From Candidatus Poribacteria bacterium (GTDB taxonomy: Bacteria; Poribacteria; WGA-4E; WGA-3G), in the NCBI GenBank assembly GCA_963663765.2, contig CAXXUA010000005.1, forward strand, positions 672,001 through 736,000: a DNA stretch of 64,000 nucleotides, written 5' to 3'. The notes beneath the pieces are model-generated. The model saw only the letters and a list, made by a program, of their open reading frames with translations. It was not told where the DNA came from and did no database searches. Shown here in pieces: positions 1-64,000 of this stretch. How positions within the stretch are numbered: the stretch's first letter is position 1; the number at the start of each line of letters is the position of its first letter. The position numbers and the translations under genes are program-made.

Positions 1-594
1 CATGCCGAGTACGCATCCAAAAAGGATTAGCAGCAACACCCCTAATTGCATGGGACCGTTCTCAGGTCGTGCAGGTAATAAGGGGAAATAGAAGAACAGG
101 TCCAGTCCATAATTCTTCAAACCTAATGCAACAGCACCCAATGTGCCAATTAGCGCTCCAATCAACGCACCAGCAAATCCTTGAAAACCCGACTCAAGCA
201 GAAACAGACGCACAACAAACCCATCAAGCGCACCAAGGCATTTCATCGTCCCAATTTCACGAAATCTTTCAGTTACTGCCATTAACATTGAATTCGCAAT
301 TCCTACAACGCAGACGATTAAGGACATGATAATCAACCAAATATCTTTCGTTGATATTCCTTGTTCAGATGTTTCGTCTATATTCGTGATGTCTGTACTC
401 CTACCACTTTCCTGCAGTGCAAATTCAATCTCGTTATTAGCCCAGACAGAAACAAGAAATGCTATACCAAGTGTTATACCAGCTGTTGTGATAATAGACC
501 TACCGAAACGTATTTTAAGGCTTTGGAAACTGATCCTTAGCGATTCTAAAAATGGAAGGTCAATTTGTTCCTCAATGGGTGCTTTCTGGTTCAA
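1..594 (-). CDS. FtsX/MacB-like ABC transporter permease, runs off the window edge (not in ORF track)
   Basis: Manual translation from TTG at 594 after a GGAG RBS: ...RISFQSLKIRFGRSIITTAGITLGIAFLV...GIANSMLMAVTERFREIGTMKCLGALDGFVVRLFLLESG, the FtsX-domain motif. Frame stays open to position 1. Confidence 0.85.
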   Translation of the reverse strand, partial: MNQKAPIEEQIDLPFLESLRISFQSLKIRFGRSIITTAGITLGIAFLVSVWANNEIEFALQESGRSTDITNIDETSEQGISTKDIWLIIMSLIVCVVGIANSMLMAVTERFREIGTMKCLGALDGFVVRLFLLESGFQGFAGALIGALIGTLGAVALGLKNYGLDLFFYFPLLPARPENGPMQLGVLLLILFGCVLGM

Positions 595-676
595 GATATT
601 GTCTCCATAATAATAATTGTTTGTTGTAGTATTTTATCATGAATTCAAGAATAGGTCAAGAGGGTAGGATTATTAG

Positions 677-1036
677 CAGGGATATTCAGTTTTCAATATT
701 TTTGATGATATTTTGCTATGACGTTAATTTTGTATGTTGCCATCTTGTCCGTGTCTTTAGTCCCGTAGGGACGATATGTTTATAGATAAATGTTATCTAA
801 CTCTCTTGAGTTCAGTAGGAACGGCATAGAAGAATAAACAAATCGTCCCTACGGGACTAAAGAGCTGGGGAGGGTATTCGTTTTCTATAAACATATCGTC
901 CCTACGGGACTAAAGAGCGATGTTCATGTTTCAATAATCTAAAATTGATGTATAAGGTGCAGTTAGGAAAACTCATTTGGGTATTAACTTTCAGTAAATC
1001 TCAATAACAGAAAACTCCTAAAACTGAACAACCCTG
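677..1036. mobile_element. ISAs1-type MITE carrying REP hairpins
   Basis: Ends CAGGGATATTCAGTTTT / AAAACTGAACAACCCTG match the TIRs of the ISAs1 at 29841-31155. Internal GTCCCGTAGGGAC repeats. Relatives at 11056 and 56453. Confidence 0.75.
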
Positions 1037-1046
1037 ATTATTTAGG

Positions 1047-1321
1047 GGTGTGTAAAGTTTTTGCACAGAGGTACTAACTTTTGTTCTCTTTAGTCCCGTA
1101 GGGACGCAATGTTTATAGAAAGACGTTATCACATCCCCTCTCTTTAGTTCCGTAGGAACGACATAGAAGGATAAACATATCGTCCCTACGAATACACAAC
1201 TTGAACGTCAAAACTCATTAGGACTCTGTGTCCGCAATCTCTCATTTAATCAGTTGCGGCGGGGCGCAGAGACCTGCCCTACAATGGAGAGTGGGATGTT
1301 TTTGCAAAAACTTTACACACC
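1047..1321. mobile_element. MITE with 19-bp perfect TIR and REP cargo
   Basis: GGTGTGTAAAGTTTTTGCA ... TGCAAAAACTTTACACACC; internal GTAG-type REPs. Confidence 0.65.
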
Positions 1322-1746
1322 AGATTTTTAACAGTGATATTCAGTTTTCAATATTTTTGACAATATTTTATCACATTCGTTAACCCTTGAGTTAGCTTAT
1401 TTTACCGAAGCTAACTCAATCTTTATCTGAACCAGGATTTTCATGATTATAGGATTACCAAGATAAGAGTTTGAGTTATCAGACGTTCTTGTTATTGCTA
1501 GACTTGTCTAAGATTGCGCATACACATAGAGTTCATTCATTAAAAAAATCTTTGATAAGCGAAATCCTTGTTCAGACAAAAAAATATATACATCAAAATA
1601 AGCAAATAGGATTACTAACGTATGTGATAAAATCTATCCGAAAATCTTAAAACAAAATAATCCTGAAGAATTATATTGACTATTAATCTGTTGTACTCTA
1701 ATTTGGTATAATACGATATTTGTTCAACTGTCTATGGAGAAGTGAC

Positions 1747-3048
1747 ATGCGATTAATTGAAGGATTACTTGTTGGTATATCTGCAATTCGTTCAAACAAG
1801 ATGCGTTCTTTGCTGACGATGCTTGGGATCATCATAGGGGTTGCTTCAGTACTCGCAATGATATCCATTGGTGATGGCGCAAAAGAGATAGTCCTGCGCG
1901 ATGCACAAAAACTTGGGGGGGCAAACCAGTTCACTATCTACCGAACTTGGCATAAACAAGTGGGAACACGATGGGTAAGAGTCCGTAGTAATGAATATTT
2001 GGACTACGATGACGTTAAAGCAATTGAAGCTGAATGTCCAACAGTCAGAGCAGTAACCCCAAGGATACCTGAATGGAGAGGAGCATTAGTCCAAGCCGCT
2101 GGTGGTGCAGAAGCACGCGCAGGATATAACGGTGTTGACGCTACATACAATACTGCTATGGATTGGGAAACCCAGGAAGGAAGATTTATTACCGACGAAG
2201 ATGTCGAAAACGCAACAACAGTCTGTGTACTCGGGGCTGAGTTAGCAGTTGATCTGTTTGGTGAAAAATCACCGCTCGGACAAGAAATAAAAATCGCAAG
2301 AGGCGATGGACGCTATGACCGTTGGGGACGTAAGGATAACTCACGAACTACAGAACGCTTTACTGTGGTTGGCACAATGACTCCACGAGGAAGGAGTCTG
2401 CGCTTCGGTTGGAGCTACGACGGACTTGTCTTTATGCCCGTCACTACAACTCAAGAACGTTTTACAGGGGATGATAGAATTCAAGATGTTGTCGTTTATG
2501 CCAATACAGTTGAAGATGTACCAAAAGCAATCAATGAGGTGAAAGCAGTCATCCGAAAACGACACAAAAACCAAGATGATTTCATCAGAGTATTTGATAT
2601 GCGGGAAGGAATGGCACAACTGGAGAAAATCAGCAAAATGATTAAGATCGCATTGGGCAGTATCGCTGGATTTTCACTACTTGTTGGCGGTATCGGTATA
2701 ATGAATATGATGCTTGTTGCAGTAACTGAACGCACACGTGAAATTGGACTTCGCAAAGCTCTCGGCGCAACTCGGTTGGACATTCTAATCCAATTTCTAA
2801 TGGAATCCATTGCAATGTGTGGTTTAGGAGGATTGATTGGTATAGGATTAGGGGTCTTTGCGGGGCAAGGAATGTCAGTACTCGCAGTTAAAATCGCAAA
2901 GATTGTACCTGAATGGCCATCCATTGTTTCAACAAATTGGGTCGTGTTCTCTATCTCATTTTCTGCGTTAATTGGCATCTCGTTTGGATTATATCCAGCA
3001 ATAAAAGCATCATCTCTATCACCGATTGAAGCATTACGTACAGAATAA
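1747..3048 (+). CDS. MacB-family ABC transporter permease
   Basis: RSLLTMLGIIIGVASV and GGIGIMNMMLVAVTERTREIGLRKALGA motifs. ATG 1747 follows GGAG; extended -10 TGGTATAAT at 1704-1712. Confidence 0.92.
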   Translation: MRLIEGLLVGISAIRSNKMRSLLTMLGIIIGVASVLAMISIGDGAKEIVLRDAQKLGGANQFTIYRTWHKQVGTRWVRVRSNEYLDYDDVKAIEAECPTVRAVTPRIPEWRGALVQAAGGAEARAGYNGVDATYNTAMDWETQEGRFITDEDVENATTVCVLGAELAVDLFGEKSPLGQEIKIARGDGRYDRWGRKDNSRTTERFTVVGTMTPRGRSLRFGWSYDGLVFMPVTTTQERFTGDDRIQDVVVYANTVEDVPKAINEVKAVIRKRHKNQDDFIRVFDMREGMAQLEKISKMIKIALGSIAGFSLLVGGIGIMNMMLVAVTERTREIGLRKALGATRLDILIQFLMESIAMCGLGGLIGIGLGVFAGQGMSVLAVKIAKIVPEWPSIVSTNWVVFSISFSALIGISFGLYPAIKASSLSPIEALRTE

Positions 3049-3085
3049 AAAACTTCTTGAATTATATACTTTGTGAATTATAACA

Positions 3086-3778
3086 ATGGAGAACTATATG
3101 CAACGATTGGATATTCTACATCCATCTATTGATGATTATTTGCTTGACATAATCCCAGAACGCGATGAAGTACTTACGGAGATGGAAGCACACGCACACA
3201 CAAACCGTTTTCCAATAGTAGGACCCCTCGTCGGACGTGTGCTACACCAATTGATACTCCTGACAAATCCGACACGAATATTTGAGATGGGATCCGGTTT
3301 CGGGTATTCAGCCTATTGGATGGCAAAGGCATTGCGTAAACCTAATGCACGTATCATCTGTACTGACGGTTCACAAGAGAATGCCACCCGTGCTGTAGCC
3401 TATCTTGAGCGCGGTGGTATCGCTGAACGTATTGACTACCATGTCGGAAATGCACTTGAAATCATTGATGAAACTGAAGGTGAATTTGACATCATATACA
3501 ATGACATTGATAAAGAAGGTTATCCAGAAGCATTCCATAAAGCAATTCCACGAATCAGGAAAGGTGGTTTGTTTATCACTGATAACATGATCTGGGGTGG
3601 TAGAGTGGTGACGCAAGAACCGGGAAGTAGTACAGAAGGACTCACCGAGCGGGAAAAGTGGTTTCATGAAGCCACCGATGGTGTCAGAGAACTCACACGT
3701 TTACTCTACAATTCCCCCGAAGTATTCACCACTATAATTCCTTTGCGGGATGGGGTTTCAGTTGCAGTGAAAAAGTAA
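3086..3778 (+). CDS. SAM-dependent O-methyltransferase (CCoAOMT/COMT-like)
   Basis: IFEMGSGFGYS SAM motif, FDIIYNDIDKEGY, GGLFITDN. Confidence 0.88.
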   Translation: MENYMQRLDILHPSIDDYLLDIIPERDEVLTEMEAHAHTNRFPIVGPLVGRVLHQLILLTNPTRIFEMGSGFGYSAYWMAKALRKPNARIICTDGSQENATRAVAYLERGGIAERIDYHVGNALEIIDETEGEFDIIYNDIDKEGYPEAFHKAIPRIRKGGLFITDNMIWGGRVVTQEPGSSTEGLTEREKWFHEATDGVRELTRLLYNSPEVFTTIIPLRDGVSVAVKK

Positions 3779-3797
3779 TTTTGGAGGTTTGTGCTAA

Positions 3798-4052
3798 ATG
3801 GCTACGATGAAATGCCCCAGATGCGGATCTGAAAAAATCATGCCTAACTTATGGATTCGAGATCGATTTGAAGCATATCAGGGTGAAGACTTAGAAGTTG
3901 TGGTGGAAAGTAAACCAGATGCTCTTTTCTTCAAGGGAACACATAGAGAACCTTTGAGAGCAACGGTCTGTGGTGAATGCGGAAATGTTGGTCTTTCAGT
4001 GAATAATCCAGGAGCATTATGGGAAGTCTTTTCCCAAACAAAGAAAGGTTGA
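3798..4052 (+). CDS. small zinc-ribbon hypothetical protein
   Basis: CPRC...CGECG pairs; GGAGG RBS. Confidence 0.7.
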   Translation: MATMKCPRCGSEKIMPNLWIRDRFEAYQGEDLEVVVESKPDALFFKGTHREPLRATVCGECGNVGLSVNNPGALWEVFSQTKKG

Positions 4053-4070
4053 TAAGGACTGATATATATA

Positions 4071-4175
4071 CCAATATTATCGCAAGTACATCATGACCAT
4101 TTTGATGGATATTTCTACATGGTTGTTAAAAATACAGTTTCAATTGAATTATGTGATGCAGTCGTGGATGCCATA
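4071..4175 (+). pseudogene. decayed N-terminal fragment of a PhyH-like dioxygenase
   Basis: Translates PILSQVHHDHFDGYFYMVVKNTVSIELCDAVVDAI, resembling PhyH N-termini; start codon lost. Confidence 0.4.
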
Positions 4176-4340
4176 AGGCATATATACCTTAGATTAATTT
4201 ATTTGGTGAGTCCACACACACAAACCCCATCCTGCGCGACTTCTGCATTTCCGCAATAGAATCCCAATAGATTATACATGATATCTATTGTTCTCAAAAC
4301 AATAAACACAATAAACACACACAGCCATAAGGTATAATAT

Positions 4341-4500
4341 AATACCAATTCAAATAAATCTTGTCTCATTAAGGAATTCTACTGTTTACTGGCAGGGGGT
4401 TACTCTCTTCGGTAGGAGCGACCTCACGGTCGCGACCGGGAGGTCGCTCCTACCAGATTTCCGCTGCTAATGAGACATTATCACATGAAAATGGTGTTAT
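4341..4500. repeat. MITE-like element with REP doublet
   Basis: Imperfect TIRs around GTAGGAGCGACC...GGTCGCTCCTAC; the right part recurs inverted at about 10850-10920. Confidence 0.5.
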
Positions 4501-4587
4501 TAATATGAGTATCTTTCATTGACTTGACAAACAAACTCCTGCAATGTTAAACTTTAACGAATTAGTTTTAAAAAGAAGGCAAAAAAC

Positions 4588-5163
4588 ATGAAAAGACAAA
4601 ACCAATTTCAACAGAAGTCTTCACAACTTCAATTAATATACACTACTAAATGTTTTGTAACAATAGTTTCCATAATAATCTGTCTTACTATTATATCTTG
4701 TGGTAATTCTTATGAACTTGTTGGTAGTGATGAAGAAGTAAGAGTAAAAAATGAACTTGTAGATAGGTCATTTAGACAATTTGCACCCTCAGTAGGTGCA
4801 ACCAAACGTAAAGGCGTTATCATTGATTTCTTTGATTTTGAGGAGCAGACAATCAGTCTGTGGGCACAGTATTCTGAAGGTGATTATGCCAGAAATGAGT
4901 GGGAAGTATTTGCATCGGAATTTCGTGTTGAAAAAGGCGGATCGGAATATAGATTGTTTTTTAAAAACCCACAGTCAAAGCAGGTACTACCAAACAAATG
5001 TGATAATTGCATTGAATTAGAGGGTATTTCTATATCCATACGAAACTTATTTGATAAGGACGAAATTGAATTCAAAATAAATGATGAAGATGGCATCCTG
5101 ACTACTCCGTTTCCGGTCTTCAACTCTTGGACACGGTTTAGTGAAGATGAGTATTTTGAGTAA
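4588..5163 (+). CDS. hypothetical lipoprotein
   Basis: Hydrophobic stretch then lipobox-like IISC; TTGACA upstream. Confidence 0.65.
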   Translation: MKRQNQFQQKSSQLQLIYTTKCFVTIVSIIICLTIISCGNSYELVGSDEEVRVKNELVDRSFRQFAPSVGATKRKGVIIDFFDFEEQTISLWAQYSEGDYARNEWEVFASEFRVEKGGSEYRLFFKNPQSKQVLPNKCDNCIELEGISISIRNLFDKDEIEFKINDEDGILTTPFPVFNSWTRFSEDEYFE

Positions 5164-5183
5164 ATTGTCAATAATCGGAATAC

Positions 5184-5322
5184 TCTTGTAGGAGGGGTTT
5201 TCAACCCCGATTTGAGAGGAAAAGCGTATAAAATCCAAATCAACGCCAGAAGCGCTTTAGGCTTCTGGCGGGGTTGAAAACCCCTCCCACAAGAGGTCAA
5301 AATCCTTAAATTGACGCTTATG
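5184..5322. repeat. REP doublet / partial MITE
   Basis: GTAGGAGGGGTTTTCAACCCCG ... CGGGGTTGAAAACCCCTCCCAC ending in CTTAAATTGACGCTTATG; same family as 42985-43127. Confidence 0.6.
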
Positions 5323-5435
5323 GAGCGGCATCCGCACCTACTAGTGACAATTAACATAATATTTCTAGCAAAATGAAGTTCATATATTTAATTTCAAACT
5401 CACGTTAAAAGGCAGTTCAAAGTAAGGAGTGAATT

Positions 5436-6218
5436 ATGCTTACGCAAGAACAAGTAGATTTTTACAATGAGAACGGTTATTTGAAGGTAGACGAACTTTT
5501 CACACCTGAGGAGACCGATGAACTTGCATCTGAAATGGTAAGTATCATCAATAACTGGGGTCAAGAAACTATCGGCTGGCCCGGCCCGTGGCGAACAAAA
5601 TATCTCAAAGAAGAAGACCAACAGACGACAAAAGCTGTATTTATGCATAACCCCCATTTTTATTCAGCTGCTTGGGGTAGAGTGATTTTTCACCAGCGTT
5701 TGACTGGTGCAGTCCAATCATTGATTGGCAATTCTATTCAGTGGCATCACACAGTGTTACATGCAAAACCGCCAGAGAAAGGCACACCGTTTCCTATGCA
5801 TCAAGATTATCCATTTTATCCACATGATGGACTTGATTTTGTGGATTGCCTCGTACACCTTGATGATGCCCCTTTTGAGAGTGGAGCACTTCGGGTAGTA
5901 CCAGGAAGTCATAAAGAGGGACCCCGAGAACACATTACTGGACAAGGAACAGCTCCGCATCTGCCTACTGACAAATTCCATCCAGATTTCATTGACTCAA
6001 TCCCGGTCCCAGCAAATGCAGGTGATGTCATCTTCTTCAGTTATTGTCTTATCCATTGGTCCGAGGTCAATCGGACAGATAAGTGGAGAAAAGCTGTCCG
6101 TTTCGGTTACCACACACCAGAGATGAGGCCGGTCGGTCGTGAACCAAATGAACCTTACAATAACATAATTGCTGGTGGTTTTAGAGTCAATCCCTCGGCT
6201 GGAGAAATCATGGCGTAA
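5436..6218 (+). CDS. phytanoyl-CoA dioxygenase (PhyH) family protein
   Basis: FYNENGYL, HQD iron motif, GALRVVPGSHK, AGDVIFF...H. Confidence 0.92.
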   Translation: MLTQEQVDFYNENGYLKVDELFTPEETDELASEMVSIINNWGQETIGWPGPWRTKYLKEEDQQTTKAVFMHNPHFYSAAWGRVIFHQRLTGAVQSLIGNSIQWHHTVLHAKPPEKGTPFPMHQDYPFYPHDGLDFVDCLVHLDDAPFESGALRVVPGSHKEGPREHITGQGTAPHLPTDKFHPDFIDSIPVPANAGDVIFFSYCLIHWSEVNRTDKWRKAVRFGYHTPEMRPVGREPNEPYNNIIAGGFRVNPSAGEIMA

Positions 6219-6347
6219 CATATCTATTTTATTGAACGTTTGATATTATGTCATTTCAAACAATGCACTCGCGAATACTCCAACACAAGTATGTCGTGAT
6301 GACAAGGATGGATTTAACCTTGATTTCGTGTAGATGTAATAAGAATA

Positions 6348-7275
6348 ATGAAAAAATTTCAATGTTTTTTTGCAGTTGTCTTAATTGGCTGGACAATTTC
6401 TTTCATGGGTTGTCAGAAGGCAAGTCATATTTTAGAACCAGTCTCGACTGAAGAAGAAACATCAGTCAAATTTCCTGATGTCAATTTAGCTAATGAAGTT
6501 CGTAAGGCACTAGACTTACCTAAAGGTGCTGATATTACCAAATCAAAATTGGGCAACATTAACAATTTTACAAATATTAACACAAAATAAGCCAACTGAG
6601 GCAGAACAGATATATGACCTCACAGGTTTAGAACATGCAACCCAGCTTAATTCTCTAAGAATTAGAAATAATAAAATCAATGATGTCAGTCTACTTTCAC
6701 ACTTGAAACAACTGGATTATTTAGAACTCAGTGGTATTGAAATCAGCGACATCAGTCTAATTTCAGAACTGACACAACTTAGATATTTATATCTCAGGGA
6801 TAATAGAATTAGTGACATCAGTCTAATTTCACACATGACACAATTGATAGATTTAGCATTAGACAACAATGAAATCAGTGATATTAGTTCACTCGCGGAA
6901 TTAGCACAACTTAAAAATCTTTATCTCTCAGGTAATGAAATCAGTGATTTTCGTCCAATTGCCGGATTAATCAATCTGGTTGAATTGAATTTACTAACAA
7001 CAAAATTTGAAGACACTCGCGTACTTAATCACTTGACACACTTGACACATTTAAATCTCGGCGGGAATCAAATCAATGACATCAGTCCAATAACAGGATT
7101 AACACAACTAACAGTTTTATACCTCAATAAAAATGAAATTAGTGACATCAGTCCGATAACAGGATTGGTAAATCTTAGGTTTTTATTTTTTGAGGGAAAT
7201 CCGATAACTGATAAGACACCACTTCACACATTACTTGAGAAGAATCCAAATGTAGATATTGATATCAACGATTAA
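6348..7275 (+). CDS. internalin-like leucine-rich-repeat lipoprotein, frameshifted near 6552
   Basis: Lipobox FMGC and FPDVNLANEVRKAL cap (ORF 6348-6590) join 22-aa LRRs (ORF 6526-7275) if one G is removed from TTGGGCA. Confidence 0.8.
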
Positions 7276-7314
7276 CACCTTTCTAAGAATAAATTAAGGT
7301 GAAATGGAGGAATA

Positions 7315-8679
7315 ATGTTTGACACAATAAAAAGCAGGCAAAGTGATAGGGGGAACTTACGTTTCTTCTCAATACACATTTTATTTTTTTTCCATATAGG
7401 GTTGTGCTTTACTTTTATTATTAGCACGTATGCTCAAGAACCTACTCTTATTAGCGAACCTTCACTTGCAGAAAAGGTATTTGACAAGTATGAAACATTC
7501 CTCCTAAGAGAAGACATCCTTGAATTATTACCCGTTGTCCTTGAAGAGATCAAAAAACCGGCAAATCAAAACTTACTTACATCAGACAATATTGATCTGA
7601 TACTTGATGACCCCGATTTATTGAAGACCATTGTCCCAGATATAGATGACAAATTTATTACACTCTTGAAGGAAGATGCTGATGTACAAGCCTTTCTTAG
7701 AGATGCAGATGTAAAAGCGTTGTTTCAAGATATAGCTGCTATTGAGGAACTCGCTGCGATGCTTGCTGAAAACCAACCGTCACTTGCAGAACGTGTTTTT
7801 GCCAAATATAAAGGTTTTTTTGAAAGAGAGGATATCAGCGAATTACTACCAGAAGTTCTCATACAGTTGAGGACTCCAGAGATACAACAACTATTAATAC
7901 CTGAAACAATTGCAATTGTCGTGGATAAACCTGATCTGTTGAAGACTTTTGTTCCAGAAATTGACGATGAATTCATTACACTCCTTAAGGAGGATGCAGA
8001 AGTCATTGCTGTGATCAATGACCCAGATGTTCAGTTAATACTACAAGATATACAAGCAATTGAAGAACTTGCAGTACTATTAGAACTTAGTTCCATGCAA
8101 ATTGTGTTAGTTAAGGTTTTGCCTGCTTCTGTGGTATCACCAGAAGTTGGTGAACACCTTATGATTACTATAGACATTGCTGATGGTGAGGATATTGCAG
8201 GATATCAAGGTACGTTGAATTTTGACCCGACTGCTCTTCGTTTTGTTTCCTTGACCCACGGTACTATTCTGACAGGTCAAGTGCAACCTATTGCTACTAT
8301 TGTGGAGGAAAATCAATTAACTTTTGCTCAGATAAGTATTGACACACCATCAGAAACAGGAGAAGGAACACTTGTTACAATTACGTTTGAGGTAGTTAAA
8401 CCTGATGCTTCAACCCTAATTTTATCTGACGTGATAATATCCCTTTTCGGTGCTGTTCCCTTGCAAGTATCCATTGAAAATGCGCAAATACTTGCACCGC
8501 CCCGACCTTGGGATGTGAATGATGATAACAGAGTTAATATCTTGGATTTAACTTATGTTGCATCGTATTTTGGTGACGCAAACGCTCCATCCAACGCAGA
8601 TGTCAATGGGGATGGTAATATCAACATATTGGATTTGACACTGGTTGCAAGCCATTTTGGTGAGACTTATAGGAATTAA
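7315..8679 (+). CDS. secreted cohesin-dockerin domain protein with duplicated N-terminal helical domain
   Basis: Two ~118-aa PSLAE(K/R)VF...IEELA repeats, cohesin-like IAGYQGTLNFDPTAL, dockerin DVNDDNRVNILDL...DVNGDGNINILDL. Confidence 0.8.
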   Translation: MFDTIKSRQSDRGNLRFFSIHILFFFHIGLCFTFIISTYAQEPTLISEPSLAEKVFDKYETFLLREDILELLPVVLEEIKKPANQNLLTSDNIDLILDDPDLLKTIVPDIDDKFITLLKEDADVQAFLRDADVKALFQDIAAIEELAAMLAENQPSLAERVFAKYKGFFEREDISELLPEVLIQLRTPEIQQLLIPETIAIVVDKPDLLKTFVPEIDDEFITLLKEDAEVIAVINDPDVQLILQDIQAIEELAVLLELSSMQIVLVKVLPASVVSPEVGEHLMITIDIADGEDIAGYQGTLNFDPTALRFVSLTHGTILTGQVQPIATIVEENQLTFAQISIDTPSETGEGTLVTITFEVVKPDASTLILSDVIISLFGAVPLQVSIENAQILAPPRPWDVNDDNRVNILDLTYVASYFGDANAPSNADVNGDGNINILDLTLVASHFGETYRN

Positions 8680-8709
8680 GTTAAGGGGTGAAAAAGTGAT
8701 TGAAACACG

Positions 8710-8748
8710 ATAACATTTGAGCAGAAATATATCCTGCTCAAATGTTAT
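8710..8748. terminator. hairpin between convergent genes (putative bidirectional terminator)
   Basis: ATAACATTTGAGCAG-aaatatatc-CTGCTCAAATGTTAT, 15-bp stem. Confidence 0.6.
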
Positions 8749-8761
8749 AGGAGAATAGAAT

Positions 8762-9589
8762 CTAACGTCTTTTGATATTTCCCCAACTCGTAGTCAGTTT
8801 TCCGCCTGGTTTGACAGATAACGTGCCAAAACTGTTCATAGCAAGTTCCATTTCATCAATATCAATTACTCTATCCCACATATAGATTTCAGCGATGATA
8901 GCGTTTAGATATTGACCATCTTCTCGGTGTCCGATAAAAACTGGACGTGTACCAGTTTCACAAGGGATTTTGCCGTTATCAGTTGTTTGTGCCACAGGAC
9001 TCTCGTCAGCGTTTATATACACCTGTGAACCTACACCTAATTTAAATGTACCACATTGATGAAACCAAGTAGTTTGAGGTGCACTTCCTGGACGACTGGT
9101 TTCTGCGACACCTGCACCTGTACAGTCCCAAACTGAGAGACCTGCCCCATTGTCGTCATAGATTAGTAGACCAAATTCCCATGCACTGTGGTATCCTTTT
9201 ATCAATATCGGTTGTCGTGTTTGTCCTTGTGCGTCCGTTGCAGTTGCTAACACTTTCACCCAAGCACAGATAGTAATCCCTTTGTCTTCGTCAACAAGGG
9301 AGTCAATGTCATTCCCTTGGCTTTCCATATCAATTTTCAAATAGGTAGTTTTTCCATCAAATTCCAATGCTTTTGTAATTTTTTCATGCCCAGTATCCAC
9401 CCATTGTGGTGGTTCAGCACTAAATTCCGTTTCAAATTTGTGTGGTCCGTGATCTAAAACTTTTTCACCTTTACCCTCATTCAACGGAAGATACATCCAA
9501 AGTCCATCCTCAATGTCTGCAGCATTTGAACTAACTACAGAATAAGAAAGACAAAGCATTATTAACGTAAACATTTTAAGTTGACGCAT
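8762..9589 (-). CDS. secreted LamG/concanavalin-like protein
   Basis: Signal peptide, LWMYLPLNEGKG, ALEFDG, TICAWVK; C-terminal KLTTSWGNIK. Confidence 0.8.
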   Translation of the reverse strand: MRQLKMFTLIMLCLSYSVVSSNAADIEDGLWMYLPLNEGKGEKVLDHGPHKFETEFSAEPPQWVDTGHEKITKALEFDGKTTYLKIDMESQGNDIDSLVDEDKGITICAWVKVLATATDAQGQTRQPILIKGYHSAWEFGLLIYDDNGAGLSVWDCTGAGVAETSRPGSAPQTTWFHQCGTFKLGVGSQVYINADESPVAQTTDNGKIPCETGTRPVFIGHREDGQYLNAIIAEIYMWDRVIDIDEMELAMNSFGTLSVKPGGKLTTSWGNIKRR

Positions 9590-9659
9590 TTTTAGTCTCC
9601 ATTAAGTAAATATGTATTTATGCTGTAATGCAGAAATGTGAAAGGAACAGTTGAAGGAA

Positions 9660-10652
9660 TTAGGCTTTGTAAAATTCAACTGTTGTACCAGCCATATCAG
9701 CGACTTTCTCTACCAATTTGTTGCGTTCATCCTCGGTCATTCCAGTGAAAGCCTTTGCAATATCAATTTTCTCTTTCAACTGCGCTGCGTTGTCGGGACC
9801 AGTAACAAGCGTACTGACTGGAAATGCCCATACAAATCCAATTGCTTCAGTAATACTGATTCGATTCGGTACAACCCGTGGATTTGGGCCGTGTTTCCCA
9901 TGTCTTGTTCCTCCGAAGAACCCACCATTCGCTAATGATTTCATACCGATCACACCGATGTTTCGCTCAACAAGTGTAGGAACAACACCTTCAATAAAGC
10001 TTTGGTAACTGATGTCTGCAACATTTATAGGTAATTGACATGCGTCAAAGATGTCAGATTTTTCCAAGACACGCAGATGCGCAGATGGACTTGTGTGTCC
10101 TGTAAATCCAATAAAACGTGCTTTTCCAGATTTTTTTGCTTCAGCCATCACATCAAATACGCCATTTAATATCCTTGTGTCAACATCTTCGGGATTCCGA
10201 ATTGCATGTACTTGCCATAAATCCACACGATCTGTATTGAGTCGTTTTAACGACTCTTCAAGATGTTTTCTTGCATTTTTTGCGTCAGTTGCTGTGGTCT
10301 TTGTCATAAGAAATATATCATCACGATATTTTGGTATTAGTAGTTTGCCTAAGCGTTTCTCACTTCCGCCCTTTTGGTAAGAATGTGCGGAATCAAAGAA
10401 ACGTATACCTCCATCCAATGCGGTTTCAATTGTCTTCTGTGCTTCTTTTTCATCCATTTCACCAATATGCCAACCGCCGACTCCTAACATTGTAACATTT
10501 ATACCTGTTTTACCGAACTTACGCATCGGTAAAAGTGTCCCTAATCGATCACTTGAAGGTTTTACTTCCTGACCTGAAGCATTTTTTGATGATAGGAGTA
10601 TACCTGTAGTTAATCCTGCTAAAGTCTTTAAAAATCCTCTTCGATCAATCAT
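9660..10652 (-). CDS. Tat-exported aldo/keto reductase
   Basis: DRRGFLK twin-arginine signal; GIRFFDSAHSY, SLKRLNTDRVDLWQVH. Confidence 0.9.
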   Translation of the reverse strand: MIDRRGFLKTLAGLTTGILLSSKNASGQEVKPSSDRLGTLLPMRKFGKTGINVTMLGVGGWHIGEMDEKEAQKTIETALDGGIRFFDSAHSYQKGGSEKRLGKLLIPKYRDDIFLMTKTTATDAKNARKHLEESLKRLNTDRVDLWQVHAIRNPEDVDTRILNGVFDVMAEAKKSGKARFIGFTGHTSPSAHLRVLEKSDIFDACQLPINVADISYQSFIEGVVPTLVERNIGVIGMKSLANGGFFGGTRHGKHGPNPRVVPNRISITEAIGFVWAFPVSTLVTGPDNAAQLKEKIDIAKAFTGMTEDERNKLVEKVADMAGTTVEFYKA

Positions 10653-10722
10653 ACTATCACCTCCTATCTTTCATAATATAATTACTCTTCATATTTGTCA
10701 AGTATTATTATCCCGTGTAATT

Positions 10723-11030
10723 TATGGTGAAATATGAAAATAATTATACACTAACAGGTAGGAGCGACCTCCCGGTCGAGACCAGCAAAGCAACACTATG
10801 AATGCCTTAAGGCATTCATAGTGTTGCTCCTACAGAAGAAGTGTATTATTATACCATTTTCATGTGATAATGTCTCATTATCAGCGAAAATCTGGTAGGA
10901 GCGACCTCCCGGTCGCGACCGTTCATCGAGTTGATAGGAACGACCTCCCGGTCAAGACCAGCAAAGCAACACTATGAATGCCTTAAGGCATTCATAGTGT
11001 TGCTCCTACAGAAGAAGTGTATTATTATTT
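10723..11030. repeat. REP/MITE mosaic with a duplicated 40-bp perfect palindrome
   Basis: AGCAACACTATGAATGCCTTAAGGCATTCATAGTGTTGCT at 10789-10828 and 10965-11004, within REP doublets. Confidence 0.8.
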
Positions 11031-11055
11031 CAATAATACACCAAATATAATCCTG

Positions 11056-11462
11056 CAAGGTTATTCAGTTTCAATATTTTTGATAGTATTTTGTTATACC
11101 GTTAATATTTTTTGCCACCATCTTGTCCATGTCTTTAGTTCCGTAGGAACGACATGTTTATAGAAAATGTTTTCAACCCCAATAGTGTTCCGTAGGAACG
11201 ACATGTTTATAGAAAATGTTTTCAACCCCAATAGTGTTCCGTAGGAACGACATAGAAGAATACACATATCGCCCCTACGGGACTAAAGACATGGGGAGGG
11301 TATTCGTTATCTATAAACATATCGTCCCTACGGGACTAAAGAGCGAAATTCAGTTTTCAATAAATTAAAATTGATGCGTAAAATTCGGTTAGGAAACCGA
11401 ACCTGGGTATTAACTTTCAGTAAATCTCAAGAACAGAAAACTCTTAAAACTGAATAACCCTG
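11056..11462. mobile_element. ISAs1-type MITE with 9-bp target duplication
   Basis: TIR CAAGGTTATTCAGTTT / AAAACTGAATAACCCTG; ATAATCCTG duplicated at 11047-11055 and 11463-11471. Confidence 0.85.
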
Positions 11463-11479
11463 ATAATCCTGTCTAAAAC

Positions 11480-11508
11480 TTGACAATTCATTTCAGACAG
11501 AGTATAAT
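11480..11508 (+). promoter_or_regulatory. consensus sigma70 promoter for trpA
   Basis: TTGACA-17 nt-TATAAT, 40 nt upstream of the trpA ATG. Confidence 0.75.
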
Positions 11509-11547
11509 TGAAAAAATACAAAATTGAAAGTATAGTCATTACAAATC

Positions 11548-12351
11548 ATGAATCGAATTAACAAGAAATTCCAAGAATTGCGTCAACAAAATAGACGCGC
11601 GTTTATGCCCTACCTCTGTGCGGGTGACCCTACCCCAGAGCTAACGACAAAACTCCTTCTAACCCTTGAAGCTGCTGGTGCAGATATGATTGAGCTTGGT
11701 GTCCCATTTTCTGATCCCATTGCGGATGGACCGACGGTACAACGTGCAAGTGAACGTGCATTGAAACATCAAATATCACTGCAAGATATTATAGAACTGG
11801 TAAAATCGGTGCGCAAACAGACAGATATTCCTATCGCATTGATGAGTTACTATAATCCAATCTTTAAGATGGGTGAATCTTCATTTTGTAAGGCTGCAAA
11901 GGATGCAGGTATTGACGGTGTGATCGTCCCTGATCTACCACCAGAGGAAGCACTACCATTACTGGATGTTGCACCAGAATACGATTTCGCTACGATCTTC
12001 CTTGTTGCGCCAACGAGTCAGCAGGAAAGGATGAAAAAAATCGCATCAGTTAGCACTGGATTCATCTATTGTGTCTCATTAACTGGTGTTACAGGTGTAC
12101 GAACAAAATTGTCTGATGAGATCACACCAATGATAGAAAATCTACGTAGACATACAGATAAGCCACTCAGTGTTGGCTTTGGTGTGTCCACACCAGATCA
12201 AGCGAAACAGGTCGCAAAAGTTGCTGACGGAGTAATCGTTGGAAGTGCGATTGTCAATGTGATTGAAGAGAATATGGATGACGAAAGCAAACTTTTGCTT
12301 GCTGTTAGACAGTTTGCTTTGGACTTGGCTGCTGGAACACAAAGTGTCTAA
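11548..12351 (+). CDS. trpA: tryptophan synthase alpha subunit
   Basis: ELGVPFSDPIADGPTVQ, YCVSLTGVTG, VGFGVS, ADGVIVGSA. Confidence 0.97.
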   Translation: MNRINKKFQELRQQNRRAFMPYLCAGDPTPELTTKLLLTLEAAGADMIELGVPFSDPIADGPTVQRASERALKHQISLQDIIELVKSVRKQTDIPIALMSYYNPIFKMGESSFCKAAKDAGIDGVIVPDLPPEEALPLLDVAPEYDFATIFLVAPTSQQERMKKIASVSTGFIYCVSLTGVTGVRTKLSDEITPMIENLRRHTDKPLSVGFGVSTPDQAKQVAKVADGVIVGSAIVNVIEENMDDESKLLLAVRQFALDLAAGTQSV

Positions 12352-12467
12352 CTTCAACGTATCTCACAAATATAATTATGGTCAAATCCACCGAATAGCG
12401 AGTCCAATACATCGGTGTTAGAAACCCCTCCTACGATCTATGAGAAAAGTTATTGTAAATCTGTGAA

Positions 12468-13889
12468 CTGACATACTCCCCAAGCTAAAGCATGGGGGTT
12501 CTTAGTTCTTATATTGGAAACAGTTTGAGTTGTTTCCAAACGACTTTTCCTGCTTCCGTGTCTCGTGCCCTTTCCTGAACAGCGTTGGGTCTTATTTGCA
12601 CTCCACAGGCGTGACTTTCGGTGTGTCCCACCGTAGTTGGTTTCAAGTTTATTGCAGCGTTGACATCTCTATCTATAGACATATCACATTGACTGCAGTG
12701 ATACATTCTTTCTGAAAGTGTTAGGTCTTTCTTTTTGTGTCCACAACCGGAACAGGTTTTACTACTTGCAAAGAACATATCTGCTTCTTTAACAGGTATA
12801 CCGTGCACTTCTGCTTTTGTCTTGAGTTTTAGCAGGAAACTGCCTAATGCTGTATCTGACAATGCTTTTGCGAGGTTTCTGTTCTTCAGCATATTAGTAA
12901 CCTTGAGTGTCTCAATACCGATCGCAGATGCGAGGTTGACAATCTCTGTAGTTGCTTTATGATGTGCATCGTTTCGGATACAAGCGATACGATAGTAGAT
13001 ACGTTCTAACTTGTGTTTTTGTTTGAACCAGTTGTTAGACTTGAAAACTTTTCTACTTAATCTACGTTGTTCTCTTGCTAACTTCTTTTCATATCGTTTC
13101 AGGGGTCTTGGATTATCATATTTCGTGCCATCACTCAATGTGGCAAGTGTGTTTATGCCTACATCTATACCAATCACAGGGTGCGTTGAGTTATCAACTG
13201 CTTCGGTGTCCTCTGTTTCTATGGTGATAGATACAAACCAACGATGTGCTGTCCTTGAGATCGTCACTTTCATAATCTTACCCACAAAACGCAATGATTC
13301 AAACATGCTAATCCAACCAATCTTAGGAAGTTTGATACGCTTACCTTCAACTTCTACAGATTGATTATTTGTGGTGAATGCGTCCTTTTTGCCACGCTTC
13401 TTGAACTTCGGAAATCTCGCACGCTTACCAACCCAATTCGCAAGCGCAGCAGACAAGTTACCAAATATGCTTTTATTGGCTACAACCTGATCCATATCTT
13501 TAGTCCAAGCATGTGCTTTCTTAGCAATATTAAATCGAGTGTTTAACTTCGCAGCGGATAAGAACTCATCATTTGCCAATGCAGACTTGAAATCTGCTAA
13601 TGCATGATTATATGAAAATCTCGCATAGCCACACTGTTGTGCAAACCATTTTCGTTGATTGTTATTTGGATTCAATGCAATCTTATGTGTTTTTAGCATG
13701 ATGATATTCCAGTCCTATGGAGATGTCAGTTCCCTCTACTAAAGGTGTGTAGGTGTTAGTAGCACCTACACTGAACTGGTATAATGAGTATCTCATGGTT
13801 TAAACCAAAAATCAAGTTTTTTCTTGACACAAGCACTTAGCACGACTACATCCCACTACCTAAAGGTAGGGGTTTTGTCGTGATTCTTG
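12468..13889 (-). mobile_element. IS200/IS605-family tnpB-only element (IS1341-like), copy 1, intact, 1422 bp
   Basis: Boundaries from alignment of three copies. LE follows TTAT, with guide AAAA + hairpin CCCCTACCTTTAGGTAGTGGG. RE has guide GAAC + hairpin CCCCATGCTTTAGCTTGGGG and ends TCAG. Confidence 0.93.
12509..13699 (-). CDS. tnpB: RNA-guided endonuclease TnpB
   Basis: HTH N-terminus; RuvC GIDVG / IETL / DRDVNAAINL; CxxC..CxxC zinc finger. Confidence 0.95.
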   Translation of the reverse strand: MLKTHKIALNPNNNQRKWFAQQCGYARFSYNHALADFKSALANDEFLSAAKLNTRFNIAKKAHAWTKDMDQVVANKSIFGNLSAALANWVGKRARFPKFKKRGKKDAFTTNNQSVEVEGKRIKLPKIGWISMFESLRFVGKIMKVTISRTAHRWFVSITIETEDTEAVDNSTHPVIGIDVGINTLATLSDGTKYDNPRPLKRYEKKLAREQRRLSRKVFKSNNWFKQKHKLERIYYRIACIRNDAHHKATTEIVNLASAIGIETLKVTNMLKNRNLAKALSDTALGSFLLKLKTKAEVHGIPVKEADMFFASSKTCSGCGHKKKDLTLSERMYHCSQCDMSIDRDVNAAINLKPTTVGHTESHACGVQIRPNAVQERARDTEAGKVVWKQLKLFPI

Positions 13890-13899
13890 ATAAATCGTT

Positions 13900-14796
13900 T
13901 TACATGCCGCGCTTGATATTAAACTCTTTTTCAAATGCTTGCCATACATCCTCTGGTATCTCCACTGTAGCAGCTTCAACACCATCTTCTATTTGTGCCA
14001 AATCAGCTGGACCGAACATGACGATTCCATCTATATGTGCTGACAGACAGAACTGCATTGCTAAGTGTCGGATATTAACACCGTGCTCTTGACACCATTT
14101 CCACATATTATACGCTTTTGGCTCAGCATCAGGATTTCGTCTTTTTTCATCTTCTATGTTGGGTTCAATACCTGTTAAGCTTCCCATGCCCAAAGGACTC
14201 GCAAGAATTATACCTACATCGTGCTTTCGTGCTAAAGGCAATGTCGTTTGTGTAACAGATTGGGATAGTAATGTATAGTCCAAAAAAGTAAGTATTATGT
14301 CAATATGTCCTGTTTCAATTAGTTGTCTATGAAATTCGTGTGAACGCACACCTGCTCCGATATTTCGTACTAAACCCGCATCTTTCATTTCTAAGAGTGT
14401 ATCCAATGCGCAACCTTTTCCTAAGACACTTTCCATATCCATAGGGTCATGTATAAGCACTGCATCAAGATAGTCTGTGCGGAGTTCTTTGAGACTGTTG
14501 TTCACACTCCAACGCGTACCATCAGCAGAAAAGTCCTTACGTCGCTCAGGATGAGTACCAACTTTCGCTTGTAGGTAGACCTTTTCTCTCAGACCGTTGG
14601 AAAGTGCTTCTCCCCATAGATGTTCTGCATGTCCGGGATATGTGTCAAGATAGTTTATACCAAGTTCAATTGCTCGGTGGATTGCCCCGATGACTTCTTC
14701 GTCAGGTTTCCGCCATAGCCATGCTGCCCCTAATGCCAAAACGTTAGGACGCATTTCTGTCCGACCTAAACGACGTTTTTCTAATTTGTTAGACAT
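13900..14796 (-). CDS. aldo/keto reductase
   Basis: RRLGRT, GINYLDTY, SLKELRTDYLDAVLIHD; start placed at MSNKLEK. Confidence 0.9.
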   Translation of the reverse strand: MSNKLEKRRLGRTEMRPNVLALGAAWLWRKPDEEVIGAIHRAIELGINYLDTYPGHAEHLWGEALSNGLREKVYLQAKVGTHPERRKDFSADGTRWSVNNSLKELRTDYLDAVLIHDPMDMESVLGKGCALDTLLEMKDAGLVRNIGAGVRSHEFHRQLIETGHIDIILTFLDYTLLSQSVTQTTLPLARKHDVGIILASPLGMGSLTGIEPNIEDEKRRNPDAEPKAYNMWKWCQEHGVNIRHLAMQFCLSAHIDGIVMFGPADLAQIEDGVEAATVEIPEDVWQAFEKEFNIKRGM

Positions 14797-14818
14797 AAGT
14801 ATTTTCCATACAATACGG

Positions 14819-15418
14819 TTATAGTTCTGATAGTGTTTTTCGCAACTTATGGGTTGATGTGGATAATGATTCTTGTAGATATGGATATTGGAAACTGCCC
14901 CATCTGTCTGGCGGAGGTTCATGAGCTTGTGCTATTCTTAGGTTTACAAAAGTTGGAACATCTTGATGCCAGATTTTTGGTAGTTCGCTTTTGAGAGACC
15001 TTGTATCGTCATATTCATATACATTCTGAAAACCTGCTCCTTCAGCGATCATTTTCCAACTAAAGTTTGGATTGCGTGGTATAGGTTGATTGCCAGTAAC
15101 TTCATAAGTTCCGTTGTCACAGACAAAAAGTAGGTAGTTGTTAGGAGGTTTTTCCAAACCTGTAATTGTTGCAAGAGTACCCAAACACATCAGCATACTC
15201 CCATCACCGTTTAGGATAATAACTTTCTTGTCAGGTCTTGCAAGTGCAATTCCGAGTGCTAAGTCGGCTGCATGTCCCATTGCACTCCCAACAGATGCAT
15301 AGTCCAGAGGGTGTGTTGATATTCTTGCCCACGGTACTGCCATCCCCATCGTAGAGATGACGATTTCGTCTGTTCGTTGTGATGCAATGATTTTTAGAGA
15401 TTCTTCTTTATTTAGCAT
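14819..15418 (-). CDS. TPP-binding C-terminal-domain protein (sulfopyruvate/phosphonopyruvate decarboxylase beta-like)
   Basis: GSAMGHA and GDGSMLM...DNGTY TPP motif. Start placed at MLNKEE because the upstream codons lie in the IS end. Confidence 0.85.
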   Translation of the reverse strand: MLNKEESLKIIASQRTDEIVISTMGMAVPWARISTHPLDYASVGSAMGHAADLALGIALARPDKKVIILNGDGSMLMCLGTLATITGLEKPPNNYLLFVCDNGTYEVTGNQPIPRNPNFSWKMIAEGAGFQNVYEYDDTRSLKSELPKIWHQDVPTFVNLRIAQAHEPPPDRWGSFQYPYLQESLSTSTHKLRKTLSEL

Positions 15419-15512
15419 GGTTCTCGTCATAGTACCCACTGCCTAAAGGCAGGGGAAACCTGTGTTTCCTTGCGGACAGCCGATCTAAGCTACGTCTTAC
15501 GTCTGCTCCACT

Positions 15513-16625
15513 TTAGGCAGCTAAGCCTACCTGTTTGATATTTATTGCGGCGTTTATGTCTCTATCGTGTTCGGTTTTGCACGTAGGACATGTCCAGTGT
15601 CTATCTGCAAGTGTTAGATTGCCGTTTTTGCGTCCACAGCTGCTACAAGGTTTTGTTGTGGAATCCCATTGCCTAATTTGAACAAGTTTTTTATCATGTT
15701 TTGCACACTTGAATTCCAACAATTGAACAAACTGATAGAAAGCGAGATCACTCACTTTTCGTCCCCAGAGGCGTTTCATGCCATCTATATTGAGGGTTTC
15801 AAAGCACAAGGTATCAAAATGTCTGCAAAGGTCTGTAGCAAGTTTCCATTGCCAATCTAACCTCTGTCTTGATACTTTCCTATATTCTCTTGACAATGCA
15901 CGCTTAGCACCATACCAGTTATTAGAACCCTTGACTTTTCTACTAAAAGACTTGTTCAAAGTTCGCAACTTATTCAGTGATTGTTTCAGATATTGTGGTG
16001 ATTGTATTTTGTTTCCATCTGAGCTTGTGAGATATGTTTTCAATCCGAAATCAAAGCCAGCACTTTCACCTGTCTTTGCTATGGGTTTCGGTGTGTCAAC
16101 ATTATCACAGGAAAAACATATCCAGTAATCGCCACACTTGTCACGCTTGATAGTAATTGTTTTGATATCACCTGTTATTTCACGATGTTTATGAAAGGAA
16201 AACCACGTATCTATACAGTTGATCTTGATACGGTTCCCTTCAAGTTTATAACCTGCCTGTGTAAAGGTCATAGAGTTGTATTTGTGTTGGGGTTTGATTT
16301 TCGGTCTACCTACTTTGCGCGTTGTTTTGTCTGATACTCGTTCTTTGATATTCCGAAAGAACGCATCATACGCTTTGCCCATACGCAGCACAACGTCTTG
16401 CACAACTTGACTCGGTAAGTCTGCCCAATGAGGCTTTGTTCGCTTTTTCAACTTCGCAACATGAGCATTCATTCTATAGGCAGATACGTTTTTACCATAC
16501 ATACGGTAATATCTACGCTGCAATCGCATAATATGCACATGAATCTGGTGCATATCGTCAAGCATATTGCCTAACTTGATAGTGTTCTTTTGATTTTGTA
16601 TCTTGTATTTATAGGTTTTTTTCAT
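15513..16625 (-). CDS. tnpB: RNA-guided endonuclease TnpB (second lineage)
   Basis: GFDFG / FETL / DRDINAAINI RuvC residues; CSSC..CPTC. Confidence 0.95.
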   Translation of the reverse strand: MKKTYKYKIQNQKNTIKLGNMLDDMHQIHVHIMRLQRRYYRMYGKNVSAYRMNAHVAKLKKRTKPHWADLPSQVVQDVVLRMGKAYDAFFRNIKERVSDKTTRKVGRPKIKPQHKYNSMTFTQAGYKLEGNRIKINCIDTWFSFHKHREITGDIKTITIKRDKCGDYWICFSCDNVDTPKPIAKTGESAGFDFGLKTYLTSSDGNKIQSPQYLKQSLNKLRTLNKSFSRKVKGSNNWYGAKRALSREYRKVSRQRLDWQWKLATDLCRHFDTLCFETLNIDGMKRLWGRKVSDLAFYQFVQLLEFKCAKHDKKLVQIRQWDSTTKPCSSCGRKNGNLTLADRHWTCPTCKTEHDRDINAAINIKQVGLAA

Positions 16626-17041
16626 TGTCCGCTTTGACTTTCAATATAGTCTTTTATAACTTCAAGGGTTACACCACCACAAGAACTAACGAATTTTGAA
16701 CGCGTCCATAAAGACGGCAAGCGACTTTTCAAACTCGGATATTCTTCACGTAGAACTTTTGACGTATAACCTTTGATTTTACCGATAACTTTATCAATAG
16801 AATCTGTTGGGGGTATTTCTATCAGTAAATGGACATGTTCGGGTTGCGTTTCAACTTCCCTGATATAATACCTATATTCGTCCTGTTTTTCTTGTATAAG
16901 TTGTTTGAGTCTGCCTTGTAACTGTGCATCTAAAACTTTACGACGATACTTGGTACACCAAATTACGTGATATTGACAACTATAGATTGTCTTATTTGTT
17001 GTTCTATAATCACGTCTTTTATTTGATATTTTGAGCGGCAT
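16622..17041 (-). CDS. tnpA: IS200/IS605 HUH (Y1) transposase
   Basis: YHVIWCTKYRR, HVHLL, LWTRS, catalytic Y in DYIESQ; 4-nt overlap with tnpB. Confidence 0.96.
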   Translation of the reverse strand: MPLKISNKRRDYRTTNKTIYSCQYHVIWCTKYRRKVLDAQLQGRLKQLIQEKQDEYRYYIREVETQPEHVHLLIEIPPTDSIDKVIGKIKGYTSKVLREEYPSLKSRLPSLWTRSKFVSSCGGVTLEVIKDYIESQSGQ

Positions 17042-17236
17042 AATATATAACCTTATTATATTAGTGTATAGTATATAATATAATATATTGATTAGATTGT
17101 CAAATATATATTAGGTTGGCATATTAGCCGTCTACATCCCACAAGCTAAAGCATGGGGATTTGACGGAATAGTGTTAAGCTTACTTTAGACATACAGACT
17201 TGCGCATATTGTAGCAATCTGTTTTTGTGAGAGTAC

Positions 17237-18724
17237 CTATTCATCTTCAGTATTCTCTGGTTTGGGTACTTTAGATACTAATCCATCTTTTTCAATGATA
17301 GCAGAATGTGTAAATCGATAGGTATGACTGTTGGGTCCAGCCGCATGCCAACCGCCTTCAAAAAAACTCATTGCAACGAGATCTCTTTCTGTTTCAGGAG
17401 AATCATCTGGAAAAGGCAGTGATGAAGCCCAATTTGTATAAGTAACCGGTTCACCGCTATCCCATACCCATTCCCCTTCCTTTTCAACATCATTGAGTCC
17501 GATCCAAACTGAACCTCTAAAGAGCACCTCAAGCCAAAACTGTTCTTCTTCGTTGTTTATGGATACCAGATGTGCATCTTCTTGAATAGCTTTTTGCTGT
17601 GCATCGTACCAATTATGACAGTTTATTCTGGCATAAGCATGTCCATTTGCGGGGTTGATGATCCAGAAAATTTTTTCCGGTTTTTGAGGAACTGCTGGTC
17701 GGATCATGGGCGGAGGAACAGCTCTATTGCCAAGTAGACCTTGAACAAGATCACGAGCTTTCTCTTCATCAAACTCTTTATTATTCTTTTTGGTTTGCTT
17801 TTTCTCAACCGGGCTGCCATCCAGTTTTATAACAAGATTTTCAGGATGTTTGTCTTTTGTCAGTACAAAAGGTCCTGCTCCTCCTTTATATCCCTTATAT
17901 TCAACTGAAATTGTATAGTATCCCGGATTATCTCTATATTCTACAAAATAACCTTCAGCGTTGGTAAAGTTATTTGTTCCGTAACCTCCACCACGACTGC
18001 CGAACTCTCGAGCTTGAACTTCCATGTCAAGATCAATTTCCGCATTCGCAACGGGTTTTCCATTAGCAAACACTACTTTCGCAATGATCTTCATTCGCTT
18101 TTCTACGGTGATTACAACATCGTCAAGGTTCACATTTGGTTTCAGTCCAAACGTAAGGTTTGCAAAATGACTATGTGGTTCTTCTGAATAGAAAAAAGTA
18201 AGTTTGTTTAACTTAATAGAGACAAGTCTTATATCCGACTCACCTTTACCGAACATTAGGTGCATTGGAACAGGATTAGCTACTGGGGCATTTTCGGGTT
18301 GTTTCTCTCCTATTTCCCTGATAGGTTGAGGTATTGCTCTTATCTGAATATAACCGGGACGGATATTGGTTGCTTTAAATGAACCATCAGCTTCTGATTT
18401 CACCGTAACCGTACTTTGAGGACCTGCTTTTTGAACTAAAGGTTGTTGATTATTTTGTTGTTGGACAATCGGTCTTCTAATAGCAACTCTCACATGTGGC
18501 TGGAGATTTCCGTTTTTGATTTGCATTGATTGTATAGAAAACATTAAACCTGAGATTGGTTTACCATCCGTATCCACAACTTTTCCAGAAAGGCCACTTG
18601 TAGCATCCTTGTTGGCTATTCCTTGTCTAAGCTGTATTTTTTCTTGAGCATTTATTCCGTGAACGGCAAAAAACAGAACAAAAGCCATAGTAAGATTATA
18701 TACTAAAAAGGTTGACTGTTTCAT
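17237..18724 (-). CDS. secreted protein with carboxypeptidase-regulatory-like beta domains and C-terminal C-type lectin domain
   Basis: GKVVDTDGKPI; NPANGHAY..W.DAQ..HLVSINNEEEQFW, WIGLND, WVWDSGEPVTYTNW. Confidence 0.85.
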   Translation of the reverse strand: MKQSTFLVYNLTMAFVLFFAVHGINAQEKIQLRQGIANKDATSGLSGKVVDTDGKPISGLMFSIQSMQIKNGNLQPHVRVAIRRPIVQQQNNQQPLVQKAGPQSTVTVKSEADGSFKATNIRPGYIQIRAIPQPIREIGEKQPENAPVANPVPMHLMFGKGESDIRLVSIKLNKLTFFYSEEPHSHFANLTFGLKPNVNLDDVVITVEKRMKIIAKVVFANGKPVANAEIDLDMEVQAREFGSRGGGYGTNNFTNAEGYFVEYRDNPGYYTISVEYKGYKGGAGPFVLTKDKHPENLVIKLDGSPVEKKQTKKNNKEFDEEKARDLVQGLLGNRAVPPPMIRPAVPQKPEKIFWIINPANGHAYARINCHNWYDAQQKAIQEDAHLVSINNEEEQFWLEVLFRGSVWIGLNDVEKEGEWVWDSGEPVTYTNWASSLPFPDDSPETERDLVAMSFFEGGWHAAGPNSHTYRFTHSAIIEKDGLVSKVPKPENTEDE

Positions 18725-18742
18725 GTTAATTTCTCCTTTTTG

Positions 18743-20031
18743 TTATTCTGTAGATTTATCTGAGGTTGGTATACCGATTACCATATCTGCTTTTTCAAGA
18801 ATAGCTTTTTCAGTAAGTTTCATGACCGGACTATTGTTTCGGATTCTTTGCCATTTACCGGTCACACCGATGAGAACAGTGTATTTTCTCTTTTTGTCCT
18901 GTTCTTTATCTGTATTTTTATCAGTTTCCGTGAGGAGATTTTCGGTGTCCCAATTAGTATAGGTGAGCGGATCACCGTTATCCCAATGCTTGTCGTTCTT
19001 TTTTAAGCCATCAGTGTATCCTATCCAATAATTAGCATCACCAAAAACATGAAGCAACCATTCTTGTTCTTCTACATCATTGATTGAGACGAGATGTGCT
19101 TCTTGCTCTTTAGCTTTTTCTATTGCTTCTTCAGGAGTTTCACATTCAATTATTTTATATGCGTGTCTGTTTTCGGGGTTAATTGCCCAAACACCTTGCC
19201 GAAGACGTTTGAATGCTGCTTGTCTACGCTCAATATCAGGTTGTTTTAGAATTTGTTGTCTAACTTCTTCTGGTATTTTAGGTTCTTTAGATTTTTCTTT
19301 TAGTTTCAGAGTTAGACCTTCAAGTCGTTGTCCTTCTTCAAGCAGTATTTCCTTTGTTTTCCACGGTTTGTCCTTTATAAGTTACAGTAACAGTGTAATA
19401 CCCAGCTGAATTTACATAGCGAGTAAACTTACCTTCTGCGTCAAGTTTTTTTGTGCCACCACCACTACCCCTACCTCTACCATCTATACTTCGTCTGCTT
19501 ACCCTCAGGTTGACAGTTGCATTGCTTAGCGGTGCACCGTCAGTATCAAGTACTTGACCACTAATCTTCATACGAAGACGGACGGTTATTTTTACATCTG
19601 TAATGTCGTTTTCATCTTCAACACCAAAAGCAAATCCTTCATGCATGTGATATTGATATTGATGCATATAGAAACTAATTCCCCGCATTTCTATTAACCC
19701 GAACTTCATAGTCTGACTGGAATCCTGAAAAGAGTCTTAATCTGTTGATAGAAGGTGAAACAATATTGTTAATAGAGAAAGCACCAGTTGCATCTGTATT
19801 CGTGTGTTGAGGGGGTGGGAACACAGGTTCATTCATATTGAACTGGTCTCTGCTTGGGATGAATTTGCCTTTATATGATTCTATTGTAACCGTTACATCT
19901 GGTACTGGTTTACCATCTTCATCAACAAATTTACCAGAAAAGGTCGCTGATGAGCAGTAAGTAGATGCAGTCAGCAAAACGACTAAACATACGAGAATTG
20001 CCAGAATTGGAGTATACCGAATACGTATCAT
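18743..20031 (-). CDS. paralogous C-type lectin protein split by two +1 frameshifts
   Basis: ORFs 19675-20031, 19338-19709 and 18743-19057 join after removing one base from a GGG run (~19697) and one from an AAAA run (~19358); WIGYTD, GDPLTYTNW. Confidence 0.75.
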
Positions 20032-20136
20032 CGTAAAATCCTCCTTGTGTTAAGTTGGGTGGATAAATAGGAAAATTAACGCAATATAAGTATTATACCT
20101 TTTGAAGAATTTACTATCAACGGTAGATTTTAGAAT

Positions 20137-20444
20137 TATGGTGAATTTTGAAAATAAGTTTACATTTCTACAATTTACCATATTTGCTGTCATGACAGAA
20201 TGGTATTCATTTATTTGGTAGGAGCGACCTCCAAATCAACGGTATGAATACCATTAAGGCATTCCCCGGTCTCGACTGTATTGATACATGGTCTCCATAC
20301 GGTCGCGACCAGGAGATTGCTCCTACCAACGTAGGGAACGGTCGCGACCAGGAGATCGCTCCTACCGAATACAAAAGGGAAACAAATAGCACGTCTACCA
20401 AAGCAGTCAACTGAAAACAATGTATAATTTTCATAATTCACCAA
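20137..20444. mobile_element. TA-ended MITE with REP cargo and an inserted 36-nt micro-element
   Basis: TATGGTGAATT ... AATTCACCA ends; relatives at ~22015-22209 and 36234-36427; micro-element B at 20232-20267 (minus). Confidence 0.6.
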
Positions 20445-20507
20445 TATCAAGAAAAGGTAATTTTAGCGGTATTCAATTGTCGCATCATAGCATATTCAAT
20501 GAACTTA

Positions 20508-21944
20508 CTACTCTTCTTGTAATGGAAGAAATTTTATTCGTGGTTGATTATCCATTGTTGTGGTCATAAATTGTAGGTGTTGCAAAAATTCTGCTTCAGT
20601 CTGCACGCCGTTGATACCGCCTTCCCAGATTGCTAATGTCCGATAACTAATCTTTCCTTTCTCATCAGGATTTAAGATCATAGACATAAGGGATGTGTTT
20701 GAGTCAATGAGTTCATTCTGTTGAGTCTTGGGATAAATCAATGCAACACCGAGTGGATGAGTTCCTTTTGGGTCTGTACCCCAACTCCAAAACATATTCT
20801 GTTTATCATCATACCCATTTGTACCATCTAACTTTGGAATGCCAACAACGATTGCATAATCATCGGGTAATGCCTTATCAATATGGATATTTTGTTCGAT
20901 CCAAGGATTTCTTCCGTAAACATAACTCGTTAATGTCAGTTGATATGTTTCACCATTTATAACCCAAGAGGGTAAAATTCGTTGTACTACAGAACGCATT
21001 GCGCCGTTTGCGAGTATTCTGACATAATCCCCATCGCTTGGAAGAGGGATCATTTTCTGCTGTTTCTTATTCCATAATGCAAATCCTCCACTACCGATTA
21101 AGCCTTCGTCTGGAGAAAGCGGAACCATCATTGTATCTTCAGGATCAAGGAGGGAATTTAAGGACAAACCCACTGACTTGGAAAAATTGAGTTGATCATT
21201 TTGCTTGCGAATATAATAATCTTCTTGACTTTCAAGGTCACGTATCACCCAACGTTCTTCAGGTTCTTTGACCTCAATTCTCAATGCCTGTGGATTCTGT
21301 GTTAAAGTAATCGTGTTACTTTGAAAATGGTTTCTAAATTCTGGTGTGAGTTGTCCATTGCCGAAATCCAATTCACTTTGAAACAACGCATCCACACTGA
21401 ATAACTCTTGCCGTTTCTTGCCATAAGAAATTATTGACCCGTCCGACTTCAGCAAATATGCATTCAGGTCTGATTCCAGTGCTGCCATAACGTTGAGTTC
21501 AGGGAAGATTCCTGCACGAGTCTGCTTATTAACATCCCACGTGAATGTTGCCTTAACATTTGGGTCATAAAGAATTGATATCTCCTTGGTTTCTTCAATA
21601 TCAAGATCCAATAGAAAAACTAATTGATCACGTACTCCATCATAATCAATGTCATCTGCTTGCGCGGGTATCATTGCTTCACGTGGAGCTTTACCCGTAA
21701 CAACTGAAAAAGCATTTAATGAAAAATCAGGACTAACTTTTTGGAGTTGTTCCAAAGTCAGCACTATTGGTACATTTTTTCGTTCAATGGAGAGCGTATT
21801 CTGTATTGAAAAACGGATACGATTCGTATCCTGTTTGCTGCCTGGAAATGCACAACCTGCGAATAAAATCAGAAAAGTGACAGCAAATCTTCGATAAAAT
21901 GTGAGAAGAAGTTTATACCTTTTTGTTGTATATTTATTTTTCAT
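20508..21944 (-). CDS. DUF4861-like lipoprotein
   Basis: Lipobox FAGC; IPAQADDIDYDGVRDQLVFL resembles the DUF4861 N-terminal motif. Confidence 0.65.
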   Translation of the reverse strand: MKNKYTTKRYKLLLTFYRRFAVTFLILFAGCAFPGSKQDTNRIRFSIQNTLSIERKNVPIVLTLEQLQKVSPDFSLNAFSVVTGKAPREAMIPAQADDIDYDGVRDQLVFLLDLDIEETKEISILYDPNVKATFTWDVNKQTRAGIFPELNVMAALESDLNAYLLKSDGSIISYGKKRQELFSVDALFQSELDFGNGQLTPEFRNHFQSNTITLTQNPQALRIEVKEPEERWVIRDLESQEDYYIRKQNDQLNFSKSVGLSLNSLLDPEDTMMVPLSPDEGLIGSGGFALWNKKQQKMIPLPSDGDYVRILANGAMRSVVQRILPSWVINGETYQLTLTSYVYGRNPWIEQNIHIDKALPDDYAIVVGIPKLDGTNGYDDKQNMFWSWGTDPKGTHPLGVALIYPKTQQNELIDSNTSLMSMILNPDEKGKISYRTLAIWEGGINGVQTEAEFLQHLQFMTTTMDNQPRIKFLPLQEE

Positions 21945-22014
21945 TGTGCTTCCTAATGTATTGCGGTCGTGTTTTACGTATATTTTCTTGTAACGACTTG
22001 TGCGAATTGACTAT

Positions 22015-22209
22015 ACTTTGTGAATTTTTAAAAGAAGTTTACAATTCTACATTTTACCATATTGGCTGTTATGTAAGTATTCTATTCTTTCATTCAGCAG
22101 GAGCGATCTCCATGTGGCGACTGTATTGATACATAGCCACCATACGGTCGCGACATGAAGGTTGCTCCTACCTATGCAAGTGTGTAATTATTTCCATATT
22201 CTACCATAT
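22015..22209. repeat. degenerate TA-ended MITE with REP doublet
   Basis: Inverted relative of 36234-36427. Confidence 0.5.
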
Positions 22210-22394
22210 AATACATAATTGTTGATTAACGACTTTTTAACTCCTATAACCCCTTATCAAGGAGGAGTATGTAAGTCCTGTTAATCAAACAAGTATAATA
22301 GAATGTTACAAGAATATAATTAACTGGAACAAGTCATTATTTTTTAATATGCAATTCGTTAATGCAATACCTTCGCCAATAATAGACATTCTGT

Positions 22395-22565
22395 CAGATT
22401 GTGCGGGCAGTTGTAGCACATTCTTCCAGATTGTGCGGGCAGTTGTAGCACATTCTTCCAGATTGTGCGGGCAGTTGTAGCACATTCTTCCAGATTGTGC
22501 GGGCAGTTGTAGCACATTCTTCCAGATTGTGCGGGCAGTTGTAGCACATTCTTCCAGATTGTGCA
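22395..22565. repeat. tandem repeat, 32 bp x 5.3
   Basis: Identical copies of CAGATTGTGCGGGCAGTTGTAGCACATTCTTC, no spacers; contains GTAG + GCACA..TGTGC hairpin. Confidence 0.95.
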
Positions 22566-22755
22566 TATAAATTATTCTGTCAGATTCTATCGTCAAATTA
22601 GACGCTATGATAATTAAAAATACTTCAACGAAAACCTGAAGTTATTTTTATTTATGTAATCCTAACAATATCACAGAGCAATGGTAGATCAACACTATAT
22701 ACTCATTCAACTGAAGCACTCAAAAATGGCGAAGGTATTGTTAATGGAAATGCTA

Positions 22756-23562
22756 TTAAAGCAATAATTCATAGATTGCTTTTGCAACCCCATTCTCATC
22801 ATTAGTAGATGTAATGTAATCTGCACATGATTTGATAGGTACAACTGCATTCCCCATTGCAATACCAAATCCTGCGGTCTTTAGTAGACTTTCATCGTTA
22901 TAACTATCTCCAAAAGCGACAACAGATGCTAACGGTATATCAAATTGTTTGGTGAGTGCTGTGAGTGCCATACCCTTAGACACATCTGGATTCATAAATT
23001 CTATATATTCCGGTTGTGTCTGTGTTACATAGAGCTTCTCTGCATATTCTGTTTTGAACCATGTCAGATAATGTTGCAGTTCTTCAGCAGGATGAATAAT
23101 AAGGAGTTTTGTTGGCGTTTTTTCATCTAATTTGCGCAGATCTCCTATCGCAGTTGCGGGAACTCCTGTACGTGCTTCATAGAGTTCGCTCCAATTGTTT
23201 ATTTCAGCCACAAAAAGTTCATCATCCAGACAATAATTCAGGTGTAAATCTTGCTGGATGCAGTCATTTACAACAGTCTTCGCATATTCTGTGGGAACAG
23301 GTGTATGGTGAAATACCTCACCTGAAACTGCATGCTTGACCATCCCACCATTATACGAAATGATAGGATTTTGTAATCCTATCTGATCGCTTATCGGTTT
23401 TATGGAACGATGCATTCTACCTGATACCAAAACAACCATTATCCCATTTGCTGTAAGTTGCTGAAGTGCATCACAGTTTTCTGGTGATACTTTGTGATGA
23501 CTGTCCAGAAGTGTTCCATCTAAGTCAAATGCCGCTAAGCGACACGGTATTTTCTTTTTCAT
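22756..23562 (-). CDS. Cof-type HAD-IIB hydrolase
   Basis: FDLDGTLL, SGR, SKG, AFGDSYND. Confidence 0.93.
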   Translation of the reverse strand: MKKKIPCRLAAFDLDGTLLDSHHKVSPENCDALQQLTANGIMVVLVSGRMHRSIKPISDQIGLQNPIISYNGGMVKHAVSGEVFHHTPVPTEYAKTVVNDCIQQDLHLNYCLDDELFVAEINNWSELYEARTGVPATAIGDLRKLDEKTPTKLLIIHPAEELQHYLTWFKTEYAEKLYVTQTQPEYIEFMNPDVSKGMALTALTKQFDIPLASVVAFGDSYNDESLLKTAGFGIAMGNAVVPIKSCADYITSTNDENGVAKAIYELLL

Positions 23563-23603
23563 GTATTGTCAGTTTTTCCGTTCTTATTCAATCGTCGAAT
23601 GTA

Positions 23604-24722
23604 TTACAATATTGCGTGCTCAGTGTTCTTATCAAAGAGATGCATCTGATCGGCATCAAAATCTAACCAAATTTTCTCACCAACTTCTACGTTAAAAGTA
23701 GGGTGCGTTCTAACACGTAGAATAATGGGTTCATGTGACTCCTGATGTGTGCCAATCAGCAGATCAAGGATATTCACAGAACCGAGTGGTTCAATCAGAT
23801 GCACATCAGCAGAGATTTTTCTACCAATCGGTTCTGTCGCAGCAGTGATATGTTCTGGTCGAATGCCAAGAACACAACCATTCTTTGGACTTTTTTTGTT
23901 TATGAGAGCTTGTTGTTCAAACGTTAGATCTATATGAAGATTCGTATGTTTCAGTTCTAATATAGTTGTGCCTTGATATGAGGAAAGTTCAGCCTCAAGT
24001 AAATTCATAGCCGGACTTCCCATAAATCCAGCAACAAATAAACTTTGCGGTTTGTTATATATTTCGTGCGGTGTACCGATTTGTTGAAGCACACCTTGAT
24101 GCATTACTGCAATGCGATCGGCAAGCGACATTGCCTCAATTTGATCATGTGTAACAAAAACAGTCGTAGCACCGATCTCGTGTTGCAATCGTTTGATCTC
24201 TGCGCGTGTGTCAATCCTCAGTTTCGCATCTAAATTCGCCATCGGTTCATCAAGCAGATATGCTTTCGGTTGACGCACCATTGCCCTTGCCAAGGCAACA
24301 CGCTGCATTTCGCCACCACTCAACACACTCGGTTTACGATCTAACATCTCTGTTATCTGCAATGTCTCTGCCACTTTTTTTACGCGAGTGTCAATCTCAT
24401 TTTTTGCAATCTTTACAGCTTTTAATGGAAATGCTATATTGTCATACACACGCAAATGTGGATAAAGCGCATAGAATTGAAAAACAAATGCAATGTCTCT
24501 GTCAGCCGGTCGAAAATCGTTGACGCGTTGACCATCAATTAGGACATTACCACGTTCAGGATGCTCTAAACCAGCAATAATTCTAAGGGTCGTCGTTTTT
24601 CCACAACCCGATGGACCCAGGAATACGACAAATTCTTGGTCCTCAATAACTATGTTAAAATCTTTAACTGCAATGACATCTCCGAATCGTTTTTCAATGT
24701 TTTCTAAAATAATTTGTGCCAT
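23604..24722 (-). CDS. sugar ABC transporter ATP-binding protein (MalK/UgpC family)
   Basis: GPSGCGKTT, LSGGEMQRVA, LLDEP, VTHDQ. Confidence 0.95.
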   Translation of the reverse strand: MAQIILENIEKRFGDVIAVKDFNIVIEDQEFVVFLGPSGCGKTTTLRIIAGLEHPERGNVLIDGQRVNDFRPADRDIAFVFQFYALYPHLRVYDNIAFPLKAVKIAKNEIDTRVKKVAETLQITEMLDRKPSVLSGGEMQRVALARAMVRQPKAYLLDEPMANLDAKLRIDTRAEIKRLQHEIGATTVFVTHDQIEAMSLADRIAVMHQGVLQQIGTPHEIYNKPQSLFVAGFMGSPAMNLLEAELSSYQGTTILELKHTNLHIDLTFEQQALINKKSPKNGCVLGIRPEHITAATEPIGRKISADVHLIEPLGSVNILDLLIGTHQESHEPIILRVRTHPTFNVEVGEKIWLDFDADQMHLFDKNTEHAIL

Positions 24723-24741
24723 ACATTTTACTTCTGTTTGA

Positions 24742-24870
24742 CAGGACTTACGCATCTCCTCTTAAAGTCCCACTGATAAGGGGGATTTAGGGGGTTAAAT
24801 CTCTGAAATATTGTTTAATAACGACTTTTTAACCCCCTAACCCTTATCAAGGGGGAATACGTAAGTCCTA
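24742..24870. mobile_element. MITE, CAGGACTTACG family, 5-bp TSD
   Basis: CAGGACTTACG ... CGTAAGTCCTA flanked by TTTGA direct repeats. Confidence 0.85.
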
Positions 24871-24920
24871 TTTGAATAATCTATAAAGTAAAACCGTGTA
24901 ATACAGTTTTACGAATCCAC

Positions 24921-25721
24921 TCAAGGACGGTGGTCTGTGTTAATTGGGGTTTCATCATTTTCCACAAAACGTTCTATGGAATTCCGAGTAGCAGGATTCG
25001 TACGAAAATCTGCAACCCAAGGTTCACGAAAATATGCTTGCTTTTCACGGGGAAGTCCATTTAACACAGCAGGAGGAATGCGAAGTCTATGCCAGTGCGT
25101 TGCAATATGTGCATAGGCACTTAATATCGCTATTCGAGGTGTTTCCCGTTGCCAGATAGGTCCCGCGTGACACAGATTTTCAGTGAAAAAGATCGCGCTT
25201 CCAGCTGGACATTCGTAGGTAGTCAGAAACTGGCTACGTTTACCATCTTCTAACGACATGTGGTCTGGATGCATTGGAAAGTTCGCTTTATGACTACCTA
25301 CAATGAAATGTGTCGCACCATCATTTTTTGAGATGTCTGTTAGTTCAATCACAACTCGTACCATACCTGCATGTATCTTGCCATTATTGACACGGTATCC
25401 AAAAATTGGGTCCGCTTGACGTGGACCTCCCCCATGAAGTTCGCCATGTCTTTGTCCCTTTTTACGCCAAACAGAAAATGTACTCTCCATACGGATATCT
25501 GGACCGATGATTTGATGCAGCACATCAATGACTTTAGGATGGTCAATAAGTATGCTGGATGCACCGCCGGGGATAGCACGATGTTCTGGAGGTAATGATT
25601 CTGGGTTACGACGTATCCTGTCAAGTTGATCTACGATCGCGTCAACTTCGTCCTTTTCAAGGATCGCAGGACGCACAAGAAAACCAGATATGTCAAAACG
25701 AAATTTTTCTTCATCAGTCAT
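24921..25721 (-). CDS. PhyH-family dioxygenase
   Basis: FDISGFLV, LHGGG, GSHKANF, AGSAIFFTENLCH. Confidence 0.88.
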   Translation of the reverse strand: MTDEEKFRFDISGFLVRPAILEKDEVDAIVDQLDRIRRNPESLPPEHRAIPGGASSILIDHPKVIDVLHQIIGPDIRMESTFSVWRKKGQRHGELHGGGPRQADPIFGYRVNNGKIHAGMVRVVIELTDISKNDGATHFIVGSHKANFPMHPDHMSLEDGKRSQFLTTYECPAGSAIFFTENLCHAGPIWQRETPRIAILSAYAHIATHWHRLRIPPAVLNGLPREKQAYFREPWVADFRTNPATRNSIERFVENDETPINTDHRP

Positions 25722-25781
25722 AGTTTCTAACTCCTTCTTACTGACATACTCCCCAAGCTAAAGCATGGGGGTTCTTAGTTC

Positions 25782-27099
25782 TTATATTGGAAACGGTTTG
25801 AGTTGTTTCCAAACGACTTTTCCTGCTTCCGTGTCTCGTGCCCTTTCCTGAACAGCGTTGGGTCTTATTTGCACTCCACAGGCGTGACTTTCGGTGTGTC
25901 CCACCGTAGTTGGTTTCAAGTTTATTGCAGCGTTGACATCTCTATCTATAGACATATCACATTGACTGCAGTGATACATTCTTTCTGAAAGTGTTAGGTC
26001 TTTCTTTTTGTGTCCACAACCGGAACAGGTTTTACTACTTGCAAAGAACATATCTGCTTCTTTGACAGGTATACCGTGCACTTCTGCTTTTGTCTTGAGT
26101 TTTAACAGGAAACTGCCTAATGCTGTATCTGACAATGCTTTTGCGAGGTTTCTGTTCTTCAGCATATTAGTAACCTTGAGTGTCTCAATACCGATCACAG
26201 ATGCGAGGTTGACAATCTCTGTAGTTGCTTTATGATGTGCATCGTTTCGGATACAAGCGATACGATAGTAGATACGTTCTAACTTGTGTTTTTGTTTGAA
26301 CCAGTTGTTAGACTTGAAAACTTTTCTACTTAATCTACGTTGTTCTCTTGCTAACTTCTTTTCATATCGTTTCAGGGGTCTTGGATTATCATATTTCGTG
26401 CCATCACTCAATGTGGCAAGTGTGTTTATGCCTACATCTATACCAATCACAGGGTGCGTTGAATTATCAACTGCTTCGGTGTCCTCTGTTTCTATGGTGA
26501 TAGATACAAACCAACGATGTGCTGTCCTTGAGATCGTCACTTTCATAATCTTACCCACAAAACGCAATGATTCAAACATGCTAATCCAACCAATCTTAGG
26601 AAGTTTGATACGCTTACCTTCAACTTCTACAGATTGATTATTTGTGGTGAATGCGTCCTTTTTGCCACGCTTCTTGAACTTCGGAAATCTCGCACGCTTA
26701 CCAACCCAATTCGCAAGCGCAGCAGACAAGTTACCAAATATGCTTTTATTGGCTACAACCTGATCCATATCTTTAGTCCAACAGGACTTACGCAAAAACT
26801 GTAGGCGTGCTTTGTAAGCGCGCCGGAAACCCATAAAAACGCTGATAATTGCATCATTTTCATCATAATTCTTCATCAAATCATGAAAAATGCGTAAGTC
26901 CTGTCCAAGCATGTGCTTTCTTAGCAATATTAAATCGAGTGTTTAACTTCGCAGCGGATAAGAACTCATCATTTGCCAATGCAGACTTGAAATCTGCTAA
27001 TGCATGATTATATGAAAATCTCGCATAGCCACACTGTTGTGCAAACCATTTTCGTTGATTGTTATTTGGATTCAATGCAATCTTATGTGTTTTTAGCAT
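25782..27099 (-). pseudogene. tnpB: tnpB disrupted by a 122-bp MITE
   Basis: Near-identical to 12509-13699 but frameshifted by a 127-nt insertion near codon 66. Confidence 0.93.
26782..26903. mobile_element. MITE, CAGGACTTACGCA family, inside tnpB
   Basis: 13-bp perfect TIR; TCCAA duplicated; empty site visible in copies 1 and 3. Confidence 0.95.
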
Positions 27100-27178
27100 G
27101 ATGATATTCCAGTCCTATGAAGACGTCAGTTCCCTCTACTAAAGGTGTGTAGGTGTTAGTAGCACCTACACTGAACTA

Positions 27179-28426
27179 GTAGATAGTCCATTCTAATTGT
27201 TCGGGTATAGATGTTTTAATCGTACGCGTGCATCGTCCGTTGTAAATTGCCAGTTTACCTGCTTTTGCTCTGCATTTCGCCGTTTTTGCCAGGCTTGTGT
27301 CTCTCTATGGAGTGTCTCTATATCTGGGATACGCCGACACAAACATTGACGCGTAAGGACACTCAGTTCTATTTCCGCTATATTCAACCAACTTCCATGT
27401 ACTGGCGTATGCACGATTTCTAAACGCTTACGCAACCTATTTGCTTCCTCATCTCCAAACACTTTATTGAGCGTCGAAAGTTTGTGTATATTCAGGTTGT
27501 CACAAACTAAAATCACACTTTTTGCTGATGAGTAGTCCTGATCCAATAGTATTTTTACTTCTTCTGCCCAATCCTCTGCCTTTCTGCGCGTCCGAACAGA
27601 CACACGCCTCCATCCCGATAATGCTTCTGTGAATAGGAAGATATTTGCCGTGCCTTTGCGTTTATACTCATTATCTACACGCTTGACTTGCCCCGGTTTC
27701 ACAGGATGCGGATCCCGAACATCATCCCTAAGCGTGACAGATTGTTCGTCCATGTTCACAACAGGTATTTCTGTATCTAAAGGTTTCTGGTAAAGATCAA
27801 GCACTTCTTCCATCGACTTTACAAACTCAGCATCTTTTTCAGGGGGAATCACCCACTGTTGCTGAAGGTGCGGCTTCAAAGCGTTTTTTTTAGTGTCTGT
27901 CTTACCGTTTCTGGAGAAATGCTTTCCACGATTTCAAGTCTTACCAATTCTGACGCAAGTAGGCGTAAAGTCCATTTAGCAGCACCTTCGGGAGGTTCGC
28001 TACAACTCAGTGCTATCAAGCGTGCTTCAGCTTCACCATCAAGTTTACGAGGTGTGGGAGGATGCTCTCGCTTAGCACGAAATAAGACACGAGAAAAACC
28101 ACCTACAGCAAAACGCTTACGCACTTTCGCGACTGTCCTATCAGTGCACTCATACGCTTCAGCTATTTTCCCATCAGTCCAACCGGGACCATTGACATCT
28201 GATTTCAGCAAAATATGAGCATTCCTTATCTTATACGCCTCTTTTTACCTGTGTTTATACAATCTAACAACTCCTGCCGCTCCGAATCAGTGAGTTTTAC
28301 AACATATTTCTTAGTCAAGGTTGTGTTCCTCCTTAAGTTTTGCTATACTATAAGAGAAAAACTCTTGTTTGTCAAGATACTAAGAAACAAAAAAATAAAT
28401 ACAAACTTTTAGTATGGACTATCTAC
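27179..28426 (-). mobile_element. IS630-family element
   Basis: TIR GTAGATAGTCCAT(T/A)CTAA; TA duplication at a CTAG site. Confidence 0.92.
27193..28318 (-). CDS. IS630 transposase, split ORFs (probable programmed -1 frameshift at A7C; extra indel near 28245)
   Basis: HTH part KWTLRLLA..SISPETVRQTLKK; DDE part NMDE, VCDNLNIH, SWLNIAEIE. The N-terminus MTKKYVVKL is in a third frame. Confidence 0.85.
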
Positions 28427-28550
28427 TAGTATAATGAGTATCTCATGTTTTAAACCAAAAATCAAGTTTTTTCTTGACACAAGCACTTAGCACGACTACA
28501 TCCCACTACCTAAAGGTAGGGGTTTTGTCGTGATTCTTGATAAAACTGAT

Positions 28551-29378
28551 CTATAACCGTATTTTTTTAAATGCTTCAATTTGTGCTGTAATAGCACGTT
28601 CAGTCGGTAGACGTTCTGCACTTGATGCGCCATAAAATCCGACAACACCCTTTGTATTCTGTAAGATGAAAGCCGCATCTTCTGGTTCTGCAATGGGACC
28701 CCCATGGCAAATTACCAATATCTCTGGATTTACTCCTATGGCCGCATCGTGTATCGCTTGCACCCGTTTTGAGGCATCTTCAAGTGTAAAAGCAGTTTTT
28801 GCTCCGATGGATCCTTTTGTTGTAAGTCCCATGTGTGCCACAAGGATGTCCGCACCTGCATCTGCCATCTGTTCTGCTTCAGATTCATTGAACGCATAAG
28901 GGGTGGTAAGCAATCCCATCTGGTTGGCAGTACGAATCATCTCAACCTCGGGACCATACCCCATATCTGTTTCTTCAAGAAGCTGACGGAAAGTACCATC
29001 AATTAAACCCACCGTTGGGAAGTTTTGCACACCAGAAAACCCTATTGCATCAATCTGTCCCAAGAAGATTTTCATCAAGCGAAACGGATCTGTGCCACAA
29101 ACACCCGCAAGTACCGGTGTATTCTTCACGACAGGCAGTACTTCACTTGCCATCTCAACTACGATCTGGTTCGCATCACCATAAGGCATCATACCAGCAA
29201 GTGATCCTCGACCCGCCATTCGGAATCTACCTGAATTGTATATGATAATAAGGTCAATTCCACCTGCTTCTTCACATTTCGCTGATATACCTGTACCTGC
29301 ACCTGCACCAATGATGGGTTTACCTGCATCAATATTACTTCGTAGTTTAGTCAAAACCTCTTCACGTTTAAATTTCAT
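28551..29378 (-). CDS. phosphoenolpyruvate hydrolase-like TIM-barrel protein (Tm-1-associated family)
   Basis: [40 protein letters not shown]. Confidence 0.9.
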
Positions 29379-29394
29379 ATTTTACCCTTTTACC

Positions 29395-29776
29395 CAGAGT
29401 TATTCAGTTTTCCTAATTTTTGGACCTTTCAAAAAAGAAACCCCCCGGTAGGAGCGACCTCCCGGTCGCGATTTTCTCAAAAATATGTGAAAAATGGTTA
29501 AAACTGAATAACCCTGCATTTTACCCAGAGTTATTCAGTTTTCCTAATTTTTGGACCTTTCAAAAAAGAAACCCCCCGGTAGGAGCGACCTCCAGGTCGC
29601 GATTTCTCACAAATATGTGAAAAATGGTTAAAACTGAATAACCCTGCATTTTACCCAGAGTTATTCAGTTTTCCTAATTTTTGGACCTTTCAAAAAAGAA
29701 ACCCCCCGGTAGGAGCGACCTCCAGGTCGCGATTTCTCACAAATATGTGAAAAATGGTTAAAACTGAATAACCCTG
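29395..29776. repeat. three tandem ISAs1-type MITEs (~121 bp) separated by 9-bp spacers
   Basis: Units start 29395, 29526, 29656; CAGAGTTATTCAGTTTT...AAAACTGAATAACCCTG, spacer CATTTTACC. Confidence 0.9.
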
Positions 29777-29840
29777 CATTTTACTATGTAAGTATTCAAG
29801 TGTCTGACATACTCCCCAAGCTAAAGCATGGGGGTTCTTA

Positions 29841-31155
29841 CAGGGTTATTTAGTTTTAAAAACTCTCAGTTATCAAGTTAACTGCGAGTTTAGGTTTTGA
29901 AGCTAAGTATTTTATCTCATCTGCTATACGCGTTATCCCAGCAAATCGCAACACTGCTAATGCTGTATTTCGCAAAGCAGCCATGATTTGTGGAATAGCA
30001 CCGCATCGGACAGACGATGCGTCTTCTCCAAGTTGTGTATCACGCATCCAATGCGACTTGTTCTCTATTGACCAATGCCCACGGCGTAGCTCAAGTAAAC
30101 GTTGGGCAGAAGTTTCTTCGGGTGTCAGACTTGTAATACCATAATGGATTTTGGTTTTTTCTTCTCCTGTTTTCGTATTTTTGTAAGTATAACGATATTG
30201 GAACACTTGTGCTATACCTGGCCAATCCAGATATGCGTTGAGACTTGTGCTTGCTTTCAAACACCTTGTCTCTATTCTACCATGTGATTTTTCAGAAGTC
30301 TCGTGAGTGTAAATAGGGGCTCCCAATTTAGGATGTGGTGTGTTATCAGAAAGCGTGTCTGGAACGTCTTGAAAGAGTTTTTGGATCTCATCGTAAAGGT
30401 CCGGTTGGTTCTTTTTGACAGGGAGCACATAGTCTCCATTACCCTCTATGATGGCGTGGCAGAATGGTCGCTGTGTCAAAAGTGCGTCTGTTGTGATGAC
30501 TTTACCACTCACATCAAAGTTTTTGAGGATCTCTGTTGAGATCGGTATTTCGTTGGTTTTATCACTGACACCTTTTTGTGTAAGTGTGACGCCTAACTCA
30601 TGAGACACAACAGAGAGTAAATGGCTTATTGTCGCACCACTTTTCTTACTGGCACGCATCGTTTTACCGTCTATAGCGACTGCGTCAAGACAACCTTCTA
30701 AATCAGGTCGACTTTGACAAACGTCTTCTACCCAGTCTGTAAATGTCTTTTCAACAGCATCAGCATCTAAATCTTTTAGAACATTATGTATTGTTGCGGG
30801 ACAAGGTGTTTTCTTATGTGTAAAACCGAGTGTTCTTGCGAGGTCTGGTTGGGTTCGGGCCCAAGTTGCGATGGATGTATATCCTTTATGTCCAGTCATA
30901 AAACCAATAATGTTAAGTCCGATGATTGATTTCAATGGGTGTCGTTTTCCTTTATTGTTGCGCGGGTCTTGGATTTCTGCTAATCTATCTAACAAGTGTC
31001 GAGAGTTTTTCTCTGGCATTTTTCACCTCAAAGGTAAGATTTTTTAGGTGAAGTATAGCAGATATAGCGCGATAAATCACGCTATATCTGCATATCCAAA
31101 AATATTAACGATTGTGATAAAAAACAACCAAAACTCCTAAAACTAAATAACCCTG
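29841..31155 (-). mobile_element. ISAs1-family insertion sequence
   Basis: TIR CAGGGTTATTTAGTTTTA; 9-bp TSD GGGTTCTTA. Confidence 0.95.
29856..31019 (-). CDS. ISAs1-family transposase
   Basis: DPR...HPL, AIDGKT, KTNEI, TTDAL, RGHWSIEN. Confidence 0.96.
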   Translation of the reverse strand: MPEKNSRHLLDRLAEIQDPRNNKGKRHPLKSIIGLNIIGFMTGHKGYTSIATWARTQPDLARTLGFTHKKTPCPATIHNVLKDLDADAVEKTFTDWVEDVCQSRPDLEGCLDAVAIDGKTMRASKKSGATISHLLSVVSHELGVTLTQKGVSDKTNEIPISTEILKNFDVSGKVITTDALLTQRPFCHAIIEGNGDYVLPVKKNQPDLYDEIQKLFQDVPDTLSDNTPHPKLGAPIYTHETSEKSHGRIETRCLKASTSLNAYLDWPGIAQVFQYRYTYKNTKTGEEKTKIHYGITSLTPEETSAQRLLELRRGHWSIENKSHWMRDTQLGEDASSVRCGAIPQIMAALRNTALAVLRFAGITRIADEIKYLASKPKLAVNLITESF

Positions 31156-31168
31156 GGGTTCTTAGTTC

Positions 31169-32359
31169 TTATATTGGAAACAGTTTGAGTTGTTTCCAAA
31201 CGACTTTTCCTGCTTCCGTGTCTCGTGCCCTTTCCTGAACAGCTTTGGGTCTTATTTGCACTCCATAGGCGTGACTTTCGGTGTGTCCCACCGTAGTTGG
31301 TTTCAAGTTTATTGCAGCGTTGACATCTCTATCTATAGACATATCACATTGACTGCAGTGATACATTCTTTCTGAAAGTGTTAGGTCTTTCTTTTTGTGT
31401 CCACAACCGGAACAGGTTTTACTACTTGCAAAGAACATATCTGCTTCTTTGACAGGTATACCGTGCACTTCTGCTTTTGTCTTGAGTTTTAGCAGGAAAC
31501 CGCCTAATGCCGTATCTGACAATGCTTTTGCGAGGTTTCTGTTCTTCAGCATATTCGTAACCTTGAGTGTCTCAATACCGATCGCAGATGCGAGGTTGAC
31601 AATCTCTGTAGTTGCTTTATGATGTGCATCGTTTCGGATACAAGCGATACGATAGTAGATACGTTCTAACTTGTGTTTTTGTTTGAACCAGTTGTTAGAC
31701 TTGAAAACTTTTCTACTTAATCTACGTTGTTCTCTTGCTAACTTCTTTTCATATCGTTTCAGGGGTCTTGGATTATCATATTTCGTGCCATCACTCAATG
31801 TGGCAAGTGTGTTTATGCCTACATCTATACCAATCACAGGGTGCGTTGAATTATCAACTGCTTCGGTGTCCTCTGTTTCTATGGTGATAGATACAAACCA
31901 ACGATGTGCTGTCCTTGAGATCGTCACTTTCATAATCTTACCCACAAAACGCAATGATTCAAACATGCTAATCCAACCAATCTTAGGAAGTTTGATACGC
32001 TTACCTTCAACTTCTACAGATTGATTATTTGTGGTGAATGCGTCCTTTTTGCCACGCTTCTTGAACTTCGGAAACTTCGCACGCTTACCAACCCAATTCG
32101 CAAGCGCAGCAGACAAGTTACCAAATATGCTTTTATTGGCTACAACCTGATCCATATCTTTAGTCCAAGCATGTGCTTTCTTAGCAATATTAAATCGAGT
32201 GTTTAACTTTGCAGCGGTTAAGAACTCATCATTTGCCAATGCAGACTTGAAATCTGCTAATGCATGATTATATGCAAATCTCGCATAGCCACACTGTTGT
32301 GCAAACCATTTTCGTTGATTGTTATTTGGATTCAATGCAATCTTATGTGTTTTTAGCAT
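31169..32359 (-). CDS. tnpB: RNA-guided endonuclease TnpB (intact ORF)
   Basis: A few substitutions versus 12509-13699; RuvC residues intact. Confidence 0.95.
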   Translation of the reverse strand: MLKTHKIALNPNNNQRKWFAQQCGYARFAYNHALADFKSALANDEFLTAAKLNTRFNIAKKAHAWTKDMDQVVANKSIFGNLSAALANWVGKRAKFPKFKKRGKKDAFTTNNQSVEVEGKRIKLPKIGWISMFESLRFVGKIMKVTISRTAHRWFVSITIETEDTEAVDNSTHPVIGIDVGINTLATLSDGTKYDNPRPLKRYEKKLAREQRRLSRKVFKSNNWFKQKHKLERIYYRIACIRNDAHHKATTEIVNLASAIGIETLKVTNMLKNRNLAKALSDTALGGFLLKLKTKAEVHGIPVKEADMFFASSKTCSGCGHKKKDLTLSERMYHCSQCDMSIDRDVNAAINLKPTTVGHTESHAYGVQIRPKAVQERARDTEAGKVVWKQLKLFPI

Positions 32360-32717
32360 GATGATATTCCAGTCCTATGAAGACGTCAGTTCCCTCTACT
32401 AAAGGTGTGTAGGTGTTAGTAGCACCTACACTGAACTGGTATAATGAGTATCTCATGTTTTAAACCAAAAATCAAGTTTTTTCTTGACACAAGCACTTAG
32501 CACGACTACATCCCACTACCTAAAGGTAGGGGTTTTGTCGTGATTCTTGATAAGAAACTATGATAAAGTATAGCAAATTTCTTGTATTCGTGTCATCAAT
32601 TATATTGCAAATCAAAAGGAAACATGCGTTATGTTATTTTCTTCATGAAATTTCTTTCATATATTTTCTATCTTATGGTATACTACAAAGCGAAATTAGT
32701 GATTATTGGAGGAAGGA

Positions 32718-33689
32718 ATGAAACCAACGGATAGAAAGTGGGATGGAACGATAACACGTTATCCTGAACCAGCTGTTGAAGTACTTGATTCCCGGTTTAA
32801 TAAGTACAAAATTGGGAATGCAGCCGTAGAAAGACTTTGGACTGGTGCGCGTTGGTCCGAAGGTCCCGTCTGGTTTGGTGATGGTGGTTACCTACTATGG
32901 AGTGACATTCCAAACAACAGAATACTGAAGTGGGAAGAGGCAATTGGGAAAGTATCTGTATTCCGCAAACCCTCTAACTATAGTAACGGACATACAAGAG
33001 ACAGACAAGGAAGACTCATTAGTTGTGAACACGGATCACGAAGCGTCACTCGTACGGAATATGACGGTACAATTACAGTTCTAATGGATGCTTATACTGG
33101 AAAAAGGCTTAACGCACCAAACGATGTCGCAGTCCATACAGATGGTGGTATCTGGTTTACCGATCCAGGTTACGGGATTATGCTCAACTATGAAGGTCAT
33201 ATTGCAGAATTTGAATTACCTACTTCGGTTTACAGACTTAACCCAGAATCCAATGAAGCTACCGTTGTAACTGATGAACTTGAAAAACCCAATGGGATAT
33301 GTTTTTCACCTGATTATAGTAAACTCTATGTTGTGGATACAGGGGTGACCCACAAAGAAGGCACACCAAGAAACATCTATGTCTTTGATGTTGCTAATTG
33401 CGATCACTTAGAGAACAAACAGGTGTTTTGTGATATGGCACCAGGTATTGCAGATGGTATCAGGTGTGATATCGATGGTAATTTATGGGCAAGTGCAGGA
33501 TGGGTAGGAGAGGGTTACGACGGTGTACATATATTCGCTTCGGATGGAACGATGATCGGTAAAATACACTTACCAGAAATCTGTTCTAACCTATGTTTTG
33601 GTGGCGTAAAACGTAATAGACTCTTTATGACTGGTAGCCAATCGCTCTATTCTGTCTATGTGGAAGCACAAGGACTACCGTTATTCTAA
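32718..33689 (+). CDS. SMP-30/gluconolactonase family protein
   Basis: WSEGPVW, LNAPND, PNGICFSPD, ADGIRCD. Confidence 0.93.
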   Translation: MKPTDRKWDGTITRYPEPAVEVLDSRFNKYKIGNAAVERLWTGARWSEGPVWFGDGGYLLWSDIPNNRILKWEEAIGKVSVFRKPSNYSNGHTRDRQGRLISCEHGSRSVTRTEYDGTITVLMDAYTGKRLNAPNDVAVHTDGGIWFTDPGYGIMLNYEGHIAEFELPTSVYRLNPESNEATVVTDELEKPNGICFSPDYSKLYVVDTGVTHKEGTPRNIYVFDVANCDHLENKQVFCDMAPGIADGIRCDIDGNLWASAGWVGEGYDGVHIFASDGTMIGKIHLPEICSNLCFGGVKRNRLFMTGSQSLYSVYVEAQGLPLF

Positions 33690-33712
33690 GTTAGCAGTAA
33701 TTCCTTAGTACA

Positions 33713-34730
33713 ACGAGTTGTGCTAAATAACTATATGTTAATCATTGTTTCACATAAGCATGACGTTTTGCAGGTGTCCTTCATAGTTTGAAACGATCTT
33801 TAGTCCCGTAGGGACGATATGTTTATAGAAATACGCCATAGCACATACTCTTTAGTCCCGACAAATGCCATACGCGCATTTGGCGTTGATTTGGTAGGGA
33901 CGATATGTTTATAGAAATACGCCATAGCACATACTCTTTAGTCCCGACAAATGCCATACGCGCATTTGGCGTTGATTTGGTAGAGACGATATGTTTATAG
34001 AAATACGCCATAGCACATACTCTTTAGTCCCGACAAATGCTATACGCGCATTTGGCGTTGATTTGGTAGGGACGATATGTTTATAGAAATACGACATAGC
34101 ACATACTCTTTAGTCCCGACAAATGCTATACGCGCATTTGGCGTTGATTTGGTAGGGACGATATGTTTATAGAAATACGACATAGCACATACTCTTTAGT
34201 CCCGACAAATGCCATACGCGCATTTGGCGTTGATTTGGTAGCGACGATATGTTTAGAGAAATACGCCATAGCACATACTCTTTAGTCCCGTAGGGACGAT
34301 ATGTTTATAGAAATACGCCATAGCACATACTCTTTAGTCCCGACAAATGCCATACGCGCATTTGGCGTTGATTTGGTAGCGACGATATGTTTAGAGAAAT
34401 ACGCCATAGCACATACTCTTTAGTCCCGACAAATGCCATACGCGCATTTGGCGTTGATTTGGGTAGGGACGATATGTTTAGAGAAATACGCCATAGCACA
34501 TACTCTTTAGTCCCGTAGGGACGATATGTTTATAGAAATACGCCATAGCACATACTCTTTAGTCCCGTAGGGACGATATGTTTATAGAAATACGCCATAG
34601 CACATACTCTTTAGTCCCGACAAATGCCATACGCGCATTTGGCGTTGATTTGGTAGGGACGATATGTGTGCATTATAAACCTAATATATGTAAAAACTTT
34701 GAAAACAATGGGTTAACTAGCACAAGTCGT
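33713..34730. mobile_element. MITE (ACGAGTTGTGCTA TIR) containing a 12-unit REP array (52-bp empty and ~86-bp filled units)
   Basis: Same arms as 36632-37032 and 61297-61573; 8 units carry the 34-nt insert, 4 do not. Confidence 0.88.
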
Positions 34731-34837
34731 TAGTACTGCGAATCTCAGAAATGTGATTTTGTTCAAATTCACAAGATTGTATATCTGGTAAATCGGGGTT
34801 GGCAAACCCTCCTACCATTTATGAGATAGAATGTAGA

Positions 34838-35308
34838 TTAAAGATGCTGCGGTTCCTGATAGGAATAGCTTTGGATGACATCATTCATCAATAGACGTTG
34901 TGCAATTGTCTGTATCATTTCCGAGTTCAAGTCACCATGCAACCAGAACTTTTGACCAGTGCGTACAGCATCGACTCTGGATATACCTATGTCTTTTATC
35001 CCTTTTGCCGTACTATCACCCACTGCATCTGTAACACCAGGTTTGAATTGGACTTCAACAGTCCAATCTGAACTATTATCGTAAACACTGTCAAAAGTGT
35101 AGTTCTGTGTTATTGGATCAGCAAGAAGTTCTGATCCAATTCGGTCAACAGTTTGAGAGTCAAGATCACCTTCAATCCAATAGACCGCTGCAGTTCTGAC
35201 AGATTCCACACCTTGTATTCCAAGGTCAAAAATGTCTTCAACGATACCAAGTCCAATCGTGTCAGGTACATCAGACTTGTAAAATACTTCAACTTTCCAA
35301 TTCTTCAT
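34838..35308 (-). CDS. purS: phosphoribosylformylglycinamidine synthase PurS-like protein with two tandem PurS domains
   Basis: VEVFYKSDVPD..VESVR..LLADPITQ followed by VEVQFKPGVTD..VDAVRTG..LLMNDVIQ. Confidence 0.75.
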   Translation of the reverse strand: MKNWKVEVFYKSDVPDTIGLGIVEDIFDLGIQGVESVRTAAVYWIEGDLDSQTVDRIGSELLADPITQNYTFDSVYDNSSDWTVEVQFKPGVTDAVGDSTAKGIKDIGISRVDAVRTGQKFWLHGDLNSEMIQTIAQRLLMNDVIQSYSYQEPQHL

Positions 35309-35388
35309 AGATGTCTTTCTTATGTTAGTGTAAACGTAGAGATGAAAACTTCAATTGTAGTAACAGATTTTCATGATGGATTTTCAAT

Positions 35389-36225
35389 ATGAATACAAAA
35401 CAGATTCGTATATTAGTATTTGGCGCGCATCCCGATGATTGTGATATAAAAGCTGGTGGCATAGCTGCATTATATGTCAATCAAGGACACCTTGTGAAGT
35501 TCATTTCAGTAACAAACGGTGATGCTGGTCACCATACGATGGGAGGTAGTCCATTAGCTCAAAGAAGAAATGCAGAAGCACAAGCAGCTGCAAAAGTAAT
35601 TGGAATCGCGTATGAACTTTTTGATAATCACGATGGAACGTTGATGCCAACCTTGGAAAATCGTTTACAAGTCATACGCGCTATTCGTGATTTCAAACCA
35701 GATCTGATTATGACCCACCGTCCTAACGACTATCATCCGGATCATCGCTATACATCAATACTTGTACAAGACGCTGCGTATATGGTCACCGTTCCGAATA
35801 TCTGTGCGTTAACGCCACATTTAGAGAAAAATCCGGTGATCGTTTATCTCAGTGACAACTTTCAGAAACCTTATCCTTTTTCACCTGATGTCGTCGTAGC
35901 AATTGATGATGTAATAGAAAAGAAAATAGACATGCTTTATTGTCACGAATCACAGTTTTTTGAATGGCTTCCTTACAACAGCGGTACACTAAAAAACGTA
36001 CCAAACAAACCTGACTCCCGTCGTGAATGGCTTGCAAAAAGAATAAAAAATCGCTTTCATACAATAGCAAAAACGTATCGGGATCGGTTGAAAGAACTAT
36101 ACGGTACGGAACTTGGTAATAACATTCAATATGCTGAGGCATTTGAAGCATGTGAATACGGTTCCTCTCTGACCACAGAAAACTTACCACACTTATTTCC
36201 TTTTTTTCTAAAAAACTCTGAATAA
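35389..36225 (+). CDS. PIG-L/LmbE family deacetylase
   Basis: GAHPDDCD, VTNGDAG, HPDH, HESQ. Confidence 0.93.
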   Translation: MNTKQIRILVFGAHPDDCDIKAGGIAALYVNQGHLVKFISVTNGDAGHHTMGGSPLAQRRNAEAQAAAKVIGIAYELFDNHDGTLMPTLENRLQVIRAIRDFKPDLIMTHRPNDYHPDHRYTSILVQDAAYMVTVPNICALTPHLEKNPVIVYLSDNFQKPYPFSPDVVVAIDDVIEKKIDMLYCHESQFFEWLPYNSGTLKNVPNKPDSRREWLAKRIKNRFHTIAKTYRDRLKELYGTELGNNIQYAEAFEACEYGSSLTTENLPHLFPFFLKNSE

Positions 36226-36233
36226 GGTCAATT

Positions 36234-36427
36234 TATGGTAAATTATGGAATTAATTACACACTTGCACAGGTAGGAGCGACCTCCTGGTCGCGACCGTAT
36301 GGAGACCATGTATCAATACCGTCACGACCAGGAGGTCACTCCTACCAAAGAAAAGAATAGGATACTCACAAGACAGCCAATATGGTAAATTGTAGAAATG
36401 TAATCTAATTTTTTAAATTTCGCCATA
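36234..36427. mobile_element. TA-ended MITE with REP doublet
   Basis: TATGGTAAATT ... AATTTCGCCATA; internal inverted GTAGGAGCGACC pair. Confidence 0.6.
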
Positions 36428-36631
36428 ATTGGGTAATTCGTCCTAAAACACAACCAAATGGACACTATTTTCGTTTTTTGGTAACAATTTAAATGTAGAG
36501 TAAACCCAGTGGTAGCAAAGTTTTACAGGTATTTTCTTGGAAATTAAATAAATATTTTCTGCAAGTGTAACATTTTGTAATTTCTTGTTAAGATGAGAAT
36601 AATCTGTCAGTATTATTAATGTGTATATATA

Positions 36632-37032
36632 ACGAGTTGTGCTAAATAACTATATGTAAATCATTGTTTCACATAAGCATGACGTTTTGCATGTGTCCTT
36701 TATAGTTTGAATCGATCTTCAGTCCCGACAAATGCCATACGGGGAATGCCTTAATGGCATTCATACCGTTGATTTGGCGCATTTGGCGTTGATTTGGTAG
36801 GGACGATATGTTTATAGAAAAACGTCATAGTACATACTCTTTAGTCCCGACAAATGCCATACGGGGAATGCCTTAATGGCATTCATACCCGGGGAATGCC
36901 TTAATGGCATTCATACCGTTGATTTCTTGATTTGGCGCATTTGGCGTTGATTTGGTAGGGACGATATGTGTGCATTATAAACCTAATATATGTAAAAACT
37001 TTGAAAACAATGGGTTAACTGGCACAAGGCGT
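36632..37032. mobile_element. ACGAGTTGTGCTA-family MITE with nested micro-elements
   Basis: Two REP units, filled with A[B] (36727-36796) and A[B[B]] (36849-36954). Confidence 0.88.
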
Positions 37033-37105
37033 TTATATATTTTGTTACGCATCTGATATGTAATATATATTATTACATATCTAATAATATGTGTCAAGTA
37101 TTTTT

Positions 37106-37581
37106 CAGGGATATTCAGTTTTCCTAATATTTGGATTTTTCAAAAGAATAACCCCGCGGTAGGAGCGACCCGGGGAATGCCAAAAGGCATTCATACCCGA
37201 CGAATGCCATAGGCGCATTCGGCGTTGATTTGGGGGAATGCCTAAATGGCATTCATACCGTTGATTTCTTGATTTGGTGCTTTGTAAGCGCGCTCTTGGG
37301 ACTTGATGTGCCAGCGCGCTTACAAAGCACGCCTACCAGGGTAGGTTAGAGATAATTACCTAATTTATTTTTTAATCTTCATTAAGGCATTCTCCGCCTA
37401 CCAGGGTGGGTTAGATAGAATTATCTAATTTATCTAACTTCATTAGGGACGATATGTTTATAAGTTGGGGTTCGTACATACATATCGTTCCTACAGGACT
37501 AAAGGCATGGACAAGATGGCAACACATAAAATTAACGTTATAGCAATAATTCATCAAAATACCTCAAACTAAATAACCCTG
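37106..37581. mobile_element. chimeric ISAs1-type MITE with REPs and nested micro-elements
   Basis: CAGGGATATTCAGTTTT / AAACTAAATAACCCTG ends, no TSD; B[A,B] nest at 37172-37276. Confidence 0.7.
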
Positions 37582-37586
37582 CCATC

Positions 37587-40040
37587 ATGATGTTTTTCTT
37601 GTCATTTCTTTGGATATATGGTATTTTATTAAAATATATTTCCCCAAACGAAAAGGACAATCCAGTGAGTCTGCCAAAAACGCTAATAAGCATTCTCTTT
37701 TTTTTCAGTCTACTTCCAATAATTGCTACAGCCAAATCGCCAAAAGCGCGTACACATCTCCCCACAAATTCGGTAGCAATGAGCGATGATGCATTAGCCA
37801 CTTTCTTCAACCCCGCAGGATTAGGCACTCACCGCGCTTTGAACTTATACTATCTAAGAACATACCGCAGCGACACCCCCGGCGATGATGCCTTCTTTAT
37901 CTCCGCTCCAAGTAGTGGATTTGGCATGGAGTTTGTGAACGCACCAAACGACATAGACTTTACACGATACAGTTTGGCTGCCGGACAACATCTCGGAGAT
38001 GCTTTGTACTGGGGAACAAACTATAGTTGGATCAACTCGGATAATGAGTCCTATGATAAGTATAAGGCTATATCTATCGGTTTGATGTACCGTCGCCGCT
38101 ATTTTTCAATCGGAGCGATAGGACGCGACCTTAACCGACCCACACTACTCGATCAAAAGATGCCGCGAATCTACGATATGGGGATTGCACTACGCCCAGG
38201 AACATGGCGTACAACTTTCTCATTTGATGTACGAAAAACGCAAAATGTAAGCGAATTAGACCTGAGTTATGGTCTTGAAATTCGTCCCATTCGTGAATTT
38301 ATACTCCGTGGCACATATAACAGCGATAACAGCTATGACATTCGCTTCGGTATCAACATAGGCAATTTCGGTTTCGGTACAGTCAACGACTTTGATCACG
38401 GTGGGGAATCCAACGCAGGTGTCGGTTACATGCACTTCTCATCCGCATCTATAACAAAACCCATATTTCGTAAACGGCTTTTTCTTGATTTAGGAATGGA
38501 ACAAATCGACGCTGCACTCCGAATTGCCAAATGGGACAATGATATCGCAGGTGCTTTAATCCGATTGGATGGCAGCAGCTACGGGATGGGGCAATTCCAA
38601 GAGATACGGGATGCTATAGTGGAATTCAAGGAAGCAGACAAAATCGTTATGTGTTACATTACTGACTGCTCAACGGGTGACTACATCGTTGCCTCAGCAT
38701 GCGACACAATCTTGATGCATCCGAGTGCTGATCTACGACTGATAGGGTTACGATCCGAACGCTCCTTCTACAAAGGTGCCCTGGACAAACTCGGTATCCA
38801 AGCACATCTTGAACACATCGGTGAATATAAATCTGCGGCAGCAGCATATACGCAAGAAAGCATGGCAGAACCACACCGCGAAAACCAAAATGCACTTCTT
38901 GACGATCTATACGACCAACTTACTACAGAGATCGCGACCACACGCGGCTGGACACCGGGAACTGTGATGAAGTTGATTGATAATGGTCCCTATACCGCAA
39001 AAGAGGCACAAAATGCAAATATTGTTGACGAACTACTTTACGATGATAGTCTGAACGTCATTGCCAGTCAACTCGCAGACACTGAAGTTAACCTGATTAA
39101 GCTCAATGATTATCTAAGAAGCGGATTGTACCCACACGACTGGACGGTGCAAAAACCTAAAATCGCAGTGATTGAAGCAACGGGTATGATGTTAACCGGA
39201 GAAAGTTTTTCTGACTTATTGACTGGAACTTCAGTGATGGGGGCAGATACAATTGCCCGCGCCATCAAGTATACGCGAGAAGATGCATCCATTAAGGCAG
39301 TTGTCTTGCGCATTGATAGCGGAGGCGGATTAGTCGTCGCCGCTGATATAATATGGAACGAACTCATGCGGCTCACAGAGGTAAAACCCCTTGTCGTCTC
39401 TATGGCAGATGTCGCTGCCTCTGGTGGATATTATATCGCCGCGGCTGCGGATGTCATTGTCGCAGAACCCGGGACCATTACAGGATCAATCGGTGTTATC
39501 GGTGGAAAGTATAGTTTCAAAGGATTGTATGAAAAAATTGGCATCAAGAAGGAGATAATGCAACGCGGTGCACACGCAGACTTTTACAGTGATTATAGTG
39601 ATTATCCACCACATGAACAGGAGATCGTTCAGAGACAGATCAAGGAGATTTATGACAATTTTATAACAAAAGTCGCATTGGGAAGAGATCAATTGACGAA
39701 GGAAGAAGTTGATAAAGTCGCACGCGGACGTGTCTGGACAGGACGACAAGCAAAAGAAAATGGATTGGTTGATGTACTCGGTGGGCTTAGCGATGCACTC
39801 TCAATTGCAAAAAAACGCGCAGGTCTGGAAAAACAGGTCGTTCAGGTTGTACGTTTACCAAAACCTACTTGGTTCACACAGTTGTTAGGTAACATTAGAC
39901 TGGTTTCTACCGAGAAATTGGCACCGTTGCCAAACATCTATCAGTTCTTTGGTCAATCAACCAGTCTAAAATTGCTGAATATCATAAAGAAACATAGAAT
40001 CTTTCTATTGATGCCTTATGAAGTATCTGTCGGTTCATAA
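37587..40040 (+). CDS. sppA: signal peptide peptidase SppA with an N-terminal beta-barrel-like extension
   Basis: IGEYKSA, VVLRIDSGGG, AASGGYYIA, GTITGSIGV, GRVWTGRQA; N-terminal ~290 aa beta-rich with FFNPAGLG. True start may be GTG at ~37665. Confidence 0.88.
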   Translation: MMFFLSFLWIYGILLKYISPNEKDNPVSLPKTLISILFFFSLLPIIATAKSPKARTHLPTNSVAMSDDALATFFNPAGLGTHRALNLYYLRTYRSDTPGDDAFFISAPSSGFGMEFVNAPNDIDFTRYSLAAGQHLGDALYWGTNYSWINSDNESYDKYKAISIGLMYRRRYFSIGAIGRDLNRPTLLDQKMPRIYDMGIALRPGTWRTTFSFDVRKTQNVSELDLSYGLEIRPIREFILRGTYNSDNSYDIRFGINIGNFGFGTVNDFDHGGESNAGVGYMHFSSASITKPIFRKRLFLDLGMEQIDAALRIAKWDNDIAGALIRLDGSSYGMGQFQEIRDAIVEFKEADKIVMCYITDCSTGDYIVASACDTILMHPSADLRLIGLRSERSFYKGALDKLGIQAHLEHIGEYKSAAAAYTQESMAEPHRENQNALLDDLYDQLTTEIATTRGWTPGTVMKLIDNGPYTAKEAQNANIVDELLYDDSLNVIASQLADTEVNLIKLNDYLRSGLYPHDWTVQKPKIAVIEATGMMLTGESFSDLLTGTSVMGADTIARAIKYTREDASIKAVVLRIDSGGGLVVAADIIWNELMRLTEVKPLVVSMADVAASGGYYIAAAADVIVAEPGTITGSIGVIGGKYSFKGLYEKIGIKKEIMQRGAHADFYSDYSDYPPHEQEIVQRQIKEIYDNFITKVALGRDQLTKEEVDKVARGRVWTGRQAKENGLVDVLGGLSDALSIAKKRAGLEKQVVQVVRLPKPTWFTQLLGNIRLVSTEKLAPLPNIYQFFGQSTSLKLLNIIKKHRIFLLMPYEVSVGS

Positions 40041-40045
40041 ACTTC

Positions 40046-40711
40046 ATGTCCGAAAATCGGGGAAGGCGTATAATGATGCATGCCGATGAATTTGCTAATG
40101 CCAGAAAAAAAATGGTTCGCAACCAAATCGCAAACCGGGATATACGAAATCCTGATATACTGTCTGTTATGGAGAAAATCCAAAGACATCTATTTGTAAC
40201 TCATGAATATCAAGAATGGGCATATCAAGATAGACCGCTGCCAATAGACAAAGGGCAAACAATATCGCAACCCTACATCGTTGCATTAATGACTGATTTA
40301 CTCAAACTGTCACAGAATTCCAAAGTGCTTGAAATCGGAACTGGGTGTGGCTATCAGACTGCAGTTTTAGCTGAACTTGCCAAGGAAGTATATTCTGTAG
40401 AGATATTACCCGAACTCGCAGAAAGTGCTAAAGAAAAATTAGAAGAACTCAACTATGCAAACGTCCATTTTAAAGAGGGTAACGGTTATTATGGGTGGAT
40501 TGAAAATGCACCTTATGACGCGATTCTCGTAACGGCTGCACCCGCAAAAATACCGTATAGACTTACACAACAACTCGCTGACGATGGACGGATGGTCATC
40601 CCTGTCGGTTCTGACATACAACAACTCTTCTTAATAAAAAAATGTTCAGGTAAAGTAGAAACCACAACAATAACAGGTGTCAGTTTCGTTCCGATGACAG
40701 GCACACCGTAG
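40046..40711 (+). CDS. pcm: protein-L-isoaspartate O-methyltransferase
   Basis: GQTISQPYIVA, VLEIGTGCGYQTA, APYDAILVTAA, FVPM. Confidence 0.96.
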   Translation: MSENRGRRIMMHADEFANARKKMVRNQIANRDIRNPDILSVMEKIQRHLFVTHEYQEWAYQDRPLPIDKGQTISQPYIVALMTDLLKLSQNSKVLEIGTGCGYQTAVLAELAKEVYSVEILPELAESAKEKLEELNYANVHFKEGNGYYGWIENAPYDAILVTAAPAKIPYRLTQQLADDGRMVIPVGSDIQQLFLIKKCSGKVETTTITGVSFVPMTGTP

Positions 40712-40719
40712 GAGAAAGC

Positions 40720-41676
40720 ATGAAAAAATATAGACTGAGATGTAGTTATATACTGTTCATAATCCTTGTCCTCACCCCGTCAACTTTTGCAGCATACAAT
40801 GACATCGGTGTTGGGGCGCGTCCATTGGGTCTTGGCGGTGCATTTGTCGCACTCGCTGATGATACCAACGCTACGCATTATAACGCCGCAGGCTTAGCCT
40901 ATATTGATAAAATACAGTTCGGTGCTACTTATGCACAACGATTTAACGGACTCGTTAACTATAACACCATTGGTGGCATAATCCCTATTGGAGGATTGGG
41001 AACTATCGGGGCTAATATCGGTTGGCTTACGGAAGACTCTGAGGTATATGAGGAGCGAACAATACGGATTTCTTACGGACGCACCCTCATAAGACAGTTG
41101 GGACTTGGACTTAACCTGAAACTATTTGGCACTACGTTTGATGAAGCAAACGAGTTTGTCATAGAGAATCCGTATTTTGCTCAAACATCAAGTTCTGCTG
41201 TTTCACTTGATCTTGGTCTTTTGGCAAAGCCGATCAACAGTCTCAGCATCGGTGTAGCGGTGGAGAATATACTCCCAGTAGACGTAAGTATTTCAGAGAC
41301 AGAAACAGACACAGTCCCAATGAACATCCGAGCAGGGATTGTATACAACCTTGAATCCATTGCAGAAATGAGCACACAGGGGTCAGCAATCACGAACTTA
41401 TTGAAAGGTACTATAGTTGCCGTTGAAGTGGTGTCCCGCGATAGTGAAATATATACACGTTTAGGCTTAGAGATGTGGATGAACAATGCCATCGGAGTTC
41501 GCGGTGGGTATGGAATGAATAATAGTGGTAATCCAGCGACAACCCTAAGCCTTGGTGGTAGTGCCAAGATACCCATCAGCAGTACAACATTCCAACTGGA
41601 TTATGGCTTCCAGTTATTAACTGGTGACTTGCAGGACAACACAACACAACGATTTTCAGTTAATCTCTTGTTCTGA
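40720..41676 (+). CDS. PorV/PorQ (UPF0164)-like outer-membrane beta-barrel protein
   Basis: GVGARPLGLGGAFVALADD...HYNAAGLA; C-terminal F. Confidence 0.8.
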   Translation: MKKYRLRCSYILFIILVLTPSTFAAYNDIGVGARPLGLGGAFVALADDTNATHYNAAGLAYIDKIQFGATYAQRFNGLVNYNTIGGIIPIGGLGTIGANIGWLTEDSEVYEERTIRISYGRTLIRQLGLGLNLKLFGTTFDEANEFVIENPYFAQTSSSAVSLDLGLLAKPINSLSIGVAVENILPVDVSISETETDTVPMNIRAGIVYNLESIAEMSTQGSAITNLLKGTIVAVEVVSRDSEIYTRLGLEMWMNNAIGVRGGYGMNNSGNPATTLSLGGSAKIPISSTTFQLDYGFQLLTGDLQDNTTQRFSVNLLF

Positions 41677-41756
41677 TGGCGGAATAAATCGTTATACGTG
41701 TTGCATGAAACCTCATTGTGCATTATAGGAAATGAAACTGTTCTACCAACCCACGA

Positions 41757-42989
41757 ATGCAAAAATCCAGACTCCTCCTGCTGTTCTTAACCCTATTTTT
41801 TGTAATGCTTGGTTTTGGTATAATAATTCCAAACCTCGCTTATTACGCAGAAGATATCGGTGCAACGCCAACTAAAATCGCTCTATTGCTATCTATCTAT
41901 TCTGGCATGCAACTGCTGTTTGCACCCATCTGGGGTAGATTGTCAGACAGATATGGTAGGAAACCAGCGATTCTGTTAGGACTACTTGGGAATGCTCTTG
42001 CTTTAGCAGCTTTCGGTTTAGCAAAAGATTACACTTCGCTTTTCATAGCACGTAGTGCTGCAGGTATCGCTTCGGCAGCTGTGTTACCGAGTGTGATGGC
42101 GTATGTCGCTGATGTTACCAACACAGAGGAACGCGGCAAAGGTATGGGGTTGATGGGAGCAGCCATGGGACTCGGGTTCATCCTCGGACCAGGTATTGGT
42201 GGGATAATGGGGCGACATGATTTACCATTCTTTGTCGCAGGAGGATTGTCATTCTTAACCTTCCTCTTTGTGTTATCACTTCTACCAGAATCACTACAGA
42301 AAGATGCCGAGGCAGCACATCACGCATGGGTTTCTCCACGCCAACTAATCCAGCAAACAACATTGAAATCCCCGCTTATCCCACTTTTTCTTGTTGCCTT
42401 TTTTACCACATTCAGTTTCGCAGGAGTGGAGGCGACGTTTCCACTGTTCATCAAAAAAGGTTGGGGGTATGAACAGCAGCAGATGGGATGGATGTTTATG
42501 GTCATGGGAGTGATAGTTGTACCACTTCAAGGTGGATTTCTCGGTATGTTAATAAACAAGCTTGGAGAGCGGCGTATTATCATCACAGGGCTGTTATTGA
42601 ATGCTCTCGGTATGGTGCTTTTGCTCTATGCGTTTTCATTTTGGACGTTAACAGTGTATCTAACAATTACTGGTATCGGTAATCAATTGATACGTCCGAC
42701 AAATACATCATGGATTTCTAAACAGACCCGAATTGGGCAAGGTGCAGCTATCGGTATAATGGATGCATTCTTAAGTTTGGGACGAGTCTTAGGACCACTT
42801 CTTGGAGGTTGGTTATATGAAACATCTGTCCATCCTGGATTTGTCAAGACGATGTTCGGAGTAATTCTTGACGGTAATTTCTATGGTAATAATGCCTATT
42901 CTTATGCAGTTCTGGCAGTGATCTTGGTGATTGCAACTGTATGTCTGTATGTCCCTTTGCGGCGGGTTGAACAAGGAACATCCACATAG
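41757..42989 (+). CDS. MFS transporter (TetA-like DHA1)
   Basis: WGRLSDRYGRKP motif A, GFILGPGIGG motif C. Confidence 0.93.
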   Translation: MQKSRLLLLFLTLFFVMLGFGIIIPNLAYYAEDIGATPTKIALLLSIYSGMQLLFAPIWGRLSDRYGRKPAILLGLLGNALALAAFGLAKDYTSLFIARSAAGIASAAVLPSVMAYVADVTNTEERGKGMGLMGAAMGLGFILGPGIGGIMGRHDLPFFVAGGLSFLTFLFVLSLLPESLQKDAEAAHHAWVSPRQLIQQTTLKSPLIPLFLVAFFTTFSFAGVEATFPLFIKKGWGYEQQQMGWMFMVMGVIVVPLQGGFLGMLINKLGERRIIITGLLLNALGMVLLLYAFSFWTLTVYLTITGIGNQLIRPTNTSWISKQTRIGQGAAIGIMDAFLSLGRVLGPLLGGWLYETSVHPGFVKTMFGVILDGNFYGNNAYSYAVLAVILVIATVCLYVPLRRVEQGTST

Positions 42990-43315
42990 GTGTCAACTTA
43001 AGAAAATATTGTTTGCATTTTCTCTTGTGGAAGGGGTTTTCAACCCCGATTTGAGCGGAAATGCACTAAAAAATCGGGGTTGAAAACCCCTCCCACAAGA
43101 GGTTAAATCCTTAAGTTGACACCTATGGGGTTGAAAACCCCTCCCACAAGAGGTTAAATCCTTAAGTTAACACCTAATGAAGTTTGACAATCAAAATCGA
43201 TAGTTGAATTCGTAGGGGTTGGGTTCCCCAACCCCTTTGGTTTTTGAGTTTGCGTAGATCATGTGTGGCAACCACGCCCCTACGAATACACAACTTGAAC
43301 GTCAAAACTCATTAG
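42985..43315. mobile_element. composite of two MITE types with REP cargo
   Basis: CATAGGTGTCAACTTAAG TIR pair (42985-43127) plus CTAATGA(A/G)(G/T)TTTGAC pair; flanked by a 19-20 bp direct repeat. Confidence 0.7.
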
Positions 43316-43363
43316 GTTGAACAAGGAACATCCATAACGGAGCATGAAGTTCAATTTAAAACC

Positions 43364-46300
43364 TCAGTATGGACTCACACTGTTCTTGTCTGTTGACAAA
43401 GGTGGTAGATGGTGTTTCACGCGGCGTGTGTTGTATTTCAGTTGGTATTGTTGATGTTCTTTGTCATCTGGATACTGTTCAGCCTTTGGATATGGATATG
43501 CAGACATGCCGTGGAAAGGCAAAGGTTTAACCGTTTGTGATGTTAACGTGTTTATATCTCCATCTTTGTCCCACCCATCACTGTATAGGATGAAGTCCCG
43601 AATCCAACCCTGTTTGAGTGTGGGAAGTCGTGAAGCGTCAAATTCAACCGTGATTTCATCTCCAGCATTGAGAATGACATACATGTCATCAACCTTTTGC
43701 AGTAATGGATTGACATCTCCGAAACGTGTGTAAAATCCTTCAAGATCGCGCCATAGTTTGTCTTTTGTAACCTTTTGATAGTCAAATAGATGTGGTGCAT
43801 GTGAGTTTGGACGGTACATTTGAGAAAAACCACGGTAGTGTAGGTCAGCACTATCGGGATTCAACTCTGTGATTTGCATCGGTACATCCTGTTTGCCCAC
43901 AGTGAAAAATGCGGCATCCCAATATATTTGCATATATGTTTCAATCCGAACGTGTCTGTCATCAGACAAAAACTTATCTGTCAGATCAATAACAATAGTT
44001 TTGTTTTTTCCTGCGGGAATGCCAATCATATCAATGACGGTTTTCCACTTATCATCTTTGTCCTTCACTGAAACTGAAGGGAACTGCGGATTTATTCCCG
44101 GATTTTGTGATAGTGCTACATTGATACTGGTATCAGTAGGAAAAATCCAACCGTTGAGGTAAAGTATCACAGGTGCTTTGTCAGGAATATCGCCAAGATC
44201 AAGGCCAAGGACAATAGCATGCTTATCCACAACCCCTTGGTAGGGACCTGGCGCATGTTCAATAGCGTATTGATAATCCACTTTTTGTAAGGCATCAGAG
44301 ATGTCATTACCGAGATGGTCTGTTGCAGAAGTTGGGTATCGTTTTTGAGCCACTCCATATATCTTGAAATCAGCAAACGGTGGAGGAGAGTACTGTTCGT
44401 TGACGAAAATATCGGTGTCGGTAGGATGGTCAACTGCTATTAGTTTTACCATATCAAAATATGCTGTTTCCCACAGCTCCTCAGTAATCTGAATAGAATA
44501 CTTGCCGTCTTTTGGTTTCATTTGGGATGCGGATATTCGGATGAAATCCCTTGACTCATCAGGGGCAACAAACCCCATAGATGTGATCAAACCGAGTGGG
44601 GCGCGCCACAGTAGGTCGGTGACAAATTGGTAGTTTTCTCCGTCATAGACATATAGAAACGGACATGACCCTTTCAGTATCTGTTTCTCCTGAATACGTT
44701 GTTTTGCCTTCGGTTCTATTACGTTCTGTGGAACACCGTTTGTCCACACAACACGTACAACATCTGCTGAGTCATGTTGTCCTAATCCGAAATGTGCTAC
44801 CTGTTGTGATGAATACTGCAATTGATAAAGATCACTCACTTTTACCTCAAGTTTTGACCCAATTCCATTCCTATTCACTTTGTTATTGCCAGTTGTGATT
44901 CCTTCTAATTGTATCTGTATCCAGTTGTTCAGATTACCACCGTTGTTCTGGAGTGCGTGTAGTTGTCCGTTGTTGACATAGAATAGGTCTAAATCCCCGT
45001 CGTTGTCGTAATCCGCAACGGCACCTGCTGTGCCGTTTTTCATCTGTGCATCAATTTTTATGATCTCACTGGTATCCGAGAATCTTCCCGTACCGTCGTT
45101 ACGAAATAGGTATAATCCTTGTTTGTTGATGATGATTATGTCCAAAAATCCATCATTATCATAGTCAAAAATTTTTAATATCGTGGAGGAGTCGTAACCT
45201 CTGCTTTCAAGCTGCTCGCTTGAACGTGTGTCGGGGAGAAAAGTACCGTCACCCCTATTACGGAATAGGTCTATACCGGATGCTGTGGCAAAAATCAGGT
45301 CTATGTTGCTATCATTGTCATAATCCGCTGAAGCAACTGCAGAATAGGGTATCCTTTGATAGATTCCTGTTTCGGTTGTCATCGCACGTAGTTTCCCTTG
45401 ACGTAGGTTATCGTATAATGTGCATCCTGTTCCCTTATGTATTGCCAATATATCAATATCACCGTCATCGTCAAAGTCCGCAGCGATAGCATCTTTGTGG
45501 GGCTGCTGAGACTGCAGGTTTTCCTTTTTCAACACAAAAGTTTGTTCGGTTACATCAAGGAAGGTGCCATCTCCGTTATTGCGATACATTGACATGCCAG
45601 ATTGTCCAGAAAAAAGATCAAGGTCACCATCGTGGTCATAATCAATAGGCAGCATGAAAGAAGTATCATCCGTTGGTTGTTCATGTTGAATTAGGGTAGT
45701 TGCTACCCATTGCTGGTTAGCATCTGTGCAGAGATAAGTAATTCCGTTTTGCGTCTGTATAATGAAATCTTGTGTGCCATTTTTGTCCAAATCCGCAAAG
45801 GCAACGGTGTGTGGTATTGCAAAAAGTTGCCTTGCTTTCTCCTGAAAACTCTTGACTGGTGTGTACTTTCCATCATCATGTTCAAGGAGTATCCCCGTTG
45901 TTGTAAAAATGTCAACGTTACCGTCATTGTTGTAGTCAAGTAATGAAACGGTCATATTATCTACTGAGGCACTTCGTATATCAGATAGACCGAGTTGTTC
46001 GGTGCTGTCTATAAATTCTACGTCAATTGGTGGGGTGTGTTTTGCGTTTAAACGTGCTTTGAATCCGTGCCGAAACGCTTCTATCGGATGTCCAAGTATA
46101 TCGGTCACCAGTTCACCGATTCCTTGTTGATAACGTGGACTTGCGCGATGCAAGTTCTCAAATATGCGTATATTTCGCGAGGCAATATTAAGATCATTTT
46201 GCTTTATAGCGTGAATTCCTTGTGTGAGATACGCTAACTTTTCTGGGTCGGTATCTCCTAATAGAATCGTTAGTTCCTGACAATGTTTTTCTGCTGTTTG

Positions 46301-46891
46301 AAGTTGTCCTTGACCAAGTAAAGCTTGTGCTAACTTCAATAGGATTACGATGTTTACGGGTGAACGGCTATAGAGTGCTTGTAAGTGTTGAACTGCTTGC
46401 TGTTGTGCGTCTGTATTGTTCCGTTGTCCGAGGTAGTGGCGGACGAGTTTGTATCGGAATTCCAAGTTGTCGGGTGATAGCCGTACTGCCTCCTTCATTG
46501 CTTCTACCGCTTGTTCGGTTTGCCCTTTTAGCAGATATACCTCAGACATTATGAAATGCAGCTGACTGTTCATGGGTGCGACATTTATGCCGCGCTTTAC
46601 CCATTCTTCAGCGGTGTCCGCTTGCTGTAATCGAATGTGTGCTACGGTAATGTTGCCGTAACCAATTGCCTCATCAGGAAGTAGATCAACAAGTGCAGTA
46701 AATTCTGTGAGTGCTTTTATGGGTTGTGATTCTTCAAGGTATGCTAATCCCAAGTTTTGATGCCGAATTGCTTCTCTGATAGTTATATCAGTGTCTGTTT
46801 CTTGTGTGATTGCATTAAGCAGAATGAAGAAAAAAAACGTGAATATGAGGAGATACAAGCAGTTTTTGGGTTGGAATAAACGGGAAAGCAT
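43364..46891 (-). CDS. TPR + FG-GAP/VCBS + ASPIC/UnbV (CRTAC1-like) protein
   Basis: N-terminal TPRs, repeated DYDNDGDLD motifs, NRNGIGSK..HFGLG..VVWTNG, GSCPFLY C-terminal domain. Confidence 0.88.
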   Translation of the reverse strand: MLSRLFQPKNCLYLLIFTFFFFILLNAITQETDTDITIREAIRHQNLGLAYLEESQPIKALTEFTALVDLLPDEAIGYGNITVAHIRLQQADTAEEWVKRGINVAPMNSQLHFIMSEVYLLKGQTEQAVEAMKEAVRLSPDNLEFRYKLVRHYLGQRNNTDAQQQAVQHLQALYSRSPVNIVILLKLAQALLGQGQLQTAEKHCQELTILLGDTDPEKLAYLTQGIHAIKQNDLNIASRNIRIFENLHRASPRYQQGIGELVTDILGHPIEAFRHGFKARLNAKHTPPIDVEFIDSTEQLGLSDIRSASVDNMTVSLLDYNNDGNVDIFTTTGILLEHDDGKYTPVKSFQEKARQLFAIPHTVAFADLDKNGTQDFIIQTQNGITYLCTDANQQWVATTLIQHEQPTDDTSFMLPIDYDHDGDLDLFSGQSGMSMYRNNGDGTFLDVTEQTFVLKKENLQSQQPHKDAIAADFDDDGDIDILAIHKGTGCTLYDNLRQGKLRAMTTETGIYQRIPYSAVASADYDNDSNIDLIFATASGIDLFRNRGDGTFLPDTRSSEQLESRGYDSSTILKIFDYDNDGFLDIIIINKQGLYLFRNDGTGRFSDTSEIIKIDAQMKNGTAGAVADYDNDGDLDLFYVNNGQLHALQNNGGNLNNWIQIQLEGITTGNNKVNRNGIGSKLEVKVSDLYQLQYSSQQVAHFGLGQHDSADVVRVVWTNGVPQNVIEPKAKQRIQEKQILKGSCPFLYVYDGENYQFVTDLLWRAPLGLITSMGFVAPDESRDFIRISASQMKPKDGKYSIQITEELWETAYFDMVKLIAVDHPTDTDIFVNEQYSPPPFADFKIYGVAQKRYPTSATDHLGNDISDALQKVDYQYAIEHAPGPYQGVVDKHAIVLGLDLGDIPDKAPVILYLNGWIFPTDTSINVALSQNPGINPQFPSVSVKDKDDKWKTVIDMIGIPAGKNKTIVIDLTDKFLSDDRHVRIETYMQIYWDAAFFTVGKQDVPMQITELNPDSADLHYRGFSQMYRPNSHAPHLFDYQKVTKDKLWRDLEGFYTRFGDVNPLLQKVDDMYVILNAGDEITVEFDASRLPTLKQGWIRDFILYSDGWDKDGDINTLTSQTVKPLPFHGMSAYPYPKAEQYPDDKEHQQYQLKYNTRRVKHHLPPLSTDKNSVSPY

Positions 46892-46897
46892 TGATGC

Positions 46898-47158
46898 TTA
46901 TGCCTCTGGTTCTTTAAAGGATTCAGCGGATTTCAGAATGGCTTGTTTGAGTGCTTTTAGTCGAACTCCCAGTGAATCTTCCACTTGTTTTAGATGGAGC
47001 AGCCACGATTCTTTGGAGTCACCTTCTTCAGTACCAAAACTGTTTGTCATTGACAGTCGGAGGTATTTTAGACGTTCCGATTGCAAAATTTTCATTTGGT
47101 CATCGTAGTCTTCAATGCCTGATTCTAACAGGGTTGCGAGTTCTCGTATCTGTTCCAT
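46898..47158 (-). CDS. hypothetical coiled-coil protein
   Basis: 86-aa ORF ending 7 nt before the next gene, same strand. Confidence 0.65.
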   Translation of the reverse strand: MEQIRELATLLESGIEDYDDQMKILQSERLKYLRLSMTNSFGTEEGDSKESWLLHLKQVEDSLGVRLKALKQAILKSAESFKEPEA

Positions 47159-47259
47159 AGTGTAATCCTAATTCTGGTAATTACTGTTTTTGTCACGACC
47201 AAGAGGTTGCTCCTACCAATAATGTCTTAAAAAGTTTCTATAGTTCAGTTTAGTTTTAG

Positions 47260-47297
47260 GTTCTTGTAGGAGGTTTGTGATGTCCTCCTACAAGAAC
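47260..47297. terminator. hairpin downstream of 47316-47909 (terminator or REP)
   Basis: GTTCTTGTAGGAGG-loop-CCTCCTACAAGAAC. Confidence 0.55.
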
Positions 47298-47315
47298 TTG
47301 TGACAGAGTTGTCGT

Positions 47316-47909
47316 TTATTTTTGACTTTTTAATGAGCCCCATGTGGTAGTGATTTTTCCGTTCGGTTCAACAGGTGTTGGCGGATCACCGATTGTTTTT
47401 CGGAAATAAACATCATCGGCAACATCGTTGGGACCTGCCCAAATCCAGAATGCGCTTGAATCCGGATCTGTCAGGGATGCACTTGCTCCAGTGCCCCAGG
47501 CACCTTGGCCGAATGGGGCGAGTTCGATCGCGTTTTCCCAACCACTATCGTCAAAATTAATAGTTTCCCATCCGTCGTCTCGATCTGCAATTAGCACGCC
47601 AGCATTTGACTTCCATGTGTCATCTGATGGTATATAGGTACCGTCGTCAAGAATGACATCAATCAGTGCACCGCCGATCCCTGTTGCACCGGGTTCCAAG
47701 TCGTGGACATAAACTGCAATGACAGCATAACCATCGGGCATCTCAAATTCTGTGACGGAGGCGTTCTGCCAATTATCTCCCGTAGCAACCTGTTCACCGT
47801 TGATGAATCCGACCCAAGAGTTATCGCCATTAATACGAAGTTTTGCTGCCCATAGCGTTGATGCGGTGAGACATAAGACAAAAATTGCGAAAACCAAAGA
47901 TTTTTTCAT
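47316..47909 (-). CDS. secreted beta-sandwich protein with TTWG tail
   Basis: Signal peptide; GDNSWVGFING, GWETINFDDSGW; ends KITTTWGSLKSQK. Confidence 0.75.
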   Translation of the reverse strand: MKKSLVFAIFVLCLTASTLWAAKLRINGDNSWVGFINGEQVATGDNWQNASVTEFEMPDGYAVIAVYVHDLEPGATGIGGALIDVILDDGTYIPSDDTWKSNAGVLIADRDDGWETINFDDSGWENAIELAPFGQGAWGTGASASLTDPDSSAFWIWAGPNDVADDVYFRKTIGDPPTPVEPNGKITTTWGSLKSQK

Positions 47910-47975
47910 GTTATTCTCCTTATTTATAAATATAATAGATAATGTAGTAGGTTACATTGCCTACCACTTAGAAAA

Positions 47976-48623
47976 TTATTGAATGTTTCTTTTGATACTT
48001 GCCCACGAAGTCGTGAGCTTACCTTTTGGTTCAACCGGATATTGACCGATAGTATAGCGGAAGTAGATATCGTCTTCCACGTTGTTTGGACCACACCAGA
48101 CCCAATTTGCTGTACAATCTGGATTATTAAAAACTGTTTTCATATTATCTGTGCCACCTGCCCAAGCACCACCACCAAATTTTTGATAAAGTTGGAGTTC
48201 GGTCTCCCAATCACTATCATCGAAATCAATTTTTTCCCAACCATCGTTTCGATCAGCAAGAAGTATGCCAGAATCACATCGCCAACCGTCTTCGCCAGTG
48301 GCGATGTAGTTAGGTTCGTCATCAAGCACGATATCAGCGAGGAAACCACCAACACCTTGACCGCCAGGTTCGGCATCATGAACATAAACTGCGATCACCG
48401 CAAAACCGTTGTCCAGAGTGAACTCGCTTGCAGTGGGTTGATCCCAGTGAATATGTTCCGCTACCTTTTCTCCGTTTACGTAAGCGACCCAAGTGTTATC
48501 TCCGCTAATACGCAATGTTCCTTTTTTCGGTTCGGCGTTTGAGTTATGTATGAGAATTAAGCTACATAATAAAAATATGGCAGTTAAACATGCCATTATA
48601 CGAGTGTTCATAAATACCTCCAT
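47976..48623 (-). CDS. paralogous secreted beta-sandwich protein with TSWA tail
   Basis: Aligns with the neighbour throughout; ends KLTTSWASIKRNIQ. Confidence 0.75.
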   Translation of the reverse strand: MEVFMNTRIMACLTAIFLLCSLILIHNSNAEPKKGTLRISGDNTWVAYVNGEKVAEHIHWDQPTASEFTLDNGFAVIAVYVHDAEPGGQGVGGFLADIVLDDEPNYIATGEDGWRCDSGILLADRNDGWEKIDFDDSDWETELQLYQKFGGGAWAGGTDNMKTVFNNPDCTANWVWCGPNNVEDDIYFRYTIGQYPVEPKGKLTTSWASIKRNIQ

Positions 48624-48762
48624 TTTATTTACTTAAGGGGACAATTCAAGATAGTCCACCGATTTATATTGTATATGGATATACGTTTGATTTCATCTTC
48701 AAGATAAAGCAACGGTTTTGTAGTGAGAAAGCCGTTGCTAATTTAACAATTCAGTTTTAAAT

Positions 48763-48884
48763 CAGGACTTACGAAAAAAAGGTAGGCGTGCTTTGTAAGC
48801 GCGCTGGAAACCCATAAAAACGCTGATAATTGCATCATTTTCATCATAATTCTTGATTATATCAAGAAAACTGCGTAAGTCCTG
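48763..48884. mobile_element. MITE, CAGGACTTACG family
   Basis: 122 bp, near-identical to 26782-26903. Confidence 0.88.
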
Positions 48885-49661
48885 TTAAAATAGTGATGGA
48901 AAGTGTCTATATGGGTCCGCTGGTTCACGGAACAGAATTTTTTGTCGTTCAGTTAATTCTATATCCTTTGGTTGTGCGACACGTCTCGAAGTCCACGCCA
49001 CGTGTGAAACACAGTATTTATATAATAGTGAACGCCTCTGATGTCTTCCGTTCCATGCGGCAGTACCGTGTGTGAGTGCTTCACTGAATAGGATTGCAGA
49101 ACCTGCTGCTGCATTTGGGATGATGACACATGGTGCTTTTTCGGGTGCGGCAGCTATCTCCTGTGGGAGTTTGTAATTGCTTTTGTGGCTACCCGGAATA
49201 CAGCAAAATCCTCCGTGTTCTGGTCCTGTATCAGCGAGGTTCCATGCTACGACGACAAATCCGTTGTGTATTTCGTTATCTCTAAAAGGGAAATACTCCC
49301 CGGGCTGTGCTTTTGATGTCGGTGATGTTGCACCGTAGTCTGCGTGTAGTCCACCCCTTCGCATTCCGTTGCTCATATACATGCCGTAAATACGGTCAAG
49401 TCGAAAACAGTCTCCTAATCGGAAACGTAGAATATCCATGGTTTTTGGATGATCCAACAGTGAGCAAAATGATTTTCCCCATTGCAAAAAACCTGATCCG
49501 TCAGGTGCACTTCCAAATCTTTGCACTTTTCCGGGTGTAGGGAGGTTTTGTTCATCAATTCGTTCATTGAGTTCAGCTACTTCATCCGAATCTAAGACAT
49601 TTTCAACAACTAAATAACCTTGTACGTCAAAGAGGTATTGTTGTATCTGTAAGTCACTCAT
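48885..49661 (-). CDS. PhyH-family dioxygenase
   Basis: FDVQGYLVV, LHAD, PGSHKSNY, AGSAILFSEALTHG. Confidence 0.9.
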   Translation of the reverse strand: MSDLQIQQYLFDVQGYLVVENVLDSDEVAELNERIDEQNLPTPGKVQRFGSAPDGSGFLQWGKSFCSLLDHPKTMDILRFRLGDCFRLDRIYGMYMSNGMRRGGLHADYGATSPTSKAQPGEYFPFRDNEIHNGFVVVAWNLADTGPEHGGFCCIPGSHKSNYKLPQEIAAAPEKAPCVIIPNAAAGSAILFSEALTHGTAAWNGRHQRRSLLYKYCVSHVAWTSRRVAQPKDIELTERQKILFREPADPYRHFPSLF

Positions 49662-49704
49662 AGATATGTTATCCTAATTATATAGAACTCGGAGCAGTAT
49701 TGTG

Positions 49705-50625
49705 CTAAGATTTCAACTCGTCAATATCCTTTTTATCAATATCCTTCAGTGCGATTTTTCCTGCAAGGTCTGCGACGAACTGAAATGCGACTCGTCCGGA
49801 ACGACCACTGGCGGTTGCTTCCCATTCTAACGCTGCACGATGCAATTCCTCGGTTGGCACAGAGAGTCCCTGTTTTTGTGCGTAATGTGAAACAATTTGC
49901 AAATATGTCTTCTGCGAAATCCGATAAAATGCAATGCGTAATCCGAAACGGTCACTTAGCGAAACTTTCTCCTCTGTTGCTTCACGCGGATAGAGTTCAT
50001 CTTCATCGTTCTGTGGAAACCTATTTTCACTTACCAGTCGCGGCATCAAATGGCGACGGTTTGACGTTGCATAAATCAGCACGTTCTCTGGTTGTGCGGC
50101 AATTCCTCCTTCTAACATCGCTTTCAGTTCACGATATTCAGGTTCATCTTCGTTAAAAGCGAGGTCATCACAGAAAAGCAGGTAACGTTCGGGACGTTCC
50201 CATAACACTTCTGTTATCTCATGGAGATATGCCAATCCCTCTTTTTCAATGCTGATTAGTCGTAGTCCTTCATCGGCATATCGATTCAGCATTGCCTTGA
50301 CGAGAGAAGATTTACCAGTGCCGCGGTCTCCCCACAAAAGTGCATGGTTTGCAGGTGCTTTATGCAAAAACTGGCGAGTGTTCCTATCCAGTGCCTTGAT
50401 CTGTGCGTCAATTCCAATTAAATCTGTTGTATCAACAAGATGTGGATATTTGACAGGTACGATCTGTCCTGTCCCATTTTGGGGACACCACCGAAAAGCA
50501 AAATAATCGTCAAGCACGCCATTCAGTGATTGCGTTGATGGCGTCTGCCATCGGTTTAACAGATCATCCGCTTTTTCCAGTAGTTCTCTAATGAGTTCTT
50601 CTTGATTTCGTTGTTTTTCTGTCAT
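49705..50625 (-). CDS. DUF815 AAA+ ATPase
   Basis: LLWGDRGTGKSS, LFCDDLAF, YATSNRRHL, SLSDRFGL, RSGR. Confidence 0.92.
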   Translation of the reverse strand: MTEKQRNQEELIRELLEKADDLLNRWQTPSTQSLNGVLDDYFAFRWCPQNGTGQIVPVKYPHLVDTTDLIGIDAQIKALDRNTRQFLHKAPANHALLWGDRGTGKSSLVKAMLNRYADEGLRLISIEKEGLAYLHEITEVLWERPERYLLFCDDLAFNEDEPEYRELKAMLEGGIAAQPENVLIYATSNRRHLMPRLVSENRFPQNDEDELYPREATEEKVSLSDRFGLRIAFYRISQKTYLQIVSHYAQKQGLSVPTEELHRAALEWEATASGRSGRVAFQFVADLAGKIALKDIDKKDIDELKS

Positions 50626-50687
50626 TATTGATAATTTGCAACACACAAAAATTTGAATATCGCACAAAAAATGAATTTGTTTTGTTC

Positions 50688-50870
50688 TTATTCTTCAGAT
50701 TGTTTGAAAATCCTTTTTAATCTATATTCAATTTTCGGATCACTGGTAATATCTTTTAACACCCACTTCAAACCCCATCTGATTCCCCATGCAACTCCTA
50801 AGGCAATCGTAGTTACAACTAAAAAGAAAAGGAATATTACCATCAATAGTTCAATTAGACCTGGTCCCAT
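50688..50870 (-). CDS. small membrane protein
   Basis: AGGAG RBS; one hydrophobic helix. Confidence 0.6.
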   Translation of the reverse strand: MGPGLIELLMVIFLFFLVVTTIALGVAWGIRWGLKWVLKDITSDPKIEYRLKRIFKQSEE

Positions 50871-50906
50871 AGTAAACTCCTTAATTTAAAAGTCATTTAA
50901 ACCTTA

Positions 50907-51098
50907 CAGGACTTTCGCACCCAACGGTAGGCGCGCTTTGTAGGCGGGGAATGCCAAAAGGCATTCATACCCGGGGAATGCCAAAAGGCATTCATACCGT
51001 TGATTTCTTGATTTGGCGCTGGAAACCGAAAAAATGCTGAAAATTACACCATTTTTGTCATAATTCTTCATAAAATCATGAAAACTGCGTAAGTCCTG
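50907..51098. mobile_element. MITE, CAGGACTT family, with nested B[B] micro-elements
   Basis: CCTTA 5-bp TSD; 70-nt insertion at 50946-51015 relative to 26782-26903. Confidence 0.88.
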
Positions 51099-51164
51099 CC
51101 TTATAGTCGCGTCTTTCAAATAGTATAACATTCAGTTTTCTTCTCGTCAATAAAATAATTTGGT

Positions 51165-51847
51165 TATAGTGAAATATACAATTAAGTTTACACCTCTTCT
51201 GTAGGAGCGATCTCCGAATCGCGACTGAACAATTTGATAGTCGGGAATCGGAGTTCCCTCCTACCCCTGAAAGTGTAAAAATAATTCTAAAATCCACTTT
51301 AAAGTGAAATATACAATTAAGTTTACACCTCTTCTGTAGGAGCGATCTCCGAATCGCGACTGAACAATTTGATAGTCGGGAATCGGAGTTCCCTCCTACC
51401 CCTGAAAGTGTAAAAATAATTCTAAAATCCACTTTAAAGTGAAATATACAATTAAGTTTACACCTCTTCTGTAGGAGCGATCTCCGAATCGCGACTGAAC
51501 AATTTGATAGTCGGGAATCGGAGTTCCCTCCTACCCCTGAAAGTGTAAAAATAATTCTAAAATCCACTTTATAGTGAAATATACAATTAAGTTTACACCT
51601 CTTCTGTAGGAGCGATCTCCGAATCGCGACTGAACAATTTGATAGTCGGGAATCGGAGTTCCCTCCTACCCCTGAAAGTGTAAAAATAATTCTAAAATCC
51701 ACTTTAAAGTGAAATATACAATTAAGTTTACACCTCTTCTGTAGGAGCGATCTCCGAATCGCGACTGAACAATTTGATAGTCGGGAATCGGAGTTCCCTC
51801 CTACCCCTGAAAGTGTAAAAATAATTCTAAAATCCACTTTAAAGTGA
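51165..51847. repeat. tandem repeat, 135 bp x 5 (TA-ended MITE with REP doublet)
   Basis: Near-identical units AGTGAAAT...GTAGGAGCGATCTCC...CCCTCCTAC...AATCCACTT joined at TA. Confidence 0.93.
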
Positions 51848-51932
51848 TACATATAAGCGGAAAAGCGGTGTTGTTAGGAGGGTGGATTCCGCTGTTTTCA
51901 TGGTTTGTGCGGATTGTGTATGACATACGGTA

Positions 51933-54047
51933 CTAGGGTTTATCGTCTGTTAGTTCTGACATTGATGAGAGGTCCCACACAAGGACTGTGCCATCTTTAC
52001 TCTGACTTGCGAAGGTCCGATTGTCTGTACTAAATGACATACTAACTATCTGATTGACATGTCCTATGAGTATTCTCTTTCGTTCTGCTGTGAACGCATC
52101 CCATAAATTGATAGGTCCCTTCCGTAAACTACACGCGAGAATACTACCATCCGAACTGTAAGCAACATCTCCAACATAAAAGCTATTTTTGTTTGGTAAA
52201 TCTTGTATCACGAATGTTTGTTTCTGTTCACCAATTGACACATCCCACATTCGGACAGTTCTCTCATTCGCGCTGCTTGCCAACATACTACCATCTGGAC
52301 TAAAAGAAATGGATAGAATACTATCAGTATGTCCAATAAGAGTATGCTCCTGCTCTCCTGTCGCAACATCCCATAAACCTATCTGAAGATAATTGGCATC
52401 TGATATTCCTTTGAGCTTAGGCAGCACAGTTGCCACCGTCTGAAAATCTGGACTCAGTTGAGAAAAGTCGTTAGTTATAGTCTCTGCACCCGATATAATT
52501 GTTGTTTTTTTATGTTTACCAGTAGCAACATCCCATAGGAGGAAAGTACCATTCCGATTTTGACTCACAAGTGTCTTTCCATCCGGACTAAATGCAATTT
52601 TATAGATACCTCCAGTACCATCAGTGTATGCCTTGATCACTCTTTTATGTTTGCCCAAGAGAACATCCCACAAGCGAATAGTACCGGAAAGTCCGCTACT
52701 TGCGAGTATTCTCCCATCCGAACTGAACACCAGCGTGGTGACAGGTTTTCTATGTCCTTTAACCGTTTTCTTGTGTTCACCCGTTGAAACATCCCATAGA
52801 CGAACGGTTTTATCTGCACTTGCTGTAGCGAGGATTGTTCCATCCGGACTAAATGCCACGTCCGTAATTTCTTTCTTATGTCCTATAAGTGTTTTCTTAT
52901 ACTCGCCTGTTGCAGCATTCCAAAGATGAATTGTATTATCTTCTTTACATATTTGAATTGCTAAAGTTTTTCCATCTGAACTGAGCAATACTGTGCTAAA
53001 TTCAATCGTATGCCCCGAGATTGTATGCTTCTGCTTTCCTGTAGCAACATCCCATAGATGGAGCGGACCGTGTTCACTCCAACTCGCTAAAGTTTTTCCA
53101 TCCGGACTAAATGCTACTATTTTGACAGGAGATGTATGACCGGTGATAGTTTTCTTAAGTGTGCCAGTGGCGACATCCCAGAAATGTATAGTATTGTCAT
53201 TGTTCGGACGCGCGAGGATTGTTCCATCTGGACTAAACGCTACCGTAGAATCGTAATTCCGATCGCCTTGTATTGTGTGTTTGTATTTGAGTGTTGCGAC
53301 ATCCCATAAGTGGATACTACTGTCAGAAACCACAGTTACAAGTGTTTTGCCATCAGGACTAAATAAGAAACTTGAAACAGTATTTACATGTTCAATAACA
53401 TATTTCCTTTGCTTCCCTGTTGGAACATCCCATAGCCTGAGTATCCTATCATAACTTTCGCTTGCAAGTATCTTACCATCCAAACTGAATACAGTGTTAG
53501 AGCGTGAATAACCTTCTGTAAGAGATTTCTCAAGCTTACCTGTTGCGACATCCCAAAAATCCAAAGTACGATAGTCTGCCGCACTGACTAACGTTTGTCC
53601 ATTGTCAATGAATGTAAGACTGCTAATTGACCACATCCTTTCTTTAATAAAGGATTGCTTGTAGGTACCAGTGGGTACATCCCACAATTGGATAGAGCCG
53701 TCCCTGTTCCCACTTGCGAGGGTTTGACTATCTGGGGTGAATCTTATATCAGTTATCTGTGCTGATTGTCCCGGAAGGAATGATTTCGTCTCACCACTAT
53801 GTGCATCATAAAGCCATATACCAATGGAACTAACAACAGCTAAAACATTGCCATCAGGGGAATACTGCATCATTATTACAGTCCCTTTACCGATGCGAGC
53901 TTTTGCACCCTCTGGCAAATACCATTGCGGATTTTCAGGGATAAATGTTTCAAGTTCAGGTTGATCCTGTCTTGGAACAATAGTTAGTACCACAATAACT
54001 GATGCTAATGCGATGACTAAAAGGGTAAAAATCAGTGTCTTTTTCAT
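51933..54047 (-). CDS. WD40-repeat protein
   Basis: Many GH...FSPDG.TLAS...WD repeats; N-terminal anchor and QWYLPEGAKARIGKG. Confidence 0.93.
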   Translation of the reverse strand: MKKTLIFTLLVIALASVIVVLTIVPRQDQPELETFIPENPQWYLPEGAKARIGKGTVIMMQYSPDGNVLAVVSSIGIWLYDAHSGETKSFLPGQSAQITDIRFTPDSQTLASGNRDGSIQLWDVPTGTYKQSFIKERMWSISSLTFIDNGQTLVSAADYRTLDFWDVATGKLEKSLTEGYSRSNTVFSLDGKILASESYDRILRLWDVPTGKQRKYVIEHVNTVSSFLFSPDGKTLVTVVSDSSIHLWDVATLKYKHTIQGDRNYDSTVAFSPDGTILARPNNDNTIHFWDVATGTLKKTITGHTSPVKIVAFSPDGKTLASWSEHGPLHLWDVATGKQKHTISGHTIEFSTVLLSSDGKTLAIQICKEDNTIHLWNAATGEYKKTLIGHKKEITDVAFSPDGTILATASADKTVRLWDVSTGEHKKTVKGHRKPVTTLVFSSDGRILASSGLSGTIRLWDVLLGKHKRVIKAYTDGTGGIYKIAFSPDGKTLVSQNRNGTFLLWDVATGKHKKTTIISGAETITNDFSQLSPDFQTVATVLPKLKGISDANYLQIGLWDVATGEQEHTLIGHTDSILSISFSPDGSMLASSANERTVRMWDVSIGEQKQTFVIQDLPNKNSFYVGDVAYSSDGSILACSLRKGPINLWDAFTAERKRILIGHVNQIVSMSFSTDNRTFASQSKDGTVLVWDLSSMSELTDDKP

Positions 54048-54086
54048 CTGAAAACTTCCTTTCCATTAATTAAATAATCCAATTAT

Positions 54087-56300
54087 CTAATCTGACTTGT
54101 CTGTAGCATTAAGTATAGAAGAAAGATCCCACACAAGCACTGTGCCATCGCCACTCATACTTGTAAGTGTAAGTCCATCAGCACTAAATGAAATCTCCTT
54201 TATCAATTTGGTATGTCCACTGAGTATTTTCTTTAGTTGTCCCGATTCGGTATCCCATAAGTAGATAGGTCCGCGACCAATGCCATTTGCGATTATTCTT
54301 CCATCCGGACTGAAAGACAACAATTTGATGCGCGCATCACGGATAGGATTGTAATGAATCCAAGACTGATCTCTAAGAACATGCTTTTGTTGACCTGTAG
54401 CAACATCCCACATACGGAGAGTATTGTCTTCACTACCAGTGGCGAGTGTTTTCCCATCTGGACTGAAAATGACATTTGTAACATCATTTGAATATCCAAT
54501 ATAAGTGTGTTGCTTCGTTGCATCAGCAACATTCCACAACTCTATTTGATGAGACCTTTTTGGTTCATCTGAATTTGTTTTATCATAATCACGTTTGAAA
54601 GTTATCGCCAAAGTGGTTCCGTCCGGACTAAATACCGCATTTGATACATTATTCAGTTGTTCGGAGAATAATTCAATTTGTTTACCTGTTGACACATCCC
54701 ACACGTAGAAATCATCCTTACAACTCACATAGACAAGGTGTTTTCCATCAGGACTGAAGAACAGTTCAGGACTGAAGAACAGATGCTGGGTATCATTTAT
54801 AACGCCAGTTAGGGTTTTCTTGCGTCTCCCTGATTTGGCATTCCATAGATATATTTCCTCATTTTTACTTGCTGCTGCAAGCGTTTTTCCATCAGGACTG
54901 AATGCCAGATTATAATAGATTTCTTTTTTTACTCTGATTGTTTTCAATTTTTTGCCCGTAATGACATCCCACAGACGGATAGTATCATCTTCACTGCAGG
55001 TTGCAAGTATAGTTCCATCTGGGTTAAATTCAGTATCTCTAATCAGACCTGTATGTCCATCATATATTTTTATCTGTTTTCCTGTTGTTATATCACTTAG
55101 ATAGAAGTTATATCTAATAATTATACCGTCACGGCTGGCAAGGGTTTTTCCATCAGCACTTAATGATGATGATGGGATATGTGGACAAGAAGGATGTCCT
55201 GTGATTATTTGCTTAGACTTTCCTGTTGAAATATCCCAGAGGTAGAAGGACGCTTCATCACTCCAACTCACGAGCGATTTCTCATCCGGACTGATGGATA
55301 CGAAACGCGGTCTATGCGGATCGCAAAAGACCGTTTTCTTTTCCTGTCCTGTTTCCACATCCCACAGACTCAGTGTACTTTCTATTACATCCGCAGTAAT
55401 GAGTGTTTTGCCATCTGCACTGAACGTCATACTTTTGACATTATATCTGGATGTATTTTTGATTTTTTTCACCAATTCCCCTGTATCAACATTCCTTAAG
55501 AAGATAGAATTGTCTTTTTTCAAATAGTCTTTACTTTCTTTACTTTCTTTACTTTCTTTACCTTCATACGCAAGAACTTTTCCATCCGGACTGAAAGCCA
55601 TTGTCCATAATAATGGCAGATAGGCATCAAATGTTTTATTCTGGTTTTCATTACCCATATATTCTATTTCAACAGTATTAGCAGTACTATCAACCTCAGT
55701 GACGACGACTTGTTCTCCATTTAATGTAATGTGTGTGTCTTTATTGAGAGGAAATTTATGAAAGGATTGCTTATGTGTGTTTGTTGTTATATCCCATAGA
55801 TTGATTTCGCTGGTGCTGGTACTTGCAAGGGTTTTTCCATCAGCACTGAATACAACATTAATAATTTTATACCTGTGACCGATGAACGTTTGTTTAAGTG
55901 TGCCTTCAGGCATGTTCCATAGGCTAACTAATTTGTTATCACCTCCACTTGCCAGGGTTTTCCCATCAGGACTGAATGCGATTGTATTGACAGAAATATG
56001 TGGCATCAACAACGCAAGTTCCTTTCCGCTCTGTCCATCATAAAGCCATAGTCCGATTGTGGTTGCTACTGCTAACGTGGTGTTATCATGTGAAAATGCA
56101 ATCTTATTGATTGCTCCTTTACCATATCTCAATTTTGCACTTTCTGGTAAGTGCCACTGTGGGGATTTATGAAAACTGATTTCAATTTCTGGTTTTTCTT
56201 GCTTTGTACTGGGAATTTGCATAAGAATAATAATAGTGATAAAAACAAAGAATACCATAGTATAAATTTGCCTATCTTTTTCATAATACTTTTTTTTCAT
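54087..56300 (-). CDS. WD40-repeat protein
   Basis: WD40 repeats; QWHLPESAKLRYGKG. Confidence 0.93.
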   Translation of the reverse strand: MKKKYYEKDRQIYTMVFFVFITIIILMQIPSTKQEKPEIEISFHKSPQWHLPESAKLRYGKGAINKIAFSHDNTTLAVATTIGLWLYDGQSGKELALLMPHISVNTIAFSPDGKTLASGGDNKLVSLWNMPEGTLKQTFIGHRYKIINVVFSADGKTLASTSTSEINLWDITTNTHKQSFHKFPLNKDTHITLNGEQVVVTEVDSTANTVEIEYMGNENQNKTFDAYLPLLWTMAFSPDGKVLAYEGKESKESKESKDYLKKDNSIFLRNVDTGELVKKIKNTSRYNVKSMTFSADGKTLITADVIESTLSLWDVETGQEKKTVFCDPHRPRFVSISPDEKSLVSWSDEASFYLWDISTGKSKQIITGHPSCPHIPSSSLSADGKTLASRDGIIIRYNFYLSDITTGKQIKIYDGHTGLIRDTEFNPDGTILATCSEDDTIRLWDVITGKKLKTIRVKKEIYYNLAFSPDGKTLAAASKNEEIYLWNAKSGRRKKTLTGVINDTQHLFFSPELFFSPDGKHLVYVSCKDDFYVWDVSTGKQIELFSEQLNNVSNAVFSPDGTTLAITFKRDYDKTNSDEPKRSHQIELWNVADATKQHTYIGYSNDVTNVIFSPDGKTLATGSEDNTLRMWDVATGQQKHVLRDQSWIHYNPIRDARIKLLSFSPDGRIIANGIGRGPIYLWDTESGQLKKILSGHTKLIKEISFSADGLTLTSMSGDGTVLVWDLSSILNATDKSD

Positions 56301-56452
56301 TTGATAATCCCTTTTTGATCATGCCATTTCAGTTACATTTCCTGCTTATTACGACTTACAGTTCTACAGTATTTTACAAAATCCATTTAATTTTGTCTCA
56401 ATATAGAACTCCACTTTAATCGCTGATTGTAGGTCGTTCCTACCGATGAGAT

Positions 56453-56939
56453 CAGGGTTATTTAGTTTTCAATATTTTTGATAATATTTTGCTATGTCGT
56501 TAATTTTATGTAATACCATCTTGTTCATGTCTTTAGTGGTTTTCTTGCTAAGTATTTATTATATGTTTCCATTGACGATCTACTACTTAAACAGATGACT
56601 ACTGGGTTCTTCAGCATTGGAATTTTATTTTATGCTAAAATTAATTGCCGAAAGAACCATTTAGTTCCGTAGGAACGATATGTTTATAGAAAATGTTTTC
56701 CACTCCAATTGAGTTCCGTAGGAACGACATAGAAGAATAAACATATCGTCCCTACGGGACTAAAGAACTGAGGAGGGTATTAGTTTTCTATAAACATATC
56801 GTCCCTATGGGACTAAAGAGCGATGTTCATGTTTCAATAATCTAAAATTGATGCATAAAGTTCGGTTAGGTAACCAAACCCGTGTATTAACTTTCAGTAA
56901 ATCTAAATAACAGAAAACTCTTAAAACTAAATAACCCTT
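56453..56939. mobile_element. ISAs1-type MITE containing a second nested MITE
   Basis: CAGGGTTATTTAGTTTT TIR, GATGAGAT flanking repeat; nested 56538-56658 with GGTT(T/C)T ends and TTTAGT duplication. Confidence 0.78.
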
Positions 56940-57009
56940 TGATGAGATAACCTCTAACCAACAATAACAGTGTAATTCTATAATGGAACAGGAATTATTA
57001 GAAATGCTA

Positions 57010-59205
57010 TTACTCCACCTCATCTGTAACATTATGTATAGAAGCGAGATCCCATACAAGCACTGTGCCATCCCAACTGCTACTTGTAAGTGTACGTCCA
57101 TCTGCACTAAATGAAATGTCATTTACCCACCGTGTATGTCCTTTGAGTATCTTCTTTATTTGTCCAGCTGCAGTATCCCATAAGTAGATAGGTCCGCGAC
57201 TAATCCCATTTGCGATTATTTTTCCATCCGGACTGAAAGACAACAATTTGATGTTCTCATCACCGATAGGTCTATCATGAATCCAAGACCGATCTCGGAG
57301 AACATGCTTTTGTTGACCCGTGGTGACATCCCACAAACGGAGGGTATTGTCTTTACTACCAGTGGCAAGTGTTTTTCCATCTGGACTGAAAATGGCATTT
57401 GTAACCACATCTGTATGTCCAATAAAAGTGTGTTGCTTCGTAGCATCAGCAACGTTCCACAACTCTATATCATGGGACTTTTTTGGTTCATCTGAATACA
57501 ACGATTTGTAAACACGTTTGAAGGTTATCGCCAAGGTAGTTCCATCCGGACTGAATACCGCATTTGATACATTTTTCAGTTGTTCAGAGAATATTTCATT
57601 TTTTTCACCTGTTGACACATTCCACACATAGAAATTATTTTTATAGGATGAGCTGGCAAACACATTGCCAGATATACTGGCAATGTGTTTGCCATCAGGA
57701 CTAAAGACCAGTCGGTGTACATCATTTGTACCGCCGGATAGGGTTTTCTTGCGTCTCCCTGAGTTGGCATGCCATAGATATATTTCCCCTTTATTTCTAC
57801 TTGCTACTGCAAGCGTTTTTCCATCAGGACTGAATGCCAGATTAAAACTGATTTCTTTTCTTGCTCTGATTGTTTTCAATTTCTTGCCCGTAGTAACATC
57901 CCATATACGGATAATATCATCTTCACTACAAGTTGCAAGTATCGTTCCATCTGAGTTAAATTCAGTATCTCTAATATGTCCCTTATGTCCATCATATACT
58001 TTTATCTGTTTTCCTGTTGAAATATTACTCATATAGAAGCTGTTTCTACCACCCCAACTATCCATGCTTGCAATAGTTTGTCCATCTGTGCTCAATGGTG
58101 CGAAATAAGACCAAGATGGGTGTCCAGTGATTATTTGCTTATGTTTTCCTGTTTCCACATTCCATAAATAATAGGACATTTCAACACCCCAGCTCGCGAG
58201 TGTCTTGTTATCTGGACTAACAGATACGTTTTGCGGTTTATGCGGATAGCAAAAGATCGTTTTCTTTTCCTCTCCAGTTTTGACATCCCACAGACTCAAT
58301 GTATATTCTATTAGATTCGTAGTAATGAGTGTTTTGCCATCTGCACTGAACGTCATACTACAAACATCATATTTTGATGCATCATTTCTTTCTGTATTGA
58401 TTTTTTTCACCAATTCCCCTGTATCAACATTCCTTAAGGTGATAAAACTGTCTTTTTTCCTATAATCTTTACTTTCATACGCAAGTAATTTTCCATCCGG
58501 ACTGAAAGCCATTGCCTGTATTGACGCATGATTATTTTCAATTGTAATTAATGTCTTTTCAGTATCCACATAGTTTGTCTGTCTTTCACTATCCAGATAA
58601 TTTATTTCAAGAGTATTATCCTCAACATTAGTGAGGACAACTTGTTCACCATTTAATGTAATGTGTGTTCCAGTTGGGGTAAATCTATCGAAAAATTGCT
58701 TGTGTGTACTTGTTTCAATATCCCACAGATTGATACTGCCGTTACCGGTACTTGCGAGTGTTTTGCCATCTGCACTGAACCTAACGTCAACGATTTCATG
58801 TCTATGACCGATTAATGTTTGCTTATATGTACCTTCAGGTATATTCCAGAGTCTAACTAAATTGTCATCGCCGCCACTGGCAAGTGTTTTCCCATCAGGA
58901 CTGAATGCGATTGTATTGACAGAAATATGTGGCATCAACAATGCAAGTTCCTTTCCGCTCTGTCCATCATAGAGCCATAGTCCGATCGTGGTTGCCACTG
59001 CTAACGTGGTGTTATCATGTGAAAATACAATCTTATTGATTGCTCCTTTACCCAATCGCAATTTTGCACTATCTGGTAGATGCCATTGTGGAGATTGATT
59101 ATAACTGATTTCAACTTCTGGGGCTTCTTGTATTGATATGACAATGAGCACAATAAGAGCAGCAAAAACAAGGATTGCCAAAGCATACAACAACATTTTT
59201 TTCAT
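57010..59205 (-). CDS. WD40-repeat protein
   Basis: Close paralog of 54087-56300. Confidence 0.93.
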   Translation of the reverse strand: MKKMLLYALAILVFAALIVLIVISIQEAPEVEISYNQSPQWHLPDSAKLRLGKGAINKIVFSHDNTTLAVATTIGLWLYDGQSGKELALLMPHISVNTIAFSPDGKTLASGGDDNLVRLWNIPEGTYKQTLIGHRHEIVDVRFSADGKTLASTGNGSINLWDIETSTHKQFFDRFTPTGTHITLNGEQVVLTNVEDNTLEINYLDSERQTNYVDTEKTLITIENNHASIQAMAFSPDGKLLAYESKDYRKKDSFITLRNVDTGELVKKINTERNDASKYDVCSMTFSADGKTLITTNLIEYTLSLWDVKTGEEKKTIFCYPHKPQNVSVSPDNKTLASWGVEMSYYLWNVETGKHKQIITGHPSWSYFAPLSTDGQTIASMDSWGGRNSFYMSNISTGKQIKVYDGHKGHIRDTEFNSDGTILATCSEDDIIRIWDVTTGKKLKTIRARKEISFNLAFSPDGKTLAVASRNKGEIYLWHANSGRRKKTLSGGTNDVHRLVFSPDGKHIASISGNVFASSSYKNNFYVWNVSTGEKNEIFSEQLKNVSNAVFSPDGTTLAITFKRVYKSLYSDEPKKSHDIELWNVADATKQHTFIGHTDVVTNAIFSPDGKTLATGSKDNTLRLWDVTTGQQKHVLRDRSWIHDRPIGDENIKLLSFSPDGKIIANGISRGPIYLWDTAAGQIKKILKGHTRWVNDISFSADGRTLTSSSWDGTVLVWDLASIHNVTDEVE

Positions 59206-59277
59206 GTGATAATCTCCTTTTGACTATACAATTTAAGATATATTTTCTCCTAACCACTTCTTACGGTTCTGTCCTGA

Positions 59278-61263
59278 TTATTTTCTATCCGGTGTGTTAA
59301 CTATAGATGATACATCCCACAACAGTATTGTTGCATCTGATCCTCCGCTTGCGAGCGTGCTTCCATCTGGACTAAATATTACATCCAGGATCCTGTGTGT
59401 ACGTCCTCTGTATATCTTCATTTGTTCACCATTAACAACATCCCATAGACGGATACCCCTCAACATATTAGGCGTTAATAAGAACGGATTACTTTCACAA
59501 GCGAGTGTTTTTCCATCCGGTGTAAACATCACATTCCAATCTGTTTGATATATCCCTGTCAGTGTGTGTTCTTGTTCATGTGTGGTTAAGTTCCATAAAC
59601 GGAGTGTGTTGTCCTGACTTGTACTTGCAAGCGTTTTTTCATCCAAACTGAAGGAGAGATTGTCTACTTCATGCGTATGTCCTATAAGTGTTTGCGTGTG
59701 TTCACCACTTGTTGCGTCCCAAATCCGTATTTTACCGTTCTGACTACCACTGGTAAGTAGCTTCCCATTTGGACTAAAAGATAGACTTGTAATGGGTTCA
59801 GTATGTCCTATAAGTGTTTTTGCATGAGTGCGTGTAGCCATATCCCAGAAGAAGATAGTATTGTCTGCACCTCCAGTTGCGAGAATTTTTCCATCCGGAC
59901 TAAATGCAACACTTTCTACGAATCCTGTATGTTTTTTGATGGTTTTTAGCAGTTTTCCAGTTTCAGTATCCCATAAGTAAATATCTTTTTTCCCATTTTT
60001 TTCGCCAAAATCATCAGTAAAATTTATATCTTCGAAAATTCCAGTTGAGCTGACAAGTGTCTTTCCATCCGGACTAAATGCAATATTTTCAACATAGTAG
60101 TTTCGTTTAGTTTGGGTGTCAAACAGGTATTGATTCGTAAGGTCTTTTTTGTGTCGTCCGGTTCTTGCATCCCACAAGCGAATGGTGTTATCATCACTTG
60201 TACTTGCAAGTGTTTTGCCATCGGGACTAAAAAAGATGTTCCTAACAGAGTGACCATGTCCTTTCGTCATATTTATCTGTTTTCCTGATTTAACGTCCCA
60301 CAAGCGGATTGTGTGGTGTAAATTGGCACTTGCGAGCGTTTTACCATCAGGACTAAACGCAACATGACCCACATGATCTTCAAAGTTAAAAAGTTTCATC
60401 TGTTTTTTTGTTGTTGTATCCCATAGACGAATCGTTTTGTCTTCGCTACCACTTGCAACCGTCCGTCCATCAGGACTGAATGCGATACTATAGACCGATC
60501 CGGTATGTCCTTTCAGAAGGTGCTGCTGTTTGCCTGTTTCAGCATCCCATAGACGAATCGTTTTGTCTTCGCTGCCACTTGCAAGCATCTGTCCATCAGG
60601 ACTGAATGCGATACTGTACACCTTTTTCTTGTGTCCAGTGAGTTTTCGCTGTTCTTTACCTGTATTGACATCCCATAAATACATATCTCCCACGCCATTA
60701 CCCGTTACGATGGTTGTGCTATCCGGACTGAATGTTGCACAAGAGATACCGTCCTGATGCGCTATCTCGGTTTCTTGTTCACTGCCTGATTCAGCATCCC
60801 AAAACTTGATTTTGTTGTAACCCACCCCTGCAATAGTTTTACCATCCGGACTATACAAGACAATATTATAGCTGCCTTTGAGATATTTCTTACTCTTTTT
60901 ATTGGCAACATCCCAAAGTTTAATACCAATGCCAAAACGTGCCGAATGATTTGCACTTACAAGCGTTTCACCATCTGGACTAAACGATACGCTCGTGCTT
61001 CCAAAACGTCCAATCTTTTCCGTTAGGAGAGCAATTTCATTTAGTGTATGTGCGTCATAGAACCAGATGCCTATTGAACCTGATACTGCTAACAATTTGC
61101 CATCTGGTGAATACTCCATATCACGTATTGTGCCTTTACCGAGACGGATTTTTGCATCATCGGGTAAATGCCATTGTGTGTAGTCTTGAGCAGATGTATA
61201 CGGTATGCAAAGCAGGAAGAAAATAAGCAACAACCAAAAACTTGAAAAGAACGTTTTTTTCAT
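59278..61263 (-). CDS. secreted WD40-repeat protein
   Basis: Signal peptide; QWHLPDDAKIRLGKG; WD40 repeats. Confidence 0.93.
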   Translation of the reverse strand: MKKTFFSSFWLLLIFFLLCIPYTSAQDYTQWHLPDDAKIRLGKGTIRDMEYSPDGKLLAVSGSIGIWFYDAHTLNEIALLTEKIGRFGSTSVSFSPDGETLVSANHSARFGIGIKLWDVANKKSKKYLKGSYNIVLYSPDGKTIAGVGYNKIKFWDAESGSEQETEIAHQDGISCATFSPDSTTIVTGNGVGDMYLWDVNTGKEQRKLTGHKKKVYSIAFSPDGQMLASGSEDKTIRLWDAETGKQQHLLKGHTGSVYSIAFSPDGRTVASGSEDKTIRLWDTTTKKQMKLFNFEDHVGHVAFSPDGKTLASANLHHTIRLWDVKSGKQINMTKGHGHSVRNIFFSPDGKTLASTSDDNTIRLWDARTGRHKKDLTNQYLFDTQTKRNYYVENIAFSPDGKTLVSSTGIFEDINFTDDFGEKNGKKDIYLWDTETGKLLKTIKKHTGFVESVAFSPDGKILATGGADNTIFFWDMATRTHAKTLIGHTEPITSLSFSPNGKLLTSGSQNGKIRIWDATSGEHTQTLIGHTHEVDNLSFSLDEKTLASTSQDNTLRLWNLTTHEQEHTLTGIYQTDWNVMFTPDGKTLACESNPFLLTPNMLRGIRLWDVVNGEQMKIYRGRTHRILDVIFSPDGSTLASGGSDATILLWDVSSIVNTPDRK

Positions 61264-61296
61264 CTGAAACTTCTCCTTATGGCATTCTACAATATT

Positions 61297-61573
61297 ACGA
61301 GTTGTGCTAAATAACTATATGTTAACCATTGTTTCACATAAGCATGGCGTTTTGCAGGTGTCCTTCATAGTTTGAAACGATCTTTAGTCCCGTAGGGACG
61401 ATATGTTTATAGAAAAACGGCATAGTACATCCTCTTTAGTCCCGTAGGGACGATATGTTTATAGAAAAACGGCATAGTACATCCTCTTTAGTCCCGTAGG
61501 GACGATATGTGTGCATTATAAACCTAATATATGTAAAAACTTTGAAAACAATGGGTTAACTGGCACAAGTCGT
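61297..61573. mobile_element. ACGAGTTGTGCTA-family MITE with three empty REP units
   Basis: Same arms as 33713 and 36632; flanked by AATATT repeat. Confidence 0.88.
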
Positions 61574-61588
61574 AATATTGTATTGGTA

Positions 61589-63730
61589 TTATTTTGCGTC
61601 ATCTGTTTCGTTCATTATGGATGCGATGTCCCATTGCAGTACTGTGCCATCCCTACTTCCACTCACAAGCATCAAACCGTCTGAACTGAATGATAAGTTG
61701 GTTACCAATCCAGTATGTCCTTTGAGCATTTTCTTTTGTTCTCCAGTAATAGTGTCCCACAAATAGATTTGACCAGTCGACATCCCGTTAGCAAGTGTCC
61801 GACCATCTGGACTAAAAGTGACTCCATGGACGCTCTGGAAATGGACGTTCGGGAATTTCAGTACCCCTGTGGAACGTTCATTATTCCAGTTTGTGTCCGA
61901 GAGCATTTGCTTTTGCTGACCGGTCGTAACGTCCCACAATCGGACCGTCAGGTCCAAACCTCCACTTGCAAGTTTTTTCCCATCAGGACTGAAAGACATA
62001 CTTGAAATAGCTTTTGCATGTCTAAGAGTGTATTTGTGTTGTCCAATAGGAACATCCCACAAATCTATCTGATTAGTTTGATTATCCTTGTCTCTATCAT
62101 TGAAATGCCAAAAAAAGATTATTGCAAGTGTTTTACCATCTGGACTAAACAACATCTTAGCTACATCTCTTTTGTCGTTCATACGAAAATACTTGTATTT
62201 ACCAGTAGCAACATCCCAAACACTTAAACCCCCAATCTGCCTATAACGATGACTAAAACCCACAAGCGTTTTCCCATCTGGACTAAACACTGCTTTAGAA
62301 ATGGCTTGATACGATCCTGTGAAAGTCCTCTTGTGTTTGCCCGAAACTGCATCCCATAAGCGGATAATATAGTCCTGATGAACGCTTGCGAGCGTTTTAC
62401 CATCTGGACTGAACAACACCTCATGAACAGCAGTACGGTTTCCCTTAATTGTCATCATGTTCTCGCCTGTAGCAACGTCCCAAATACGGATAGTATTGTC
62501 GGAACTTCCACTTGCGAGTGTTTTACCATCTGGACTAAACACCACATCAGAAATTGTTTTCTTATGTTCACCAAGTGTTTTTTTGTATTTTCTTGTTTTG
62601 AGAGACCATAGATAGATGTCTTTGTTCCCTTTCACTGCAAATGTTTGCATATCTGGACTGATTTCTAAGTTCCAGTGCCAGAATGCAGTCAGATGTCCTT
62701 TGATTAATTTCTTTTGTTTTCCTGTAACAACATCCCATAAACAGAAAGTGCCATTGTTGCTATTCCAACATGCAAGGTTCTCTCCATCCGGACTAAACGC
62801 CACTACGCTCATAGGTGTATGGTTATTCCCTTTGATTATTTTGTTCTGTTTTCCTGTAGCAACATCCCACAAACGGATAGTTCTATCCTCTAACTCACTT
62901 GCGATTGTTTTACCATCTGGGCTGAACACCAAACTCCCCATATTTTTTCGCACTTTTATCGTATTTTTATGTTTTCCTGTGTTGACATCCCAAAAAAATA
63001 TCTTTTTTTCATACCCAACACTTGCGAGTGTTTTCCCATCTGGACTAAAAGATATCCCTGTAATAGATTCTTCATGTCCTTTGAGTATCAATTCTTGGTC
63101 ATCAACAGGACTATTAGACAATCTAATAGTCTTTCCATTTATAGTTGCGACTGTTAACTTATCGTTGTTGAACGACATTTGAGTTTGAACAGATGTATAC
63201 CCATCGAATATTTGCTTATGTGTGCCGGTGTTGATATCCCATAGATTGGTATCATGGATACTTGCACTTACAAGAGTTTTTCCATCCGGACTGAACACCA
63301 CCCTAAAGATTTCTGCTTCATGTCCTATGAAAGATTGCTTATGTGTACCAGAAGGAAGATCCCACAAGCGGACAATACCATCACCTCCTCCACTTGCAAG
63401 TGTTTTTTCATCCGGGCTGAGAGCTATAGTCTTAATACCGGCTGTGTTTGCCATCAGAATAGTGGATTTTTTACCATCAATTAAATCATAGAGCCAAATA
63501 CCAATACTCGTAACAAATACCAATAAATTGTTTTCATGTGAATACACTCTCTGATAGACATTACCTGAACCGATACGTGCTTTCGCACTGTCGGGAAGGT
63601 GCAACTGTGAGAAATCATAGGTAATGATTTCCGGTTCAAGTAATTCTTGCCTTGGCACAATATTTAGTACCACCAGAATGGAAACGATACCGATAATGAT
63701 AAAAAAAGTAAAAAACAGTGCTTTCATCAT
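61589..63730 (-). CDS. WD40-repeat protein
   Basis: WD40 repeats; start placed at MMKAL after GGAG. Confidence 0.92.
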   Translation of the reverse strand: MMKALFFTFFIIIGIVSILVVLNIVPRQELLEPEIITYDFSQLHLPDSAKARIGSGNVYQRVYSHENNLLVFVTSIGIWLYDLIDGKKSTILMANTAGIKTIALSPDEKTLASGGGDGIVRLWDLPSGTHKQSFIGHEAEIFRVVFSPDGKTLVSASIHDTNLWDINTGTHKQIFDGYTSVQTQMSFNNDKLTVATINGKTIRLSNSPVDDQELILKGHEESITGISFSPDGKTLASVGYEKKIFFWDVNTGKHKNTIKVRKNMGSLVFSPDGKTIASELEDRTIRLWDVATGKQNKIIKGNNHTPMSVVAFSPDGENLACWNSNNGTFCLWDVVTGKQKKLIKGHLTAFWHWNLEISPDMQTFAVKGNKDIYLWSLKTRKYKKTLGEHKKTISDVVFSPDGKTLASGSSDNTIRIWDVATGENMMTIKGNRTAVHEVLFSPDGKTLASVHQDYIIRLWDAVSGKHKRTFTGSYQAISKAVFSPDGKTLVGFSHRYRQIGGLSVWDVATGKYKYFRMNDKRDVAKMLFSPDGKTLAIIFFWHFNDRDKDNQTNQIDLWDVPIGQHKYTLRHAKAISSMSFSPDGKKLASGGLDLTVRLWDVTTGQQKQMLSDTNWNNERSTGVLKFPNVHFQSVHGVTFSPDGRTLANGMSTGQIYLWDTITGEQKKMLKGHTGLVTNLSFSSDGLMLVSGSRDGTVLQWDIASIMNETDDAK

Positions 63731-63805
63731 GTGAAAAATCTCCTTTTGATGCTTATATAGCATAGGATCATGTTCCGCACCTGTTCACTTCCCACTACGT
63801 TTAGG

Positions 63806-64000
63806 TTATTTTGAACTACCCGAAGTGTTAAGTATGGATGTGGTGTCCCACAGCAGTACCGTGCCATCTCCTCCTCCACTTGCAATTGTTTTTCCATCCG
63901 GACTGAACGCCACACTCCACACCATTGAGGTATGTCCTTTGAGTGTCCCCATGTGCTGTCCTTTGACAACATCCCAAAGATGAATCATCTTCCACAATTT
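63806..64000 (-). CDS. C-terminus of another WD40-repeat protein (truncated by window)
   Basis: GHTSMVWSVAFSPDGKTIASGGGDGTVLLWD. Confidence 0.88.
   Translation of the reverse strand, partial: KLWKMIHLWDVVKGQHMGTLKGHTSMVWSVAFSPDGKTIASGGGDGTVLLWDTTSILNTSGSSK

Follow-up and report, generated by a model that had tools for sequence, protein, structure and literature searches.

The 64,000-nt stretch analysed here (the window), part of the assembly of a sponge symbiont (Candidatus Poribacteria) of 6.35 Mb and 41% G+C in 15 contigs, contains a real and well-defined family of 34-36-nt repeats, each made of a 7-bp hairpin followed by the constant tail CGTTGATTTG. Judging by the genomes searched, a single genus of Candidatus Poribacteria holds the whole family, and the units, which are found precisely inserted in other repeats and in one another, resemble some of the smallest known mobile DNA in their behaviour. 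We give an even chance to the reading that the three types, A, B and C, together form a single family of insertion modules, non-coding and non-autonomous, that was founded a few dozen times and then multiplied together with the repeats that carry it.

Structure of the Units and Their Places in the Window

Unit A (34 nt) consists of GACAAATGCC-ATAC-GCGCATTTGG and the tail, and unit B (35-36 nt) of GGGGAATGCC-loop-GGCATTCATAC and the same tail, in agreement with a preliminary description of two units that share a stem core and their last ten bases. A third type, unit C, has the stem CAGAAGC/GCTTCTG and a tail identical to that of A and B. In all three, 3 nt precede the hairpin, a spacer of 1-4 nt follows it, and the tail CGTTGATTT(G) closes the unit. 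The hairpin arms form a 7-bp subterminal inverted repeat, whereas the termini themselves carry no terminal inverted repeat (TIR). The earlier statement that there is neither a TIR nor a target-site duplication (TSD) therefore holds for the termini and for duplications of more than 1 nt, and has to be qualified by the subterminal repeat and by a 1-nt ambiguity at the junctions.

The window holds 14 copies of the decamer CGTTGATTTG, where shuffled sequence would give 0.25; the genome holds 462 copies of it, and 242 of CGTTGATTTC. A perfect stem of at least 6 bp ends within 5 nt upstream of 509 of 869 tails, compared with 44 of 3000 random places, and 329 of 407 B stems are perfect. Genome-wide, the stems comprise GAATGCC/GGCATTC (290 copies), CAAATGC/GCATTTG (65), GAATGCT/AGCATTC (19), GAATACC/GGTATTC (16), CAGAAGC/GCTTCTG (14) and CGAATGC/GCATTCG (11). 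These stem families differ from each other by paired, compensated changes while the tail is unchanged in all of them, so that the hairpin shape plus the tail, rather than the stem sequence, is the conserved feature. Folded as single-stranded DNA, the units are predicted to adopt the expected hairpins, with z-scores of -1.9 to -4.7. The tail is often a run of octamer repeats, CGTTGATTT(CTTGATTT)n G, even after a single hairpin, and composites follow the general pattern (C-hairpin-C)m then (TTGATTT+1 nt)n. No Rfam family matched the units at gathering score, and a lone sub-threshold match to MIR841 was regarded as noise.

The loci of the window are listed in Table 1. At 36727-36796, B is placed exactly at CATAC^GCGC of the A loop, as had been proposed, and this A in turn occupies the carrier hairpin GTCCC^GTAGGGAC; the nested hairpins have a predicted energy of -13.8 kcal/mol (z -3.0). 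In the longer composite that follows, a 28-nt module CGGGG..CATACC is present twice at 36862-36917 and is followed by CGTTGATTT-CTTGATTT-G (TRF: period 28, 2 copies, 100% match). The third composite contains an A-like unit, A', at 37199-37232, with the compensated stem CGAATGC/GCATTCG, and its flanks are chimeric, the left one belonging to the REP carrier c4 and the right one to carrier c1. This A' indeed lies between two B hairpins, B1 and B2, as the preliminary description had it, but the B-in-B junction that it was said to occupy is not exact. Likewise, the additive lengths of 70, 106 and 105 nt are correct, but the B-in-B sequence is not a simple sum, one G being replaced by C, and the 106-nt composite lies one base to the right of the place implied by the positions first given.

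The array of c2 carriers holds filled and empty sites side by side, its units being near-identical apart from the presence or absence of A. The placement of A at GTCCC^GTAGGGAC (33860 and others) holds for 8 of its 12 units. The inverted B in a REP loop at 20232 also proved correct. At 50946, B does sit at C^GCGC, but the carrier, first called a MITE, is REP-like, and what it contains is B-in-B; an empty paralogue, ..GTAG gcgc GCTGGAAACC, is present in the genome. Logan contigs from four sequencing runs, compared with positions 32500-52400 of the window, end at the repeats, and the joints that they contain are cross-repeat artefacts.

Table 1. Units, composites and the resident IS200/IS605 copy in the window.
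Feature	Position	Strand	Composition or context
Unit C	5236..5269	-	at GGGGTTTTCAACCCC^GATTTT; -10 kcal/mol, z -4.7; 98 empty paralogues
IS200/IS605 copy, tnpB	15513-16625	-	
IS200/IS605 copy, tnpA	16622-17041	-	
B in loop of GTAG-tagged REP	20232..20267	-	GGTAGGAGCGACCTC^GGTCTCGAC on + strand
Tandem array of 52-nt c2 carrier units	33808..34667	+	8 of 12 filled by A (86-nt units)
A copies in c2 array	33860-33893, 33946-33979, 34032-34065, 34118-34151, 34204-34237	+	
Further A copies in c2 array	34342-34375, 34428-34461, 34619-34652	+	
Empty sites in c2 array	33807^33808, ~34288, ~34510, ~34562		4 of 12 units
A with B in loop	36727..36796	+	A(1-14) + B 36 nt (36741-36776) + A(15-34); 70 nt
A with B-in-B pair in loop	36849..36954	+	106 nt; from sequence, TRF and junction rule
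B1 hairpin + CC + A' + B2 with double tail	37172..37276	+	105 nt
B-in-B, both loops AAAA	50946..51015	+	70 nt; at TTTGTAGGC^GCGCTGG of REP-like carrier

Insertion at C^G

For 94 of 385 distinct flank pairs, the same 14+14-nt flanks are found elsewhere in the genome without a unit. Four contexts account for the largest sets: the GTAG-tagged REP-like carrier c1, GGTAGGC^GTGCTTTGTAAGCGCGC, which takes B (533 empty, 157 filled; 466 empty paralogues with exact flanks); c2, GTCCC^GTAGGGAC, which takes A (566 empty, 132 filled; 538 with exact flanks); c3, GGGGTTTTCAACCCC^GATTTT (AACCCC^GA), which takes C (105 empty, 16 filled; 98 with exact flanks); and the A loop, CATAC^GCGC, which takes B (73 empty, 63 filled). 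In each of them the filled site equals the empty site plus a unit G...TTGATTTG between C and G, with no target duplication and with a 1-nt ambiguity (G) at the junction, which would also be compatible with a 1-nt duplication. The c4 REP adds 883 empty sites. Many of the targets lie in the loop of a hairpin (c2, unit A, REPs) or at its foot (c3), the hairpins being those of GTAG-tagged REPs, MITEs and other units, and carriers c1, c2 and c4 bear GTAG.

The bias toward C^G extends genome-wide. Grouping the 538 tailed composites by their flanks gave 61 clusters, of which 51 have C as the left-hand base and 31 have GG after the tail; C directly precedes 536 of 627 B hairpins, and the exact C^G junction without duplication recurs in at least 10 unrelated contexts. 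Where the target is the palindromic CG, units point one way only (276 forward, 0 inverted). By contrast with these exact junctions, units in c4, c5, c6 and c8 end ..TTGATTT with an added G or C, and their empty paralogues are off by 1-2 nt, so that either the filled copies go back to variant sites or the units have a ragged 3' end. A ragged 3' end counts against the insertion-module explanation.

Copy Number, Carriers and Species Distribution

Tokenising hairpins (A, B, C) and tail heptamers (t) over the genome yielded 594 composites. A single B hairpin is present in Bt (236), Btt (76), B (27), Bttt (14) and Btttt (8), a single A or C hairpin in At (74), A (24) and Ct (16), and several hairpins in BBtt (64), BBttt (9), BAtBtt (5), BBBtt (4) and BBt (3), the remainder being rarer forms. 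Both flanks are unique in only 73 of the 594 composites, and most of these 73 are still recognisable carriers; nearly all copies sit within REP or MITE carriers, A being almost confined to c2 and C confined to c3. The copies are therefore not independent, and the independent events number tens rather than hundreds. Much of the copy number can have been supplied by amplification and recombination of the carriers rather than by transposition of the units. Chimeric flanks, such as a left flank of c4 with a right flank of c1, occur in this and other combinations and indicate recombination running through the units. 'Long B' forms of 174-824 nt contained REP arrays only, with no gene between the B-type ends.

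Several observations speak against the possibility that the units are fixed parts of their carriers. Flank haplotypes of 60 nt were seen both filled and empty (16 for c2, 8 for the A loop, 3 for c1 and 2 for c3), and the 26-mer spanning the A/c2 junction, present 128 times in the source genome (G000), 120 times in G055, 30 in G022 and 23 in G018, is absent from the two nearest relatives, although these contain empty c2 sites (163 in G045, 36 in G016). These two relatives are 87-90% identical over the two flanking stretches compared, and both assemblies are fragmented. From one species to another, a given carrier may be filled at none of its sites or at more than half of them. Taken together, haplotypes in both states and relatives with empty sites only indicate that the units are separable modules. 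No orthologous empty sites were obtained from the two nearest relatives, whose intergenic DNA is not alignable, and two insertions in unique context gave repeat matches only, in five relatives.

A search of 185,579 species genomes with a B 20-mer returned 91 stretches, and among the 80 named loci listed, 79 belong to Candidatus or uncultured Poribacteria MAGs, the exception being labelled 'uncultured bacterium'. Within the phylum, the 20-mer is present in 23 of 24 sampled genomes of the genus and in none of 16 from three other families of the order. Consistent with this, the tail CGTTGATTT[GC], counted over 176 phylum genomes, is enriched in one genus only, across whose species it is strongly conserved: tails per genome vary 15-fold within the genus, from 46 to 704, and exceed 150 in 22 of 40 genomes, whereas none of the 136 phylum genomes outside it has more than 132. 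The units had no blastn match in a plasmid collection, and the A and B 20-mers had no exact match in viral contigs.

The B-in-B Junction

One class of nested composite departs from the rule. B-in-B always reads CATACC-C-[GGGG..TTGATTT]-C-TTGATTTG: at the left junction, CATACCCGGGGAATG was found 108 times against one case with a single C, and TTGATTTCTTGATTT was found 191 times against none for TTGATTTGTTGATTT or TTGATTTGGTTGATTT. Forms expected of an exact insertion are absent from the genome. Although the lengths are additive, this invariant CC...C junction needs a change of G to C, and B-in-B is therefore not an exact C^G insertion. It is not a plain tandem duplication either, since tails are at least as numerous as hairpins in 77 of 80 BB composites and in 33 of 50 pairs one hairpin is unlike the other, 28 different pairs being represented among the 50; a hairpin thus arrives together with its tail. 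Single-rule models, with the unit taken as E+G, C+E or E+C or with a 1-nt duplication, were rejected, as were Campbell-type integration of a circle and template switching, because none reproduces the C^G contexts and CC..C together. One possibility is that the junction reflects a founder event that was spread by conversion.

Search for an Enzyme

The preliminary description had proposed that the units are moved in trans, and suggested a RAYT or other HUH gene flanked by A or B as the place to look. The units are indeed separable modules, but no cognate enzyme was found. Matches to Y1_Tnp in the genome comprise four IS200/IS605 tnpA genes, all of one IS, and two RAYT-like genes. The ends of the resident IS200/IS605 element (TTAACAC.. 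and ..GGGTACTATGAC) are unrelated to the units, and so are those of a five-copy IS607-family IS with GG at both ends, which accounts for the Resolvase matches; the units thus show no identity with the termini of these larger IS. Units A, B and C were not found flanking any RAYT or HUH gene. Instead, RAYT genes are flanked by GTAGGAGCGA REPs (GTAG) in 9 of 10 loci from 9 genomes, where tails are absent or at least 500 nt away. A RAYT query had no match in 11 of 40 genomes of the genus, 6 of which hold more than 150 tails, including a single-contig genome with 264.

A wider search gave a similar picture. Of the 31 ORFs that lie between two units, neither paralogy nor inspection marked any as HUH-like, the only multi-copy case being an ordinary TIR-bearing IS in a B loop, and the ORF families enriched near units at 110 loci of other genomes are sulfatases and the like, with no recombinase among them. 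DEDD_Tnp_IS110 (IS110-type transposase) had no match in the genome; Y2_Tnp had none in the genome and was likewise silent in its control. Transposition of the IS200/IS605 type is expected to leave a strand bias. The orientation of 512 clusters showed no bias relative to local GC skew (Fisher p = 0.37), by a crude test given that skew is noisy in this genome. Counted against neighbouring genes, units likewise show no bias (162 co-oriented, 159 opposed). This lack of strand bias counts against an IS200/IS605-type reaction for the units.

Proposed Mechanism and Alternative Explanations

In the insertion-module explanation, a trans-acting protein would recognise the hairpin shape and the tail, excise or copy the module, and join it to single-stranded DNA that forms hairpins. 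An HUH-type reaction (RAYT or IS200-like) would be the best fit, because the units have no TIR, no TSD and a hairpin plus a fixed flank. Such chemistry would suit the anatomy of the units, but some evidence opposes it. After a few dozen founding insertions, most copies would have multiplied as passengers of REPs and MITEs and by recombination between copies, and the tail runs may have grown later by slippage.

A bolder form of this explanation is that the units are an undescribed class of micro-transposon, in which the 34-36-nt hairpin and its 10-nt tail would be the whole substrate, which a protein would cut and join at C^G in extruded hairpins. That protein would either be unrecognisable as a known transposase partner or be a RAYT acting far outside its REP. 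We hold this reading tentatively, as possible rather than probable. If it is true, the units would be the smallest defined mobile DNA and, the cyanobacterial SDRs being the first case, an independent second one, and the CC..C self-insertion junction would be a direct footprint of the chemistry.

The main rival is recombination among carriers. Here, a handful of rare illegitimate events would have seeded the module in several REP or MITE families, and carrier amplification with homologous recombination or gene conversion would have done the rest, conversion switching sites between empty and filled and spreading a single founder form of B-in-B, with no unit transposition. The carriers are certainly abundant and homologous (533 empty and 157 filled sites for c1, 566 and 132 for c2, and 883 empty for c4), the near-restriction of A to c2 and of C to c3 is as this account would have it, the invariant, non-exact B-in-B junction suits one founder, chimeric flanks attest to recombination through units, and no enzyme was found. 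It does not explain the repeated exact junction: at least 10 unrelated contexts with the same C^G junction and unit ends would be unlikely for random illegitimate events. In addition, units offer only 25-36 nt of homology for conversion with one another, B-in-B combines many types of inner and outer hairpin (28 different pairs among 50), and different stem families keep identical ends and tail. As an account of the whole family, recombination without unit transposition seems to us rather doubtful.

It is unlikely that the units are primarily host-useful structural or regulatory sites under selection (such as sites bound by a nucleoid, topoisomerase or RNA-processing protein, or hairpins at transcript ends), with spread being secondary. 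The compensatory changes in the hairpin and the conservation of the tail across species of the genus would be expected of such sites, and REP and BIME elements elsewhere are credited with roles of this kind in the relevant passages of PMC3733652. Set against this are the lack of preference for gene orientation (162 vs. 159), the fact that gaps between convergent genes hold the fewest units (57 of 504 clusters), the 15-fold range of copy number within one genus, the nesting of units in each other and in other selfish repeats, and the lack of an Rfam match.

Spread through RNA, in which a transcribed unit would be copied by a reverse transcriptase into nicked hairpin loops and the octamer tail would arise by slippage during priming, is very improbable: the graded series from Bt to Btttt does recall the 3' repeats of target-primed retroelements, and an RNA route is reportedly among the proposals for Nostocaceae SDRs, but RVT_1 had no match in the 97.8% complete genome while control genomes matched, stems show no excess of G-T over A-C mismatches (11 vs. 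7), units show no orientation bias relative to transcription, and few of the copies listed are 5'-truncated.

Since the recognition of REPs and the cyanobacterial SDRs, it has been an open question how DNA only a few dozen bases long spreads in bacteria. The present family offers a clean handle on it, with defined ends, a defined dinucleotide target, strict orientation and hundreds of matched empty and filled sites. Because copy number varies 15-fold among 40 sequenced species, the enzyme could be sought by association, and the system could be rebuilt with oligonucleotides and a few recombinant proteins despite the uncultured host; if an enzyme is found, it would provide a minimal hairpin-guided DNA insertion system. 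On the practical side, units, REPs and MITEs together break short-read assemblies of Poribacteria and, as the chimeric flanks suggest, drive rearrangements.

Comparison with Known Systems

Unlike classical MITEs, the units lack terminal inverted repeats and target-site duplication, their inverted repeat being the subterminal hairpin. Unlike the targets of the IS607 family, theirs carry a single G (GGTAGGC^GTGC) and not a GG crossover dinucleotide. Elements of the IS200/IS605 family have no TIR or TSD, carry a subterminal hairpin with the cut approximately 10 nt 3' of it, and insert beside a short fixed motif in single-stranded DNA. The units have a subterminal hairpin as well, lack a TIR and a TSD of more than 1 nt, and have C as the left base in 51 of 61 contexts; this base may correspond to such a motif, although the motif would be only 1-2 nt and B-in-B deviates from it. 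They differ in having one hairpin rather than separate left and right ends, and, at 34-36 nt, they are far below the known IS200/IS605 derivatives in size.

The variable number of internal modules recalls the mosaics of pneumococcal BOX (boxA-(boxB)n-boxC) and enterobacterial BIME, whose modules, to our knowledge, do not insert into each other at a defined dinucleotide. With REP, BIME and REPIN sequences the units further share their form, a short GC-rich hairpin that bears a conserved unpaired tag at one of its sides, as well as hundreds of copies, mosaic clusters and the lack of TIR and TSD. In the same genome, canonical GTAG-tagged REPs, a type of family described in the relevant passages of PMC3733652, adjoin the RAYT-like genes. 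The tag of the units, by contrast, is the 10-nt 3' tail CGTTGATTTG and not GTAG or CGTC; the units are single hairpins rather than inverted REPIN pairs, were not found flanking a RAYT gene, enter REPs at one fixed phosphodiester, and are found inside one another.

The closest analogue of the Poribacteria units, compared by description only, is the set of Nostocaceae small dispersed repeats (SDR1-8). SDRs and units alike are dispersed, non-coding and very short, insert precisely into other repeats, and occur nested in their own copies, self-nesting having been looked for and found in the units. The SDRs are reportedly 21-27 nt long, self-nesting and of a shared fold, and some of them are said to have a conserved hairpin supported by compensatory changes, with mobility deduced; an RNA route is said to have been proposed for them, and we know of no enzyme that moves them. 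The Poribacteria units differ in their length of 34-36 nt with a shared 10-nt tail, and in their target, which is C^G and not HIP1. SDR5, as a passage of PMC4390886 has it, sits between the third and fourth base of HIP1, and SDRs are reported only within Nostocaceae in the pertinent part of PMC5861425. Lineage sets the units apart from the Nostocaceae SDRs, all but one of the 80 listed B loci being from Poribacteria. Our survey of the literature on Poribacteria repeats and transposases returned no paper describing such elements, which supplementary tables might contain. The earlier statement that this is not a described element agrees with the lack of any such paper among those found for Poribacteria, but the kind is known from the SDRs of Nostocaceae (Elhai et al., 2008, Genome Res 18:1484). 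What is new here is the presence of small nested mobile repeats, of a kind already described in Nostocaceae, in a new phylum.

Possible recombination through B units, and long B forms

The composite at window 37160-37290 joins a left flank of REP type c4 (GGTAGGAGCGACC) to the right flank of c1 (GGTGCTTTGTAAGC), the GTAG-tagged REP-like carrier of B. Several chimeric flank pairs of this kind are present across the genome, which suggests that B units have mediated ectopic recombination. The genome also holds MITE-like forms bounded by an extended B stem (GGGGAATGCC..TGAAGATTAAT..) and by the B tail; inside, they consist of c1 REP arrays and contain no ORF. Elsewhere in the genus, the spacer preceding the tail varies by species (CATAG-, CACAT- and CACAG-CGTTGATTT; loci L127, L132 and L135), and in one variant the tail is enclosed by CACAT..ATGTG, a second hairpin.

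Associated genes and insertion sequences

Dozens of GTAGGAGCGA REPs surround RAYT-like gene 1, and an array of GGTAGGCGTGCTTTGTAAGCGCGC adjoins gene 2, which has an apparent frameshift and is truncated by the contig end. The IS200/IS605-family element of the window (TnpA, 139 aa; TnpB, 370 aa) has the termini TTAACACTATTCCG.. and ..GGGTACTATGAC; in the genome, three copies of it are full and a further one is interrupted. The IS607-family element encodes a 202-aa serine-recombinase TnpA, with GG at both junctions in 5/5 copies in this genome. The 1.72-kb IS (six copies; TIR CCTACACTCCGCAG..) encodes a 516-aa transposase.

Coordinates of features in the genome assembly G000 (C, contig; L, locus)
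Feature	Position	Strand	Loci
IS200/IS605-family IS, complete, tnpA + tnpB	window 15513-17041	(-)	
RAYT-like gene 1	C4:621.2-621.9k		L017/L140
RAYT-like gene 2	C10:25.0-25.28k		L018
IS607-family IS, 1.78 kb	C5:772.1-773.9k + 4 further copies		L165-L169
MITE-like forms, 174-824 nt, e.g.	C4:1092.2-1092.8k		
	C5:782.4-783.2k	(-)	
1.72-kb IS in TTAAT loop of B unit	C15:316.4-318.1k		

Effect on assemblies

Short-read contigs of four public runs stop at every repeat cluster in window 32500-52400, with ends at window positions 33741, 34702, 36260, 37517, 43012 and others. The repeats of this region fragment Poribacteria assemblies.
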